This document shows, piece by piece, positions 1-64,000 of a stretch of 64,000 nucleotides of DNA. The stretch is from assembly GCA_043800555.1 (NCBI GenBank), contig JAZDMX010000007.1:26683-90682 (forward strand), written 5' to 3'. Position 1 is the stretch's first letter, and every line of letters begins with the position of its first letter. The notes under the pieces were generated by a model. That model saw only the letters and a program-made list of their open reading frames with translations, was not told the DNA's origin and did no database searches. The position numbers and the translations under genes were made by a program. Source of the DNA: Candidatus Omnitrophota bacterium (GTDB lineage: Bacteria; Omnitrophota; Gorgyraeia; Gygaellales; Profunditerraquicolaceae).

Positions 1-360
1 CCCTTCGTGCGGCTTACCCTTAGTAACCCCCTCGATTATTCTCCGGGTAGATAATTCCAACTCTTTTTGCAGCAAATCCCTGACCAGGGCATCATATTCC
101 TGGCCTTTCTTGATAAGCTCAACCGGGCCATTTAGTTGATAACCCATTAAAGTATCATTATCCATAAAGGAAATAGAAATCCTGGGATTGACCGCGAGGT
201 TCCGGGATGTCCTGCCGACGCTATAATCCACCAAATAAACAAAATTGCTATCTACCTTAAGGACAAACTTCGGAGCGGCATTAGGCCTGCCCTCAAGGTC
301 GCAGGTGGCTACGCTGACAAATTCACGGTTTTTTAGAAGCTCGAAGGCTTTCTTGTTCAT
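1..360 (-). CDS. Pyridoxamine 5'-phosphate oxidase-like FMN-binding split-barrel family protein. ATG at 360; runs off the window at position 1, so C-terminally truncated.
   Basis: Own translation of the reverse strand: MNKKAFELLKNREFVSVATCDLEGRPNAAPKFVLKVDSNFVYLVDYSVGRTSRNLAVNPRISISFMDNDTLMGYQLNGPVELIKKGQEYDALVRDL... The pattern is typical of PNPOx-like/general stress protein 26 family members. Not in the ORF track because it is open at the window edge. Confidence 0.4.
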   Translation of the reverse strand, partial: MNKKAFELLKNREFVSVATCDLEGRPNAAPKFVLKVDSNFVYLVDYSVGRTSRNLAVNPRISISFMDNDTLMGYQLNGPVELIKKGQEYDALVRDLLQKELELSTRRIIEGVTKGKPHEG

Positions 361-363
361 AAT

Positions 364-660
364 TTAGGTCAGGCCGGGTAAATTCAGGCCGGATACGCTG
401 CGCATTTTCTCGGCAGCCAAGTCATGCGAACGCTTGATTGCCCTATTATATGCATCTTTGGCTGCTTTCTCAAGAACGGCCTTGTCCGTAACTTTTAAAT
501 CGGCCTGTATGCTTACCTCTTTGACTTCTTGAGCGCCATTCATGGTAATCTTAACCAAACCGCAGGAACTTAGAATATCAAAACTAGAGCCTTCCAACTG
601 CCGCTTGACATCCTGCATCTTTTTTTGCATATCCATTAATTGCTTCATTTTATCAAACAT
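364..660 (-). CDS. ybaB: Nucleoid-associated protein YbaB/EbfC
   Basis: 98 aa. MFDKMKQLMDMQKKMQ...GLVKITMNGAQEVKEVSIQADL...VLEKAAKDAYNRAIKRSHDL matches the conserved YbaB/EbfC core. Confidence 0.85.
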   Translation of the reverse strand: MFDKMKQLMDMQKKMQDVKRQLEGSSFDILSSCGLVKITMNGAQEVKEVSIQADLKVTDKAVLEKAAKDAYNRAIKRSHDLAAEKMRSVSGLNLPGLT

Positions 661-676
661 TTTTCTCTCCTCAAAA

Positions 677-1165
677 CTATTTTGCCGCCAATGCTTTTAC
701 CGCCTCCTTAGGGAAGCGATTTGCCGTAGAAACTATTTCCCCGGATTTATTTACCATAAAGTAAGTCGGCACGCCCATAATATCGTAAGCTTGAGCGACA
801 AAACCCTCTGTATCCAGAAGCACTTCCAGGCTAAGGTTACGGGCCTGAAGATAATTACCTACTTTATACTTGGGTTCCCCTGCGTTGATAGCCAAGACCT
901 CGATAGAATCTTTGGCTAACTCAACGTATTCCCGGTTCAGTAACCTTAGCTCTTCCCTGCAATACGGGCACCAAGTTGTCCAAAAAAACAAGATAACCGC
1001 CTTCTTATCCTTGTAATCGCTTAAAGAGACTGTCCTTCCATTTAGATCCTTCAACTGAAATCCCGGGGCTGCCTTAAGGCCGGCCGCATTATCCTGCGCG
1101 GCGTAAGAAACAAACCCGAAAGAAAGGAAAAATAAGAGCATGGATATCCTCAAACAATTTCTCAA
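677..1165 (-). CDS. TlpA/ResA-like periplasmic thiol:disulfide oxidoreductase (thioredoxin fold)
   Basis: N-terminal signal peptide MRNCLRISMLLFFLSFGFVSYA and a WCPYC active-site motif in FFWTTWCPYCREELRLL. Directly downstream of ccdA. Confidence 0.8.
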   Translation of the reverse strand: MRNCLRISMLLFFLSFGFVSYAAQDNAAGLKAAPGFQLKDLNGRTVSLSDYKDKKAVILFFWTTWCPYCREELRLLNREYVELAKDSIEVLAINAGEPKYKVGNYLQARNLSLEVLLDTEGFVAQAYDIMGVPTYFMVNKSGEIVSTANRFPKEAVKALAAK

Positions 1166-1831
1166 TTATAACCCCCTTGTCCCTTGATAAATCAAATACA
1201 ACCCTAAAGCCATGACTATAATAGAAGCGGCCCTCTTAAAATAAATCATCCATTTTCCTGATTTAGGCAGGCTGACCAATACGCCGCTGAATGTCCCAGC
1301 CAGAATCAAGATCAAACCCATGCCATAGGCAAAGGCCATAAGCAGGCTCATCCCGAAAAGAATATTTTTCCTGGTAGACACGTAAGCAAGAATCGTTCCC
1401 AAGGCCGGTGTCAGGCACGGAGAAGCGATTAATCCGGTAGACGCCCCTAATACAAAAGTTGAGAAATAGCCTTTCTTCCCGGTATCGGCTTTAGGGGCCT
1501 GCCAGGATAAATTGAATAAATCCAGGAGCATGCTTATCCCGAATAAAAGAACAACTGCGCCTACGGCTATCAGGGTTAATGGATTGGTGCTTATCGACCC
1601 GAAGATTTTACCGCTTAAGGAAGCAACCAAGCCTAATATAGAATAAGTAACGGCTAAGCCTGTAACAAATACCAGGCTTAAGAAAAAACCCTTTGCCTTG
1701 GAATTGCCGCTTTTAGAACTTATGTAGAAAACGGTGACCGGGATTAAAGGATAAACGCAAGGAGTGAAACTGACAAGCACTCCTCCTGTAAAAGCAAAAA
1801 TATAATCCAGCGGGCTACCGGATAGAGTCAT
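1166..1831 (-). CDS. ccdA: Cytochrome c-type biogenesis / thiol-disulfide transporter CcdA (DsbD beta-domain family)
   Basis: Polytopic membrane protein with the two conserved Cys in TM helices: SFTPCVYPLIPV and LIASPCLTPALG. Confidence 0.8.
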   Translation of the reverse strand: MTLSGSPLDYIFAFTGGVLVSFTPCVYPLIPVTVFYISSKSGNSKAKGFFLSLVFVTGLAVTYSILGLVASLSGKIFGSISTNPLTLIAVGAVVLLFGISMLLDLFNLSWQAPKADTGKKGYFSTFVLGASTGLIASPCLTPALGTILAYVSTRKNILFGMSLLMAFAYGMGLILILAGTFSGVLVSLPKSGKWMIYFKRAASIIVMALGLYLIYQGTRGL

Positions 1832-2126
1832 TTATCCAACTTAAATATGGCTTAAAACCGCTTACTATGGGCATGGCTATTATCTCCGGGACATCATAAC
1901 TATGGCTGGCCTTGACTAGCTTGGCGATCTTATTGAATTTTTCTTTTCTGGACTTTACGATAAGAAGCGTTTCTTCTACCTGATTAAGCTTGCCCTGCCA
2001 TAAAAAAAATGATTTTATGCCGCTGACGATATTAACGCAAGCTGCCAGTTTGTTCTTAATAAGCGATTTAGCGATTTTTTCCGCTTCTTTCCTCTCCTTG
2101 GCTGTAATCAGGATTATGATGTGCAT
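1815..2126 (-). CDS. cutA: Divalent-cation tolerance protein CutA
   Basis: 103 aa. ...EAEKIAKSLIKNKLAACVNIV...SFFLWQGKL...ETLLIVKS...YDVPEIIAMPI is the CutA1 signature. Confidence 0.8.
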   Translation of the reverse strand: MHIIILITAKERKEAEKIAKSLIKNKLAACVNIVSGIKSFFLWQGKLNQVEETLLIVKSRKEKFNKIAKLVKASHSYDVPEIIAMPIVSGFKPYLSWINDSIR

Positions 2127-2590
2127 TTTTTAACTAACTTTGCAAACCGGGAACCCATTCTCAAGCATTCCATACTTGAGCGCTCATCGGGGGAACCTAT
2201 CGCTACCGGGCCATAATGGTCTCCGGAGTAATCGCCTTGAATAATCATACCATGTATAAGCATGGCGTTCAAGATATCCAGGATCGCAGTTTCATTGCCT
2301 CCGGCAATATTGCGGCTGGAAGAAAATGCCGCGCCTATTTTTCCGTCAAGTTTACCGTGCAATTTAACCGAATCATCAAAGAGTTTCTTGATCTCAAAAG
2401 CCATGCTTCCGTAATAAGTAGGCGAACCGATAATCAGGCCGTCGTATTTCAATAGATCATCCACGGCTACCTCTTTGACATCTTTAACCGTTACCTCCAA
2501 CCCCTCGCTTTTTACGCCGTTAGCGATCAATTCCGCCATTTTCCTGGTATTTCCGCCCCGCGAATAGTAAACGATCAAAGTTTTCTGCAT
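2114..2590 (-). CDS. Flavodoxin family protein (FMN-binding, WrbA/flavodoxin-like)
   Basis: MQKTLIVYYSRGGNTRKMAELIA...DGLIIGSPTYYG is a flavodoxin phosphate-binding loop. The start is moved to the ATG at 2590 (MQKT); the ORF-track start at 2614 overlaps the upstream gene. Confidence 0.65.
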   Translation of the reverse strand: MQKTLIVYYSRGGNTRKMAELIANGVKSEGLEVTVKDVKEVAVDDLLKYDGLIIGSPTYYGSMAFEIKKLFDDSVKLHGKLDGKIGAAFSSSRNIAGGNETAILDILNAMLIHGMIIQGDYSGDHYGPVAIGSPDERSSMECLRMGSRFAKLVKKCTS

Positions 2591-2591
2591 A

Positions 2592-2840
2592 TCATTTGCC
2601 TCCCTCATCCTCAACCTTGACTGACCTTATCCTGCCGAATTGCGAACAAACATCAAAAACAATCGTCGGGTCTTCGGTATGTATATTTATCTTGAAGTTC
2701 TTGCCTTTTTGAGAAACATCCGCCATATCGACAACATCCAGTTTCTCTCCGAATTCAGCCAGAGCGGTTTTGAGCGCCTCCAAAGTAGTATTGTAAGTAT
2801 GTAAAATAAAATCTAATTTAAATTTTGGGGTGCGGATCAT
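2592..2840 (-). CDS. Small hypothetical protein (82 aa), possibly ACT/NIL-like fold
   Basis: Soluble, no Cys motif. Alternating hydrophobic pattern FKLDFILHTY...KINIHTEDPTIVFDV suggests a beta-alpha-beta-beta-alpha-beta fold. Not a recognisable family. Confidence 0.3.
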   Translation of the reverse strand: MIRTPKFKLDFILHTYNTTLEALKTALAEFGEKLDVVDMADVSQKGKNFKINIHTEDPTIVFDVCSQFGRIRSVKVEDEGGK

Positions 2841-3580
2841 TTTAACATAATCACCGAAAGCATTCTTCCGGATTTATTGCCTTCTTTACGGAAAGAAAAT
2901 AATTCCTCGTTAGAACAAAAGGTGCAGTAATCAGAATCAAATATATTCTCTTCTTTAACGCCTGAGTCAATCAATTGTTTTTTATTGGCTTTCGCTAAAT
3001 CAAAATACAAGCTGCCTGCCCTTTCAACCAACCCGGCGCTGAAATCGTTTACGAATTCAGGTGACACCTCATAGCAACAATCCTTTATGCGCGAGCCAAA
3101 CCCCACGGTCAATCGATTGGGATTAGCCTTAAATTTATCCAGCATTAATTCAACCGCGCAGGTAATGATATTAGCCCTGGTAGAGCGCCAGCCGGCATGC
3201 ACCAGGCCTATTGCCGGCCTTTGAGGCTCATACAGGAATATGGACAAGCAATCAGCCGTAAATATCGCCAACGGTAAATTCCTGACATCCGTAATAAAGC
3301 CGTCGGTGTCAGGAATTGATGTGTCATAATTTAAAGCGCCCCTGCCTTTATCAGCCTCATTTACATATTGAACGCGGCTACCGTGAACTTGCTTGGCGCA
3401 AACCAAATCCTTGTAATCTATGCCCAGAGAGCTTAAGAAACTTCTACGATTCTCCAGCGAACTACTGGTCTCCCCATAAGATAAGGACATATTTCCGCCG
3501 GCCCTGGCGCTAAAAGCGCTGGCCACGTTTTCTCCAACTGCGTCTTCCAGGGGATTATAACTTTTAAGTAACTTCAACAA
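2837..3580 (-). CDS. pgeF: Peptidoglycan editing factor PgeF / YfiH (DUF152, purine-nucleoside phosphorylase/laccase-domain family)
   Basis: Conserved HGSRV, FTADCLSIFL and LVHAGWRST motifs containing the Cys/His metal ligands. Confidence 0.8.
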   Translation of the reverse strand: MLKLLKSYNPLEDAVGENVASAFSARAGGNMSLSYGETSSSLENRRSFLSSLGIDYKDLVCAKQVHGSRVQYVNEADKGRGALNYDTSIPDTDGFITDVRNLPLAIFTADCLSIFLYEPQRPAIGLVHAGWRSTRANIITCAVELMLDKFKANPNRLTVGFGSRIKDCCYEVSPEFVNDFSAGLVERAGSLYFDLAKANKKQLIDSGVKEENIFDSDYCTFCSNEELFSFRKEGNKSGRMLSVIMLK

Positions 3581-3779
3581 GCTTATTCCTTGACTTATCG
3601 CCCTTAATGATCTTGATCTGGTATTTTTTTATTTTTAAATGCCCGGATAATAAATTAACCAGCTGCTCATTGGCCAAGCCGTCTTGCGCAGGCTTAGTCA
3701 GATACACCTTTAAGCCATTCGGCTCTTCTTTGACGGAATTCCGGCTTGCCTTAGGGACAACCTTAACGCTAAGAATCAT
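3564..3779 (-). CDS. yggU: YggU/DUF167 family protein
   Basis: 71 aa. ILSVKVVPKASRNSV...LKVYLTKPAQDGLANEQLVNLLS...IIKGDKSRNKLVEV is typical UPF0235. Confidence 0.7.
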   Translation of the reverse strand: MILSVKVVPKASRNSVKEEPNGLKVYLTKPAQDGLANEQLVNLLSGHLKIKKYQIKIIKGDKSRNKLVEVT

Positions 3780-4711
3780 TTTTTGGCTTCGATTTGCTTG
3801 GTATCCTGGATATTAATAAGCTTGTCGCTAAATTTATCCAGGCGCTTTTGCGAATCCGAATACTTGGTGTTGGCGTTACTTAAGTGGCTTCCGAGTATGT
3901 TGAATTCTTCCTTGAATTTTTCGATCTCGACTTCTAAGGCGCTTAAAGATTTTAATATTTTCTTGGCGTTCTCTTCAACCTTTAAGCCTTTTAATCCCAG
4001 GCAAATTACCTCCAGGTAGGCGTAAAACGTATTCGGAGAAACCGGGATAACTTTTTTGGATAGGCTATAAGAAAATATATCTTCTTTGATAATTACTTCA
4101 TAATAGACATTTTCCGCCGGAATATACATCAACGCGAAGTCGTAGGTATCCTCCTGCGGAAGGATATACTTGGAAGAGACCTCGTCAATCCTGTTCTTTA
4201 CGTCCTGAATGAATTTCTTGCGCAGGGTGTTCCTTAATTGCTCCTCCTGCGCCTCAAGCATCTTTTGGAAATTCTCCAAGCTAAACTTGGCATCCACCGA
4301 AACAATGCGTTCCCCAAGTTTAATTATGGCATCCACTGCCTCTCCGCTCTTAAAACGATACTGGGTCAAGTAGTGGTCTTTAGGTAAAACCTGAGATAAC
4401 AAATTCTCCAGTAACACTTCGCCTATTGCCCCGCGAAATTTTGGCGCGCGCAAAAGCTCTTGCAGGCTTGAAATGTCCTTACTGATATCAACAATCTGCT
4501 TATTGGTCTCCTCTAACCTGCCCAGCTGTTCCTTAACATTGCCAAAGACATTCGTGGTGTTCCCCAGGTTTAAGCCGATGATCTTGCCTGCTTCCTGAAG
4601 CGACTGGTTCATTTGATTGAGCCGCTCATTCACCTGCGAGAAAAGCTTAAAAACCAGCAGCGTAACAACCGCCAGTAAAACCAGAAACGACAATCCAATC
4701 ATCCAGATCAT
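3776..4711 (-). CDS. rmuC: DNA recombination protein RmuC
   Basis: N-terminal TM helix, coiled-coil region, then conserved RmuC core (GAIGEVLLENLL..., DFALMYIPAENVYYE). Confidence 0.8.
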   Translation of the reverse strand: MIWMIGLSFLVLLAVVTLLVFKLFSQVNERLNQMNQSLQEAGKIIGLNLGNTTNVFGNVKEQLGRLEETNKQIVDISKDISSLQELLRAPKFRGAIGEVLLENLLSQVLPKDHYLTQYRFKSGEAVDAIIKLGERIVSVDAKFSLENFQKMLEAQEEQLRNTLRKKFIQDVKNRIDEVSSKYILPQEDTYDFALMYIPAENVYYEVIIKEDIFSYSLSKKVIPVSPNTFYAYLEVICLGLKGLKVEENAKKILKSLSALEVEIEKFKEEFNILGSHLSNANTKYSDSQKRLDKFSDKLINIQDTKQIEAKK

Positions 4712-4741
4712 AAGGTTATTATACCACTCCTCGATATCTTC

Positions 4742-5461
4742 TTACAGCAAATAATCTGCCTTTATTCTCTTTAGGCTTCTAAAAATGTTTTTCTTTATGT
4801 CCGGGCAGGACTTTTTTAAATCCTGGATTATCTTGCCCATTTTTGTGCGGTTGGAAGTAACCGAATTTGGGCAAATGCAGGTGTCATGCGGAATGCCCTC
4901 TTCTTTGGCAAAGCGCTTGATCATATATTCTTCAACGTAGGCAAGCGGGCGGATCAAGGTGATTTTTCCTTTGAACAACGGCTGATTAGGGTTCATTGAC
5001 GATATCTCACCCTGGAAGAAGAGATTCAGCAAAGTCGTTTCAATTATATCATCCAGGTGATGGCCAAGCGCAACCTTAGTGCACTTAAGCCGGTTGGCTG
5101 CCTCAAAAAGGGCCTTTCTTCTGTTCCAGGAGCACCAAAAGCAACTTATATCTTTCTTCTTGGTTTTGCGCAAGGTATCGACTTTCTCAATATGATATTC
5201 AACGCCTTCCTTCTTAAAATATTTCTTAAGTTGGGCAGAGATGGACCTAGGATAGCCCTGGTCAATATGTATTGCCACTAAACTGTATTTTATGGGCACA
5301 AATTGCCTGCGGTCATTAAGTATCCTAAGCAACGTAAGGCTGTCCTTGCCTCCGGAGACAGCCACTGCAATCCTGTCCCCTCTAGAAAGCATATTATAAT
5401 CCATAATCGCCTTGCCTATGCGCTTGGAAATATAATACTCGACTCCCTGTAACACCGCCAT
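4742..5461 (-). CDS. ttcA: tRNA 2-thiocytidine(32) synthetase TtcA-like PP-loop ATPase
   Basis: PP-loop SGGKDS (VAVSGGKDSLTLL) plus Cys pairs CFWCSW and CICPN typical of the TtcA [Fe-S] family. Start set to the ATG at 5461 (MAVLQG...) preceded by GGGAG. The ORF-track start at 5506 is a TTG. Confidence 0.7.
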   Translation of the reverse strand: MAVLQGVEYYISKRIGKAIMDYNMLSRGDRIAVAVSGGKDSLTLLRILNDRRQFVPIKYSLVAIHIDQGYPRSISAQLKKYFKKEGVEYHIEKVDTLRKTKKKDISCFWCSWNRRKALFEAANRLKCTKVALGHHLDDIIETTLLNLFFQGEISSMNPNQPLFKGKITLIRPLAYVEEYMIKRFAKEEGIPHDTCICPNSVTSNRTKMGKIIQDLKKSCPDIKKNIFRSLKRIKADYLL

Positions 5462-5536
5462 AATCGATTCTCCCTGTTTCTCTGCCAAAGCGGAAACTGT
5501 TCCCAATCCAATCGGGGTGCTGGGTTCAAAATACCC

Positions 5537-5582
5537 TCATCAGCGGGCCCTGCCGCTTAAGCGGCAGGGCCCGCTGATGAGA
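5537..5582 (-). terminator. Rho-independent terminator candidate downstream of malQ: perfect 21-bp stem, 4-nt loop
   Basis: CTCATCAGCGGGCCCTGCCGC-TTAA-GCGGCAGGGCCCGCTGATGAG. On the minus strand it is followed by GGUAUUUUG. Confidence 0.55.
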
Positions 5583-5657
5583 GCCAGCCGCAGCGCATAA
5601 GGCCACAGAGATTGCTTAGGCCGCTATGCGCCTCGCAATGACCGCTATATTAAATTA

Positions 5658-7463
5658 TCAAACTCGTCCTGAATCAATTACCAACTTACGAATTTGTTTA
5701 GTGACTGGATGTTTATGTAAATCTTCCAGAGAAAGCGGGAGCTTGAGGGACCAATTGTGTCCGCTGATTGTGCCGGGAGTATTTATCCTGTATTGGTAGG
5801 CATCAGCCTGCCACAAATCATCCAGATATAAAAGATCAACCAGCGTATTGATGCAGAATAGGGAGTTCGCCGCCAGGTTAAATTTTAGTATGGCTTGAAA
5901 TATTTCCTTATCGCATCGCTCGCGCATCGGGCCTTTTAACTCAAGCTGTTTCCAAAGCTTTTCCTTCTCCCTATAAGTATTCACATATAAGCCTATCAGA
6001 ATTCCCAAACGCTCTCTAGGGACAGTCCCCTGCGGGGAGAGCCCCTTAATAAGTCTATCTACCGAATCAATGCCATCTTTCCAGCGCAATCTTCCGTGCT
6101 TAGAGCAAGCCGCGTCAAAAAGCTCAAGCTTCGCCCGCTCAAAATCAATTCCCGCTTCAGCGCATTTGCGCAAAAACAAACCCTCATCCACTGTGCCGGT
6201 TTCATTCTCCCACCATGCCGGCCAATTAGCCGTATCGTGGGTTGAGAGCATCGTAACCGCAAGCTGGCGGTAATCATCGGCTTTGAGAAAATCATGCGTT
6301 ATATCCCAATCCTTGGCCCAGCGCTGCACATCATTACCCAGAATATTCAACTGCCTCAATGTTTCGGGGCAAACTTTGGGGATCACCCCCAGGTCTTCAG
6401 CGCACAAGAACATCTTTGCGCTCTTAAGCATAACTTCCAGTATTTTCCTGCCGTGCTCGCCCCAGCCTGCTTCATTAGCCGGGTCAAAAGACCCGTTTAA
6501 CCCCTGGTTTTCCGGCGCATCATTATAAGGAATGCTCCAGATGCGGAACAACCCCACCACGTGGTCAACCCTCAAAATATCGTAGAAATTATCGGCGTAT
6601 TTCAATTTTTCTTGCAGGTATTTATAACCGTCATCGGCAATCCTCCCCCAATTATACGTAGGCATACCCCAGCGCTGGCCAGAAGCAGCATACATATCCG
6701 GAGGCGCTCCCGCGGCAAACTCAAGTTTAAAGAATTCCGGATGGGCCCAGACATCGCTGGAATCGCGGGAAACTAAAATCGGCAGGTCCCCGTTTATAGA
6801 AACCTTTTTTTCTTTAGCGTAACCCTTGACTGCTTTAAACTGCTCAAAGAGCTGCCACTGGGCCCATTCCTGAAACCTGATTTCCTGCGCCTTGGTTTTG
6901 CGGAAATCCTCTAAAGCGATCTTATCGCGATTCCTGGACTCAAGCGGCCAATCATACCAAGGGCTCTCTCGATATTCTAATTTAAGCGCCTTGAATAAAG
7001 CGTAATCCGGCAGCCAATACGCGTTATCTCTCCTGAAACTGACAAAACTTTCCGGGTCAGCTTCGGCGTCCAATAAAAAGATCTCCCGCAAGATACGTAA
7101 TTTTTCATTCTTAACGCTGTAATCGACATACTTCTTATCAACTTTCAGGCTTTTTCGCAAGGCTTCGATTTGTCTTTTGAGGGATTTGTCTTTGGGCAGG
7201 GCTAAATCAAGTAAAGATACATAAAGCGGTTCCAGCGCAAACGCGCTTAAGGCATCATACGGGCAAAATAAGCCGCCCATATCATTCATCGGTAAAAGCT
7301 GGAGTATCGAGTTACCGGTATCGCGGCACCAATCAATGACTAGTTTTAAATCCGCCAAATCACCTACGCCAAAACTTTTCTTTGAGTAAATCGAGAAGAC
7401 CGGAACGAGTACCCCTGCCCTTTTCCGGGAAAGGAAGGCCTGTGGCTGGTTTGCTTGCGGCAT
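5658..7463 (-). CDS. malQ: 4-alpha-glucanotransferase (amylomaltase, GH77)
   Basis: 601 aa. Conserved GH77 blocks (GVLVPVFS, DLPILVSRDSSDVW, RVDHVVGLFRIWSIP, GMPTYNW). Confidence 0.85.
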   Translation of the reverse strand: MPQANQPQAFLSRKRAGVLVPVFSIYSKKSFGVGDLADLKLVIDWCRDTGNSILQLLPMNDMGGLFCPYDALSAFALEPLYVSLLDLALPKDKSLKRQIEALRKSLKVDKKYVDYSVKNEKLRILREIFLLDAEADPESFVSFRRDNAYWLPDYALFKALKLEYRESPWYDWPLESRNRDKIALEDFRKTKAQEIRFQEWAQWQLFEQFKAVKGYAKEKKVSINGDLPILVSRDSSDVWAHPEFFKLEFAAGAPPDMYAASGQRWGMPTYNWGRIADDGYKYLQEKLKYADNFYDILRVDHVVGLFRIWSIPYNDAPENQGLNGSFDPANEAGWGEHGRKILEVMLKSAKMFLCAEDLGVIPKVCPETLRQLNILGNDVQRWAKDWDITHDFLKADDYRQLAVTMLSTHDTANWPAWWENETGTVDEGLFLRKCAEAGIDFERAKLELFDAACSKHGRLRWKDGIDSVDRLIKGLSPQGTVPRERLGILIGLYVNTYREKEKLWKQLELKGPMRERCDKEIFQAILKFNLAANSLFCINTLVDLLYLDDLWQADAYQYRINTPGTISGHNWSLKLPLSLEDLHKHPVTKQIRKLVIDSGRV

Positions 7464-7473
7464 ATTTAATTGA

Positions 7474-8280
7474 TTAAGGGAACAAAAGGCGCAATATTTT
7501 GTCTGACCAAAATATAGAAATCAGCGCTGCCAAAGATAAAAACGGGCCGTAAGGAATAGTGTGGTCTTTTTTGGTTATAAGCGTAATGATTCCGATCACC
7601 GCGCCAAAGAACGGAGCGATGAAAAAAGTAAGCAGCGCCCGCGGAACACCCAGGAAAGCGCCGATCATCGCCAGAAGCTTTACGTCCCCTCCCCCCATCG
7701 ATTCGGTTTCTCCGTTTATGGGAGGATTTTTGAGTAATTTAAAATAAACCAGGTCAAATAACCAACCGGTCAGATAAATCACCCCTCCTCCGGCTATAAT
7801 GCCGGCTAGCGAACTCAACATCGGCTTGAAGCTAAACGACAGAGGGTTCAAATCAAACCCTCTTATTGAATTTAAAATGAACCCGATAATAAGAGCGCCG
7901 ATAGAAACCTCATCCGGGATGATCCTATGTTTAAAGTCAACGAATGTGGCGATAATAAGCGCTGAAACAAGCACTAAATAAAAGAAGAAATTATAACTTA
8001 ATCCGTAGCGGATAAAGAAAGCTAAAAATAAGAGCGCGGTCAAAAGCTCCACAAGAGGATAACGCAGGGATATTTTTCCTTTGCAGAAACGGCACCTCCC
8101 CTTTAGAAGGATAAAGCTTATAAAAGGTATGTTGTCGTAACCGGGTATCCTTTTCTTGCAATGAGGGCAGTGCGAACGCGGCCAGACTACCGACTCGGAT
8201 TTAGGCATACGGTGGATACAGACATTCAAAAAACTTCCGATAACCGAACCAAAGACAAAAACTATCAAATTAGCGATCAT
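7474..8280 (-). CDS. pilD: Prepilin peptidase (type IV leader peptidase / N-methyltransferase, A24 family)
   Basis: N-terminal Zn-binding CPHC...CRFC tetracysteine motif plus polytopic membrane domain with GGGDVKLLA catalytic Asp region. Confidence 0.8.
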   Translation of the reverse strand: MIANLIVFVFGSVIGSFLNVCIHRMPKSESVVWPRSHCPHCKKRIPGYDNIPFISFILLKGRCRFCKGKISLRYPLVELLTALLFLAFFIRYGLSYNFFFYLVLVSALIIATFVDFKHRIIPDEVSIGALIIGFILNSIRGFDLNPLSFSFKPMLSSLAGIIAGGGVIYLTGWLFDLVYFKLLKNPPINGETESMGGGDVKLLAMIGAFLGVPRALLTFFIAPFFGAVIGIITLITKKDHTIPYGPFLSLAALISIFWSDKILRLLFP

Positions 8281-9122
8281 AGTTTTTTCACTCCTTTTTC
8301 CAAAGCCTTGCGCATAGCCTCAACCGGCGCTTTTCTAGGCGATATCCATAAATTAAGGGCTTCGGCCCCCTGGTAAAGAAGCATCCCTAACCCGTTTGAG
8401 TACGCAAGATTATTCTCTCTGGCTAATTTCAACAATTTTGTCTCTTTGGGGTTATAAATCAAATCGTAAACAAATAATCCGGGGTGTAACTGGGCCTGGT
8501 TTACTAAAAGCGGGTCTGTTTCTTTCATGCCCGCTGACGAGGCGTTGATCAAAATATCTTTTTCTTTCAATATCAATGAGTCTATATTCTGCGCCGCCAC
8601 AAACCGGGTATCCGGAAATATTTGGTTAAACCTCTCCATAAGGTTTAAAGAGCGGAATTTGTCTATATCATAGATCGCTACTTCCCGGGCCTTCTTTTTC
8701 CCAAGCGCAAAGCAAATTGCGCGGGCCGCCCCTCCTGCTCCGATAATAGCGGCTTTATCAGGGGAGATTTTAAGTTCCTTAAGATGCGCGATAAAACCGA
8801 GATAATCAGTATTAAACAACTTAAGCTTGCCGGTTTTATCTATCACGATTGTGTTGGCGGCAAATATATCTTTGGCTGCGTTGGATAAATAACCATCCGC
8901 TAAACGCAGGACATCCTGCTTATAAGGGATGGTTACATTCAAGCCGCAGATATTCTTTTTCTTGAGATTGTTTAAGAAAGGCTTAAGCTCTTTCTCTTTC
9001 AAAGGGAATAATTTATACTTGGCGTTTATTCTTAGGGCACAAAAGGCCGCGTTGTGCATTAACGGCGATAAGCTATGCTCGACAGGATTACCAATTAAAC
9101 CAAAAATACGGCCTTTAATCAT
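8277..9122 (-). CDS. aroE: Shikimate dehydrogenase
   Basis: FGLIGNPVEHSLSPLMHNAAF N-terminal substrate-binding signature; Rossmann GAGGAARA. Confidence 0.8.
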   Translation of the reverse strand: MIKGRIFGLIGNPVEHSLSPLMHNAAFCALRINAKYKLFPLKEKELKPFLNNLKKKNICGLNVTIPYKQDVLRLADGYLSNAAKDIFAANTIVIDKTGKLKLFNTDYLGFIAHLKELKISPDKAAIIGAGGAARAICFALGKKKAREVAIYDIDKFRSLNLMERFNQIFPDTRFVAAQNIDSLILKEKDILINASSAGMKETDPLLVNQAQLHPGLFVYDLIYNPKETKLLKLARENNLAYSNGLGMLLYQGAEALNLWISPRKAPVEAMRKALEKGVKKL

Positions 9123-10645
9123 TTGGCCTCTAATTTGTTAACGCTATCCAGATACGCCCGGATAGCAGCTTCGATAATATCAGTGCTTGAGCCGCGTCCG
9201 CTATAGATAGAGCTATTTATTTTTAGCTTAAGGCTCACCTGCCCCAAAGCGTCCTTACCGGAAGTAACTGCCTCAAGCCGGAAATCTTCCAGCTTTGCCC
9301 TGTACCCGGTAATTTTATCTATGGCCTTAAAACAGGCATCTACAGGGCCGTCTCCGGAGGAAACTCCGGATACAGCCTGCCTGCCGGCAGGCGGGTTTTC
9401 CGATTTTCTAATCAAAACTACCTTGGCTTCCGGTTTGATTTTTGTTCCGGAGGTAACCTCAAAACTATTCAGCTGCCAGAGCGGCTTAATCACGCTGATT
9501 TCATCTTCAACAATTGTCCTTAGGTCATCGTCATAGATATCTTTCTTTTTATCGGCGACTTCCTTGAAGCGGACAAAAGCCTTATTCAGTTGGACATCAT
9601 TCAGGCGAAACCCAAGCGCCTTGAGCCTATCGCCAAAGGCGTGCCGGCCAGAGTGTTTGCCGAGAATAAGCTGGCTAGAGGATATCCCCACATCTTTAGG
9701 GTCCATAATCTCATAGGTAGCCCTGTTCTTGAGGATCGCATCCTGATGAATTCCCGATTCATGGCTAAAGGCATTTCTTCCCACGATGGCCTTATTGGGC
9801 GGGACAACAAAATTCGTCAGGTTGCTCACCAGCCGCGAAGTGCGGAATATCTCCTTGGTGTTTATATCCATATAAAATTTCCCGAAGATATCCTTGCGCG
9901 TCTTAATCGCCATAACCACCTCTTCCAAAGAAGCATTCCCGGCGCGCTCGCCTATGCCGTTAATGGTGCAGTGGACTTGCCTGGCTCCCGCCAAGACCGC
10001 GGAAAGAGAATTAGCCGAAGCTAAACCCAGGTCATTATGGCAATGCGTGGCGATTATTGCCTTGTTAATATTGGGAACGTTATTTTTTATATCGGTAACT
10101 AGCGAAAATATTTCCTGGGGATAGCTATAACCTACAGTATCCGGAATATTAATGGTCTTTGCGCCTTCGTTAATTGCGGCTTCAATTACCTTAAAAAGAA
10201 AGCCCCTCTCTGAGCGCGTAGCATCTTCAGGGGAAAATTCAACATCATCGCAGAGGCGCCTCCCCAGTTTTACCGCGCCTTTAGCGATTTCCAGAATCTC
10301 ATCTTCGGCTTTTTTAAACTTGTATTGCAGATGGATCTTAGAAGTAGCCAAAAACAGATGGACCCGCGGCCTTTTCGCCGGTTTAAGGGCGCTGGCGGCA
10401 GATTCAATATCCGGCTTAAGGCAGCGGGCCAATCCGCAGATAACGCTTTTCTTGATGGCCTTAGAAATCTCGGCTACGGCCTTAAAATCACCGGGGGAAG
10501 CAATCGGAAAGCCGGCTTCGATTATATCCACGCCCAACCTCTCCAACTGAAAAGCAACTTCCAGTTTTTGCTGATGGGTTAAACTTGCTCCCGGCGCCTG
10601 CTCTCCGTCGCGCAATGTCGTATCGAATATTATTATTTTTTCCAT
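9119..10645 (-). CDS. leuA: 2-isopropylmalate synthase (or closely related citramalate synthase), long form with C-terminal regulatory domain
   Basis: [17 protein letters not shown] and HCHNDLGLA motifs. 508 aa with a LeuA-dimer-type C-terminal domain. Directly downstream of ilvC. Confidence 0.8.
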
Positions 10646-10756
10646 TTGCTTTTCCTTACATACTACCTCTAATGTTTCATCCCTGGCATTGATTTAGCCG
10701 TGCCTCTGGCGTTTACGGATAAATCACCCTGAGCTCTGCGAAGGGCATACCACTTA

Positions 10757-11749
10757 TTAATGTTTCATCCAGGGCATCATATCCCTCAACTCTTTGCCCA
10801 CCTTCTCAATTAAATGGTTATCTGCCTCGGAGAGCAACTTATTGAAATTCGGCCGGCCCATTTCATTTTCTTTGATCCATTCGCGGGCAAACTTTCCGGT
10901 CTTTATCTCTTTCAACATCTTTTTCATTTCTTTACGGGTTTTTTGCGTAATAATTCTCGGGCCGCGGCTTAGATCCCCGTAACAAGCGGTGTTGGAAACC
11001 CCCCTGCGCATTCCGGAAATACCCCGCTCCTGGATTAAATCGGTAATCAATTTTAACTCGTGCAAAACTTCGAAATAAGCGATCTCCGGCTGGTATCCTG
11101 CTTCGATCAGAGTGTCAAAACCTGCTTTGATTAACTCGCTCACCCCGCCGCAAAGCACTGCCTGCTCGCCGAATAGATCGGTCTCGGTCTCCTCATCAAA
11201 GGTTGTTTCGATTACTCCTGCGGTCGTAGCCTTAATTGCCTTGGCATAAGCTAACGCTAAAGCCTTGGCTTGGCCGGTTGCATCCTGATAAATAGCGATC
11301 AAAGAAGGCACGCCTTTACCCTCTTCATACATTTTCCTTACTAAAGCACCCGGCCCCTTAGGAGCGACCATAAATACATCCACGCTCTTCGGAGGCTTGA
11401 TTTGCTTAAAACGGATATTGAAACCGTGCGAGAAACATAACGCTTTGCCTTTTTTAAGGTTTGGCTTGATGGCCTCTTTGTAAACTTTGGCCTGCACATG
11501 GTCTTGAGTCAATATCTGGATAATATCGGCTGCCTTAGCCGCTTCGGCGGCTGAAACAGGAGTAAACCCATCAGCCTTAGCTTGCTCATAATTCGGGGTA
11601 CCGGGCATTTCGGAAACTACCACGTGCATCCCGGAATCCCTTAAACATAGCGACTGGCCGCGGCCCTGAATGCCATAACCGATAATCGCGATTGTTTTAT
11701 TCTTCAACAAATTCAAGTCCGCGTCTTTGTCATAATAAATCTTCGCCAT
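10757..11749 (-). CDS. ilvC: Ketol-acid reductoisomerase
   Basis: 330 aa. [21 protein letters not shown] Rossmann N-terminus and conserved C-terminal knotted domain. Confidence 0.9.
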
Positions 11750-11771
11750 TTTCTCCTCCGTTTAACTTAAC

Positions 11772-11826
11772 CCGTTCCATTCCCGCATTGGAATTGCAAG
11801 CAAATTCCAATGCGGGAATGGAATTT
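11772..11826. repeat. Palindromic intergenic repeat, copy A (CCCGCATTGGAA / TTCCAATGCGGG family)
   Basis: GTTCCATTCCCGCATTGGAATT-gcaagcaa-ATTCCAATGCGGGAATGGAA. A perfect inverted repeat between ilvN and ilvC. Confidence 0.8.
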
Positions 11827-11833
11827 TACGGTT

Positions 11834-12307
11834 TTAATTACTAATTGCCAATTTCCCGGTTCTAACCAATTCCTGAATCCCAAATTTGCTCAACTCATCC
11901 AGTAACGGCTTAATCTGCCCGCTATCCCCCACTGCCTCGATGATCGCGATATCAGCCTTATGCCGGACTATTTTACCGACATACTTCTTAAACACATTCT
12001 CCAACTTGCTCTTATTTTTAGCCGAATATCTTACTTTGGCCAAAACAAGTTCGCGGTCAACGTGCTCTTTCTTGGTAAAATCCGTAACGGTGATAACATC
12101 AATAAGTTTGTTCAGCTGCTTTTTTATCTGCTCTAAAATCTTAGCGTCTTTGGCCTCCACCACGATAGTCATATAGGATATAGCGGGGTCCAGAGTTTCA
12201 GAAACCGCTAACGAAGCAATGTTATAACCGCGGGCGCTGAATAATCCGGCAATACGCGCTAAAACTCCGAATTTGTTTTCGACTAAAACCGAGATTGTAT
12301 GCCTCAT
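11834..12307 (-). CDS. ilvN: Acetolactate synthase small (regulatory) subunit
   Basis: MRHTISVLVENKFGVLARIAGLFSARGYNI is the ACT-domain N-terminus typical of IlvN/IlvH. Confidence 0.85.
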   Translation of the reverse strand: MRHTISVLVENKFGVLARIAGLFSARGYNIASLAVSETLDPAISYMTIVVEAKDAKILEQIKKQLNKLIDVITVTDFTKKEHVDRELVLAKVRYSAKNKSKLENVFKKYVGKIVRHKADIAIIEAVGDSGQIKPLLDELSKFGIQELVRTGKLAISN

Positions 12308-12326
12308 CTTTTAGTTCTTAGCTAAA

Positions 12327-13991
12327 TTACGCCAATCCTCCGATAAACTGATTAATGGCCTGCCCTGCCGGAACCATAGGAAACACATTCTCTTCGGGCT
12401 CAACCCTAAAATCAATCATTACAGTATTATCCGCAGTAATTGCTTTCTCCAGCGCCGGGCGCACCTCTTCTTTTTTAGTTACCCGGATCCCAAGGCAACC
12501 GTAACTTTCAGCCAGCTTCACAAAATCCGGGCTGGTTATTCCTACCTGCGAATAACGCCTTTTGTAAAAAAGCTCCTGCCACTGCCGGACCATTCCCAAA
12601 TAGCCATTATTTAGAATCGCGATCTTCACGTTTATTTTATTGGCAACGCAAGTCGCAAGCTCCTGGATATTCATCTGGATTGAACCGTCTCCGGCGATAT
12701 CAAAAACTTCTTTCCCCGGGCAACCCACCTTTACCCCCATAGCCGCCGGCAACCCAAAACCCATTGTCCCTAATCCTCCCGAAGAAATAAATGTGCGGGG
12801 CTCGGTATATTTATACCACTGCGCTGCCCACATCTGGTTCTGCCCGACTTCAGTGGTTATAATCGCGCTGCCTTCGGTTATTTCATAAATCTGCTCAATT
12901 ATATACTGCGGCTTAAGCCCTCCGTCGTCTTTATATATTAGCGGGTGCTTCTTTTTCCAGCCTTCGACGGTTTTTAACCACTCTCCTGTATTCGGAGCCT
13001 TCTTGATTTCTTTCAGGAGTTCAATCAAAATATTCCGGGCATCCCCCACTATCGGAATATGCACGTTTACGTTCTTGCTGATAGAGGACGGGTCCACGTC
13101 GATATGGATAATCTTTGCGTAAGGGGCAAAGGCATCAAGCCGCCCCGTTACGCGGTCATCAAAACGGGCGCCCACCGCGATTATCAGGTCACTCTCCATA
13201 ATCGCATGGTTCGCATAAGCGGTCCCGTGCATGCCAAGCATACCCAATGATAACTCATGGGTAGCAGGAAAGGCGCCTATACCCATAAGGGTCCAGGTTA
13301 AAGGCGCATTGATTTTCTCCGCCAGTATCTTTAATTCCTTATGCGCCCCTGATGTAATTACGCCGCCGCCCGCATAGATTATCGGTTTTTTGGCAGAGGC
13401 GATAAGCTTAGCCGCTTTCTTGATCTGCCCGGGATGGCCAAAAAGCGTAGGGTTATAACTGCGTATCTCGGTATTTTCCGGCCAGATAAATACCGCATCC
13501 ATCATTTGGATATCCGAAGGAATATCTATCAACACAGGACCGGGCCTGCCGGTAGAAGCAATATAAAAAGCTTCCCGGATTATGCCCGCTAAATCCTTGA
13601 CATCCTTGACTAAATAATTATGTTTGGTTATCGGGCGGGTAATACCAGTGACATCGGCTTCCTGGAAGGCGTCGTTACCGATTAAAAAGCTCTTTACCTG
13701 GCCGGTAATCGCAACCATCGGGATAGAATCCATATAGGCATTAGCGATGCCGGTTACAAGATTTGTCGCTCCCGGGCCCGAAGTGGCTATGCACACCCCA
13801 ACTTTACCGGTTGAGCGGGAATAACCATCAGCGGCATGGGCCGCCCCCTGCTCATGCCGGGTAAGTATAAACCTGATATCCGAATCATAAAGGCTATCAA
13901 ATATAGGCAGGACCTGGCCGCCGGGATAGCCAAACATCACCTCTACGCCTTCGCGTTTCAACGACTCCAGTAATATTTGCGAACCTTTCAT
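12327..13991 (-). CDS. ilvB: Acetolactate synthase large subunit (ThDP-dependent)
   Basis: 554 aa. Conserved ThDP-binding GDG(S)x...NN motif (IAGDGSIQMNIQELAT...ILNNGYLGMVRQWQ). Confidence 0.9.
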   Translation of the reverse strand: MKGSQILLESLKREGVEVMFGYPGGQVLPIFDSLYDSDIRFILTRHEQGAAHAADGYSRSTGKVGVCIATSGPGATNLVTGIANAYMDSIPMVAITGQVKSFLIGNDAFQEADVTGITRPITKHNYLVKDVKDLAGIIREAFYIASTGRPGPVLIDIPSDIQMMDAVFIWPENTEIRSYNPTLFGHPGQIKKAAKLIASAKKPIIYAGGGVITSGAHKELKILAEKINAPLTWTLMGIGAFPATHELSLGMLGMHGTAYANHAIMESDLIIAVGARFDDRVTGRLDAFAPYAKIIHIDVDPSSISKNVNVHIPIVGDARNILIELLKEIKKAPNTGEWLKTVEGWKKKHPLIYKDDGGLKPQYIIEQIYEITEGSAIITTEVGQNQMWAAQWYKYTEPRTFISSGGLGTMGFGLPAAMGVKVGCPGKEVFDIAGDGSIQMNIQELATCVANKINVKIAILNNGYLGMVRQWQELFYKRRYSQVGITSPDFVKLAESYGCLGIRVTKKEEVRPALEKAITADNTVMIDFRVEPEENVFPMVPAGQAINQFIGGLA

Positions 13992-14071
13992 ATCTTTATC
14001 CCTTGGCCTCTTGGCTCAGAGTCCATAGATTATAGTCATCTTTTACTATGGACCATAAGCTAAACATTATA

Positions 14072-15724
14072 CTAAACCAATACGGCTCCCTTATCCGCCG
14101 AACTGACTGATCTTGCATACCTGGACAAATACCCTGTCTTGATCTTAGGCGCTACAGGTTTCCAATGCTTGAATCTTTTCTTAATCTCTTCCTCGCTTAA
14201 TTTCGCCTCTATCTTCCGGTTAACTATATCAATAACAATCGTATCCCCGTCTTTTAAGATCGCGATCGGCCCGCCACTGGAAGCCTCCGGAGAAATATGG
14301 CCGATACACGGGCCTTTTGTCCCGCCTGAAAAACGTCCGTCGGTAATTAAGGCCACTGAATCCGCCAGGCCTAAGCCTACGATCGCCGCGGTCGGAGCAA
14401 GCATCTCGCGCATTCCGGGCCCGCCTGCCGGGCCTTCATAACGAATAACAATGCAATCGCCTTTTTTAATCTCATTATTCATAATCGCCTGCATTGCTTC
14501 TTCTTCGCGGTTAAATACGCGGGCGCACCCGGTAAACTTCATCATTTTATCGCTTACGCCTGACTGCTTAACTACTGCGCCTTCCGGAGCGATGTTGCCA
14601 TATAGCACGGCAATCCCGCCTTGTTTATGGTAAGCTTTGTTTAAAGGGCGGATCACATCCTCATCGGATATTCTGGCTTTATCGGCAATCTCAAAAGTTT
14701 TCTCTCCGCTCACATTCAAGACATTATTCAGCTTGGATTTTAACCTCTTTAAAACCGCGGGAATCCCGCCGGCATATTCAAGGTCTTCCATAAAATGCGT
14801 TCCGGCCGGCTCTAAGCTTGTAATGTGCGCAGTAGTTTTGCCGATCTTGTCAAAAGTTTTCAAGTCCAAATCAATTCCTGCCTCATGGGCAATAGACATT
14901 AAATGCAAAACAGTATTACTGGACCCGCCCAAAGCCATATCCACCACAATCGCGTTCTCTAAAGATTTTTTGGTAATGATATCGCGGGGCTTGATATTTT
15001 CTCTCACTAATTCCACGATGCGCTCGCCGCTTGCCTGGGCAATCCTGCGTTTCTTGGCTGAAGCAGCCAGAGCAGTCCCGCAACCGGGAATAGACAACCC
15101 GATAGTCTCGGTAAGACAAGCCATTGTATTGGCCGTATATAAACCCTGGCAAGAGCCGGATCCGGGGCAAGCTTCCATCTCCAAACAAGATAATTCTTCC
15201 GGGGAGATATCGCCCTTCTTTGCCCGGGCCATCCCTTCATAAGTATCGTGCACAAAAGCCAGTTTTCGTTGATTGTAACGGCCTGATAGCATCGGCCCGG
15301 CAGTTACAATTATTGCCGGGATGTTCAACCGCGCCGCTCCCATAATCATACCGGGAGTGATCTTATCGCAATTAGTCAAACAAATGATCCCGTCTAACTG
15401 ATGGGCATTACACACTGTTTCAATTGTGTCGGCGACAATCTCCCGAAGCGCCAAAGGATAACACATCCCTAAATGGCCCATAGCAATGCCGTCGCAAATT
15501 CCCGGCACTCCGAATAAAAACGGCACACCCTGCCCGTAACAAATCCCGCGCTCGATAAAACGCTCCAAATCGCGCATGCCGATATGGCCGGGTATAAGGT
15601 CGGTAAAAGATGTGGCAACCCCTATAAACGGCCTGTCGAGATCTCTTTTGGACAGACCTGTCGCGTGCAAAAGCGCGCGGTGCGGAACTCTCTCCAACCC
15701 TTTCTTGATTTTATCGGAACGCAT
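14072..15724 (-). CDS. ilvD: Dihydroxy-acid dehydratase
   Basis: 550 aa. [Fe-S] ligand context CDKITPGM, and conserved ILVD/EDD blocks ([22 protein letters not shown]). Confidence 0.9.
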
Positions 15725-15770
15725 GGTTTTCTCCCTTCGGTCGAAAAAGCTGTTAGCTCATTGCTATTAG

Positions 15771-17096
15771 CTAGTCTGCTCCTTCTCCGTCATGAACAAT
15801 CTCTTTTGCGGCTTTACGCGGCCGGGAAATCACCCGTTTTAAGACCACAAATTTACCCGTCAATTCCCGGTTATTAACGGCATTTAGCTGTTTAAACAAA
15901 AAGTCGAATTTGTTTTCGATCTCGCCGGCAATCTTATCGCGGGTCTCTTGAGCTAAGCCCATAATTTCTTTCTTAAACTGCCCCAGGGCTTTCTTACGCG
16001 CCTTGTAGAAGAACTGCTCGTCAGTCTCCCCTTCTTTTCTTTCATTGGCGGCATTAACAACCAGCCAATCATACATCTTCTTCTTCAAGCCGGCGGGAAA
16101 GTTTACGCTATCCAGCAGCATATTCTGAAAACCCGTTGCTAAATGCACCTCCAAAGTGTCATTCTCGGGAAATTTGTGGAACATTTCTTGCGGCAAAGTA
16201 GAAGCGCCATGCTGGACTGCCCCTCCAAGCCCGAATTCTTGTTTAGCAATACCGGAAAGGCTCTTCAGGGTAGCAAAGTCCAACTTTACTTCCGCTATAG
16301 AACCATCCGCCTTTACTACACCGCCGTGAGAAGTGCCGGTCTGAATGGAAATTTTACTGATTCCGGATAGACCTTTACGTAATTTTTCGCGGTAACCTCC
16401 CATAAAAGCGCGTAAATCTTCAGGAGTGGAATTCTGATGGCCAACTTCGCCAATCTCTCCTCCTACTGAAACAGTCACTCCCTTAGGTTCTATCCTGCGG
16501 ATAAACTGCGTTAGTTTTGCGCAAACTTCATAATTAAATTTCTGCTGTTTTCTAATATCGGTTTTGGATAAATCCACCAGAGTCGATGAATCGATATCGA
16601 TATTATAAAAACCCGCGGCAATCGCGTCAGCAATCAAATCCTCTAGCCCCTGTAATTCCTTATCGGGGTTTTCCTGGAATTTCTTGGCATTAACCTGCAC
16701 GTGGTCTGCCTGAATAAATACCGGCCCCTTATGTCCTTCCTTAATCGCAGCGCCCAGGATAACGCTGACGTATTCAACGGGAGTTTGTGAGGTATAACCC
16801 ATCTCGGACTTAGCAATCTCGAAAATGAAAGCGCCGGAATTATTCTTTTTTGCCACCCTGAATATCGCCCGGGCCAAATCATAGGTTAAACTACGCAAAT
16901 TCATCGCCGGCACCGTAAAACCGCTGAATTCGCCCTTACCGGATGCCGTATAGAGATCGTGGATGCTCGCCGGATAGATGCCTGATTTATAAGCCATTGC
17001 CAGTATCTTCTTGGCTAATTCTTTTTTTGCGGCCGATTCATCCGTGATAACCAAATCCGTAACAATTTTGTCAATGCTTAAAGCTTTCCTTCCCAT
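15771..17096 (-). CDS. fba: Class II (metal-dependent) fructose-bisphosphate aldolase family protein, long form with C-terminal extension
   Basis: Aligns block-by-block with E. coli FbaA: GFTVPAMNLRS vs FALPAVNCVG; FIQADHV vs LHTDHC; VGGEIGEVG vs ELGCTGGEE; IQTGTSHGGV vs ASFGNVHGV; AVQHGASTL vs VFHGGSGS. Adjacent to pfkA. Confidence 0.7.
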   Translation of the reverse strand: MGRKALSIDKIVTDLVITDESAAKKELAKKILAMAYKSGIYPASIHDLYTASGKGEFSGFTVPAMNLRSLTYDLARAIFRVAKKNNSGAFIFEIAKSEMGYTSQTPVEYVSVILGAAIKEGHKGPVFIQADHVQVNAKKFQENPDKELQGLEDLIADAIAAGFYNIDIDSSTLVDLSKTDIRKQQKFNYEVCAKLTQFIRRIEPKGVTVSVGGEIGEVGHQNSTPEDLRAFMGGYREKLRKGLSGISKISIQTGTSHGGVVKADGSIAEVKLDFATLKSLSGIAKQEFGLGGAVQHGASTLPQEMFHKFPENDTLEVHLATGFQNMLLDSVNFPAGLKKKMYDWLVVNAANERKEGETDEQFFYKARKKALGQFKKEIMGLAQETRDKIAGEIENKFDFLFKQLNAVNNRELTGKFVVLKRVISRPRKAAKEIVHDGEGAD

Positions 17097-17112
17097 AGCA
17101 AATATTTCCTCC

Positions 17113-18075
17113 TTAACTTAGAATCTTAATTAATCCGTAAAAATTATCCACGCGCAATTCTTTTTTCTTGATTGCGGTAGCAAAATCAACGCTGCCAATT
17201 TTTCCGTTGATTAAACCGACGGCTTTATCTTTCTCGCCTTTTATAAGCAAATCCACCGCTACCTTTCCAAAATTCAAAGCCAGGTCCCTGGAAGTTGCCG
17301 TAGGCCGGCCCCCTCTTTGAATATGGCCAAGAGTAATCGCCCGGGTCTCAAGGCTAGTAAGTTCATTAATCTGCCTGGCGATATCTTCGGCGTGGCCTGC
17401 TCCTTCGGCTACTACAATAATCCAGCTTACCTTGCCGATCATATTGCCGTGGACAATATCATGGCAAGTCGCTTCTAAATCAAAAGGCTTCTCCGGGATA
17501 ATCACATCTTCGCATCCGCCGGCAAGGGCAACCGCCAAAGCGATAAATCCGCAATCACGACCCATGACTTCAACCACAAAAATCCGCTCCATGCTGGTCG
17601 CCGTATCGCGGATATTATCAATGGCGTTCAGCGCGGTGTTTATCGCCGTATCGGCGCCGATAGTATAATCTATCCCGTTTACATCGTTATCGATGGAGGC
17701 GGCAATTCCCAGGCAAGGAACATTATATTTATTCCCGAATTTATGCGCGGCGGCAAAACTGCCGTTGCCTCCAATAACCACCAACCCGTCTATGCCGTAT
17801 TTCTTTATTGTGTTAAAAGCGCGGTTTTGCCCCTCTTCGGTCTGGAATTCCAGGCAACGGGCGGTTTTTAAAATTGTCCCGCCCTGGCTAATTATCCCTG
17901 AAACAGAACGATGGTCCATTACTTTTAGCTCTTCGTTAATCAGGCCGAACCAGCCGCGAAATACTCCCATAACCTCCAATTTATTGGCTAACGCATACCG
18001 GATTACGCTGCGTATTGCCGGATTCATCCCCGGCGCGTCTCCGCCTGTAGTTAAAACCGCGATCCTCTTCATCAA
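17113..18075 (-). CDS. pfkA: 6-phosphofructokinase (PfkA family; Gly at the 104-equivalent suggests ATP-dependent)
   Basis: [30 protein letters not shown] and GHIQRGG motifs. Confidence 0.8.
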
Positions 18076-19328
18076 GTGCCCATCTCCCAGCTAGACAAAT
18101 ATTTCTTCTGCTCCAAAGTCAAGGTATCTATTTTTATCCCTAAAGATTTTAGTTTCAAGCCCGCGATATTCTTATCGATATCATCCGGGACCTTATAAAC
18201 TTGGTTCTTAAGCTTTCTGTAATTCTTCGACATATATTCGGCGGAAAACGCCTGATTGGCAAAAGACATATCCATAACGCTCGCCGGATGCCCTTCGGCT
18301 GCGGCTAAATTTATGAGCCTGCCCTCGCCTAACAAATAAACCTTGCGGCCGTCCCTTAAAATATACTCATCCACAAAATCACGTATTTGTTTTTTCCTTA
18401 TGCTGATTTTTTTCAAACCCGCGATATCCAATTCCACATTAAAGTGGCCGGAGTTACTCACTATGGCGCCATCTTTCATCACCTGAAAATGCTCTCTCCT
18501 TATGACGTTTATATCCCCGGTCACGGTGACAAAAACATCCCCGAGCTTGGCCGCTTCTCTAATCGGCATAACCTGAAATCCGTCCATGTTTGCTTCCAGC
18601 GCCCGCAAAGGATCGACTTCTACAACGATTACCTTAGCGCCCAAACCGTCAGCGCGCATAGCCGCTCCTTTCCCGCACCAGCCATAACCGCAGACCACAA
18701 AATTTGCTCCGGCCAACAATTTATTTGTCGCTCGGATTATTCCGTCTATCGTGGATTGGCCTGTCCCGTAACGGTTATCGAACAAATGTTTGGTCATCGC
18801 GTCATTAACCGCGATTATCGGATAGCGCAATTTTCCTTCTTCGGCAAGAGCCCTTAAACGTATAACGCCGGTGGTCGTCTCTTCGGTGCCTCCGATAATA
18901 TTCGAATGCGCAAGACTTTTCGCCTGATGAATAGTAGAAACCAAATCCGCGCCATCATCCATCGTTATGTCAGGCTTAGCCGCAAGGACCGATTTAATAT
19001 GGCTATAATAAGTCGGGGTATCCTCGCCTTTTATCGCGAAAACCGATACCTTTAAGTCCTTCACTAAAGAAGCGGCCACATCATCTTGCGTCGAGAGCGG
19101 ATTGGAAGCACAGACAAAAACTTCCGCTCCCCCGGCTTTTAAGACGCCGCACAAAACGCCTGTTTCGGTAGTTACGTGAAGGCAGGCGGCGACTTTTAAG
19201 CCTTTGAGAGGTTTTTCTTTTAAAAATCTTTGTTTGATTAAGCTGAGAACGGGCATATTATTAGACGCCCATTCAATCCTCAAAGACCCTTTCTTGGCCA
19301 AACCGGTATTTTTGACATCATATTTCAT
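18072..19328 (-). CDS. ahcY: Adenosylhomocysteinase
   Basis: 418 aa. NAD-binding [11 protein letters not shown] and conserved SAHH blocks (ETTTGV, HFxxEID-like). Confidence 0.9.
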
Positions 19329-19353
19329 GAAATCTCCTTTAAGAGTGTTTAAT

Positions 19354-20526
19354 TTATAATTTTGCCGCTTGCTTTTTCAGCACCGCTGCCTTATCCGTTG
19401 ATTCCCAGCTAAACTCGGGCTCTGTCCTGCCGAAGTGGCCATAACAGGCGGTCTTCCTATATATGGGGCGCAACAGGTCCAGGGACTTAATCATCCCTTG
19501 CGGAGTGAGCTCGAAATTATCACGAATTAATTTTATAAATTGGGCTTCACTGAGCTTTCCCGTGCCGGAAGTATCAACCATGATTGCCAAAGGATCGGCC
19601 TTGCCGATAACATAAGCAAGATGGATCAAGCATTTGTCAGCCAGCCCCGCGGCCACGATATTTTTGGCGATGTAACGGGCCATGTAAGCTGCGGAACGGT
19701 CAACCTTGGTCGGGTCTTTTCCCGAAAACGCCCCGCCGCCGGGAGCAGCTGCTCCGCCATAAGTATCCACGACAATCTTCCTTCCGGTCATACCGGTATC
19801 GGATTGAGGGCCTCCGATGACAAATTTTCCCGTTTCATTGATAAAATATTTTGTGTCCTTATCTATGTATTCTTTCAAAATCGGCTTGGCAATCACGTCA
19901 ATAAATTCCTGGCGGCTGGCCTTAGTAATCTTTTCTTTAGTGGAATCGAGGATCTCCTCGGTATGCTGGCATGCCAAAACAACCGAATCCACTCTCTTAG
20001 GCTTGCCATCGTGATACTCCACAGAAACCTGGGACTTGCAATCAGGCCCCAGGTATTTTAAAACCCCTTTTCTCCTGGTGTCTGCCATTTTCTTTACCAA
20101 CTTTTGAGAAAGCATTATCGGTAGAGGCATAAATTCTTCGGTCTCGCGGCAGGCAAAACCGACCATAAACCCCTGATCGCCTGCTCCGCCGGTATTTACC
20201 CCTTGGGCAATATCCGGAGACTGGCTATTAATCGTATTGATGATAGCGCAAGTATGATAATCAAACCCGTATTTAGGATGAGTATAACCTATCTCCTTAA
20301 TGATACTGCGGGCTAATCTTTGTATATCCACATAAGCGGTAGTAGTAATCTCTCCGCCTACAATCAAAAGGCCCATAGTTACAAAGGTTTCACAAGCTAC
20401 CCTTCCATAAGGGTCTTGCTTCAAAACTTCATCCAATACACCGTCGGATATTTGATCGCAAACCTTGTCCGGATGCCCTTCTCCTACCGACTCAGATGTA
20501 AAATAATGTTTACGGCCTACTGTCAT
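19354..20526 (-). CDS. metK: S-adenosylmethionine synthetase
   Basis: [21 protein letters not shown]-terminus; GAGDQG; [16 protein letters not shown]. Confidence 0.9.
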
Positions 20527-20664
20527 ATCTCCTCCTTAATTTACCCATTCTTGAGTTACAAATCAATCTCCCCCTAAAGGGCAAAAGATCGGTTCTTCCC
20601 TCTTACTGGGCTGCAAAGTAACCCCAAGCCTTGGCGATATCCTCCGGGCAAAGGGATAAATTTG

Positions 20665-21402
20665 CTATTGAACGAATTTATCTTTTGCTGCGGTTAAATA
20701 CTTAAAATCTCCGATGTCATACCAGGCCCCCGGAAAAACAAAACCGTAAGTATCAGCCCTGTCTTTGAGCCAACCTATGTAATTACCCGTAGCATCGGCA
20801 TTATCCCTAATTTTCATGTAATCCTTAATCAAGCCCAAACGCTCAGCTGGGATATAATATAAACACATTGCCACTAATCTGGACCGGGGGTGCCTGGGTT
20901 TTTCCTGAAAGCCAACAACCCTCCTGTTTTTATCCAGCTTAACCACGCCGTAACGTGAGGCTTCTTTCAACTCTCTCAATCTATAAACACCGATAGTAAC
21001 TGCCGGCTTATTCTTTCCGGCAAAACTTAAGAAATCTTTTAACTTTGCGTCAAACAGGTTATCGCCTCCAATAATCAAGATATCCTGGTTGATGCGCTTC
21101 TTGCTTATGGCAAAATTTACGTCCCCGATTGCCCCCAGCCTATCGCTGTTAGTCTTGGTAAGATCATCCAACAGCGTAAGTTCCTTATTCACCTTAACCG
21201 ACTTCTTCCACTGGCGGAACTTGGCGATAAACTTGCTATTGGTCACTACAATTATTTCCTCGACCTGCCTTATAGCCTCCAGCTTACTAACGATATAATC
21301 AAGGATCGGCTTATCTTTAACCTTAAGCAAGGGCTTAGGGTATGCTTTAGTTAAAGGGTACAGGCGCGTAGCGTATCCGGCAGCTAATATTATCGCTTTC
21401 AT
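20665..21402 (-). CDS. Sugar-1-phosphate nucleotidyltransferase family protein (NTP_transferase fold; specificity unknown)
   Basis: MKAIILAAGYATRLYPLTKAYPKPLL is the G-x-G-T-R nucleotide-binding N-terminus of RmlA/GalU/ManC-like enzymes. Confidence 0.65.
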   Translation of the reverse strand: MKAIILAAGYATRLYPLTKAYPKPLLKVKDKPILDYIVSKLEAIRQVEEIIVVTNSKFIAKFRQWKKSVKVNKELTLLDDLTKTNSDRLGAIGDVNFAISKKRINQDILIIGGDNLFDAKLKDFLSFAGKNKPAVTIGVYRLRELKEASRYGVVKLDKNRRVVGFQEKPRHPRSRLVAMCLYYIPAERLGLIKDYMKIRDNADATGNYIGWLKDRADTYGFVFPGAWYDIGDFKYLTAAKDKFVQ

Positions 21403-21456
21403 ATCTTGAACCGTTTTTCCCGGACATTGCTTAAGTTAAGGAGGTAAGCCCCGGGT

Positions 21457-23187
21457 TTATTTTAATATCTTCTTTAGCTTCGCCTGCGCAAATTCTTCAA
21501 CCTTGGCCCCAGTTGAAAAAGTTAAAGCCTCCGCAGCGATACTTTGCGCTTCTTTAAGGGAAACCGATCGAATCAAATATTTCAGCTCCGGTATTACCTG
21601 GGGAGGCATACTGAACTCATCCAGGCCTAATCCTAAAAGTATCAAAGCAAAGCTTGCTTCTCCGGCCATCTCTCCGCACATCCCGACATTAATATTGGCT
21701 TGGTGCGCGGAATCGATGATATTTTTGATCAGGCGTAAAACCGCCGGATGCGCAGGCTCATAAAGATAGGCCACCTTCTCATTGGTGCGGTCAACCGCCA
21801 AAGAATACTGGATCAAATCATTGCTTCCGATGCTAAAAAAATCCGCTTCTTTAGCCAGTATATCCGCGGTCATTGCGGCCGAGGGGACTTCAATCATCGC
21901 GCCAACCTGGATATCTTCATCAAAAGGCATACCTTTGGCCTTAAGCTCCTGCCTTGCCTCTTCAAGTATTTTGTTTGCCTGCCTTAACTCTTCGATACCG
22001 GAAATCATCGGATACATAAGTTTCAGGTTACCGTGTACCGAAGCCCTAAGGATCGCCCTTAATTGCATCCGGAATATATCCGGCCGGGCCAAACAAAACC
22101 GGATCGCCCTCCAACCCAAAAATGGATGCATTTCATGCGGAAGCTGGAATTGCGACAAAAACTTATCTCCGCCTAAATCAAGCGTGCGGATAATCACCGG
22201 ATAAGGATTCATTTCTTCAGCTACATACTTATAAGCCTGATAATGGTCTTCTTCCGTAGGCAAATCCTTCCTGTTCATATAAAAGAACTCCGTGCGGTAG
22301 AGGCCGATACCTTCGCCCCCGTGAAGTTTCACTGCCGGCACTTCTTCGGGAAATTCTATATTGGCATTTATTTCAATTTTATTGCCGTCAAGGGTAAGCG
22401 CCGGAAGATCCTTAGCCAAAAGAAACTTCTCGGCTACCCCCCTAAGTTTTACCTCCGCCGTACGATACGAATCAAGAGTTTCTTCATCGGGATTTATGAT
22501 GACGATGCCAAGAACCCCGTCTACTATCAGCGTATCCCCCTGATTAATTTTAAGGGTCGCATCCTCAACGCCGACTACTGCAGGTATCTCCAAAGATTTG
22601 GCCATAATCGCCGTATGCGAGGTCTTGCCTCCGATGTCGGTAACAAATCCGGCCACATTCTTTTTATGCATCGCCGCCGTATCCGACGGAGAGAGATCAT
22701 GCGCTACCACAACCACCCTGTCCTTGAGTTCTCCCAGGCCCCTGGCCTCTTTCCCCAAAAGATTACGCAATATCCTTTTGCCCACGTCATTTATGTCGGC
22801 GATACGCTCTTTAAGATACTCGTCTTCTATCTTGGCAAAAACAGAAATGTATTTCTTTAAAACCTCCTGGAATATAAAGGCGACATTAAGTTTGTCTTTC
22901 TTCAGCCGGGAGATTACTTCTTCGATAAGCATACGGTCTTCAAGGACAAGCAAATGAGCATCAAAAATCTGCGCCTCTTCCTGGCCCATATCCGCGCTTA
23001 TCCTCTTTTGCAGTTCAATAATCTCCCTGCGCGTACGGATTAAGGCTTCTTCGAAAAGCTGTATCTGGATTGGGATATCCGTATCAACGATAGATATTCT
23101 GGGGATAATAAACTCTTCCTTGCCTATCTTGTACGCCGTTCCGATGCTAATGCCGCCGGCAGCGGCTATGCCTTTAATCTGAATCAT
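21457..23187 (-). CDS. ptsI: Phosphoenolpyruvate-protein phosphotransferase (PTS Enzyme I)
   Basis: 576 aa. Phospho-His domain GGKTSHTAIMAKSLEIPAVVG and PEP-utilising C-terminal domain (GMCGEMAG...). Confidence 0.85.
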   Translation of the reverse strand: MIQIKGIAAAGGISIGTAYKIGKEEFIIPRISIVDTDIPIQIQLFEEALIRTRREIIELQKRISADMGQEEAQIFDAHLLVLEDRMLIEEVISRLKKDKLNVAFIFQEVLKKYISVFAKIEDEYLKERIADINDVGKRILRNLLGKEARGLGELKDRVVVVAHDLSPSDTAAMHKKNVAGFVTDIGGKTSHTAIMAKSLEIPAVVGVEDATLKINQGDTLIVDGVLGIVIINPDEETLDSYRTAEVKLRGVAEKFLLAKDLPALTLDGNKIEINANIEFPEEVPAVKLHGGEGIGLYRTEFFYMNRKDLPTEEDHYQAYKYVAEEMNPYPVIIRTLDLGGDKFLSQFQLPHEMHPFLGWRAIRFCLARPDIFRMQLRAILRASVHGNLKLMYPMISGIEELRQANKILEEARQELKAKGMPFDEDIQVGAMIEVPSAAMTADILAKEADFFSIGSNDLIQYSLAVDRTNEKVAYLYEPAHPAVLRLIKNIIDSAHQANINVGMCGEMAGEASFALILLGLGLDEFSMPPQVIPELKYLIRSVSLKEAQSIAAEALTFSTGAKVEEFAQAKLKKILK

Positions 23188-23453
23188 CGGTCATCCTCAT
23201 TAGTGATTACCTTCTCCAATTCTACCAAAGCCGCCTGCGCGTCTTCTCCCTCGGCTTCAATCATAATCACGCTATCTTTTTCCGCGCCTAACATAAGTAT
23301 CCCCATAATCGACTTGCCGTTAACTTCTTCGCTATCGTGTTTAACGGTTATGCGGGATTCAAATTTATTCGCTACCTGGACAAACAAAGCTGCCGGCCGC
23401 GCATGTAAGCCTGATTTATTCTTTACTATTAATTGTTTTCTAGCTAGCGCCAT
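23184..23453 (-). CDS. ptsH: Phosphocarrier protein HPr
   Basis: 89 aa. Active-site His in KNKSGLHARPAALFV and a regulatory Ser region (GKSIMGIL). Confidence 0.8.
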   Translation of the reverse strand: MALARKQLIVKNKSGLHARPAALFVQVANKFESRITVKHDSEEVNGKSIMGILMLGAEKDSVIMIEAEGEDAQAALVELEKVITNEDDR

Positions 23454-23472
23454 TTTAAATATGCGTGTATTT

Positions 23473-24714
23473 TTATATCTCTTCGATCAAACCCAAAACA
23501 ATCTTAGCCAGCTTCTCCGGATCATGCCTGATTACGCCTTCTTCGGTAATGCCAAATTCATCTTCGATGACCCGGTAACCCATCTCTTCGATTTTCTTCC
23601 TATCGTTAACCACCAGATACGAACCCTGCTGGGAATAACGCTTAAGCACGCTTTGCGGTATCTCTCCCGTATTTACAATACAATAATCGATGATGCGCGG
23701 GTGAGAATGCCCCACTAAAACTTTAATATGTTCGGAGGCCACAAAACCATCTGTCTCTCCCGGCTGGGTCATCGCATTACATACATAAACTTTAAGCGCC
23801 TGCGAAGAGCTGACAGCTTCCGTAATCTCCTGAATTAATAGATTAGGGATAATGCTTGTATATAACGAACCGGGGCCCAAAACAATCACCTGGGCTTCTT
23901 TTATCGCTTTAATCGCGTCAGGCGTAGCCAACGACTGCGCGGGATTTAGATAAACCTTATTTATCGAGCGATGGGTTTTGGGAATCTTGTTCTCGCCTAC
24001 CGTAGTTGTCCCGTCCTTATGCTCGGCTACTAAAACCACTTTGTTCAAAGTTGACGGAATAACCTGGCCCCTAAGGGCCAAAACCCTGCTTGTCTCTTTA
24101 ATAGCCTTCTCAAAGTCGCCGGTCAGCTGCGTCATGACCGTTATAAAAAGGTTCCCGAAGCTATGTCCCGATAACGCCGAATTCGTATCGAAACGGAACT
24201 GAAACAACTCCCGCATCAATGCCGGGGCATCGGCCAAAGCCACCAGGCAATTACGGATATCTCCCGGCGGAAGCATGCCGAATTCTTCCCTGATCCTGCC
24301 GCTGGAACCCCCATCATCGGCGACAGTAACTATTGCCGATAAATTAGTAGTAAATTGTTTTAAGCCGGTCAAAAGGACCGAAAGGCCTGTCCCTCCCCCG
24401 ATAACTACCACTTTAGGGCCGCGCGAAAGCTGCCTATTCTGATAAATTATGTCAAAAAGTTCGGCGCCCTTAGAAGAAGGCACAAACGCGGCTACAAAAG
24501 AACGCATTAAGCGTTTTATGCCAAGGATCAAGATTACAATCCCGGAAAATAAGATTATTGAATCCAGGACCTGTATGCCTAAAAACTCTTCGGCGCGCAG
24601 GTGGCTGGCGGCAAAGATTAAAAGCAAAACTCCAAAAACACTTAAAGCGATCCAACGCTTAAGCCCTATGCCGGGATAAAACCATTTGAGCATGCTATGA
24701 ATATTCTTAGTCAT
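23473..24714 (-). CDS. yvcK: Gluconeogenesis factor YvcK / CofD-like (UPF0052) with an unusual N-terminal two-TM membrane anchor
   Basis: Core VVVIGGGTGLSVLLTGLK...IVTVADDGGSSGRIREEFGMLPPGDIRNCLVALA is canonical YvcK. It is preceded by about 95 aa containing two hydrophobic helices (WIALSVFGVLLLIFAASHL; ILFSGIVILILGI). Confidence 0.75.
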   Translation of the reverse strand: MTKNIHSMLKWFYPGIGLKRWIALSVFGVLLLIFAASHLRAEEFLGIQVLDSIILFSGIVILILGIKRLMRSFVAAFVPSSKGAELFDIIYQNRQLSRGPKVVVIGGGTGLSVLLTGLKQFTTNLSAIVTVADDGGSSGRIREEFGMLPPGDIRNCLVALADAPALMRELFQFRFDTNSALSGHSFGNLFITVMTQLTGDFEKAIKETSRVLALRGQVIPSTLNKVVLVAEHKDGTTTVGENKIPKTHRSINKVYLNPAQSLATPDAIKAIKEAQVIVLGPGSLYTSIIPNLLIQEITEAVSSSQALKVYVCNAMTQPGETDGFVASEHIKVLVGHSHPRIIDYCIVNTGEIPQSVLKRYSQQGSYLVVNDRKKIEEMGYRVIEDEFGITEEGVIRHDPEKLAKIVLGLIEEI

Positions 24715-24835
24715 ATTTATGCTTCTTTTACGGCGGCAAAAGGCTTAATAAACCCCGTTAAATACCTGGCGTGTGAAAAGCCCAAGCCACAGGCAAAATC
24801 AACTTTAGCCGATATAGCCGTTATTTTGGCCCGGC

Positions 24836-25306
24836 CTAAATCTTTTTCTCGTCTTCCTGAGATATAATCTTAATAACAGCTTTATCGTCTTCGCAATTAC
24901 GCAAAGTATCGCGGAAGTATTTATCCTTAAGGAGCCGGGAGATGCGAGCCAAGGCTTTTAAGTGCGGTCCGGCAGAATCCTGAGGGGCAACCAAAAGAAA
25001 GAAAATATAAGCCAACTCGCCGTCCAAAGAATCGAAATCTACGCCTTTTTTGGAAAGGGCGAATGCCGCGACCAGATTCTCTACGCAATCAGACTTTGCG
25101 TGCGGGATAGCGATACCCTGGCCGATAGCGGTTGACCCCAGGGCTTCCCGGGCCATAAGCGATTCTATGAGCTTGGCGCGGCAGCGCTTTTCGATATCGC
25201 CGGAAGCGACAAGAACATCAACCAGCTCTTTAATGACGTCTTCTTTTTTAGTGGATTGTATGTCGGTGAGGATAGCTTTCTTAGATAAGAAATCCATAAC
25301 TTGCAT
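24836..25306 (-). CDS. ptsN: PTS EIIA type-2 domain protein (nitrogen-regulatory PtsN/EIIA-Ntr-like)
   Basis: 156 aa. Phospho-His in GQGIAIPHAKSD. Stand-alone IIA domain with no permease nearby. Confidence 0.7.
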   Translation of the reverse strand: MQVMDFLSKKAILTDIQSTKKEDVIKELVDVLVASGDIEKRCRAKLIESLMAREALGSTAIGQGIAIPHAKSDCVENLVAAFALSKKGVDFDSLDGELAYIFFLLVAPQDSAGPHLKALARISRLLKDKYFRDTLRNCEDDKAVIKIISQEDEKKI

Positions 25307-25344
25307 GATGATTCTCCTTTCGAATTATACATTATACCGAATAC

Positions 25345-25420
25345 TGGAGCGGGAGGCGGGATTCGAACCCGTGACATCAACCTTGGCAAGGTTGCGCTCT
25401 ACCAGCTGAGCTACTCCCGC
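25345..25420 (-). tRNA. tRNA-Gly (anticodon GCC), CCA encoded
   Basis: Reverse complement GCGGGAGTAGCTCAGCTGGTAGAGCGCAACCTTGCCAAGGTTGAGGTCACGGGTTCGAATCCCGCCTCCCGCTCCA. Anticodon loop TTGCCAA. Canonical D and T arms. Confidence 0.85.
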
Positions 25421-25532
25421 ATTTTTTAGAAGAACGTTTCTAGCTTGCCATTAACGGCCGAAGGATTTTTTACGTGGCGGGCGCAAAAGAATCTTCCCGT
25501 AAAAATGTTTTGTTTTTAGCCGCATTTCAAAA

Positions 25533-25613
25533 TGCGGACGGAGGGACTTGAACCCCCATGAGTTTCCCCACGAGGTCCTAAGCCTCGCGCGTCTGCCATT
25601 CCGCCACGTCCGC
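25533..25613 (-). tRNA. tRNA-Leu (anticodon TAG), no encoded CCA
   Basis: Reverse complement GCGGACGTGGCGGAATGGCAGACGCGCGAGGCTTAGGACCTCG...GGGGTTCAAGTCCCTCCGTCCGCA. Anticodon loop CTTAGGA. Long variable arm. Confidence 0.8.
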
Positions 25614-25704
25614 GTTCATCAAACTTATGCCTTAGGAGGCGGGATCCCGCCTCTATCTTATTTTCAACTGGCGGGCGGGAAAATGATCCCCAGGTAAAAC
25701 TAAA

Positions 25705-25777
25705 TGAGCCTCCCGAGACTCGAACTCGGCACACGCGGCTTAAAAAGCCGCTGCTCTACCGGATGAGCTAGAGGCCC
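25705..25777 (-). tRNA. tRNA-Lys (anticodon TTT), no encoded CCA
   Basis: Reverse complement GGGCCTCTAGCTCATCCGGTAGAGCAGCGGCTTTTTAAGCCGCGTGTGCCGAGTTCGAGTCTCGGGAGGCTCA. Anticodon loop TTTTTAA. Confidence 0.75.
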
Positions 25778-25801
25778 AAATTTACAATAAAGCTTAAAGC
25801 C

Positions 25802-26362
25802 CTAGAATCCTAGAACTTCTTTTTCCTTATTCTTTAACAGCTCTTCGATCTTACCGATGTATCTATCGACCAGCTTCTGTAATTCATCTATACTGCGGAA
25901 CTTATCATCTTCGGGGATTACCTTGTCTTTCTCCAACTTTTCGATATGCTCTTTGCCATCGCGCCTTATTGTCCTTAGGGACACCCTGCCGCCCTCCGCC
26001 ATTTTATGAATCTCCTTGGCCAATTCCTGGCGCCTTTCTTTGGATAACTGTGGAAAAGATAATCTTATCAATTTTCCATCGTTAGAAGGATTAACCCCTA
26101 AATTAGACTTTAATATCGTCTTTTCGATTTCAACGATAGCCGTAGTATCCCAAGGCTGAATTACCAGTAAATGCGCATCAGCTGCGGAAATAGAAGCCAA
26201 CTGCTTAAGTAAAGTAGGCGTGCCGTAATAATCAATATGCAGGCCTTCGACTAAAGCGGGGCTGGCCCTGCCGGTGCGAATTTCTAGAAATTCGCGGGTC
26301 ATCGATTCAAAAGCCTTCTTCATTTTTTCTTCAGTGCTATGCAAGATTTCTTTGGTAGTCAT
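25802..26362 (-). CDS. frr: Ribosome recycling factor
   Basis: MTTKEILHSTEEKMKKAFESMTREFLEIRTGRASPALVEGLHIDYYGTPTLLKQLASIS is canonical RRF. Start set to the MTTK ATG; the 12-aa ORF-track extension overlaps pyrH. Confidence 0.85.
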   Translation of the reverse strand: MTTKEILHSTEEKMKKAFESMTREFLEIRTGRASPALVEGLHIDYYGTPTLLKQLASISAADAHLLVIQPWDTTAIVEIEKTILKSNLGVNPSNDGKLIRLSFPQLSKERRQELAKEIHKMAEGGRVSLRTIRRDGKEHIEKLEKDKVIPEDDKFRSIDELQKLVDRYIGKIEELLKNKEKEVLGF

Positions 26363-26387
26363 GCTCCTCCCGCTTTTTATCCAAGGG

Positions 26388-27107
26388 TTACGACACAACC
26401 GTCCCTATCTTCTCCCCTAATACTACGCGTTTGATATTGCCTTTTGTCGCTAAACTAAAAACTACGATAGGAAGCTTATTGTCCATGCAAAGGCTAACCG
26501 CGGTAGCATCCATCACCTTTAGCCCTTTTTTAAGCACATCGATATATTTCAACTGCCTAAATTTCCTGGCGTTCTTGACTCTCAACGGATCTGCCGAATA
26601 AACTCCGTCTACCTGAGTGGCCTTAAGTATGGCATCGGCATTAACCTCCATTGCCCTGAGCGCGGCTGCCGTATCGGTTGTAAAATAAGGGTTGCCGGTC
26701 CCGGCTACAAATATAACCACTCTACCCTTCTCCAGGTGGCGTATGGCCCGCCTTCTGATATATGGCTCGGCAATCCGCTCCATGTCAATCGCAGTCATAA
26801 CCCTGGTTGGAACCCCCGCTTTTTCAAGGGAATCCTGCAAGGCCAAGCCGTTAATTACGGTGGCCAGCATTCCCATATAATCAGCGACTGACCTGTCCAT
26901 ATCCAAACCGCGCGAGCCCGTATTTTCCTGCCCGCGGAAGATATTCCCGGCGCCGAAAACCACTGCCACATCCACTTTCAAATCGCGGATTTCTTTTATT
27001 TGGCGGGAAACAGATATTAAGACCGCCTGGTCTATACCATGAGATTTTCTTCCCTGGAGAGCCTCGCCGCTTAACTTAAGGACTATTCTTTTATAGACTG
27101 GGACCAT
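26388..27107 (-). CDS. pyrH: UMP kinase
   Basis: [11 protein letters not shown]...[11 protein letters not shown]...[21 protein letters not shown] is the amino-acid-kinase fold typical of PyrH. Confidence 0.9.
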
Positions 27108-27645
27108 TGGTATTATTCGCCGACTTTAAAACGCGTAACCTGCGCACAACGACATTCTCGCCGATTTTTGCTACCAGGCTGCCTAAGTAATCTTTAACCG
27201 TAATAGAAGGGTCTTTAACAAAAGGCTGTTCCATTAGACAGTGATTTTTATAAAAATCTTCCTTGCTCTTTTCATGCTCAACGACCTCAACCGGTACATC
27301 TTCTTTCTTTATATACAAAGGGCTGGTAGCTGTTATATGCATGGCCAAGTCCTTGGTGAAACGCCCAAAATCTTCATTCTTGGCCACAAAATCCGATTCG
27401 CAATCAACCTCAAGCAACACGCCCACTTTATTGCCGTGATGCACATACGCCTCTATCCGGCCTTCCTTGGCCGCCCGGGACTGTTTCTTGGCAGCAATCT
27501 CCAAACCTTGTTTACGCAATAATTCTGCCGCCTTCTTGATATCTCCTTTTGCATCCTCAAGCGCCTTCTTGCAATGGGCCACGCTTGAAGAAGTAATTTC
27601 TCTTAGCTCCTTGATTGACTCTACCGATACGCTCATTTTGCTCAT
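27091..27645 (-). CDS. tsf: Translation elongation factor Ts (short form)
   Basis: [44 protein letters not shown] is the EF-Ts N-terminal UBA-like domain. 184 aa, in the pyrH-tsf-rpsB context. Confidence 0.8.
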
Positions 27646-28541
27646 ACCTTTCTCTTGATCTTTCCCCTCGCATCAATTACCGGCTTAACATGCCCTTTTT
27701 TCACGGATTTGGCCGCCTCGTCAACAGGCTCGGCTGTCTCCACAATCTCTTCGATTTCTTTAATCTTGATTTCTTCTTCCGGCAGCAATACAGCCTCTTG
27801 CGGCTTAGCTATATCCTCTTCTTTAATCTTTACGCCCTCTTGAGCCATATAAGAAAGGAACTTCTTCCTGCCTTCGATAATCGTATCCGTAATAATGTTA
27901 GCCACGACCTTAATAGATTTAGTCGCATCATCATTGCCGGGAATAGGATAATCGACTAAATCCGGGTTAGAATTAGTATCAATAAGGGCTATAACGGCTA
28001 TGCCGAGGCGCTTCGCCTCTTTTACCGCTGTGTCTTCTTTGCTGGTATCTACCACAAAGACGGCTTTAGGCATACGCTCCATTAGAACGATTCCGGAAAA
28101 ATTCTTATTCAGCTTTGCCAGCTCTTTTTCAAGCCCCGCAACTTCCTTTTTGGTAAACTTGGCAAATGTCCCGTCTTCACGCATCTTCTCTATCGCTTTC
28201 AGGCGGTTGATGCTCTTTTTAATGGTGGAAAAATTTGTTAAAAGCCCTCCCGGCCAACGGTCAGTCACGTAATACATGCCGGAGCGCTGCGCCTCCTGCA
28301 ACATAACCTCCTGCGCCTGCTTCTTAGTCCCCACAAAAAGCACGTATTCTCCCTTTGAGGTTATATCCAACAGGAAATCCCTGGCCTTGTTTATGCATTC
28401 TTCGGTTTTCTCAAGGTCGATAATATAAATACCGCTTCTTGAACCAAAGATAAACTTTTTCATTTTTGGGTTCCAGCGTTTAGTCTGGTGCCCGAAATGC
28501 ACCCCTGCTTCCAGTAACTGCTTGATTAAATCTGATGGCAC
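27642..28541 (-). CDS. rpsB: 30S ribosomal protein S2 with a Lys/Glu-rich C-terminal extension of about 50 aa
   Basis: LLEAGVHFGHQTKRWNPKMKKFIFGSRSGIYIIDLEKT is the canonical S2 N-terminus. C-terminal tail ...EEEIKIKEIEEIVETAEPVDEAAK.... Confidence 0.9.
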   Translation of the reverse strand: MPSDLIKQLLEAGVHFGHQTKRWNPKMKKFIFGSRSGIYIIDLEKTEECINKARDFLLDITSKGEYVLFVGTKKQAQEVMLQEAQRSGMYYVTDRWPGGLLTNFSTIKKSINRLKAIEKMREDGTFAKFTKKEVAGLEKELAKLNKNFSGIVLMERMPKAVFVVDTSKEDTAVKEAKRLGIAVIALIDTNSNPDLVDYPIPGNDDATKSIKVVANIITDTIIEGRKKFLSYMAQEGVKIKEEDIAKPQEAVLLPEEEIKIKEIEEIVETAEPVDEAAKSVKKGHVKPVIDARGKIKRKV

Positions 28542-28642
28542 GGTAACCTTCTCCTTTTTAGCTTGTTGATATGAACTGCTTCTTTTGGCTTAGCGGAAGC
28601 AGTAGAATTCTATTATTTTAACAAATTTACGCGAATTTGCAA

Positions 28643-30433
28643 CTATTTTCGCAATTCTTGCATCAAATAAAGCTTTTTATATAAACCATCCAGCTTTAAT
28701 AATTCTTCATGGGTCCCTGTTTCGGCAACCACTCCCTTATCCAAAACTACTATTTTATGGGCGTTTATTACGGTAGAAAGCCTGTGGGCAATCACAAAAA
28801 CCGTACGGCCCTGAATAAGCCGGTCCAAAGCATCCTGGACTATTTTTTCCGACTCCGAATCCAGCTGAGAGGTAGCTTCATCAAGAATTAGAATAGGCGG
28901 ATTTTTAAGCAAGGCTCGAGCAATGGCTATCCTCTGGCGCTCTCCTCCCGAAATACGCATTCCCCTATCGCCGATAACCGTTTCATAACCCAGAGGAAGA
29001 TGGCTGATAAAATCATGGGCATTTGCCTGCCGGGCCGCCTCTGTAATTTCCTCGTCGCTGGAGCAGGGCTTGCCGTAAGCGATATTGGCTTTAATTGTAT
29101 CATTAAAAAGTATGGTTTCCTGAGTAACGATTCCGACAAGCTTACGCAAAGACTTCAGGCTAACTTCTTTAATATCCACCCCATCAATGGCGATTTTCCC
29201 TTTTTTAGGGTCATAAAACCGCGGGATAAGGTCCAAAAGCGTGGTCTTCCCTGTGCCGCTGGGCCCGACAACAGCCAAAACCGAACCGTAGGGAACCTCC
29301 AGGTTTATGCCTTTTAGCACCTGATTATCCCCGTAATTAAACCATACGCCGTTAAAAATAACTTTGCTCTTAAAGCCGGCCAACTCCGGGGCCTGAGGCA
29401 ATTCAACTACGCTGGGCTCTGATTCCAATACTTCGTAAATCCGCTCGCTGGCTGCGGCAGCCTGTTCATTTAAAGAATGCACCTGGCTCAATTTCTTAAA
29501 CGGCCGGATAATCGATACAAGCGAACCAAGAAACAAACCTAAAACTCCAAAAGAGATTTTTCCGGCAATAACTTCCCTGCCTCCCAGAGAAAGTATGATT
29601 ACGGCGGCGATGCAACCTAAAATCTCGGTTGCCGGGCTTAAAATAAGCATCCTCTTAATCGATTTCATGCAAACACGGTAATAATCCTGGCTTACTTTGT
29701 TAAATTTATTTATCTCGTGCTCCTCCATATTAAAACCTTTAACTATGCGGGCGCCGATAATCGTTTCATAAAGTATGGAGTTAGTATCCGCCATTTTCTC
29801 CTGGGAGGCCTTGGATAATTTCCGGAGCTTTTTACCCACGACAGCGATCAAATAACCCAGGATTGCCAAAGGAGGCAGTATAAAGATGACAAATTTTGAA
29901 TAAATAAACATGGCAAAAGAGAAAAATATGATCGTAAGGGCGCTCTGATAAACCAGGTCAGTCGAACCGTAAGAAACAGCGTTCTCGACCAGCTTTACGT
30001 CATTAGTTATCCGCGAAATCATTTCTCCGCCGCGCTTATGGGTAAAATAATCCAGGGAGAGTGACTGAAATTTGGCGTAAAGCCTGGCTTTAATATCCCT
30101 GACAATGCGCTGTCCGACATCCGACATAATATAGCTTTGCCAGAAACCAAAAAACCCTTTAAGAATAAAAAGCAGCACAATCGCTACGGCCATATAGTTC
30201 AAAAGCGTTAACGGCGCCATAGCGTTTATACCAGCGACAAAATTAGCCAAGAACCCGGGTAATTTAACGGGCAGGATAATCTGTTTATTGGTAAGGACCT
30301 TATCCGCCAAAGGGACCATCATAGCCAGGGAAACCCCGTCAAATATAGCCGAAAAGATCATGCAAACCGAAGCTATCACAAACAGCCCGATATAAGGGCG
30401 GATAAATTTTAGTAACTTTAAATAATCTCGCAT
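28643..30433 (-). CDS. msbA: ABC transporter permease/ATPase fusion, MsbA-like lipid exporter
   Basis: Six-TM domain followed by Walker A GPSGTGKTT, ABC signature ISGGERQRIAIARAL and Walker B ILILDEAT. Start moved to the ATG at 30433 (MRDYLKLLKF...); the ORF-track 43-aa N-terminal extension is not supported. Confidence 0.75.
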   Translation of the reverse strand: MRDYLKLLKFIRPYIGLFVIASVCMIFSAIFDGVSLAMMVPLADKVLTNKQIILPVKLPGFLANFVAGINAMAPLTLLNYMAVAIVLLFILKGFFGFWQSYIMSDVGQRIVRDIKARLYAKFQSLSLDYFTHKRGGEMISRITNDVKLVENAVSYGSTDLVYQSALTIIFFSFAMFIYSKFVIFILPPLAILGYLIAVVGKKLRKLSKASQEKMADTNSILYETIIGARIVKGFNMEEHEINKFNKVSQDYYRVCMKSIKRMLILSPATEILGCIAAVIILSLGGREVIAGKISFGVLGLFLGSLVSIIRPFKKLSQVHSLNEQAAAASERIYEVLESEPSVVELPQAPELAGFKSKVIFNGVWFNYGDNQVLKGINLEVPYGSVLAVVGPSGTGKTTLLDLIPRFYDPKKGKIAIDGVDIKEVSLKSLRKLVGIVTQETILFNDTIKANIAYGKPCSSDEEITEAARQANAHDFISHLPLGYETVIGDRGMRISGGERQRIAIARALLKNPPILILDEATSQLDSESEKIVQDALDRLIQGRTVFVIAHRLSTVINAHKIVVLDKGVVAETGTHEELLKLDGLYKKLYLMQELRK

Positions 30434-30577
30434 GTTTTGGCTCCTGCCTGCTGAATTGCCCCAAGGCCTAAAAGGAAATGTATTGTAGCATATCTGGCGT
30501 ATTGTGACAACTTTTTTATTGCCCACCGGAGAAGATCCGGGCGTCTTGATAGCCCCTCCCAAAACAGAAGATTATAG

Positions 30578-30606
30578 TTGCATTGAAAGAATGGTTTTGC
30601 TATTAT
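30578..30606 (+). promoter_or_regulatory. Sigma70-like promoter candidate for the plus-strand Gfo/Idh/MocA–lpxB unit (TTGCAT-17 bp-TATTAT)
   Basis: TTGCAT at 30578-30583 and TATTAT at 30601-30606. The ATG at 30613 lies about 7 nt after the -10, implying a leaderless or very short-leader mRNA. Confidence 0.4.
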
Positions 30607-30612
30607 CCCCTT

Positions 30613-31539
30613 ATGGATAAATTAAGGGTAGCGGTGATTGGCGTAGGGCACTTAGGCAGTATTCATGCTAAAATATATCAAGAAATCCCCGATTGCTCGC
30701 TTGAGGCTATCTGCGATACGGATAAAGCGCGCTTAGAGGCCGTAGCCCAAAGCCTGAATGTGCCCGGATACCGGGATTACCGCGAGATTTTCGGTAAAGT
30801 TGACGCGGTAAGCATAGCCACTCCCACAAAACTGCACTACGCTGTCGCCAGCGACTGCCTGAAGCACAATCTGCATGCTTTGGTTGAAAAACCCTTTACT
30901 CCCAGCCTCCAAGAAGCTGACAGCCTTATCAATATAGCCAAAAACAATAATTTGATCCTGCAGGTAGGGCATATTGAACGCTTCAATTCCGCCTTTAGCG
31001 CTACCCGGAAAATCGTTAAGGACCCAAAATTTATAGAGTGCCACCGGCTCTCGCCTTTTCCAAACCGGTCGCTTGACGTAGGGGCTGTGCTGGATATTAT
31101 GATCCATGACATCGATATAATCCTGGGGCTGGTTTCTTCGCCTATCGAACACATTGAATCCGTAGGGATAAATGTACTTACCCCTTTCGAAGATATTGCT
31201 AATGCAAGGATTACCTTCGAAAACGGCTGCGTAGCCAATCTTACCGCCAGCCGCATTTCCGACGAGATAATGCGAAAAATCCGCATCTTTCAGGAAAACA
31301 CCTATATATCGCTGGACTACAAGAACGCTGAAGCCTGGGTATATCGAAAAGGCATCCTGAAGATTACGAAGGAAAGCCTGCCGATTGAAAAAGAGCAACC
31401 TCTGCAAAAAGAATTGCGGGCGTTTATCGGCTGCCTGATAAATAAAGAAGAACCTCTTGTATCGGGCGCTGTCGCCCGCCAAGCCTTAAAAGTGGCTTTA
31501 GAGATCCAACATCAGATATGGCACAAAAACAAATCCTGA
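30613..31539 (+). CDS. Gfo/Idh/MocA family NAD(P)-dependent oxidoreductase
   Basis: MDKLRVAVIGVGHLGSIHAKIY Rossmann N-terminus and conserved EKP motif (LVEKPFT). The ORF-track start at 30583 is TTG; the ATG at 30613 is preferred. Confidence 0.7.
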   Translation: MDKLRVAVIGVGHLGSIHAKIYQEIPDCSLEAICDTDKARLEAVAQSLNVPGYRDYREIFGKVDAVSIATPTKLHYAVASDCLKHNLHALVEKPFTPSLQEADSLINIAKNNNLILQVGHIERFNSAFSATRKIVKDPKFIECHRLSPFPNRSLDVGAVLDIMIHDIDIILGLVSSPIEHIESVGINVLTPFEDIANARITFENGCVANLTASRISDEIMRKIRIFQENTYISLDYKNAEAWVYRKGILKITKESLPIEKEQPLQKELRAFIGCLINKEEPLVSGAVARQALKVALEIQHQIWHKNKS

Positions 31540-32651
31540 TCATCTGCGGCGAACCGTCGGGCGAGCTCCACGCGGCCAACCTTGTCTCGGCGATAAAAGA
31601 AATCGACCCTAAAATCAGAGTTTTAGGCGTAGGTAGCGCGCTCCTTGCAAAAGCCGGAGCGGATATTATTTTCAACATAAAAGGCTTAAGCGTTATGGGG
31701 CTTTTTGATGTCATCAAGAAACTCCCTAGGTTCATCAGCTTAAAGAGAACAATTTTAGATAAACTTGCTTTGGAAAAATTCGACGCGGTCATCTTCGTGG
31801 ATTTTTCCGGATTTAACCTCAGACTTGCTAAAACAATCAATAACCGCATCCCCGCTATTTACTATGTCAGCCCGCAGGTTTGGGCATCCCGGCCGAAAAG
31901 AATCCAGATTTTAAAGAAATACACCCGCAAAATCATCGTCCTCTTTGAATTTGAGAAAGAATTTTATAAAAAATACGGGATGGATGTTGATTGCGTTGGG
32001 CATGCTTTATTGGATATCGTCAAACCGACTATAGAGAAAGACAAGCTGCTCCATAAACTAAATCTCTCCCAAGAAAAAAAAACAATAGCTCTTTTGCCGG
32101 GTTCGCGTAAACAAGAAATCAATAAAATCCTGCCGGTAATGCTTAAAACCGCTCAGCTCATGAATAAAGATAACGGCTTTCAATTTGTGATCGCTAAGGC
32201 TAGCTCGCTTGATTGGAAGTTTTACGATAAGATAGCCAGGAAATTCGAAGTTGAAGCCAAGTTTTTGGAAGGAAAAACTTACGATACCCTGAATATCGCT
32301 GATTTTGCTTTGGTCTGTTCAGGGACTGCGACACTGGAAACCGCGATAATGCAGAAACCTTTCTTTATAATTTATAAGATGAACCTCTTGAATTACCTGC
32401 TTTACCGTCCGCAGGTTAAAATTCCTTATATAGGAATAGTGAATATTGTGGCAGGCAAGAAAATAATCCCGGAATTTATCCAGTTTCAGACGAAACCTAA
32501 AAAAATAGCTGCCCTTGCGTTAGAACTTATCAATAATCGCGTTAAGCTTGAAAATATGAAAGCTGAACTTAGCGCGATCAAATCCTCTTTAGGCCCTCCC
32601 GGAGCCGCTCATCGCGCCGCCAAAATCATAATTGATTTCTTAAATATTTAG
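31518..32651 (+). CDS. lpxB: Lipid-A-disaccharide synthase
   Basis: ILIICGEPSGELHAANLVSAIKE...LGVGS N-terminal GT-B signature; 377 aa; overlaps the upstream gene by 22 nt. Confidence 0.85.
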   Translation: MAQKQILIICGEPSGELHAANLVSAIKEIDPKIRVLGVGSALLAKAGADIIFNIKGLSVMGLFDVIKKLPRFISLKRTILDKLALEKFDAVIFVDFSGFNLRLAKTINNRIPAIYYVSPQVWASRPKRIQILKKYTRKIIVLFEFEKEFYKKYGMDVDCVGHALLDIVKPTIEKDKLLHKLNLSQEKKTIALLPGSRKQEINKILPVMLKTAQLMNKDNGFQFVIAKASSLDWKFYDKIARKFEVEAKFLEGKTYDTLNIADFALVCSGTATLETAIMQKPFFIIYKMNLLNYLLYRPQVKIPYIGIVNIVAGKKIIPEFIQFQTKPKKIAALALELINNRVKLENMKAELSAIKSSLGPPGAAHRAAKIIIDFLNI

Positions 32652-32699
32652 GGACGGTTCTCAAGGTAAAGCAAAGCGCCCCCTGGCCCCCGGTTAATA

Positions 32700-33788
32700 T
32701 TAAAACGGCTCCGCCATTTTAATGCGTTCATCTATTGGCGGATGGTCAAAGAAGAAAAATTTGATTACCGGATGCGGGGACCTATCGGCAAGGTTCTGCT
32801 TGGCAAGTTTATCCATGGTAGAAATAAAGGCACTTTTTAATCCGGTAACCTCCAGCGCCAAAGAATCAGCGCTTCTCTCAAAACTCCTGCTGATAAATGC
32901 CTCAAGCGGCTGGGTAATCATTCCAAACAACATAAAATAAAGCAAAACAACCGGAAGCGCTGCCAGATCCCCCAACGAAGATAACCCGAATATATCCAGC
33001 ATACCGCTATTGGTCCGGAAAATAAGATAAAATACCGCCAGGGTCACCAAAGAATTAACCGCAATCAACTTTAAGAGGTGCTTTAGCTGGCAGTGCGCGA
33101 ATTCATGCGCCAAAATAACCTCAATTTCATCATAGCTATATTTATCTTTTAGGGTATCGGCCAGGATTATCCTGCGGGTGCTTCCGACTCCGACAAAAGC
33201 GGCATTTGCCTTTAAGGTCTTCTTGCTGAAATCAATCTCAAAACAATCCAAAACCTTGACTTTCATCTTATCGGCCAATTTCATGATCCGGCTGCGTAAA
33301 TTTTCGTCACCCAGTTTTTTATACTTAAAGAACATCGGGATTATAATGATAGGCATAAGCTTGGCCATAACAACGCTAAAGAAAATCCAAAAGATTGAAA
33401 CGGTTAGCCACCAGTTACCGGGGTTACGTTTCAGAATAAAATAAAAGGCCCCGACCAAGATCAGGCTGATAACATAAGAAATCGCGCCTGCCTTAAACTG
33501 GTCTTTAAGCCAATCCCTTAGCGTTTGCCTGCTTAAAGAAAACCTGTGTTCTAAAATATAAGACTGGGAGAAATTAAATGGAAGGTCCAAGCAATAATAG
33601 CCAAAATAAGCTATCAAGATATACAGAGGCAAGGCTAGGAAATTTGGCGCGTAAATACTTAAAACTGATGCCAAACCCCGGGATAATCCTGTCCTTAAGA
33701 ATAGAATGATAAGGATAAGGGTATAAATTATACCGGCTATATCCAAACCATACTTAATGTTGGAGTACTGCTTTGCCCTGTCAGACAT
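32700..33788 (-). CDS. M48 family zinc metallopeptidase (Ste24/HtpX-like), polytopic membrane protein
   Basis: HEFAH zinc motif (VILAHEFAHCQLKH) downstream of multiple TM helices, plus a third ligand region (E...SFERSADSLALEV). Confidence 0.75.
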   Translation of the reverse strand: MSDRAKQYSNIKYGLDIAGIIYTLILIILFLRTGLSRGLASVLSIYAPNFLALPLYILIAYFGYYCLDLPFNFSQSYILEHRFSLSRQTLRDWLKDQFKAGAISYVISLILVGAFYFILKRNPGNWWLTVSIFWIFFSVVMAKLMPIIIIPMFFKYKKLGDENLRSRIMKLADKMKVKVLDCFEIDFSKKTLKANAAFVGVGSTRRIILADTLKDKYSYDEIEVILAHEFAHCQLKHLLKLIAVNSLVTLAVFYLIFRTNSGMLDIFGLSSLGDLAALPVVLLYFMLFGMITQPLEAFISRSFERSADSLALEVTGLKSAFISTMDKLAKQNLADRSPHPVIKFFFFDHPPIDERIKMAEPF

Positions 33789-33800
33789 ATTGATAACCGT

Positions 33801-33822
33801 AATTCCAAACCCGCATTGGAAT
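33801..33822. repeat. Half-unit of the palindromic repeat family, copy B
   Basis: AATTCCAAACCCGCATTGGAAT is identical to the right arm of copies C/E/F. It lies between the M48 peptidase start and the L27-like gene end. Confidence 0.6.
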
Positions 33823-33829
33823 CAGGTTT

Positions 33830-34069
33830 CTATTTCTTTTCGGTAGGCTTGATATTGACAAAGGTGCGTACCTTGCCGTGGCTCGTCTTCTTTTTAGAAA
33901 AATAGACCTTCCCGGGGCATTGGGCAAATAACGTGCCCAAACCTTTTACGTTAACTCCGGCCTTGTAGGTATCTACCCCTCTAATCAGGATTTGCCCGGT
34001 CAAGACCTGCATGCCTTCGGAAACTTTATTCGCTTTGTCTTTCTTTGGGGTTGAAAATCCGCCTGTCAT
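33830..34069 (-). CDS. rpmA: Divergent ribosomal protein L27-like protein (stand-alone, not in an rplU-rpmA operon)
   Basis: Core aligns with L27: VLTGQILIRGVDTYKAGVNVKGLGTLFAQCPGKVYF vs E. coli [39 protein letters not shown]. The N-terminus lacks the canonical AHKKGGGSTRNGRDS. Confidence 0.55.
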   Translation of the reverse strand: MTGGFSTPKKDKANKVSEGMQVLTGQILIRGVDTYKAGVNVKGLGTLFAQCPGKVYFSKKKTSHGKVRTFVNIKPTEKK

Positions 34070-34197
34070 CGCATTCTCCTCCTTAATTTTCCCGCGCTAA
34101 TCTTCCTGAAAACCAATCCCGGCCGCCAAGCTATTCCGGGCCAGAAGCAAAAAATATGCGCACATTAATGATGAAAAGCCATATTACCACAAATTCC

Positions 34198-35592
34198 CTA
34201 CTCAAGCAACACTTCTTCGCCCTTAGACGGTATATAAGAATCCAGGCCATTTCGAGTAAGCGCCTCTTGCAGGGAAAGCATTTGATCCTCTTCGCCATGA
34301 ACTAAAAATATACGCTTTAAGGGGAGGCAGGCGGTTATGAACTTCATCAGCTCGTTTTTATCCGCGTGCCCGGACATAGCGTTAATGACTACGACTTCAG
34401 CGTTAAGTTCATATTCGATACCGAATATGCGCACGAATTTATCCATGCTTACGATCTTCCTGCCTAATGTATCGCGCGCCATATACCCAACCACAAGGAT
34501 CATGTTCCGGGAATCCTCTATATTATTCTGAAGATGGTGCAGGATCCTTCCGGATTCGCACATCCCGGAGCCGGCGATAATAATCATCGGCCGCTTATCC
34601 GCGTTAAGGGCTTTGGATTCTTTCTGCTCGCGGATAAACCTTAAATTCAGAAACGCAAAAGGGCTCTCCCCCCTGACTATTGCCTGGCGGTTCTCCTCAT
34701 CCATATAGTCGGGGTGTCTCTCGAAAACCTCGGTGATATCGGTAGCAAGCGGGCTATCCACATATATCGGGACATCAGGAATCAGCTTTTCTTTCAATAG
34801 GGCATTTAAATAATAAATCACTTCCTGGGTGCGCTCTAAAGTAAAAGAAGGAATAAGGACCTTGCCTCCCCGGCGCAGAGTCCGGGATATCGCTTCCCTA
34901 AGCCTTGACTGCGCTTCTTCTATCGGAGTATGCGTCCTTGCGCCATAGGTGCTTTCAATAATCAAATAATCAAGCCCCTTAGGAATAGCCGGATTATTCA
35001 ATAACGGCAAGTTTTCCCTCCCCAGGTCTACGGCATAGCCAAGGCGGACATTGCGGTTTTCATCCTTGATATCCAAGACAACCACGGCCGAACCCAATAT
35101 ATGCCCCGCGTCAATAAGCGTTGCGTAAACATTCTTGGCTATGCAGAACTTTTGATTATAAGAAATCGGCCTGAATATTTTAGTGGCGCGGGAAGCTTCC
35201 TTCTTGGTATAGAGAGGTTTTCTTTCGGGGAGCCCTATTCTTTTATTTATTTTATTAACGTATTTTACGTCTTCTTCCTGGATCTTCCCGGAATCGATAA
35301 GCATAAGCTCGCTCAAAGCCTTGGTGGCTGCGGTTGTATAGATCTTGCAGCGCAGCCCTTTCTTAATCAAGCTGGGGATACTTCCGCAGTGGTCGATATG
35401 CGCGTGCGATAAAACAAGCGCGTTGATCAAACGGGGATTAAAACTAAAGGTGGTATTTATTGCATAAGACTCGTCGCGCCGTCCCTGGAATAACCCGGCA
35501 TCAAGCAAGACTTCGGTTTTTCCGCATGAGACCAAATGGCTTGAGCCGGTAACAGTCTTAACCCCGCCCAAGAACCTTACTTTAACAGCCAT
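34198..35592 (-). CDS. Beta-CASP metallo-beta-lactamase-fold ribonuclease (RNase J/CPSF-like family)
   Basis: HxHxDH motif LSHAHIDHCGS and downstream beta-CASP motifs (D, H, H). 464 aa. Confidence 0.7.
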   Translation of the reverse strand: MAVKVRFLGGVKTVTGSSHLVSCGKTEVLLDAGLFQGRRDESYAINTTFSFNPRLINALVLSHAHIDHCGSIPSLIKKGLRCKIYTTAATKALSELMLIDSGKIQEEDVKYVNKINKRIGLPERKPLYTKKEASRATKIFRPISYNQKFCIAKNVYATLIDAGHILGSAVVVLDIKDENRNVRLGYAVDLGRENLPLLNNPAIPKGLDYLIIESTYGARTHTPIEEAQSRLREAISRTLRRGGKVLIPSFTLERTQEVIYYLNALLKEKLIPDVPIYVDSPLATDITEVFERHPDYMDEENRQAIVRGESPFAFLNLRFIREQKESKALNADKRPMIIIAGSGMCESGRILHHLQNNIEDSRNMILVVGYMARDTLGRKIVSMDKFVRIFGIEYELNAEVVVINAMSGHADKNELMKFITACLPLKRIFLVHGEEDQMLSLQEALTRNGLDSYIPSKGEEVLLE

Positions 35593-35610
35593 AGTGTTTT
35601 TTATCTAAAC

Positions 35611-37284
35611 TCATTTATCATAAGTGGAATAAAAATACGGGGTGTGGGCAAGAAATTCCGCGGCGCAGGTATCCACAAGCTTAAAGGTCGCTTTAATATC
35701 GAATGATTTACGTAAGCTTAAGACCTCTCCCTCTTTTTTATCCCAAAGCTTAGCCAATTGCCTGTCGCTAAAACCGAATTCCTTAAGCTCCAGCATCAGC
35801 TCCTTGGATATATTATCCTTATTCCTGATGGCCTTCTTCTCCAAATCAATAATCTCTTTAAGGTTATTCAAGAACCACCGGTCGATTTTTGTAAGCTCGA
35901 AAATCCTATCTATCCCCATTCCGCTTCGCAACGCATCGCCGATATAAAATATCCTTTCGGCTCCCGGGGACTTTAACTTTTGCTCGATATCCTTCCTGGC
36001 GCCTTTTGCGTTTTTATCCTCGAGCGACACAGCCCATTTATTATCAAATAAAATGCTCTCCAGGCCGTATTTTTTGATCTCCAGGGAACGCAATCCCTTT
36101 TGCAGCGCTTCTTTGAAAGTCCTGCCGATGGACATCGTTTCACCGACGGATTTCATGGAAACGGTTAAAACCGGATCAGCCGAAGGAAATTTCTCGAAAG
36201 TAAAACGCGGGACCTTAACTACGCAATAATCAATTGCCGGTTCAAAACAAGCGGGTGTTTCGCGGGTTATATCATTAGGTATCTCATCCAGCGTGTAACC
36301 AACGGCCAGCTTTGCGGCAATCTTAGCTATCGGGAAACCCGTTGCCTTGGAAGCAAGGGCAGAGCTCCGGGATACGCGCGGGTTCATTTCGATAATAACC
36401 ATGCGGCCGGTATCCGGATGGACGGCAAACTGTATATTCGAGCCTCCTGTCTCAACCCCAATCTCCCTGATGCAGGCAATTGCCGCATCGCGCATCTTCT
36501 GGTACTCTTTATCGGTAAGGGTTTGGACCGGGGCAACGGTAAGGCTATCTCCGGTATGCACCCCCATCGGGTCGAAATTCTCGATAGAACAGATAACCAC
36601 GCAATTGTCCTTTAAATCCCGCATAACCTCAAGTTCAAATTCTTTCCAGCCGCAGACCGACTCTTCGATCAAGATCTCGCTTATCATGCTGGACTCCAGC
36701 CCCGACTTGGCTAACCCCCTGAATTCTTCTTTGTTATAAGCTATGCTTCCGCCTGTGCCTCCTAAAGTAAAGCTCGGCCGGATAATTACCGGAAACCCAA
36801 TTGCTTTAGCGGCTTTAAAGGCTTCTTTGAGATTATAAGCTTTATTGCTGCGCGGTAAATCCAGGCCTATTTTCTTCATCGCTTCTTTAAATAACTGCCT
36901 ATCTTCTCCCTTCTTTATCGCTTTTATATTGGCCCCGATGGTTTCAACTTTATACTTATTTAATACCCCTCTTGCCGCCAAGGCCACAGTGACATTTAAG
37001 GCGGTTTGCCCCCCTAACGTAGGAAGAAGCGCATCCGGCCTCTCTTTGGCAATGATCCTTTCCAGGACTTCCGGGGTAATCGGCTCAATATAGGTAGCGA
37101 AAGCTACTTGCGGGTCAGTCATGATTGTGGCGGGATTAGAATTTACTAAAACAACCTTAAACCCCTCTTCCTTCAAGACCTTGCAAGCCTGGGTGCCGGA
37201 ATAATCAAACTCGCAAGCCTGCCCTATGACAATGGGGCCTGAGCCGATTATCAATATTTTCTTAATGTCTGTCCGCTTAGGCAT
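35611..37284 (-). CDS. carB: Carbamoyl-phosphate synthase large subunit, N-terminal half only (carboxyphosphate + oligomerisation domains); split carB
   Basis: N-terminus [26 protein letters not shown]... The protein ends ...[21 protein letters not shown], which matches E. coli CarB ...VDTCAAEF...YMYSTYEEECE at the boundary before the second synthetase repeat. Confidence 0.8.
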
Positions 37285-37359
37285 AATAGTTTAAATTCGA
37301 AGCAAGAAAACCGGCTTCCGAAACAAACCCGGATTTTATAATGTTCCGCGCCCAAAAAA

Positions 37360-38604
37360 CTATTTTTGTTTTGGACATCTGGATTTTGAACATTTGGGAA
37401 AACCTGCGCCTGCCTGCCGGTCAAGCCGGGATTGCGATAACCGGGTATCGGATTTAGGCTTCTTCATCATCTCAACAAAATCGTCAAACAAATACTCCGC
37501 GTCATGCGGCCCGGCGGAAGATTCCGGGTGGAACTGCACGGAAAAAACCGGAAGCTTTTTATGCCGCAGGCCTTCCGGAGTCAAATCATTTAAATTAATA
37601 TGAGTCAATTCGATATCTTTTTTATTCAAGGAATCCATGTCCACGCAAAAGCCGTGGTTTTGGACTGTAATAGACACTCTACCGGTTTTTAAATCCTTCA
37701 CCGGTTGATTGGCGCCATGGTGGCCGAATTTAAGCTTATAGGTCTTGCCGCCGAAAGCCTGCCCCAGTATTTGATGGCCTAAACAAATCCCGAATACCGG
37801 TAATTTAGCCAATAGCGCTTTTACGGTATTTACTATATACGGCAGGGCCGCGGGGTCCCCGGGGCCGTTGGAGATAAGGATACCGTCGGGCTTCATTTCC
37901 AGTATTTGGCTGGCTGTAGCCGTGCACGGCACAACAATTACTTCGCACTCGCGTTTAACTAATTCCCTCAAAATATTATACTTCACTCCGCAGTCAATTA
38001 CCGCTACTTTAAATTTACCCTTTAAGAAAATGGGGCCGGAATTATTTTTCCTGCGCATAGAAACGGGTGAAAATAATCCTGGCGCCGTTTTTCCTTTTTG
38101 GCCCCATTTATAAGCCTTGCTGCAAATTACTTCCTTAACCAAATCCCTGCCGGCTAAGCCGGGAGAACCGCGGGCTTTTCTGACCAAACTTCTTTCATCC
38201 GGATCAACCGTAGATAATACCGCCCTCATCGCTCCCTCTTGCCTTATATGCAAAGTCAAGCTGCGGGTATCTATGCCTTCAATGCCGACAACGTTATTTT
38301 CCTTTAAATACACCGCCAGCTCTTTTTGAGAACGCCAGTTACTGGTTATCCGGCTATACTCCTTGACTACGAATCCTTCGATAAACGGCTTAGAGGACTC
38401 GGCATCTGCGGAATTTACCCCATAATTGCCGATTAACGGATAGGTCATGGCTACAATCTGCCCCTTATAGGAAGGATCGGTAATAATTTCCTGGTAGCCG
38501 GACATACTGGTATTAAAAACCACCTCTCCGAATTTTTCGCCTTCGGCGCCAAAAGATCTCCCTCTAAATATTGTCCCGTCTTCTAAGGCTAGTATTGCGC
38601 TCAT
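37360..38604 (-). CDS. carA: Carbamoyl-phosphate synthase small (glutamine amidotransferase) subunit, with about 25-aa basic C-terminal tail
   Basis: ALEDGTIFRGRSFGAEGEKFGEVVFNTSMSGYQEIITDPSY N-terminus; GATase triad region (VFGICLGHQIL). Confidence 0.85.
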   Translation of the reverse strand: MSAILALEDGTIFRGRSFGAEGEKFGEVVFNTSMSGYQEIITDPSYKGQIVAMTYPLIGNYGVNSADAESSKPFIEGFVVKEYSRITSNWRSQKELAVYLKENNVVGIEGIDTRSLTLHIRQEGAMRAVLSTVDPDERSLVRKARGSPGLAGRDLVKEVICSKAYKWGQKGKTAPGLFSPVSMRRKNNSGPIFLKGKFKVAVIDCGVKYNILRELVKRECEVIVVPCTATASQILEMKPDGILISNGPGDPAALPYIVNTVKALLAKLPVFGICLGHQILGQAFGGKTYKLKFGHHGANQPVKDLKTGRVSITVQNHGFCVDMDSLNKKDIELTHINLNDLTPEGLRHKKLPVFSVQFHPESSAGPHDAEYLFDDFVEMMKKPKSDTRLSQSRLDRQAGAGFPKCSKSRCPKQK

Positions 38605-38655
38605 AATGTGGCTTAATATATAGGCACGGGCAAAGAAAGCCTAATTTATCTATTA

Positions 38656-40299
<1,644 letters not shown>

Positions 40300-40371
40300 C
40301 TAAAGATCCCCGTAAACCTCGGGCTCAAAACTTGCTGCCCGGCATTAAACCGGGATCTCCCTTAAGAAAAT

Positions 40372-40407
40372 GGCGTTTTAGGGCCGAGTCTCTGGCCTAA
40401 AAACGCC
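40372..40407 (-). terminator. Rho-independent terminator candidate downstream of the HD-GYP gene
   Basis: GGCGTTTTAGGGCC-gagtctct-GGCCTAAAAACGCC. On the minus strand it is followed by CAUUUUCUU. Confidence 0.5.
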
Positions 40408-40465
40408 CTTGTTAGTTTTAGTCCTTCCCTGAATTAGAAATATTATAACACAATAATATAATATG

Positions 40466-41806
40466 TCAAACTAAATGCAGGAATTCTTTGCCTTCCGACC
40501 AGGGGCTCAAATAACGCTCTATCTTGATATTGTCCATATTTTCATTTAAATCAATTATCTCTCCGTTATTTTGCGGGTGGATAATCTTTACCCTGGGAAG
40601 GAATATGTTAGTTTCATTCTCCTGCACGACCACTCCCACCCGCTTATCGTTTAAAAGGATAATTGAGCCTACCGGCCATACGCCGATAGCTTTAAAGAAA
40701 GCGCTCAATAAATCCGGATCAAAACTCGTTTTGCTGCCGCGCATCATAAGGCCATAGATCATATCCGGAGGATAATCTGTTTTGTAGCTCCTCCTTTGCG
40801 AAAGCGCGTCATAAACATCGCAGATAGAAACAATCGCTGAAACAATGTGCTGTTTCTTTTTAAAGACGCTCTTGGGATAACCGCTCAAATCATACTTTTG
40901 GTGGTGCTCAAAACTAACTACTACCGGCATAATCCCTATAGCCTCGGTATACTCCATAAGAAGCTTGGCGCCCAGGATAGTGTGGCTCTCCATCTGCTCG
41001 AATTCCTGCACGCTAAGTTGCCCGGGCTTACGGATGGTCTTGCGGGAAATATAGAGTTTCCCTATATCATGAAACAACGCGGATATGCCTATCTCCATAA
41101 TCACGTCTTTATTAAACCCTAACTTTGAAGAAAAATGCATGCTCAATATGGAAACATTCAACAAATGGATAAATGTCCCGGTGTCGTATCTTTTTAAAGT
41201 TGCCAGCTTAAATAACTGGCCATAATAAACGCCGAGGTTATTAACGATATTATTTATCGCAAGCCTCAGGCTCAATCCATCCACAGTTTCATTATTCATG
41301 ATCTTGGTCAACGCGGGAGAAATTTGATCAAGCGAAACCTGGTAATTATTTAATAAATCCGGGTGCTCTTTCTTTTTCCCTGCATCCTCTTGAGGGGAAC
41401 CCTTAACTTTACCCACGGATATATTCCTGACTCCCGATAGGGCCAAGGATTCCTGAGGATCGCCCTTTATCTCCTCTTTAGAAAGGGCCAAGAATTCAAT
41501 GAACTTATTCAGCTCTCCAAGCCCTAAACCGCGGCTAAAGGCGATCCTTTCTATACCCCTGCCCTTTAAATATACAACCATTTGATTAAGGAATTTACTT
41601 AGATCAAAAAAGATCTCTTTCTCAAAAGCCAATTCTTCTCCGATGATCCCGATAACCAATTCTGGCCTGTCGGCTAAAACATCCTGGAGGCTAAGATAAG
41701 CTTTTTCCGCCGATTTTAAGACAATCGGATGCGACGCTCCGTAAAGCTTAGCCATCTGAAGGCAAGTCAAGAAGTCTTTAAAACAATCCCCGATATTATC
41801 GTTCAT
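40466..41806 (-). CDS. HD-GYP domain protein (probable c-di-GMP phosphodiesterase) with N-terminal DUF3391-like domain
   Basis: HD-GYP signatures LFHDIGKLYIS ... FEHHQKYDLSGYPKS ... ICDVYDALSQRRSYK. The N-terminal about 110 aa is paralogous to the N-terminus of the upstream 637-aa protein. Confidence 0.75.
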   Translation of the reverse strand: MNDNIGDCFKDFLTCLQMAKLYGASHPIVLKSAEKAYLSLQDVLADRPELVIGIIGEELAFEKEIFFDLSKFLNQMVVYLKGRGIERIAFSRGLGLGELNKFIEFLALSKEEIKGDPQESLALSGVRNISVGKVKGSPQEDAGKKKEHPDLLNNYQVSLDQISPALTKIMNNETVDGLSLRLAINNIVNNLGVYYGQLFKLATLKRYDTGTFIHLLNVSILSMHFSSKLGFNKDVIMEIGISALFHDIGKLYISRKTIRKPGQLSVQEFEQMESHTILGAKLLMEYTEAIGIMPVVVSFEHHQKYDLSGYPKSVFKKKQHIVSAIVSICDVYDALSQRRSYKTDYPPDMIYGLMMRGSKTSFDPDLLSAFFKAIGVWPVGSIILLNDKRVGVVVQENETNIFLPRVKIIHPQNNGEIIDLNENMDNIKIERYLSPWSEGKEFLHLV

Positions 41807-43716
41807 TCCCAGGTCTCCAGCACCTTAAGCGCCTTACTCCTTAACTGCCTGTTCCAAAAAAACCTTCTCTTGCTCAAAATCGCCAAATAATCCCGGGCCT
41901 TTCTTGCGTTTAATTCTTCCACAACCAGGATATTTTCTAAAATCAACCGGTTCTTCAGTCCCCACGGGCTGGGAATGCCCAAAAGGATACCCGCTGCCCT
42001 TTGGAGAGCGGCTTCGTCTTTAAGTAAAACCGCCAACGCCTCTTTCTTTAAAATTGTGTTTTCCCCTTTAAGTATGGAAAACAGGAATTCCGAATCAAAA
42101 ATCTTGCTTGAACGCATCCCCCTTAGCACTTCAATCTTAATCAAGTCGTTGCCAAAAAAGAATATTTCTTTTAAAACCGCCGAAGAAACCCCTAAATCGA
42201 TACGGCTTACTATTCTTATGATCCGGCCTAAGAATTCAAAGTCGGAATATTTCTCCTTCAAACGCTCGTAGAATACGCCCATTTGCGAAGGAAAAAACTT
42301 CAAGAATAGCTTTACTCCGCATACGCTCGGGTTCTTTTCTTCAAATATCCTATCGAGGTAGGAAGCGGCCGGTTTGGAAATATTTTCTAAATTTTCGGCT
42401 AAATATTCCAATTCCCCGGATGGCTCTGCCTCCCAAATGCAATCCTCAACTAGCCGGGAAATATGCGCCCGGGCATTCTCCGCAAGGTCCCGGGGCATTC
42501 CCCACTTATATTGCTTCAAGGTAATTGATAAATCCTTCAAGAACCCGAAATCTTTCTCCTTAGCCAGATCATCCCATTCATTATCCAGCCTTTTTAGGAT
42601 AAGCGAGAGGTGTTCCGGGGTCTCCTCCTGCGATAATAAATCAAGGATAATCATGCGGTAATTGACGCGAAGCTGCCGGCGGTCAAAGAGAAAGCTTCCC
42701 GTTGGAGAAATGTCTCTGGTCAAGGCAATAAGGGCGCTACGGTAAGTATCCGGGATCATCCCCTCATCCGAGCCGGATAATAAATCCGTTATCCTTTTAA
42801 GCATCGCGGGGTTATTCTTTAATCCTGCTTTAGCCTCTGCGTTATTTGCCAACCCCGAGGCAATTCTCTCCGTATGAGCCTCACCGGCAAGCCGGGAAAA
42901 TAACCCAAGGTTCAAAATATTTAGCTTACCGCTTGCTAACTGGGAGGAAATGGCGTCGGAAAGGTCTTTATCGTCAAAATTCCTGAATATCTCTTGCAAT
43001 TTCCCGATGTTTTCGGCGTTAACCTGGGTAGCGGAATTGATTATTAATCCGGAGAGCTCCCGGGAACACTCGGAGAATTTACCTTTATCCCTGTTTTTTA
43101 AATGCCCGAGGAAAGCAGACATATTACCCCTTAACTTATCATCCTCGACAATATCTTTAACGCTAAGGTTATTGACCCCCTTTATGAAATTAACCGCAAA
43201 TTCGGTAATTTTCCGTTCATCCCGGCCTTCCATTGTATGCTGAAACATATACAGCCAGACATCCTTGACATCTTCTCCCTGCGAGCCTAATAATGCCGAA
43301 TAATCCAGGTCTTCAACAAAGATATGCTGGATTCTTTCTTTTCTCAATAATCCGCCTAGGCCTCCGGACCTTATTATTTCTTTAGGCTGTAAAGACAATA
43401 TGCTTAAGAAATCCGCCAGCTCTTCGGCGGTTAGGGCCGGCTTGAACTCTATGCTTTTAATCTTACGCTGGTGCAATGTGCGGGCCAACTCTAAAGAAAA
43501 GGCGACCTTTTCCACAACTTTCCCGTCTAGAAACAATGATTCAGAAGATACGCCTACTCTTACGGAATTTAAGAAGTTAAATACTTGGTCTATTTTATCT
43601 TTAAAGTCTTGGGCGGTTTTCAGGAAGAATGGGTGCTGGCGGGAATAGGCCAGGGAGTTATTGATGGCAGCGCGCAGACCGTTTAGGAATTCAATCAGGG
43701 CCTCTTCTTTGTTCAT
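41803..43716 (-). CDS. Large (637 aa) predominantly alpha-helical hypothetical protein sharing its N-terminal domain with the downstream HD-GYP protein
   Basis: Long uninterrupted ORF with a 4-nt ATGA overlap to the HD-GYP gene. N-terminus LIEFLNGLRAAINNSLAYSRQHPFFLKTAQDF...ELADFLSILSL parallels FKDFLTCLQMAKLYGASHPIVLKSAEKAY...ELNKFIEFLAL of the HD-GYP protein. Confidence 0.6.
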   Translation of the reverse strand: MNKEEALIEFLNGLRAAINNSLAYSRQHPFFLKTAQDFKDKIDQVFNFLNSVRVGVSSESLFLDGKVVEKVAFSLELARTLHQRKIKSIEFKPALTAEELADFLSILSLQPKEIIRSGGLGGLLRKERIQHIFVEDLDYSALLGSQGEDVKDVWLYMFQHTMEGRDERKITEFAVNFIKGVNNLSVKDIVEDDKLRGNMSAFLGHLKNRDKGKFSECSRELSGLIINSATQVNAENIGKLQEIFRNFDDKDLSDAISSQLASGKLNILNLGLFSRLAGEAHTERIASGLANNAEAKAGLKNNPAMLKRITDLLSGSDEGMIPDTYRSALIALTRDISPTGSFLFDRRQLRVNYRMIILDLLSQEETPEHLSLILKRLDNEWDDLAKEKDFGFLKDLSITLKQYKWGMPRDLAENARAHISRLVEDCIWEAEPSGELEYLAENLENISKPAASYLDRIFEEKNPSVCGVKLFLKFFPSQMGVFYERLKEKYSDFEFLGRIIRIVSRIDLGVSSAVLKEIFFFGNDLIKIEVLRGMRSSKIFDSEFLFSILKGENTILKKEALAVLLKDEAALQRAAGILLGIPSPWGLKNRLILENILVVEELNARKARDYLAILSKRRFFWNRQLRSKALKVLETWE

Positions 43717-43800
43717 CGAATTTTTATTTTACTCCTAAAACCGCAAAGTTCAACAAGAAAATCTCTAATCTCTAATGCGCTAGCAAGATAAGAAAGGAAG

Positions 43801-43857
43801 ATGGGGACGTTTCTACTTTTCCCGGCCTGGTTACCAGAAAAGTAGAAACGTCCCCAT
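43801..43857 (-). terminator. Strong hairpin (20-bp perfect stem, 17-nt loop) terminating the atp operon
   Basis: ATGGGGACGTTTCTACTTTT-cccggcctggttaccag-AAAAGTAGAAACGTCCCCAT. U-rich flank on the minus strand (CUUCCUUUCUU) and TTTAT on the plus strand. Confidence 0.6.
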
Positions 43858-43873
43858 TTTATACCACTCCTGT

Positions 43874-44124
43874 TTAGAACAAGAGCACGGTGGCCTTGTT
43901 CCTGACAACCTCAATAAAGCCTTTTCCGTTATTGTTGATTACCGTTTCTTTTCCCTGATTATCCCTGTAAGTTATCCTGCCGCAAGCTAAACTCGCGATT
44001 AAGGGGGCATGATCTGCTAAAACGCCTAAATATCCTAATGCCGCCGGGACCACCAAAGAGCAAACCTCGCCCGTAAATATCGTCTTTTCCGGCATCAATA
44101 TATCAAGCTCAAAGATTTTCTCCA

Positions 44125-44125
<1 letters not shown>
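43874..44125 (-). CDS. atpC: F1 ATP synthase epsilon subunit, truncated form (beta-sandwich only, 83 aa)
   Basis: ...TIFTGEVCSLVVPAALGYLGVLADHAPLIASL...GKGFIEV is the epsilon N-terminal domain. No C-terminal helical hairpin. Overlaps the atpD stop. Confidence 0.75.
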
Positions 44126-45540
<1,415 letters not shown>

Positions 45541-45572
45541 TTAACTTAAGGGTGGCGCCATGGCTATTCCAA

Positions 45573-46427
45573 TCACCCCTTTAAGGCTTCTGAAGAAGAA
45601 ATAATCTCCATTATCTCCTGCGTAATATTTGCCTGACGCACTTTGTTCCTTAATAAAATCAAGCCCTGCAATAAATCTTTGGCATTATCCGTTGCCGCCT
45701 TCATTGCTACTGTCCTGCTTGAATGCTCCACGGTAAAAGCTTCCAAAAGAATCATTTTCAATTTCATAAAAACGTATTCGGGGATTATTTCGTTTAATAT
45801 AGCCCCTTTCTCCGGCTCCAGGATATAACTGGTTTTAGCCTCAAAGGGGCAATCTATATTAAGGAACTTTTCCAATCTTTGCTCGTGTATCAAAGCCGTC
45901 TTGAAATGCGTATAGGCTATATGCACCTGGGAAACCCGTCCGGAAATAAAGATTGCTTTAAGGTTGTTTGATATTGCGCTGGAAACCTTCTCGGAATAAC
46001 GGCCGTTTAAGCCTACATAGGCATTCAACACATTAAAGTTATTCTTTTTAAAATAGTTGAACCCTTTTCTGCCCACGCAAACCAAATCCATCTTTTCTTT
46101 CCCCCGGGAATTACAGAAATTCTCAGCCGTGCGGATAATTTCGTTATTATACACGCCGCACAAACCGCTATCCGAAGTAATTATACAAAGGCATGTCCTA
46201 TCGGAATTACTTTTCGCTTCAAGAAACGGATGGGCTGACTGCGGCAGGTTTCCGATAAGGTGATTCATAATAGCTTCGAGGCCATTGACAAAAGGCCTTA
46301 TGGCAATCAGGGATTTCTCGGTCTTATTCAACTTTGCTACCGAGACCATTTCCATGGCAGCGGTAACCTTCTCGGTATTCTCGGTGCTACGGATCCTGTT
46401 TTTTATGGTTTTCAGGGACTGGATCAT
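45573..46427 (-). CDS. atpG: F1 ATP synthase gamma subunit
   Basis: [27 protein letters not shown]-terminus and conserved C-terminal helix ...[13 protein letters not shown]. Confidence 0.85.
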
Positions 46428-47953
46428 AACTTATTCTCTTTCTTAAATTCATCTCTGCAAGCTAAAATCAAAGCGTCCATTTTCTCCATAAGCGCCTCGC
46501 TAAGCTCTTTCCTGGATTCTATTTCGCTTAAGACTTCGGAATGCCTGCTGTCTATATACCCTAATAACTGCCCTTCGAATTTCTTTATTAATTTTACCGG
46601 AAGTTCATCCAGGAAACCGCGGGTGGCGCAATAAATGACCATTACTTGTTTTGATACCGGAAGCGGGTTATACTGGTCCTGTTTCAAGATCTCCACCACC
46701 CTTTCGCCCCGGACAAGCTGGGCTTGAGTTGACTTATCCAGCTCCGTTCCAAACTGGGTGAATGTCACCAACTCCCTATACTGCGCTAAATCCAGCCTAA
46801 GTTTTGCGGCAACCTGGCGCATTGCTTTAACTTGGGCCTTTCCTCCAACTCTTGAAACCGATAGCCCCACGTTGATGGCCGGACGGACTCCGGCGTAAAA
46901 AAGGTCATTCTCCAGGTAAATCTGCCCGTCGGTAATAGAGATGACGTTAGTGGGAATATAGCTGGTAATGTCTCCTGCCTGGGTTTCGATTATCGGAATT
47001 GCCGTAAGCGAACCTGCCCCCAGCTCATTATTCAATTTAGCGGCCCGCTCTAAAAGGCGGGAATGTAAATAAAACACATCTCCCGGATAAGCCTCTCTTC
47101 CCGGGGGCCTCCTTAAAAGCAAAGAAAGCTGCCGGTAAGCCTGGGCATGTTTTGTCAAATCATCATAAATAATTAAAACGTGTTTTCCGGAATATAGAAA
47201 CTCTTCGCCCATAGCGCACGCCGAATAAGGGGCCAAGTATTGCAAAGAGGCGCTGGCGCGGCTGGAAGCGCTCACAATAGTCGTATAAGCCATAGCGTCG
47301 TATTTCTTAAGCGTTTCGGAAATACTCACTATACTAGACATCTTCTGGCCTATGGCGACATAAATACAATATACGCCCTTGTTTTTTTGATTAATTATGG
47401 TATCGACAGTAATGGCGGTCTTGCCTGTCTGGCGGTCGGCGATGATTAATTCCCGCTGGCCGCGGCCGATAGGCGTAAGCGCATCAATCGCCTTTATGCC
47501 TGTCTCAAGAGATTCGGTTACGGGCTGGCGCTCTACTACGTTCGGGGCTTGGGATTCTATGGGGCGGAATTTAACCGCGTTAAGCGGCCCCTTGCCGTCA
47601 ATGGGCTTTCCCAAAGCGTTAACCACCCGGCCGACTAACTCCGGCCCAACCGGAACTTGCACGATTTTACCCGTCCTCTTTACAATATCGCCCTCCTTGA
47701 TATCTTTGTCCGGGTTATCCGTGCCAAAAATTACAACACCCACGCTTTCCTCTTCAAGATTCAAAACCATGCCCATAACGCTTCCGGAGAATTGAACCAG
47801 TTCCCCAACCATTACATCATCCAAGCCATGGATACGGGCAATAGTGTCTCCGACCTGGATAACTGTTCCGATAGATTCCGAACGTATCCTCGATTTGTAT
47901 CGTTCCAGTTCATGGCGGATAACTGAACTTATTTCTTCCGGTTTTAGCGTCAT
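46424..47953 (-). CDS. atpA: F1 ATP synthase alpha subunit
   Basis: Walker A ADRQTGKT; 509 aa. Confidence 0.95.
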
Positions 47954-47954
47954 A

Positions 47955-48497
47955 TTAAACCCTCACGGTCAAAAGCTTTTCCCTGAGATCACTTAATCCC
48001 CGAGCCACTGTCCCGTCAATTATGGTATTGCCGATAATAACCTGCACGCCCCCGAGCATGCTGCCGTCCAAATCTATATAGAACCTAAAACTCCGGTTAA
48101 ACTTCTTTTCCAGTCTTTCTTTTATCTCTTTCACCAAGTCCAAATCCAGCGGGAAACTTGTCCTGAGGATAGCTTCGGTCTCTCCCAGGTGCGCATACGC
48201 CACTCTTACGTAATCGGCGATATCGTGTAGCTTGTCAATGCGGTTCTTCTGAATGAGAAGTTTTAGAAACTGGCGGAATTCCGGAGAATAATCCTGCCCT
48301 AAAACTTTATCAATGAAATCAACCTTCTCGTTTTCCGAAAGCTCAAAGCTCCCCAAGAGCTGTTTAAATTCCGGATTAGCCTGCATAAGTAGCTTCAAGG
48401 TCTTAAATTCCTCCGCCGCCCTTTCAAGGCCGATCGTCTCTTTAGCAAAATCCATAAACGCCTCGGAGTATCTTTTTACTACGATTATTTCTCTCAT
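47955..48497 (-). CDS. atpH: F1 ATP synthase delta (OSCP) subunit
   Basis: 180 aa, helical N-terminal domain, in the atpF-atpH-atpA position. Confidence 0.75.
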
Positions 48498-48508
48498 TTT
48501 GCTTAAAA

Positions 48509-49003
48509 CTAAAGCTTATCTACCTCATCCAGAAAATCTCGCACCAGTTTCCTGTCCCCTGTTTCGGTAAGCTTCTCCTTTATTATGTTTTCGGAGGCCT
48601 TAATGGTCAAATCAACAATCTCATTCCTAAGCTCATCCTTGGCCCGGGTTAACTCGTATTTAATATTTTCTTTAGCGCTATCGATGATCTCCTGGGCTTG
48701 TATATGGGCGTCTTTACGAGCATCCTCTAAGATTACTCTTGACTCATTAACGGCATCGTGGATTTTGCGTTTGGCGACCTGTTCAATAGAAACAAGCTTG
48801 GCGTCATAATCCAGCCGGATCCTATCGATGTCATCCCGGGCTTCTTCTATTTTCTTGAATTCAGAGGCAATCCTTTCTTTGCGCTGATCCAGGAAACCAA
48901 GCACCTTCTTCCAGGCAAAGGCCCTAAGCAAGGCCAACAGGATCAAAAACCCTATTATCTGGGCGACAATTTCATTAGTGCTTAAAAGCTTGAGCAATTC
49001 CAT
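48509..49003 (-). CDS. atpF: Fo ATP synthase b subunit
   Basis: Single N-terminal TM helix (IIGFLILLALL) then a long charged coiled coil. Start moved to the ATG at 49003 (MELLKLL..., preceded by GGGGGGT). The ORF-track N-terminal 18 aa are translated from repeat copy C. Confidence 0.75.
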   Translation of the reverse strand: MELLKLLSTNEIVAQIIGFLILLALLRAFAWKKVLGFLDQRKERIASEFKKIEEARDDIDRIRLDYDAKLVSIEQVAKRKIHDAVNESRVILEDARKDAHIQAQEIIDSAKENIKYELTRAKDELRNEIVDLTIKASENIIKEKLTETGDRKLVRDFLDEVDKL

Positions 49004-49015
49004 CTTACCCCCCAG

Positions 49016-49071
49016 ATTCCAATGCGGGTTTGGAACAAGCAATAAAACCAGTTCCAAACCCGCATTGGAAT
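49016..49071. repeat. Palindromic intergenic repeat, copy C
   Basis: ATTCCAATGCGGGTTTGGAAC-aagcaataaaacca-GTTCCAAACCCGCATTGGAAT, between atpE and atpF. Confidence 0.8.
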
Positions 49072-49088
49072 TGGTTAAGACTCACAAA

Positions 49089-49319
49089 TTATAATTTTCC
49101 TGCTAACACAAACGCAAAAACCAGCGCGTAAATAGTCAAGGCCTCAATAAAAGCGCAACCGGTTGCCATGTTAATCAATATCTTAGTTGCCGCTTCCGGT
49201 TGCCTTCCAGTTGCTTCCATAGCCGAAGCAACTGCTTTGCCTAAGCCTAATCCTGAGCCAAACGCGGCCAAACCTAAACCTAAAGGCAATGCTAAAGCTA
49301 ATGCTACCTTATAATCCAT
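49089..49319 (-). CDS. atpE: Fo ATP synthase c subunit
   Basis: 76 aa, two TM helices, GxGxGxG loop motif (LGLGLAAFGSGLGLGKA) and conserved carboxylate helix (CAFIEALTIYALVFAF). Confidence 0.85.
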   Translation of the reverse strand: MDYKVALALALPLGLGLAAFGSGLGLGKAVASAMEATGRQPEAATKILINMATGCAFIEALTIYALVFAFVLAGKL

Positions 49320-49447
49320 TTTTTCCTCCTCAATTTTCCTGTAGTTTTCCCAAAAGATTAACCCCGGGCGCCCGATCTCCCCTGTCAGGCCCGATGAATA
49401 CTTTTCATTACCTTATCCCAAAAACTGGCCCCGAGGCCCCAGCTAAT

Positions 49448-50233
49448 TTAATGCCGGATAAGGGATTTCTCTTCTTTATCTTCGCCTTCGTGAGTTAAAA
49501 CGAGGGCAAAATATATGGTTGTTAAAAGGCTAAAAACTACTGCCTGGATTACTCCGGCTAATATCGCTAATAAAGCGCTAAACACTAATAACGGCACGCC
49601 TGCCAAGCCAAATCCGGCCAAGACGGATAAAAGCATATCGTCGCCCCAGATATTGCTGCGCAAACGTAAAGACAGGCTTATGGGCCTGACTAATTCCGAA
49701 ACAATGTGCAAAAAGAACATCATAGCCGGGACAAAAACCGAAAAAGCCAATATCCCCCGGGGCCTGCCCATCATATGGTCCAGGTAACCTAAAAACCCAA
49801 GTTCCTTAAAAGCGGTGTATTGCACGTAAATAAAAACGCAAATGGCCAAGGCCAAAGTAGTCGACCAGCTGGCGGTAGGAGACTTCATGAAAGGAATTAT
49901 TCCGAAAAGATTCATAAATATTATGTATATAAAAAGCGTGCCGATAAAAGGGGTATACCTTCTTGCCTTTGGCCCCAGTATCCCGCAAACAAAATCATCC
50001 AGGCCTCCGACAACTACCTCTACTGCGCTCTGAAGCCTTCCCGGAACCATTTTCTGTTTTCGCGATGCCAGGTATACGATCAAAGTAATAATAAAAACGG
50101 CAATAAGAGAGAATAAAACATTCTCCCAGAGATAAATTTGCTCCCCTAAATGGGTTTTTTTGCCGATTAATCCGGCTAATAATGAAACTAGATTCGGCAG
50201 TTCATGTTGGGCTTGTGCTGCTTCGACGGCCAT
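49448..50233 (-). CDS. atpB: Fo ATP synthase a subunit
   Basis: Polytopic; conserved Arg-containing helix LSLSLRLRSNIWGDDML. Position between atpI and atpE. Confidence 0.8.
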   Translation of the reverse strand: MAVEAAQAQHELPNLVSLLAGLIGKKTHLGEQIYLWENVLFSLIAVFIITLIVYLASRKQKMVPGRLQSAVEVVVGGLDDFVCGILGPKARRYTPFIGTLFIYIIFMNLFGIIPFMKSPTASWSTTLALAICVFIYVQYTAFKELGFLGYLDHMMGRPRGILAFSVFVPAMMFFLHIVSELVRPISLSLRLRSNIWGDDMLLSVLAGFGLAGVPLLVFSALLAILAGVIQAVVFSLLTTIYFALVLTHEGEDKEEKSLIRH

Positions 50234-50568
50234 ATTCCGGATACCCCCAAGACCAATATCACCAGAGACATTCCTGTTAATAAGCTCGCAACAGGAAGAA
50301 TATTCCAGGTGATGACCAAAAAACCCAATAAATATAATACCGGGAATTTGATCAAAAGCAATAATAAAAGCTTGTTCTTCGCCCGTTTGAGCACGGCTAT
50401 TTCCAATAAATTTATAGTGAGCAGGAAATTTGCCATTAACCAGCTGGCCCCAACGAGAATCCCGGCGCTAAAGGCAAAATTATGCCTAACCCCGAAAATT
50501 AAAGCAAGGCTAAATACCGCGATAACGCTTATATTTATAGGCCTATCCAGCCTCTGGCGCATCAGCAT
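50188..50568 (-). CDS. atpI: ATP synthase protein I (AtpI)-like small membrane protein
   Basis: 126 aa, four predicted TM helices, immediately upstream of and overlapping atpB. Confidence 0.5.
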   Translation of the reverse strand: MLMRQRLDRPINISVIAVFSLALIFGVRHNFAFSAGILVGASWLMANFLLTINLLEIAVLKRAKNKLLLLLLIKFPVLYLLGFLVITWNILPVASLLTGMSLVILVLGVSGIWPSKQHKPNMNCRI

Positions 50569-50804
50569 TCTTTTTTATCTATCCGGCTAACCAGCCTGAT
50601 TATCCTTATCGACTCCCTTATTCCTACCACGATGCCTATTGCGATACAGATAACGAGAGCATAAAAAGGCAGGTTGAATTTCTTTTGCAGATAATCGCCT
50701 AAGAAAAAACCGGACAAAGGAGAAACTGCCAGTATTATGGGAATGTACGAAATCATCCCCGCGATCTTAATCCTTTTATATAGATCCTGCCGGCTAGTTG
50801 CCAT
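50562..50804 (-). CDS. atpZ: AtpZ-like small membrane protein (putative Fo-associated subunit)
   Basis: 80 aa, two TM helices, first gene of the atp operon. Confidence 0.45.
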   Translation of the reverse strand: MATSRQDLYKRIKIAGMISYIPIILAVSPLSGFFLGDYLQKKFNLPFYALVICIAIGIVVGIRESIRIIRLVSRIDKKEC

Positions 50805-50871
50805 AAACTTAAAAATGGCGCCTGCACCCTTTTAAAAAGAGCCGAGGACGCCACTGTCCGATACTGGTAAT

Positions 50872-50899
50872 ATTCTATCTCCTATTTACCGCTTGTCAA
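50872..50899 (-). promoter_or_regulatory. Sigma70-like promoter candidate for the atp operon (TTGACA-16 bp-TAGAAT on the minus strand)
   Basis: Minus-strand reading CTTGACAAGCGGTAAATAGGAGATAGAATATT lies about 70 nt upstream of the atpZ ATG. Confidence 0.35.
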
Positions 50900-50901
50900 G
50901 G

Positions 50902-52881
50902 CTAAACTCTTATCGGCAATACGACAAAAGGTATTCCCTCCCTGTATAATTTTTTCTGCATGGCAAAAACCGTATAATTATGCAGGAACCGGATAGCAAA
51001 CGAATCCTGGGGGAAAATAAGCTGGCCGCCGAAAAATACCGAGTTTGGAAAACGCTCCAGGATTCGGGGCGCGATATTGCCTACCTCCTCTACCACGTCC
51101 GTCCCTACCTCAAATACTCCTTCGGCGTAAAATCCCTGCTTATTCATGAACTTGACGTAACGGATAATATCCGATTTGGCTTCTGTCTTCAACCTGCCGA
51201 CTTCGCTTGTGCCTTTAAAGTTCCCGGCATCAACTATACCTATCTGGACAAAAACAAAGTTTTTGAAGACGCCTCCGAATAATCTTATGATGCCAAACAA
51301 GGTATGCAAGCCTATGCCGTTAAAACCGCTTACCAGTAATACCGCGGTCTTGGACTTAGGATCAGGCTTTATCTCTTTGGCTAAATTAACAGCAGGATTC
51401 AATAGGGCCTCTTCGGCTGATTCTGCCACGGTAACCAGATTATTCAATCTATGCAGGAGCTTTGCGGTTTGATAATAATGCCGCTTTACAAGAATCGCCA
51501 CCACAATCAATGACCCGGTAAAAAACAGAGTGATCCACCCTCCTTCGCCAAACTTAACTATTATCATGGACACAAGTATAAAAGCGCACAAGATAAAGCC
51601 GGTGCCGTTAATAAAAAACTTTTTTATCCAGCCTTTAACCTGGGAACGCACCTGCCACCAATGCCGCACCATACCTGCTTGAGAAAAACAAAAAGTAATA
51701 AATACATTAATGCTATATAAAACTACCAAAAGCTTTACTGAACCGCCGGTTACAACCATAATCAGTAAAGCTAAACCGCCCATAATTAATATGCCATTCT
51801 GGGTTACTAATCTATCGCTTAAAGCTGAAAACCGGTTAGGAAACCAACGGTCGTTAGCCATGTTTGCCAGGACTGCGGGACCCCCAAGGAACCCTGTCTG
51901 GGCGGCTACAAAAAGCAGGGTAGCTTCTGAGAATAAAGCGACTAAGACAAATACGTAGCCCGATTTTCCCCATCCTGCGGTAACCTGTTCAAAAAGAGTG
52001 GCGTTCAATGTCTTACCAGGTTCCAGGGTGACCTGATAAAGTAAATAAGCGATCATCAAACCCAACACTACAAAAGACAGCGATATAGCCATATAACGCA
52101 TGGTTTTTTTGGCGGTTTTTACTTTTGGTTCCCGCAAAACGCTTGTACTGTTGCTAACCGCTTCAATACCGGTAAATGTTCCCGCGCCCATACTGTATGC
52201 CTTAAGAATCAGGAAAATAGTGCCCCACAAGCCTAAACTTGAAACGGTATTATGCACTTCGCCTGCCGTAGAAGCTATCAACGCGCTTGAACCCGATGAG
52301 TGCTTAAACAAACTATAAAAAATAATAAAAACGTGGGTAACTATAAAGGTAAGGAAAATCGGGGTTAATACCAATACTGATTCTTTTATCCCGCGCATAT
52401 TCAAGACCATAAGCGCAAAGACTGCTATAACCGCGAAAAACAGCCTATACGCGTGTAGGCCCATAGGCATAAGGCTAAACAACGCGTCCGCTCCGCTGGC
52501 AACAGAAATAGCGATAGTCAAGACATAATCGATAAGCAAGGCGCATCCGGAAACCATCCCCAGCGTAGGCGATAACAGTTTACTCCCCACTAAATATCCG
52601 CCTCCGCCTCCGGGAAATAACTCAATTATCTGCGAATAACTGGTGCTAATGACAAAAATAGTGAGCACTGTGCCTAAGGCGACAAAAATGCTTAAGTAGG
52701 TATGCGTTCCTAAAGCAAGAAAGGCTTCCTGAGGCCCGTAGCAAGATGAGGATAAGCCATCCGCGCCTAAACCTATCCAGGCAAAGAAAGCTATCAGCGA
52801 TATTTTATGAAAAATCGTGGAATCCTGAGGATCCCGCGACTTTCCTATTACCAGATTCTTTATCCGTTGAATCAGAGACAT
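50902..52881 (-). CDS. APC-superfamily transporter with C-terminal cytoplasmic domain, KimA-like (putative K+/H+ symporter)
   Basis: N-terminus IQRIKNLVIGKSRDP...ISLIAFFAWIGLGADGLSSSCYGPQEAF resembles the KimA/YdaO family signature LLIGKPLK...LAMLSSDALSSVAYGTEQ. Twelve TM helices plus an about 200-aa soluble tail. Confidence 0.55.
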   Translation of the reverse strand: MSLIQRIKNLVIGKSRDPQDSTIFHKISLIAFFAWIGLGADGLSSSCYGPQEAFLALGTHTYLSIFVALGTVLTIFVISTSYSQIIELFPGGGGGYLVGSKLLSPTLGMVSGCALLIDYVLTIAISVASGADALFSLMPMGLHAYRLFFAVIAVFALMVLNMRGIKESVLVLTPIFLTFIVTHVFIIFYSLFKHSSGSSALIASTAGEVHNTVSSLGLWGTIFLILKAYSMGAGTFTGIEAVSNSTSVLREPKVKTAKKTMRYMAISLSFVVLGLMIAYLLYQVTLEPGKTLNATLFEQVTAGWGKSGYVFVLVALFSEATLLFVAAQTGFLGGPAVLANMANDRWFPNRFSALSDRLVTQNGILIMGGLALLIMVVTGGSVKLLVVLYSINVFITFCFSQAGMVRHWWQVRSQVKGWIKKFFINGTGFILCAFILVSMIIVKFGEGGWITLFFTGSLIVVAILVKRHYYQTAKLLHRLNNLVTVAESAEEALLNPAVNLAKEIKPDPKSKTAVLLVSGFNGIGLHTLFGIIRLFGGVFKNFVFVQIGIVDAGNFKGTSEVGRLKTEAKSDIIRYVKFMNKQGFYAEGVFEVGTDVVEEVGNIAPRILERFPNSVFFGGQLIFPQDSFAIRFLHNYTVFAMQKKLYREGIPFVVLPIRV

Positions 52882-52897
52882 TTGCCAAAAACCCAGC

Positions 52898-52955
52898 TAA
52901 TTCCAATGCGGGTATGGAACCGGTTTAACCGGTTCCATACCCGCATTGGAATTAG
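52898..52955. repeat. Palindromic intergenic repeat, copy D (perfect 27-bp arms)
   Basis: CTAATTCCAATGCGGGTATGGAACCGG-TTTAA-CCGGTTCCATACCCGCATTGGAATTAG. Abuts the hppA stop codon; lies upstream of the KimA-like start. Confidence 0.85.
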
Positions 52956-55238
52956 CTAGAAACCAGTTTCTCCTCTTTTCTTAAAACTCAAGGCGCCATG
53001 CTTTGAATACAGTATGGCCCCGAATATCAAGACAACGCAAAGCACGATACTAATTATAACACCCGAGTTAGTTATGCGGTAATGAATAATTATGGGGGCG
53101 GCTAAAAGCGAAACCATATTGATTACCTTAATCATCGGGTTTAGCGCCGGGCCGGCAGTATCCTTTAAGGGATCTCCGACAGTGTCTCCGACAACAGAGG
53201 CCTTATGGCTCTCAGAGCCTTTTCCTCCGTATAAACCGTCTTCAATGGTCTTCTTGGCATTATCCCAGGCGCCGCCAGCGGTGGACATAAAAACCGCCAG
53301 GAGTTGGCCGGAAACAATTACGCCTGCGAGGAACCCGCCTAAAGCCTCAACCCTTAAAACCATCCCGATTAAAAGCGGGCTTAACACTGCGATTAAAGCC
53401 AACCCAATAAGTTCTTTTTGCGCGGATATCGTACAGATATCCACCGCCTTCTTGTAATCCGGCTTAACCTTACCTTCCATTAACCCCGGAGTATGGAACT
53501 GCTTACGCACTTCTTCAACAATCAAAGCCGCTGCTCGGGCAACGGAATTAATCATCAGGCTGGAGAATAAACAGGGGATCGCAGCGCCTATCAAAACGCC
53601 GACAAAGACAATCGGCTCAGATACCCTGATACCGGTTGTTAAGAGCCGCAAAGAATCAACTATTCCCATCTGCGCCTGGACCTTGGTAACATCGGTCAGA
53701 AAGGCGCCGAACAAAGAAACCGCGGCAATTACTGCCGAGCCTATGGCCACACCCTTAGTGATCGCCTTAGTAGTATTTCCTACGGCATCAAGGTCCGCCA
53801 TAATCTGGCGCGCCTGTGGCTCTAAATGCGCCATTTCACCAATGCCGTTAGCGTTATCCGCAATAGGCCCGAATGAATCCATAGCCACGTTATTGCCGGT
53901 TAAAGTAAGCATGCCGATACCGGTCATAGCTACCCCGTAAAGGATAAACACAACGGGTTGGCCCCAATAAATCAGGACGGCAGCCATAATGGTAAGGGCG
54001 ATAACTATAAACTGCCAGGCGCTGGATTCAAGGCCGATTGATATGCCGCGTAAAATCAGGGTGGCCGAACCTGTCCTGCTGGAAGAAGCGATTTCTTTTA
54101 CCGGCGCATGATGCGTATGGGTAAAATACTTGGTTACTTCGTCGATAACAATGGCCAAAACAATACCTATGGCCACAGAAAAGAAGGCCCTCCATTCATG
54201 CATATAATAGTGGGCTAAAATCAAGAACGCAGCTATTGAAATCGCGGCAGACGAATAAAACCCGCGATTAATGCTCTTAAACGCATCCTCTCCTTTACCC
54301 GCCTTTTTGCTCCCTTTAACCAGGTACGTCCCGATAATCGAAGAAAGGACTCCGATACCACGCACTAAAAGCGGAAAAACTATCCACTTCAATTCCCCGG
54401 TAATCGAAACTAACGCCAAGCCTAAGATTAATCCGGACACAATCGTTACTTCATATGACTCGAATATATCCGCGGCCATTCCCGCGCAATCGCCGACATT
54501 ATCCCCTACCAGGTCAGCGATAACCGCGGCATTCCTGGGATCGTCTTCAGGGATATTCTTTTCGACTTTCCCTACAAGATCGGCCCCTACATCGGCGGCC
54601 TTAGTATAAATACCTCCGCCGACGCGCATAAAGAGCGCAAGGAGCGTGCCGCCAAAACCAAAACCCAACAAAACATCGGGAGAAGCAATCCCGAAAATAA
54701 TGAATATGGCCGTGCCGCCTAAAAGGCCAAGGCCATCGGTAAGCATGCCGGTAATGGTCCCTGTGCGGTAAGCAATCTTTAGCGCCTCGGCAAAACTCCG
54801 GCGTGAAGCAGAAGCTACCCGGACATTGCCTTCAACTGCCATACGCATCCCGAATTGGCCTACGGTAAGTGAAAAAAATGCGCCCATAACGAATGCCACA
54901 GCCCTGCCAAAACCAACTATAAGTCGCACCAAGTCCGGAGTAAAATTACTAAAACGCTTTAATGCCTCTTCGCTCGGCGGAATGACATATACCGAAAAAA
55001 ACAAAACAGCGGTGAGGGCTAAAATTAAAGGAAGTATGCTTTTTAACTGGCGGCTTAGATAGGCGTCGGCGCCTGTGCGTATCGCATTCCAGACATCCTG
55101 CATGCCTTGAGTCCCCTTATCCTGGCTTAAAACCTGTTTGCGCAAGAAAAGCGCATAACCTAATCCCAAAAAAGCAATTAAAAGCACGCCCCAAATCGCA
55201 ACCATTTCAAAAGCACTCGCATTCATCAAACCTAGCAT
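52956..55238 (-). CDS. hppA: Membrane-bound proton-translocating pyrophosphatase, K+-independent type
   Basis: 760 aa. GGGIYTKAADVGADLVGKVE and DNVGDCAG motifs. GNTTKA (Lys instead of Ala) marks the K+-insensitive H+-PPase clade. Confidence 0.9.
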   Translation of the reverse strand: MLGLMNASAFEMVAIWGVLLIAFLGLGYALFLRKQVLSQDKGTQGMQDVWNAIRTGADAYLSRQLKSILPLILALTAVLFFSVYVIPPSEEALKRFSNFTPDLVRLIVGFGRAVAFVMGAFFSLTVGQFGMRMAVEGNVRVASASRRSFAEALKIAYRTGTITGMLTDGLGLLGGTAIFIIFGIASPDVLLGFGFGGTLLALFMRVGGGIYTKAADVGADLVGKVEKNIPEDDPRNAAVIADLVGDNVGDCAGMAADIFESYEVTIVSGLILGLALVSITGELKWIVFPLLVRGIGVLSSIIGTYLVKGSKKAGKGEDAFKSINRGFYSSAAISIAAFLILAHYYMHEWRAFFSVAIGIVLAIVIDEVTKYFTHTHHAPVKEIASSSRTGSATLILRGISIGLESSAWQFIVIALTIMAAVLIYWGQPVVFILYGVAMTGIGMLTLTGNNVAMDSFGPIADNANGIGEMAHLEPQARQIMADLDAVGNTTKAITKGVAIGSAVIAAVSLFGAFLTDVTKVQAQMGIVDSLRLLTTGIRVSEPIVFVGVLIGAAIPCLFSSLMINSVARAAALIVEEVRKQFHTPGLMEGKVKPDYKKAVDICTISAQKELIGLALIAVLSPLLIGMVLRVEALGGFLAGVIVSGQLLAVFMSTAGGAWDNAKKTIEDGLYGGKGSESHKASVVGDTVGDPLKDTAGPALNPMIKVINMVSLLAAPIIIHYRITNSGVIISIVLCVVLIFGAILYSKHGALSFKKRGETGF

Positions 55239-55297
55239 TTTGCTACTTCTCCTTTCCCGTTTCTATACCTACGCTCCTAGCCTTACTTTCTATAGAT

Positions 55298-55705
55298 TTA
55301 TTGAGCCGTCGTTGCCGCAATATTCAAATTCCTGACGCCCGCTGCATTTAAAATATCCAACACGCCTACTATGTCTTTAAAACGCACAAGCCTATCCGAA
55401 CTTACGATTACCCCGAGAGAAGGATTATTCTTGCGCCTTAAACCAATCTTTTCCTTTAACTCCTTGCGAGTCACCACAGTTGCGTCCAGATATACCACGC
55501 CTTCATCAGTTATGGCTATATTAACCGGGCTCATATCATTTACCGGGGCCGCGCTGGAAGCCTGCGGTAAGTTTACTTTAAGGCTCGATTGAAGTATTAA
55601 CGGCGTTGTTATCATGAATATTATCAAAAGAACTAAAATAACGTCGGTAAAAGGAGTTATGTTTATCTCGGCGATTAATCTTTGTTTGGGCTTGCGTAAG
55701 TTCAT
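55298..55705 (-). CDS. exbD: ExbD/TolR family biopolymer transport protein
   Basis: INITPFTDVILVLLIIFMITTP is the signature N-terminal TM helix. 135 aa. Confidence 0.8.
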   Translation of the reverse strand: MNLRKPKQRLIAEINITPFTDVILVLLIIFMITTPLILQSSLKVNLPQASSAAPVNDMSPVNIAITDEGVVYLDATVVTRKELKEKIGLRRKNNPSLGVIVSSDRLVRFKDIVGVLDILNAAGVRNLNIAATTAQ

Positions 55706-56367
55706 TTCCGCTTAATGGCCGGGCCTTCGGCCCCGCCAGATGTTGATGGCGAGCGTAACCGGACCATCAATAAATCCATTGTTTCAGAAGCGCACAATTC
55801 CATATCGGTAATAAAATTATCTATCGACTTACTGAAATAATTATACGCGATAACCGCGGGTACCGCAACACAAAGGCCCATAGCCGTGCAAGCCAAAGAT
55901 TCGGATATACCGCTGATAACTACGCTTATACCTCCGGAGCCAGCCATCGATATATCGTGAAAAGCCCGGATAATTCCCAGAACCGTGCCAAAAAGACCGA
56001 TATAAACAGCCGTGCTTCCGATTGTCCCTACTACGCTTGTATATCTCTCAAGTTTAACCGTTTCAATCGCTATCTCTCTTTCCATGGTGTTGGATATGAG
56101 CATTTCGCTATGGCCGGCTAAATTCAGCCCCGCATACACGACGCTTGAAAAAGGGGTGTCCGTATTCTTGCAGGTATCCAGGGCCCTGGTTGTATTCCCT
56201 TTTTCCAGTTCTCCCGATACCTCCGACATAAAATCCGTTCTTTTTATCCTGGATCTCTTACGGTAATAAAAATACCTCTCCATGATAATAGCTAACGATA
56301 AAATCGAGCAAGCTAAAAGTATATATATCGTTAAACCGCCGCTTCGAAGCATCTGCCATATGGTCAT
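55702..56367 (-). CDS. exbB: MotA/TolQ/ExbB proton-channel family protein
   Basis: Three TM helices with conserved ...GLFGTVLGIIRAF... region; translationally coupled to exbD. Confidence 0.8.
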   Translation of the reverse strand: MTIWQMLRSGGLTIYILLACSILSLAIIMERYFYYRKRSRIKRTDFMSEVSGELEKGNTTRALDTCKNTDTPFSSVVYAGLNLAGHSEMLISNTMEREIAIETVKLERYTSVVGTIGSTAVYIGLFGTVLGIIRAFHDISMAGSGGISVVISGISESLACTAMGLCVAVPAVIAYNYFSKSIDNFITDMELCASETMDLLMVRLRSPSTSGGAEGPAIKRK

Positions 56368-56428
56368 TTATTGCCTCCCTATCAAAATAAAATAGCGCAT
56401 TATAGATCGCGGGCAAATCCGCCATCCC

Positions 56429-57031
56429 TTATCTACCATGCATCACTCTCTTTCTCTTCTTGGCGTAAACTAAATTCAGTATCTTGTATGCCAAAAATAT
56501 CAATATTGCAAAAATAACGAGAATTAAAACCACCTTTGTATATTTCACGATTGCCGCCCCGAAAAGGGCCAAAAGCAATATCCTGGGAATTACTCCGATT
56601 AATGTGCAAAATACGAATGGCACAAACGGTATGCAGGTAATGCCCGCGGCAATTGAAAAAACCTTAAACGGGACTATCGGAATCACCCTGCCGATAAGAA
56701 CGCTCATTACTCCGTATTTTTTGGCAAACTCCTCTGCCTTATAAATATGCTGGGGCTTAATAAGTATGAACCTGCCAAACTTCAATAATACCGGCATAGC
56801 AGCATACCTGCCGAGGCAATACCCTACCATGGCCCCCAAGGTCGAACCTAGCGAACCGAAGATAAGGACTGAGCCTAAAGGGATTCCGATTGCGCCGGCG
56901 CTCACGATGATCACTTCAGACGGTATCGGCACTATGCATGATTCAAAGAACATGGCCAGAAAAACGCCTAAATCCCCGAATTTAGGGATTAGGCCGGTTA
57001 AATCATGCTGCAGCAAACTGGATAAATGCAC
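56429..57031 (-). CDS. DedA/TVP38 family membrane protein
   Basis: FLAMFFESCIVPIPSEVIIVSAGA matches the DedA re-entrant motif region. 200 aa. Confidence 0.75.
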   Translation of the reverse strand: MHLSSLLQHDLTGLIPKFGDLGVFLAMFFESCIVPIPSEVIIVSAGAIGIPLGSVLIFGSLGSTLGAMVGYCLGRYAAMPVLLKFGRFILIKPQHIYKAEEFAKKYGVMSVLIGRVIPIVPFKVFSIAAGITCIPFVPFVFCTLIGVIPRILLLALFGAAIVKYTKVVLILVIFAILIFLAYKILNLVYAKKRKRVMHGR

Positions 57032-57040
57032 AATCCCCTT

Positions 57041-57397
57041 CTATTGCTTATAATGAAAAACTACTCTCAGTTTATTTTTATCCAATTGCGCCAACTCTAC
57101 CTCTTTAGTCGCCTCCAGCGCCTTTTTCGGGCAGGAATCTACGCACTGCGCGCAATAAATGCAACGGCTCAGATCAAACACAGCTTCAAATTTATTCTCG
57201 CCGGTTTTATTAATGGTAATGGCATTGGTCGGGCAATCCCGCATGCACATTTTGCAGCCAATGCATTTTTCGGGATCAAATTTAATTTTCCCCCGGAACC
57301 TATCCGGCATCTCCAACTTTTGCGCCGGATATAAATTCGTAGCCGGTTTCTTAAAGATAGAACCCAAGACCTCCCTCAACATCTTTGCCGGTCTCAT
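57041..57397 (-). CDS. 2x[4Fe-4S] ferredoxin-like subunit (NuoI/MbhN-like) of the membrane-bound hydrogenase
   Basis: Two CxxCxxCxxxCP motifs: CIGCKMCMRDCP and CIYCAQCVDSCP. Confidence 0.75.
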   Translation of the reverse strand: MRPAKMLREVLGSIFKKPATNLYPAQKLEMPDRFRGKIKFDPEKCIGCKMCMRDCPTNAITINKTGENKFEAVFDLSRCIYCAQCVDSCPKKALEATKEVELAQLDKNKLRVVFHYKQ

Positions 57398-58335
57398 TTT
57401 AAAAAGGCTCCTTTCAAGATAAGGTTAAGCAAAAGTTGCAATAGCGCTAAGGGAACCAGGAATTTCCAACAAAAACTAATCATCTGGTCTATGCGCAGGC
57501 GCGCCACAACTGTGCGTAATAACGCGATCAAACTTACGATACATAAGACCTTGATAACAAAAATCATAAACCCTAACACGGGATTTACGTTTAAGCCAAA
57601 AGGAAAAAATACCAACGCCAACAAAGCGCTTCCGGCAATCATTTCTACGTCCAGGGTCATTCTTAAAAAAGCAAGCATCCTCCCGCTATATTCGGTAAAA
57701 CCTCCGGCGACTACTTCTGTTTCGGCTTCCGGGATATCAAAAGGCACCTTTTCAAGCTTGCCCAGCAAACTAACTAAAGATACGCCAAAACCTAACAAGT
57801 TAAACGCCCAAAACCACGGATGCGCCATATAAAAATCCGCTAATTTCTTTAACGACCAGGTATCTGCCAGGAGCGCCGAAGAAAGAATGCCCATAAACAG
57901 CGGGACCTCATAGGCAAATAACTGGGTAAGCGAGCGCACTGAACCGATCCTGGAATATAACGAAGTTGAATACCAGCCGCCGATAAAAAATGCCAAAGTT
58001 GGCAGCGTCAACAAATAAAGCACAACTATGATATCGCCGTTAAAAGAAAAAAGCGCGCCTGTTTTCCAAAGAGGAATGTAGAGAAACGCGGTTACTGCCG
58101 AAGCCAAAGCAAATATCGGGGCAATTTTAAACATCTTAGGGTTGGACTCAGCCGGGATAATATCTTCTTTAGCCAAAAGCTTGATAAAATCCGCGAAAGG
58201 CTGAAACCACGGCGGCCCGACCCTGTTTTGCAACCGGGCATAAATCTTCCGATCGATGAATTCCGCGATTAAGGCGAAAATGACCAAGAAAATCAACCCC
58301 GGGAACACAATGATATAAAATAATGATCCTGCCAT
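57394..58335 (-). CDS. NuoH/MbhM-like integral membrane subunit of the membrane-bound hydrogenase
   Basis: MAGSLFYIIVFPGLIFLVIFALIAEFIDRKIYARLQNRVGPPWFQPFADFIKLL aligns with the NuoH N-terminus. Start set to the ATG at 58335 (GAGG SD). The ORF-track GTG at 58362 runs toward repeat E. Confidence 0.8.
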   Translation of the reverse strand: MAGSLFYIIVFPGLIFLVIFALIAEFIDRKIYARLQNRVGPPWFQPFADFIKLLAKEDIIPAESNPKMFKIAPIFALASAVTAFLYIPLWKTGALFSFNGDIIVVLYLLTLPTLAFFIGGWYSTSLYSRIGSVRSLTQLFAYEVPLFMGILSSALLADTWSLKKLADFYMAHPWFWAFNLLGFGVSLVSLLGKLEKVPFDIPEAETEVVAGGFTEYSGRMLAFLRMTLDVEMIAGSALLALVFFPFGLNVNPVLGFMIFVIKVLCIVSLIALLRTVVARLRIDQMISFCWKFLVPLALLQLLLNLILKGAFLK

Positions 58336-58364
58336 AATTGCCTCAACACCCTCTCTAACCACAA

Positions 58365-58420
58365 AATTCCAATGCGGGTTTGGAACGTGCTTAAAACCTA
58401 TTCCAAACCCGCATTGGAAT
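58365..58420. repeat. Palindromic repeat, copy E, located inside the hydrogenase operon (between large subunit and NuoH-like genes)
   Basis: AATTCCAATGCGGGTTTGGAAC-gtgcttaaaaccta-TTCCAAACCCGCATTGGAAT. The loop is the reverse complement of the loop of copy F. Confidence 0.85.
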
Positions 58421-58428
58421 AGGTTTAA

Positions 58429-59664
58429 TTACTTCGATAACCTATCCTGAAGCTTTTTATTAAGCGGGGTAAAATCTATTCCCCGTTCCCTATGCCATTG
58501 TACGCTGTAAGCATGCAAAGCGGACCAGTTAACTACTTTGTCCCCGGCGCAATCCTGCTCCCTCAAACGGACCATCCGGTCAGTGCAGGAAAAACACGGG
58601 TCAATTGCCGCAATCACTATCGGCATGTCTGCCAAGAATCTATCGCGAAGCATATGCTTTACCGCCTGGACATTGGCTAAAGTAGGAGCCCTGATTTTCA
58701 CCCTATCCGGTTTTTCAGTGCCGTTAGATTTAACATAATGCACATCTTCTCCACGCGGAGCCTCATAACGGCTGATTGCCTCTCCGGCAGGGATCTTACG
58801 CGGCGCCCTTACTGCTACCGGGCCATCGGGCAAATTCTTAAGCGCCTGGCGGATAATTTTATAACTCTCCAAGAGTTCTTTCACCCGCACCACCGTCCTG
58901 CCGTAAACATCGCAATGATCATCGGTAACCACATTAAAAGAAAGCTCCCCGTAAGCGGCATAAGGATCATCGGCCCGGACATCCCGCTTAACTCCGCTTG
59001 CCCGGGCAGTCGGCCCTACTGCGTCAAGCCGCAAAACATCTTCACGCAAAAGTATTCCTACCCCGGATAATCTTTTAATTATAGTAGTTTCTTCGGTAGC
59101 AACCTCAATATAATATTTGGTCCTTTCTTCGAGAGTTTCCAGCCCTTTAAGTATCTCCTGCGCCTGTTGGGGGCTTATGTCGCGCCGGACTCCGCCAATA
59201 GTATTCATCCCGTAATTAACCCTATTGCCGCTAATAGAAGCGAGTATATCCATTACCACTTCCCTGTCCCTCCATGAATACATAAGCAAGGTATCGAAAC
59301 CGATTTCATGTCCGGCGACACCCAACCATAAAAGATGGCTATGGATTCTTTCTAATTCAGCAATGATGGTGCGGATATACAAGGCCCGAGGCGGGACAGC
59401 TAATCCGGCAATCTCTTCAACCGCTTGGATAAAACACGTAGAATGAGAATGCGAACAGATACCGCAGACGCGTTCGATAAGGTAGATATCCTGTATATAA
59501 GTCCTCTCTTCGGCTGCCTTTTCTATGCCGCGATGATTATAGCCCAAGCGGATATCCACGCCAAGGATCTTCTCGCCTTTAAGCGCGACGCTAAAACCTT
59601 CCGGTTCTTTTAAGGCCGGGTGCTGAGGGCCAATTGGAATCTTAAAATCTGGTGAATTACGCAT
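58429..59664 (-). CDS. Group 4 [NiFe]-hydrogenase large subunit (NuoD/MbhL/EchE-like) retaining both Ni-Fe ligand motifs
   Basis: L1 motif RVCGICSHSH (C-G-I-C-S-x-x-H) near the N-terminus and L2 motif DPCFSCTDR near the C-terminus. Confidence 0.8.
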   Translation of the reverse strand: MRNSPDFKIPIGPQHPALKEPEGFSVALKGEKILGVDIRLGYNHRGIEKAAEERTYIQDIYLIERVCGICSHSHSTCFIQAVEEIAGLAVPPRALYIRTIIAELERIHSHLLWLGVAGHEIGFDTLLMYSWRDREVVMDILASISGNRVNYGMNTIGGVRRDISPQQAQEILKGLETLEERTKYYIEVATEETTIIKRLSGVGILLREDVLRLDAVGPTARASGVKRDVRADDPYAAYGELSFNVVTDDHCDVYGRTVVRVKELLESYKIIRQALKNLPDGPVAVRAPRKIPAGEAISRYEAPRGEDVHYVKSNGTEKPDRVKIRAPTLANVQAVKHMLRDRFLADMPIVIAAIDPCFSCTDRMVRLREQDCAGDKVVNWSALHAYSVQWHRERGIDFTPLNKKLQDRLSK

Positions 59665-60136
59665 TTTTGCCTACCTCGCCTTCTTTAGCCGGCTTGGCTT
59701 TCCAGTCTTTCCTCAAAGGATACTCGCCGGCTGGCCAGTCATCGGTCAAGGGATACCGATTACCAGAGCCTAAACCATCAACCTCGGCTCCGAACAAATC
59801 CACTAACTCCCTCTCGTAAATCTCCGCACCGGGAAAATAAGGAATAACCGTCTTGATTACTGGAGCGTTTTTTGGGGCAGCCGTCTTTAGATTAACCAAA
59901 ATCCCTGAATCAGCTGCCAAATGGTATATAAATCCCAATGTTTCCTGCTCATCCAAGCCGGTTATCGTGCATAAATGCGAAAATCGCAGGTCCTTGGCTA
60001 AATACGCAAAAACCGGCATAAAATTATCCAAACCGACTTCAACGGATATGCGCCGGGGCCGGATTATCCTGACGGAATCGCTAAGATAATTAAACTTGTT
60101 AACTAGGCTCTCTTTAATTTCTTCTTCCTGGGACAT
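59657..60136 (-). CDS. NuoC/MbhK-like 30-kDa subunit of the hydrogenase
   Basis: 159 aa. ...LCTITGLDEQE...ERELVDLFG is the NuoC-family core (ERE-x2-D-x-FG). Confidence 0.75.
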   Translation of the reverse strand: MSQEEEIKESLVNKFNYLSDSVRIIRPRRISVEVGLDNFMPVFAYLAKDLRFSHLCTITGLDEQETLGFIYHLAADSGILVNLKTAAPKNAPVIKTVIPYFPGAEIYERELVDLFGAEVDGLGSGNRYPLTDDWPAGEYPLRKDWKAKPAKEGEVGKNA

Positions 60137-60138
60137 AA

Positions 60139-60597
60139 TTACCTCCCGCTCTTCTTAATTTCTTCTTTTTCTTCAAGGCTAGTCAAAAGTTTGACCACGC
60201 CATCAATAATTGCCTTGGGGCTGGCCGGGCAACCCGGGATATATGCTGAGACAGGAATAACTTTATCTATACCCGAAGCTACGTTATAACATTTATCAAA
60301 CACGCCGCCGGAACAAGCGCAGGTACCAACCGCCACCACGAATTTCGGCTCAGGCATCTGTTCATAAATGCGGCGCAGCCTGTCTTCTATCTGTTTGGTT
60401 ACCGGGCCTGAACAAACCAAAACATCCGCATGGCGAGGCGTTCCTTTCAAGACCACCCCAAAACGCTCCAAATCATACCTTGGGGTTAAGGCAGCAATGA
60501 TTTCAATATCGCAAGCATTGCAGGCTCCGGTATTGAAATGCAAAATCCACGGTGATTTTATCCTTGCCCAAGTAACTATTTTCTTGACTAAACCCAT
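60139..60597 (-). CDS. Hydrogenase small subunit (NuoB/MbhJ-like, proximal [4Fe-4S] cluster)
   Basis: GACNACDIE (CxxC, hydrogenase-type rather than NuoB CC) ... GTCACSGG ... IPGCPASP. Start set to the ATG at 60597 (MGLVKK...); the ORF-track 20-aa extension is a translation of repeat copy F. Confidence 0.8.
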   Translation of the reverse strand: MGLVKKIVTWARIKSPWILHFNTGACNACDIEIIAALTPRYDLERFGVVLKGTPRHADVLVCSGPVTKQIEDRLRRIYEQMPEPKFVVAVGTCACSGGVFDKCYNVASGIDKVIPVSAYIPGCPASPKAIIDGVVKLLTSLEEKEEIKKSGR

Positions 60598-60607
60598 AAT
60601 CTTAACC

Positions 60608-60664
60608 AGTTCCAATGCGGGTTTGGAATAGGTTTTGAGCACGTTCCAAACCCGCATTGGAACT
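60608..60664. repeat. Palindromic repeat, copy F, inside the hydrogenase operon (between NuoA-like and small-subunit genes)
   Basis: AGTTCCAATGCGGGTTTGGAAT-aggttttgagcac-GTTCCAAACCCGCATTGGAACT. Same unit as copy E in opposite orientation. Confidence 0.85.
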
Positions 60665-60667
60665 TAC

Positions 60668-61000
60668 CTATTTCCTTAATAATACATATAAACCAATGAT
60701 ACCGCCGATAATATAAAAAATAGCCATAATCAAAGCGCCAATATTAACAAAATGCATAGTAGCAATCATCAAAGTAGAGACATGCGCTAAAGTAAAGAAA
60801 AAAGCAAAAGGAAAAAACTGGCTGTAATCAGGCTGCGCGGAATTATCAAAATTACTCTCTCCGCAGGCATAAGATTCATAGGAGTCTGCCTTGGGTTTAT
60901 TCGAGCGATATGCCAGCCTAGAAAATAAACGGTTAAGCAGGAATAATAAAACCAGCACTATTACAAAAGCTACTGCCGGATTAGCAAGCCAGTTACCCAT
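60668..61000 (-). CDS. NuoA/ND3-like small membrane subunit (MbhI-position)
   Basis: 110 aa, three TM helices, YESYACGE loop resembling the NuoA YECG motif. Confidence 0.5.
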   Translation of the reverse strand: MGNWLANPAVAFVIVLVLLFLLNRLFSRLAYRSNKPKADSYESYACGESNFDNSAQPDYSQFFPFAFFFTLAHVSTLMIATMHFVNIGALIMAIFYIIGGIIGLYVLLRK

Positions 61001-61006
61001 TAAAAA

Positions 61007-61300
61007 TTATCCTTTCAGCTTCCTGATGTTCCTTGCGTCCAATGAATTGGTGTGGCGATGGATCCCTAAAACAACGCCAACCGCTACAGTCATGATTACG
61101 ACTTCTATTACAATAATAGTAATTACCAGCGCCTGGGCCAAAGCCAGGTTACCGCTTTTTAAGCCAGCAGATATAACTAAAAGCGTAACCGCTTTAATCA
61201 GGATTTCGATTCCGATTAAAACCCGGATTAAATTATGGGTCGCCAGGATGCAGTAAATTCCGATAACAAAAAGTAAAACTACAAAAATTCCGCTAACCAC
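61007..61300 (-). CDS. NuoK/MrpC-like small membrane subunit
   Basis: Three TM helices (FVVLLFVIGIYCILA...). Start moved to the GTG at 61300, immediately preceded by AAGGAAG and 4 nt after the upstream stop. The ORF-track start at 61378 would overlap the upstream gene by 86 nt. Confidence 0.55.
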   Translation of the reverse strand: MVSGIFVVLLFVIGIYCILATHNLIRVLIGIEILIKAVTLLVISAGLKSGNLALAQALVITIIVIEVVIMTVAVGVVLGIHRHTNSLDARNIRKLKG

Positions 61301-61784
61301 CCTTCTTCCTTTCCTTAAATAATACCACGACTCCGAAAACTCCGGTAAAGAGTATGATAATCTGCCCCAGTAAATCAAGCTGCCTTAAATGCCATAAAAC
61401 CAGGCGCGGGTCAGGCTCAACTTCGGGTAAAGGTAATTTCGCCTTAAAGCTCATGCTCGCTAAGCCAAGCGCTATCCCCAGAATTATTATTATCAAAGGC
61501 AGCCCCCGGAAACGCTCAAGCCTTGACTTCATATGCTCGATAACCTCTTTATGAGTCATAGCCTGAGTCAGGCTGATTACGCTGATAAACAAAACCGGGA
61601 TTAACCCTGCGCAAACAGACAATTCAAAGACTGCCGCCAAGGAAGCGTTCATCCTGAAAATTATCAAAGTCAAAACCGCGCTCATTAAGGCTAGGCCGAT
61701 AGCCGAACGTAAAAGGCTCCTGGTCATTACTGTCCAGAGCGCCGCGATAACCAATAACACTAAAATCAACACATCCAGGAACAA
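61293..61784 (-). CDS. MrpB/MnhB-like membrane subunit (MbhD/E-like)
   Basis: 163 aa, four TM helices, in the Mrp-module position upstream of NuoK-like. Confidence 0.5.
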   Translation of the reverse strand: MFLDVLILVLLVIAALWTVMTRSLLRSAIGLALMSAVLTLIIFRMNASLAAVFELSVCAGLIPVLFISVISLTQAMTHKEVIEHMKSRLERFRGLPLIIIILGIALGLASMSFKAKLPLPEVEPDPRLVLWHLRQLDLLGQIIILFTGVFGVVVLFKERKKGG

Positions 61785-61785
61785 A

Positions 61786-63216
61786 CTAACCTCCTACTAT
61801 GGGAAGAAACCCCAAGATAAATCCCTTAAGCAGCCAGGGTGACAACACCCCAACCGCTACAATTAAGGATGCCAGGAATATCGCCGGAAACATCAAGCTG
61901 AAACCGGCTTCTCGAACATCCTTAAATTCATCGCGAGGCTTACCAAAGAATACTTTTCTTTGCAGGGCCAGAAAATAAGCCAGGGTCAAAAGGCTTCCTA
62001 ATACGGCAATAACCGCGTAAGTCTTGCAACCAGCCAACCACAAAGCAATGATTATAACCAATTTGCTCCAGAACCCGGCTAAAGGAGGAATTCCTGCGCA
62101 GGATAAACTTCCTATTACCGAAGTTAAGCTGGTTAAAGGCATCTGCTTGGCTAAGCCACCCATCTTCTCTATATCCCTTGAGCCCAGCCTATCTTCTACT
62201 GCAGCGGAATTAATGAAAAGAAGCGATTTAAAAGCAGCGTGATTAAAAATATGCAGGGCTGCTCCGGCAACCCCTAAAACTGTCCCGCTTCCGACTCCTA
62301 AGATAATATAACCGACCTGGCTAATACTCGAATAGCTAAGCATCCTTTTAAAATCGCTCTGGGTAAGAGCAGCCAGGGCCCCAAGGACAATCGAGAAGGC
62401 CCCGATAAATAGAAGAATAGGCTGTATTGAAACGCTAAACCCGAGCATCGATACGATGATCCTGATCAAAGAATAAACTCCGGCAACTTTAGTAATTATC
62501 CCCGCCAATAATATCGAGGCCGGGGCCGGGGCCGAAGTATAAACATCCGGCAACCAGCCATGAAAAGGCATCAGCCCGGATTTAATAAACAGGGCCACGA
62601 TAAATAACCCTATAGCTAAGCTGGCTATGAGGCTTTTACCCTGGTCGATAAGCATATAATGGACCAGCGAAAAATTTGTGCTTCCGGCAATAAGGATTAA
62701 CAAGGCTATGCCCGCAATCATCAAAACAGTGGCCACTCCGGATAGAACAATGTATTTGAACGCGCCTTCTAAGCCGGGCATATCCCGGTTAAACGCTATC
62801 AATATAAATGAAGAAACCGCTGTAACCTCTAAGAATACATAGAGTGAAAACACGTCTTTAGCCATAGTCACGGCATTCATTCCGGCGACAGCAATTAAAA
62901 GTATATTTATGAAATTGAACTTCTCGGCGTTATTCTTTATAAACGTAAGGGCGCTGAATAAAGTTACGAAAGAAACCATGGCAATGCAAAACAAAGCCAC
63001 TTTGCTTAAAATATCTACCCCGAGTTCAAAATTAAAAATGCTGGCGCAAAACGCATGATTCGCCTTCCAGAAAACAGGATCCGGAAGCAAAACCACCGCC
63101 ATCTGGAGCAAGGATAAAATGGCGGCCAGGCCAAAAGCCATTCTCCTAATCCCTTTAAGCGGAAGATTCAGGATTAATACGCTAAGAAATGGAATTAATA
63201 TTAATGCCGCGCACAC
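61786..63216 (-). CDS. MrpD/NuoN/NuoM-like antiporter-type membrane subunit
   Basis: 476 aa, about 14 TM helices. Conserved antiporter-module motifs (...WLPDVYTSAPAPASILLAGI..., ...GIPPLAGFWSK...). Confidence 0.75.
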   Translation of the reverse strand: MCAALILIPFLSVLILNLPLKGIRRMAFGLAAILSLLQMAVVLLPDPVFWKANHAFCASIFNFELGVDILSKVALFCIAMVSFVTLFSALTFIKNNAEKFNFINILLIAVAGMNAVTMAKDVFSLYVFLEVTAVSSFILIAFNRDMPGLEGAFKYIVLSGVATVLMIAGIALLILIAGSTNFSLVHYMLIDQGKSLIASLAIGLFIVALFIKSGLMPFHGWLPDVYTSAPAPASILLAGIITKVAGVYSLIRIIVSMLGFSVSIQPILLFIGAFSIVLGALAALTQSDFKRMLSYSSISQVGYIILGVGSGTVLGVAGAALHIFNHAAFKSLLFINSAAVEDRLGSRDIEKMGGLAKQMPLTSLTSVIGSLSCAGIPPLAGFWSKLVIIIALWLAGCKTYAVIAVLGSLLTLAYFLALQRKVFFGKPRDEFKDVREAGFSLMFPAIFLASLIVAVGVLSPWLLKGFILGFLPIVGG

Positions 63217-63282
63217 TTGAATACTCTCTTTTCTGTTAGGGCCAGCCCTACTCTTACAGCATCCGGCATAGAGCCTCTATTG

Positions 63283-64000
63283 CTACCGAAGAATAAGTAA
63301 CCCAAAAATAATGAGCATACCCGAAATTGCCCATGCCAGATAAACCGCATAATTACCCGTATGCAGTTTTCTTATGCCGGAGGAAAAACCATAAGCCAAC
63401 CGCACGCTTAAACTATCATAAACCCAGTTTATCCCCCTGTCCAAACCTAAGCTAATTTTAGAAATAATATTTATTAAACCCATGCCCCAATTATACGGGT
63501 CAAAAAACCTTTTTTCGGCCAAATCATAAATATTGGAGATAACAGGGAAATAGCGGATATGGTCCAAAGCGTGTAAGCCGCTTCCCCCCTTTTTTAAACC
63601 GAATAAATGATTAACTACGGCTAAAATTAACACTACAAAAGTAATTGCCACAAGCGCAGGATTCGCCGGAAAACCGCTAAAATGATGCCCCCCTAACCTT
63701 TCAGCCCCTAAGATGGGCTCAATGAGGTAATTTAAAGGCAACCAATTGAATAAACCGAAAATTGTGCAGATAAGGGCAATAACAACCATGGGTATAAGCA
63801 TGGCAAAATGCGCTTCTTTTACCTTTTCATTTCCCGGGTTGGCTTTACCCATAAAAGCAGAATGCCCGAGCTTTAAAAAAGAGGCGGCAGTAAGGAAAGA
63901 ACCTGCTACTGCCATAAAATAAAATATCCAACCTCGTTCCAGGGCTCCGTCATACACAAGCTCCTTGGAGAAAAATCCGTTAAAAGGCCAAACGCCTGAG
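63283..64000 (-). CDS. Second antiporter-like (NuoL/MrpA-type) membrane subunit, 5'-truncated by the window edge
   Basis: The frame is open from 64000 with no stop (…SGVWPFNGFFSKELVYDGALERGW…). The ORF-track M at 63957 is a GTG. Contains the …FLKLGHSAFMG… C-terminal antiporter motif. Confidence 0.5.
   Translation of the reverse strand, partial: SGVWPFNGFFSKELVYDGALERGWIFYFMAVAGSFLTAASFLKLGHSAFMGKANPGNEKVKEAHFAMLIPMVVIALICTIFGLFNWLPLNYLIEPILGAERLGGHHFSGFPANPALVAITFVVLILAVVNHLFGLKKGGSGLHALDHIRYFPVISNIYDLAEKRFFDPYNWGMGLINIISKISLGLDRGINWVYDSLSVRLAYGFSSGIRKLHTGNYAVYLAWAISGMLIIFGLLILR

Follow-up and report, generated by a model that had tools for sequence, protein, structure and literature searches.

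Genes for the probable catalytic core of a membrane-bound, ion-pumping nickel-iron hydrogenase in an eleven-gene operon of an Omnitrophota bacterium

A NuoD-like and a NuoB-like gene lie next to each other in a 64-kb stretch of DNA from a Candidatus Omnitrophota bacterium (hereafter the window, meaning the whole stretch analysed). Do they encode a part of complex I, or the catalytic core of a [NiFe]-hydrogenase? In complex I none of the four Ni-Fe cysteines is left and Nqo6 carries two adjacent ones (PMC8165549), MBS keeps two of the four large-subunit cysteines and has a three-cysteine proximal cluster (PMC8165549), and Ehr complexes are devoid of Ni-Fe ligands (PMC6349859). An earlier note on this DNA had likewise stated that true NuoD has lost all four cysteines and that at least one motif is altered in Mbx/MBS and Ehr, in agreement with these papers. 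It had argued that the pair at 58429-60597 is a hydrogenase rather than complex I, and had proposed that this be checked by alignment with MbhL/MbhJ, HycE and complex I homologues and by an AlphaFold model. Its coordinates and motif sequences proved exact.

The large subunit (LSU) and its motifs are laid out as follows:
58429..59664, minus strand: [NiFe]-hydrogenase large (catalytic) subunit precursor, NuoD-like, 411 aa, matching Pfam Complex1_49kDa and NiFeSe_Hases
59443..59466, minus strand: L1 motif CGICSHSH, residues 67-74, with C67 and C70 as predicted Ni-Fe ligands and H74 equivalent to MbhL His75
58576..58602, minus strand: L2 motif DPCFSCTDR, residues 355-363, with C357 and C360 as predicted Ni-Fe ligands
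58429..58575, minus strand: C-terminal extension of 48 aa, 3' of L2, a presumed pro-peptide removed after Ni insertion

Among solved structures the LSU scores highest against Pyrococcus furiosus MbhL (334 bits, with about 49% identity over 356 aligned residues), followed by HycE (283 bits), Nqo4 (228 bits) and MbsL (186 bits). In these alignments C67, C70, C357 and C360 fall on C68, C71, C374 and C377 of MbhL (6CFW), which are named as the Ni-Fe ligands in PMC11228991 and PMC8165549, and also on the CGIC and DPCYSC motifs of HycE (7Z0S). The corresponding four columns of Nqo4 hold D, H, V and D. The L1 motif matches the group 4 consensus C[GS][ILV]C[AGNS]xxH at the ligand positions of MbhL and HycE, and the L2 motif near the C-terminus matches [DE][PL]Cx[AGST]Cx[DE][RL]. 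Hence the retention of both cysteine pairs, and their place in canonical L1 and L2 contexts, are borne out as the earlier note had claimed. The columns of the Nqo4 quinone ligands are replaced in the LSU, with K19 at the position of H38 and G68 at that of Y87.

These features are not peculiar to a single sequence. Across 83 orthologous LSUs from several phyla the four ligand cysteines and both motifs are invariant, as are E20, CGIC, H74, A302-P-R304, H309, P327-T328, D355, D362 and R363, while S109 is kept in 82. Five of these residues (E20, H74, R304, H309 and D355, each invariant in the 83) correspond to E21, H75, R320, H325 and D372 in the list of first- and second-sphere residues of MbhL (PMC11228991). 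The non-ligand cysteines C77, C251 and C372 vary among the same orthologues, while the ligands of both subunits (those of the small subunit are given below) do not; the cysteine pattern is therefore not due to chance. Judged from sequence, the LSU is predicted to carry a complete Ni-Fe(CO)(CN)2 binding site, comprising the four cysteines, the proton relay residue Glu20, His74, Arg304 and Asp355.

The LSU is likewise predicted to be synthesised in precursor form, carrying a C-terminal extension of 48 aa. This extension aligns with that of HycE, where it is cleaved, and its length and a W..L..YS..W....G.DF..LNKK pattern are kept throughout the LSU family. Within the subclade to which the window belongs, synonymous sites have reached saturation (dS about 1-1.5), and dN/dS is 0.04-0.07 for the core and 0.1-0.4 for the extension, so the LSU is under purifying selection there.

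The small subunit (SSU) gene and its first cysteine pair are:
60139..60597, minus strand: [NiFe]-hydrogenase small subunit, MbhJ/NuoB-like, 152 aa, Pfam Oxidored_q6 112 bits
60511-60522, minus strand: C46-N-A-C49, the CxxC that forms the first cysteine pair

The ATG at position 60597 gives the 152-aa form (MGLVKK...), a length shared by the relatives. The longer, 172-aa open reading frame from 60657 is artefactual, a product of a 60-nt hairpin insertion; SSU residues are numbered here by this 172-aa frame, and 20 is to be subtracted for the 152-aa protein. Besides the CNAC, the SSU has G-T-C113-A-C-S and G-C143-P. Its best match in the PDB is MbhJ (166 bits), and C46, C49, C113 and C143 align with MbhJ cysteines. 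At the first site, mitochondrial and cyanobacterial NuoB homologues show a gapped C--C in the alignment, that is, the adjacent CC. In 77 orthologues the four cysteines are invariant except for one ambiguous residue, and N47 is invariant too. The SSU is thus predicted to hold a four-cysteine proximal [4Fe-4S] cluster with C46, C49, C113 and C143 as ligands. The alignment with MbhJ confirms the reading of the earlier note on this subunit, a hydrogenase-type CNAC in place of the CC of NuoB plus two further cysteines; in both subunits the cysteines map to Ni-Fe and proximal-cluster ligands.

An AlphaFold2 model of the LSU, built with representatives of 35-59% identity, is confident (pLDDT 89). Its closest structures are HycE (the best match, TM 0.84, 40% identity) and then MbhL, and its fold resembles NuoD (TM about 0.82) no less than it does the hydrogenases. 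A model from a shallower alignment of sequences at least 77% identical had a pLDDT of 60 overall and of less than 50 in the two motif regions; it was discarded.

The two genes are part of an 11-gene operon that encodes three antiporter-like subunits followed by homologues of NuoJ, K, A, B, C, D, H and I. Apart from the LSU and SSU, the window holds the following members:
63283..64000, minus strand: NuoL/MrpA-like antiporter subunit, gene truncated to its 3' part by the end of the window (611 aa in relatives)
61786..63216, minus strand: antiporter-like subunit of the MbhH / NuoM-N type, 476 aa, Pfam Proton_antipo_M 233 bits, best PDB match MbhH (220 bits)
61293..61784, minus strand: MbhD/E-like (NuoJ-like) membrane subunit, 163 aa, Pfam Oxidored_q3, weak
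61007..61300, minus strand: NuoK/MbhG-like subunit, 97 aa from GTG, Pfam Oxidored_q2
60668..61000, minus strand: NuoA/MbhI-like small membrane subunit, 110 aa, Pfam Oxidored_q4 22.7 bits, just below the cut-off
59657..60136, minus strand: NuoC/MbhK-like subunit, 159 aa, Pfam Complex1_30kDa 77.9 bits, with an 8-nt overlap with the LSU start
57394..58335, minus strand: NuoH/MbhM-like membrane subunit, 313 aa from ATG, Pfam NADHdh 260 bits
57041..57397, minus strand: NuoI/MbhN-like subunit with 2x[4Fe-4S], 118 aa, Pfam Fer4 families, two CxxCxxCxxxCP motifs

The order antiporter x3-J-K-A-B-C-D-H-I recurs in every related locus, and the 11-gene operon is kept in all loci with enough flank, from Omnitrophota, Planctomycetota, Verrucomicrobiota, Spirochaetota and other phyla. 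The three Proton_antipo_M subunits have 480, 611 and 476 aa. The motifs with the TM5 Glu, TM7 Lys and TM12 Lys are seen in the sequence of the 476-aa subunit, and the NuoL/MrpA-like fragment retains the GFFSKE motif with the TM12 Lys and has three TM segments, then a non-hydrophobic, partly amphipathic stretch of roughly 78 aa and, at its end, one more TM helix. The orthologue of this subunit at the related locus L001 matches the NCBIfam NuoL models from end to end, under their cut-offs, and has MbhH as its best PDB match. For the NuoK-like gene the GTG start yields 97 aa as in relatives and has a purine-rich leader; from the listed TTG at 61378, the gene would overlap the one upstream. A PDB search with the NuoA-like subunit returned no significant solved homologue; the position of its gene is kept in all related operons. 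The N-terminal half of the NuoJ-like subunit matches MbsD (best, weakly, at 27 bits) and MbhD, and in NCBIfam it is of the DUF4040/MnhB type. The NuoH-like subunit matches MbhM (147 bits) ahead of Nqo8 (134 bits). Every subunit with a significant solved match thus has an MBH subunit as its best one, the J-like subunit excepted, where MbsD comes first and MbhD second. The LSU/SSU pair is accordingly predicted to belong to an 11-subunit complex in which one antiporter-like subunit bears a NuoL-type C-terminal tail. An F-type ATP synthase and a membrane pyrophosphatase are encoded just downstream of the operon.

Two hairpins interrupt the operon in the window:
60610..60662, no strand assigned: REP-like perfect hairpin with 19-nt arms, between the A-like and small-subunit genes
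58367..58419, no strand assigned: second REP-like hairpin copy, after the LSU stop codon and before the start of the nuoH-like gene

The first has a fold energy of -37.5 kcal/mol (z = -6.1) and is absent at the related loci L001 and L003. Where the window has the second, the gap between the D and H genes is 2-3 nt in relatives, and the hairpin was found in none of the 84 loci searched.

On this evidence, the catalytic core encoded by these genes is very probably that of an ion-pumping, membrane-bound nickel-iron hydrogenase and not that of complex I. The central claim of the earlier note is thereby supported, with intact ligands, the quinone ligands absent and MBH subunits as best solved matches. 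Support beyond that note comes from the invariant proton-relay and second-sphere residues, the HycE-like extension and a HycI gene in the operons of most relatives.

That last feature also brings in the alternative that survives best, namely that in the window's lineage the complex derives from a hydrogenase but no longer matures as one, its LSU remaining unprocessed or metal-free after loss of the operon-linked HycI, and that it has taken another redox or ion-transport role. A HycI gene directly follows the operon in 65 of the 82 related loci, including that of Ca. Velamenicoccus archaeovorus, and in relatives it passes the equivalog cut-off of TIGR00142 (120.8 against 119.1 bits). In the window's subclade (L001-L011) hycI is gone from this position and dedA abuts the last operon gene. 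Moreover, tblastn detected no hycI in the 64-kb window, which also has no nickel-uptake genes. A motif scan for HypA-E over the window and the flanks of 82 loci gave nothing save one bare MHE-start match (L069), and the best 120 of 807 HycI homologues include none on a contig that matches the subclade's long contigs in length, a piece of weak negative evidence. With neither an operon-adjacent hycI in the lineage nor hyp genes in the window, the maturation capacity of this genome is putative. However, another related locus (L019, on a 1.57-Mb contig) also has no adjacent hycI, which makes unlinked protease genes plausible, and the hyp genes are unlinked to the operon in all 82 loci, so that their absence from one window says little. 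Selection, too, speaks against this alternative: the four cysteines, Glu20 and the second sphere are invariant within the subclade despite saturated synonymous sites, and not only the core but also the extension is constrained, at the dN/dS values given above. We therefore regard loss of maturation as unlikely; with the operon-linked HycI deleted in this lineage, maturation could be protease-independent or act in trans.

The other readings, in which the enzyme is coupled to formate or CO, belongs to the complex I type or is an MBS, were rejected on gene content and ligand patterns. A hydrogenase of the FHL, Coo or group 4b/4c type, coupled to the oxidation of formate or CO and not to ferredoxin, would accord with the HycE-like extension and with the rank of HycE, which comes first for the LSU by structure and second among solved proteins by sequence. 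Yet in the window and 80 related loci the operon and its immediate neighbourhood show no genes for formate dehydrogenase, CO dehydrogenase, CooS/CooF, NuoEFG or extra ferredoxin-like subunits, and the LSU lacks the fusion to NuoC seen in HycE; this coupling is quite improbable. A little more improbable still is an 11-subunit oxidoreductase of the complex I or Ehr type that reduces quinone or another acceptor and in which the cysteines are evolutionary leftovers. In its favour are a subunit set identical to NuoABCDHIJKLMN, a fold no farther from NuoD than from the hydrogenases, the name NADH-quinone oxidoreductase subunit D that many orthologues bear in JGI, and a NuoD model as the best NCBIfam match of the LSU; but the 345 bits of this match fall below the curated cut-off of 360, none of the four Ni-Fe ligands is lost or varies and the two motif contexts are likewise intact and invariant, the equivalents of Nqo4 H38 and Y87 are Lys and Gly, the SSU has CxxC and not CC, and relatives combine a cleavable extension with a co-operonic HycI. 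An MBS/Mbx-type sulfane-sulfur or other non-hydrogen reductase, for which several antiporter-like subunits and the weak first place of MbsD (27 bits) for the J-like subunit might speak, can be dismissed with near certainty, given that all eight LSU and SSU cysteines are present, against two of four and a three-cysteine cluster in MBS (PMC8165549), and that MbsL scores 186 bits against 334 for MbhL.

If the genes do encode a hydrogenase, reduced ferredoxin, the probable partner, would deliver electrons to the NuoI-like subunit, presumably the ferredoxin-facing electron entry. From there the electrons would pass via three [4Fe-4S] clusters to the Ni-Fe site, where two protons would be reduced to H2. 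Proton uptake at Glu20 and Cys357 may drive conformational changes in the loops of the NuoH- and NuoA-like subunits, which in turn could be coupled to cation translocation by the antiporter-like subunits. The translocated cation is probably H+, since the MbhABCF sodium module is absent, and the gradient may feed the nearby F-type ATP synthase and membrane pyrophosphatase, whose genes follow just downstream. The enzyme may also run in reverse, with H2 and the ion gradient reducing ferredoxin. Against the ferredoxin-to-H2 scheme, three antiporter-like modules seem many for its small free energy.

The hydrogenase label alters the metabolic reading of the organism: it would conserve energy at the membrane while producing H2 in a ferredoxin-dependent way or consuming H2, and would not be a quinone-respiring bacterium. 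Mislabelling is a real risk, because JGI calls many orthologues "NADH-quinone oxidoreductase subunit D" and because the LSU scores 242 bits on Pfam PF00346, which served as a complex I marker in one Omnitrophota survey (PMC10066038). The label itself is not new: NCBI already has a 100% identical protein under the name nickel-dependent hydrogenase large subunit, and enzymes of this type are on record in the literature. Evolutionary interest also attaches to a bacterial [NiFe]-hydrogenase that is widespread among uncultured anaerobes and whose membrane arm has complex I subunit families, and Ca. V. archaeovorus, its representative in an enrichment culture, could serve structural work on the origin of complex I. 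Neither the correction of labels nor this evolutionary interest is new in principle. Tentatively, and as a possibility that we do not favour, the operon might represent a distinct bacterial [NiFe]-hydrogenase subtype with a complex-I-style membrane arm, which would stand between Mbh and complex I and be the bacterial counterpart of archaeal Hfo. The arm in such a reading comprises three antiporter-like pumps tied by a NuoL-type lateral helix and NuoA/J/K homologues, with no sodium module.

How does this enzyme compare with known systems? With the Q-module of complex I (Nuo/Nqo) it shares the fold (TM about 0.82), the 11 core subunit families and the NuoL-like tail. In contrast, the Ni-Fe cysteine loss, the adjacent CC of NuoB and the His38/Tyr87 quinone ligands of complex I are all absent here. 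The formate hydrogenlyase Hyd-3 of Escherichia coli (group 4a; PDB 7Z0S) provides the second-best sequence match of the LSU and a homologous extension, and a HycI-type protease is found in relatives of the present enzyme; however, formate dehydrogenase, the ferredoxin-like subunit HycB/F and the NuoC-domain fusion are absent here, and the membrane arm is larger.

The P. furiosus MBH (group 4d; PDB 6CFW) offers the best solved match for the large, small, NuoH-like and antiporter-like subunits, and the second-best, after MbsD, for the J-like one. It shares the Ni-Fe and proximal-cluster ligands, the Glu21/His75 equivalents and a C-terminal extension of roughly 47-48 aa; MbhL ends in the structure with ...CTDR at residue 380. 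The differences lie in the membrane arm, in three large-subunit residues and in the host. The genes for MbhA, B, C and F (the MrpEFG-type sodium module) are absent from the operon, and none is conserved beside it in the window and 80 genome loci. MBH has one antiporter-like subunit (MbhH), whereas there are three here, one with a long NuoL-type tail, and MbhD and MbhE are fused here into a single 163-aa protein. Lys24, Leu323 and Glu343 of MbhL are replaced by G23, D307 and A326, and the Omnitrophota host is bacterial and mesophilic. Both marks of Mbh sensu stricto (group 4d, 14 subunits MbhA-N), the sodium module and the single antiporter, are thus missing.

The nearest sequence clusters are archaeal hydrogenase operons of the Mbh/Hfo type. 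Hfo, the "Fpo-like 11-subunit hydrogenase" of Bathyarchaeia (HydDB group 4g; Loh et al. 2021, PMC7886697), likewise has eleven NuoABCDHIJKLMN homologues, a set that Pfam and NCBIfam recover here with the A-like and J-like scores below curated cut-offs. It also has intact L1 and L2 and no sodium module, NuoEFG or FpoFO, and a Bathyarchaeota large subunit (P0244) is 56% identical to the LSU, closer than MbhL. However, the order in a Bathyarchaeota-type locus (L083) is A-B-CD-H-I-J-K-L-M-N, as against antiporters-J-K-A-B-C-D-H-I here, the C and D subunits are fused in Hfo and separate here, and Hfo is archaeal while the Omnitrophota operon is bacterial.

Group 4g membrane-bound hydrogenases have been called in Omnitrophota genomes by Williams et al. 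2021 (PMC8542988) and Seymour et al. 2023 (PMC10066038), both of which term the enzyme "Mrp-linked", without subunit analysis. Group 4g is polyphyletic (PMC13582414, PMC7886697), and none of its members had been characterised as of PMC7886697. Ca. Velamenicoccus archaeovorus is reported to have a 4g Ni-Fe membrane-bound hydrogenase (PMC10066038), a call that presumably refers to the locus of strain LiM (L028); by analogy with the literature on this orthologue, the window's enzyme would be assigned to group 4g as well. It is a further member of a known, biochemically uncharacterised kind of hydrogenase. The LiM operon includes hycI, unlike the window, but its LSU is 78% identical and its 11 genes stand in the identical order.

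Translation of the exact coordinates recovered both Ni-Fe cysteine motifs that the earlier note had claimed for the NuoD-like large subunit, CGICSHSH (L1) at 59443-59466 and DPCFSCTDR (L2) at 58576-58602, and likewise the CNAC, GTCACS and GCP elements of the NuoB-like small subunit. Both genes belong to one tightly packed operon on the reverse strand (57041-64000), whose subunits, here lettered after their Nuo homologues, are in transcription order:

63283-64000, reverse, 3' end of a NuoL/MrpA-like antiporter gene that continues beyond the window
61786-63216, reverse, antiporter-like subunit, 476 aa
61293-61784, reverse, MbhD/E- or NuoJ-like subunit, 163 aa
61007-61300, reverse, NuoK-like subunit, 97 aa, GTG start at 61300
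60668-61000, reverse, NuoA-like subunit, 110 aa
60139-60597, reverse, NuoB-like small subunit, 152 aa
59657-60136, reverse, NuoC-like subunit
58429-59664, reverse, NuoD-like large subunit
57394-58335, reverse, NuoH-like subunit, 313 aa, ATG start at 58335
57041-57397, reverse, NuoI-like subunit with 2x[4Fe-4S]

The interval first singled out comprises the B, C and D homologues, and its end at 60597 coincides with the start codon (ATG) of the 152-aa small subunit, the form seen in relatives. Mechanical ORF calls start too far upstream of the likely true starts in three genes, namely the NuoK-like gene (61007-61378, 123 aa; likely 97 aa), the small subunit (60139-60657, 172 aa, whose numbering is used below; likely 152 aa) and the NuoH-like gene (57394-58362, 322 aa; likely 313 aa). 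The spurious 172-aa start arises from a REP-like palindrome lying between A and B, whose two perfect 19-nt arms (TTCCAATGCGGGTTTGGAA and its complement) flank a loop of about 15 nt. The arm matches 11 times in the window against 0 expected, always in intergenic sequence, and the REP-like sites are:

60610-60662, REP-like element
58367-58419, REP-like element
52901-52951, REP-like element
49017-49070, REP-like element
11775-11823, REP-like element
33803-33821, REP-like element

Two copies sit within the hydrogenase operon, in the A/B and D/H gaps, which span merely 2-10 nt in relatives; the A-B copy has a fold energy of -37.5 kcal/mol (z = -6.1), and the exact element is absent from all 84 related loci.

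Against all PDB sequences, the large subunit scores highest with MbhL of the Pyrococcus furiosus hydrogenase MBH (6CFW_L, 334 bits), followed by Escherichia coli HycE (283), Nqo4 of Thermus thermophilus complex I (228) and MbsL (186). Its C67, C70, C357 and C360 fall on C68, C71, C374 and C377 of MbhL, the Ni-Fe ligands (PMC11228991, PMC8165549), and on the CGIC and DPCYSC motifs of HycE, while the same columns in Nqo4 hold D, H, V and D. The small subunit matches MbhJ best (166 bits), whose cysteines align with C46, C49, C113 and C143. The small subunit keeps CNAC, whereas in complex I/NDH homologues an alignment gap joins the two cysteines, in agreement with the consecutive Cys45/Cys46 of Nqo6 (PMC8165549). 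The quinone ligands of Nqo4 are also replaced, with Lys19 in the His38 column and Gly68 in that of Tyr87. Thus the ligand columns, the CxxC and the absent quinone ligands bear out the proposal of a hydrogenase rather than complex I.

An initial AlphaFold model of the large subunit, built on a shallow alignment, was poor (pLDDT 60); a second, using 59 diverse homologues, reached pLDDT 89 and pTM 0.84, and only its first ~20 residues and C-terminal extension were modelled less confidently. Foldseek against the PDB ranked HycE first (TM 0.84, rmsd 2.1 Å, 40% identity) and MbhL second (TM 0.82/0.89, 46% identity), followed by NuoD homologues at similar TM and 26-34% identity. Judging from the model, it is the ligands, and not the fold alone, that tell hydrogenase from complex I.

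We sampled the family through 80 orthologous loci, no two of them from one species-level genome, and 2 metagenome loci. The four ligand cysteines are invariant in 83 large subunits, in which C77, C251 and C372 vary, and, save for one ambiguous residue, in 77 small subunits. The first and second spheres of the MBH site comprise Glu21, His75, Ser110, Ala-Pro-Arg320, His325, Pro344-Thr345 and Asp372 of MbhL, with Asn36 of MbhJ (PMC11228991). Their equivalents, E20, H74, S109, A302-P-R304, H309, P327-T328 and D355 in the large subunit and N47 in the small one, are all invariant across the family, except that S109 is Asn in 1 of 83. The large subunit differs from MbhL at three positions (Lys24 to Gly, Leu323 to Asp and Glu343 to Ala), the last of which is Ala in HycE too. 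The small subunit has further family-conserved cysteines beyond the MbhJ ligands: C82 is invariant, and C123 and C115, the latter two residues past the ligand C113, occur in 73 of 77.

Maturation provides a second line of evidence. Beyond ...CTDR363 the large subunit has 48 residues that align with the C-terminal extension of HycE, their length and pattern kept family-wide and their dN/dS (0.1-0.4) indicating purifying selection; in the solved structure, MbhL stops exactly at ...CTDR (residue 380), as expected of a processed subunit. In 65 of the 82 related loci the NuoI-like gene is directly followed by a gene of about 165 aa of the HycI type (NCBIfam HycI equivalog, 120.8 bits against a cut-off of 119.1; Pfam PF01750), an arrangement that includes Candidatus Velamenicoccus archaeovorus and a Methanoregula locus, the nearest archaeal relative. 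That the operon includes its own hydrogenase protease strongly indicates a genuine Ni-Fe enzyme in this family. The gene order in more distant relatives is I-hycI-dedA-exbB. In the window and its subclade (L001-L011, 82-89% large-subunit identity) hycI is missing from its usual place without remnant, and dedA begins 10 nt past the stop codon of the NuoI-like gene (57031-57041 in the window). No hycI-like sequence was found in the whole 64-kb window, nor one adjacent to the operon in L019, a relative on a 1.57-Mb contig; among the best 120 of 807 database matches to the nearest HycI, none came from a contig equal in length to one of the subclade's long contigs. Hyp signature motifs are absent from the window and the 82 locus flanks, save one bare MHE-start match in L069, so that Hyp genes are unlinked across the family. 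The closest relatives are saturated at synonymous sites (dS about 1-1.5), with core dN/dS of 0.04-0.07, and such tight constraint on both ligands and extension speaks against decay of the enzyme in the window's genome. That this lineage has lost hycI from the operon is one of two modest points of interest.

The other is the complex-I-like membrane arm of this widespread bacterial clade, with loci in Omnitrophota, Planctomycetota (Sedimentisphaerales, Phycisphaerales), Krumholzibacteria, Kiritimatiellae, Verrucomicrobiota, Spirochaetota, Elusimicrobia and Margulisbacteria. In relatives the complete operon opens with three genes for antiporter-like subunits (of 480, 611 and 476-477 aa) and continues with J, K, A, B, C, D, H and I, an order kept in every locus with enough flank. 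Wherever a subunit has a significant PDB match, the MBH subunit is best, except that the J-like one prefers MbsD, then MbhD. Unlike MBH, the operon lacks MbhA/B/C/F (MrpEFG-like) genes and has three pumps instead of one. The antiporter-like subunits retain the TM5 Glu, TM7 Lys and TM12 Lys motifs, and the 611-aa one matches NuoL models end to end. The fragment at 63283-64000 has three TM segments, a non-hydrophobic, partly amphipathic stretch of ~78 aa and a terminal TM helix, which is how a NuoL lateral helix and anchor would look. In L078 (Phycisphaerales) and L071 (Kiritimatiellae), a second, divergent nuoB/I/D/antiporter-like set (28-40% identity) lies downstream on the opposite strand.

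Genes for formate dehydrogenase, CO dehydrogenase or NuoEFG do not neighbour the operon in the window or related loci, so the partner is likely ferredoxin, by elimination and by analogy with MBH. The downstream block (44125-57031), in an order common to close relatives, holds dedA, exbB-exbD, a 760-aa membrane pyrophosphatase, a 659-aa APC-type permease and an F-type ATP synthase operon opening with atpI-like genes; beyond it, at 40466-43716, adjoin two large genes (446 and 637 aa), the first with an HD-domain-like HDIGK motif. The ATP synthase c subunit (49089-49319) has Leu at the Gln site and E-A-L at the E-S/T-T of the sodium-binding motif of Ilyobacter tartaricus-type c subunits, which suggests H+ coupling. 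Since there is no sodium module and the c subunit, as read here, is without the Gln/Ser-Thr sodium signature, the pumped ion too is likely H+.

In sequence, the Ni-Fe site is complete, three clusters form an electron wire, and none of the ion-translocation modules is missing. By extension from work on MBH and E. coli FHL, ferredoxin would reduce the NuoI-like subunit and the proximal cluster would relay electrons to Ni-Fe; protons would pass from Glu20 to Cys357, with release of H2, and movement of the beta1-beta2 loop would be transmitted through NuoH/A-like loops to the antiporter-like subunits. The energy demand of three pumps would exceed the yield of ferredoxin-to-H2 transfer at high H2; the enzyme therefore probably runs where the H2 partial pressure is very low, with few ions moved per electron, or backwards, so that H2 and the ion gradient reduce ferredoxin, the direction proposed for Hfo, the Fpo-like 11-subunit hydrogenase (PMC7886697).

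The finding itself is ordinary: the exact protein is already in NCBI as a nickel-dependent hydrogenase large subunit, and its type is already described. Earlier studies report membrane-bound [NiFe]-hydrogenases of group 4g from Omnitrophota MAGs (PMC8542988) and from Ca. V. archaeovorus (PMC10066038), whose chromosomal orthologue is 78% identical with identical gene order. The group is loosely drawn and polyphyletic, and none of its members had been characterised as of PMC7886697 (see also PMC13582414). Many orthologues are labelled NADH-quinone oxidoreductase subunit D by JGI. As Pfam PF00346 (Complex1_49kDa), to which the large subunit aligns with 242 bits, served an Omnitrophota survey as its complex I marker (PMC10066038), some of that survey's complex I calls may be hydrogenases of this type.

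Among 1.84 billion cluster representatives, searched exhaustively, the nearest large-subunit clusters, all hydrogenase-motif proteins and all closer than MbhL, come from Methanoregula, Anaerolineales, Bathyarchaeota and Asgard archaea. The Methanoregula cluster (58% identity) has the operon J-K-antiporters-A-B-C-D-H-I-HycI; upstream of it, at L084 1-2301, lies a second B-C-D-I hydrogenase-like set. The Bathyarchaeota cluster (56% identity) has fused C-D in a Nuo/Fpo-order operon of the published Hfo type; at L083 17370-18896 an FrhB/FdhB-like gene immediately follows the 11 subunits. On these sequence comparisons, the most fitting description of the enzyme is that of an Hfo-like, Mbh-related bacterial hydrogenase of 11 subunits whose gene order is Mbh-like, not Nuo-like.
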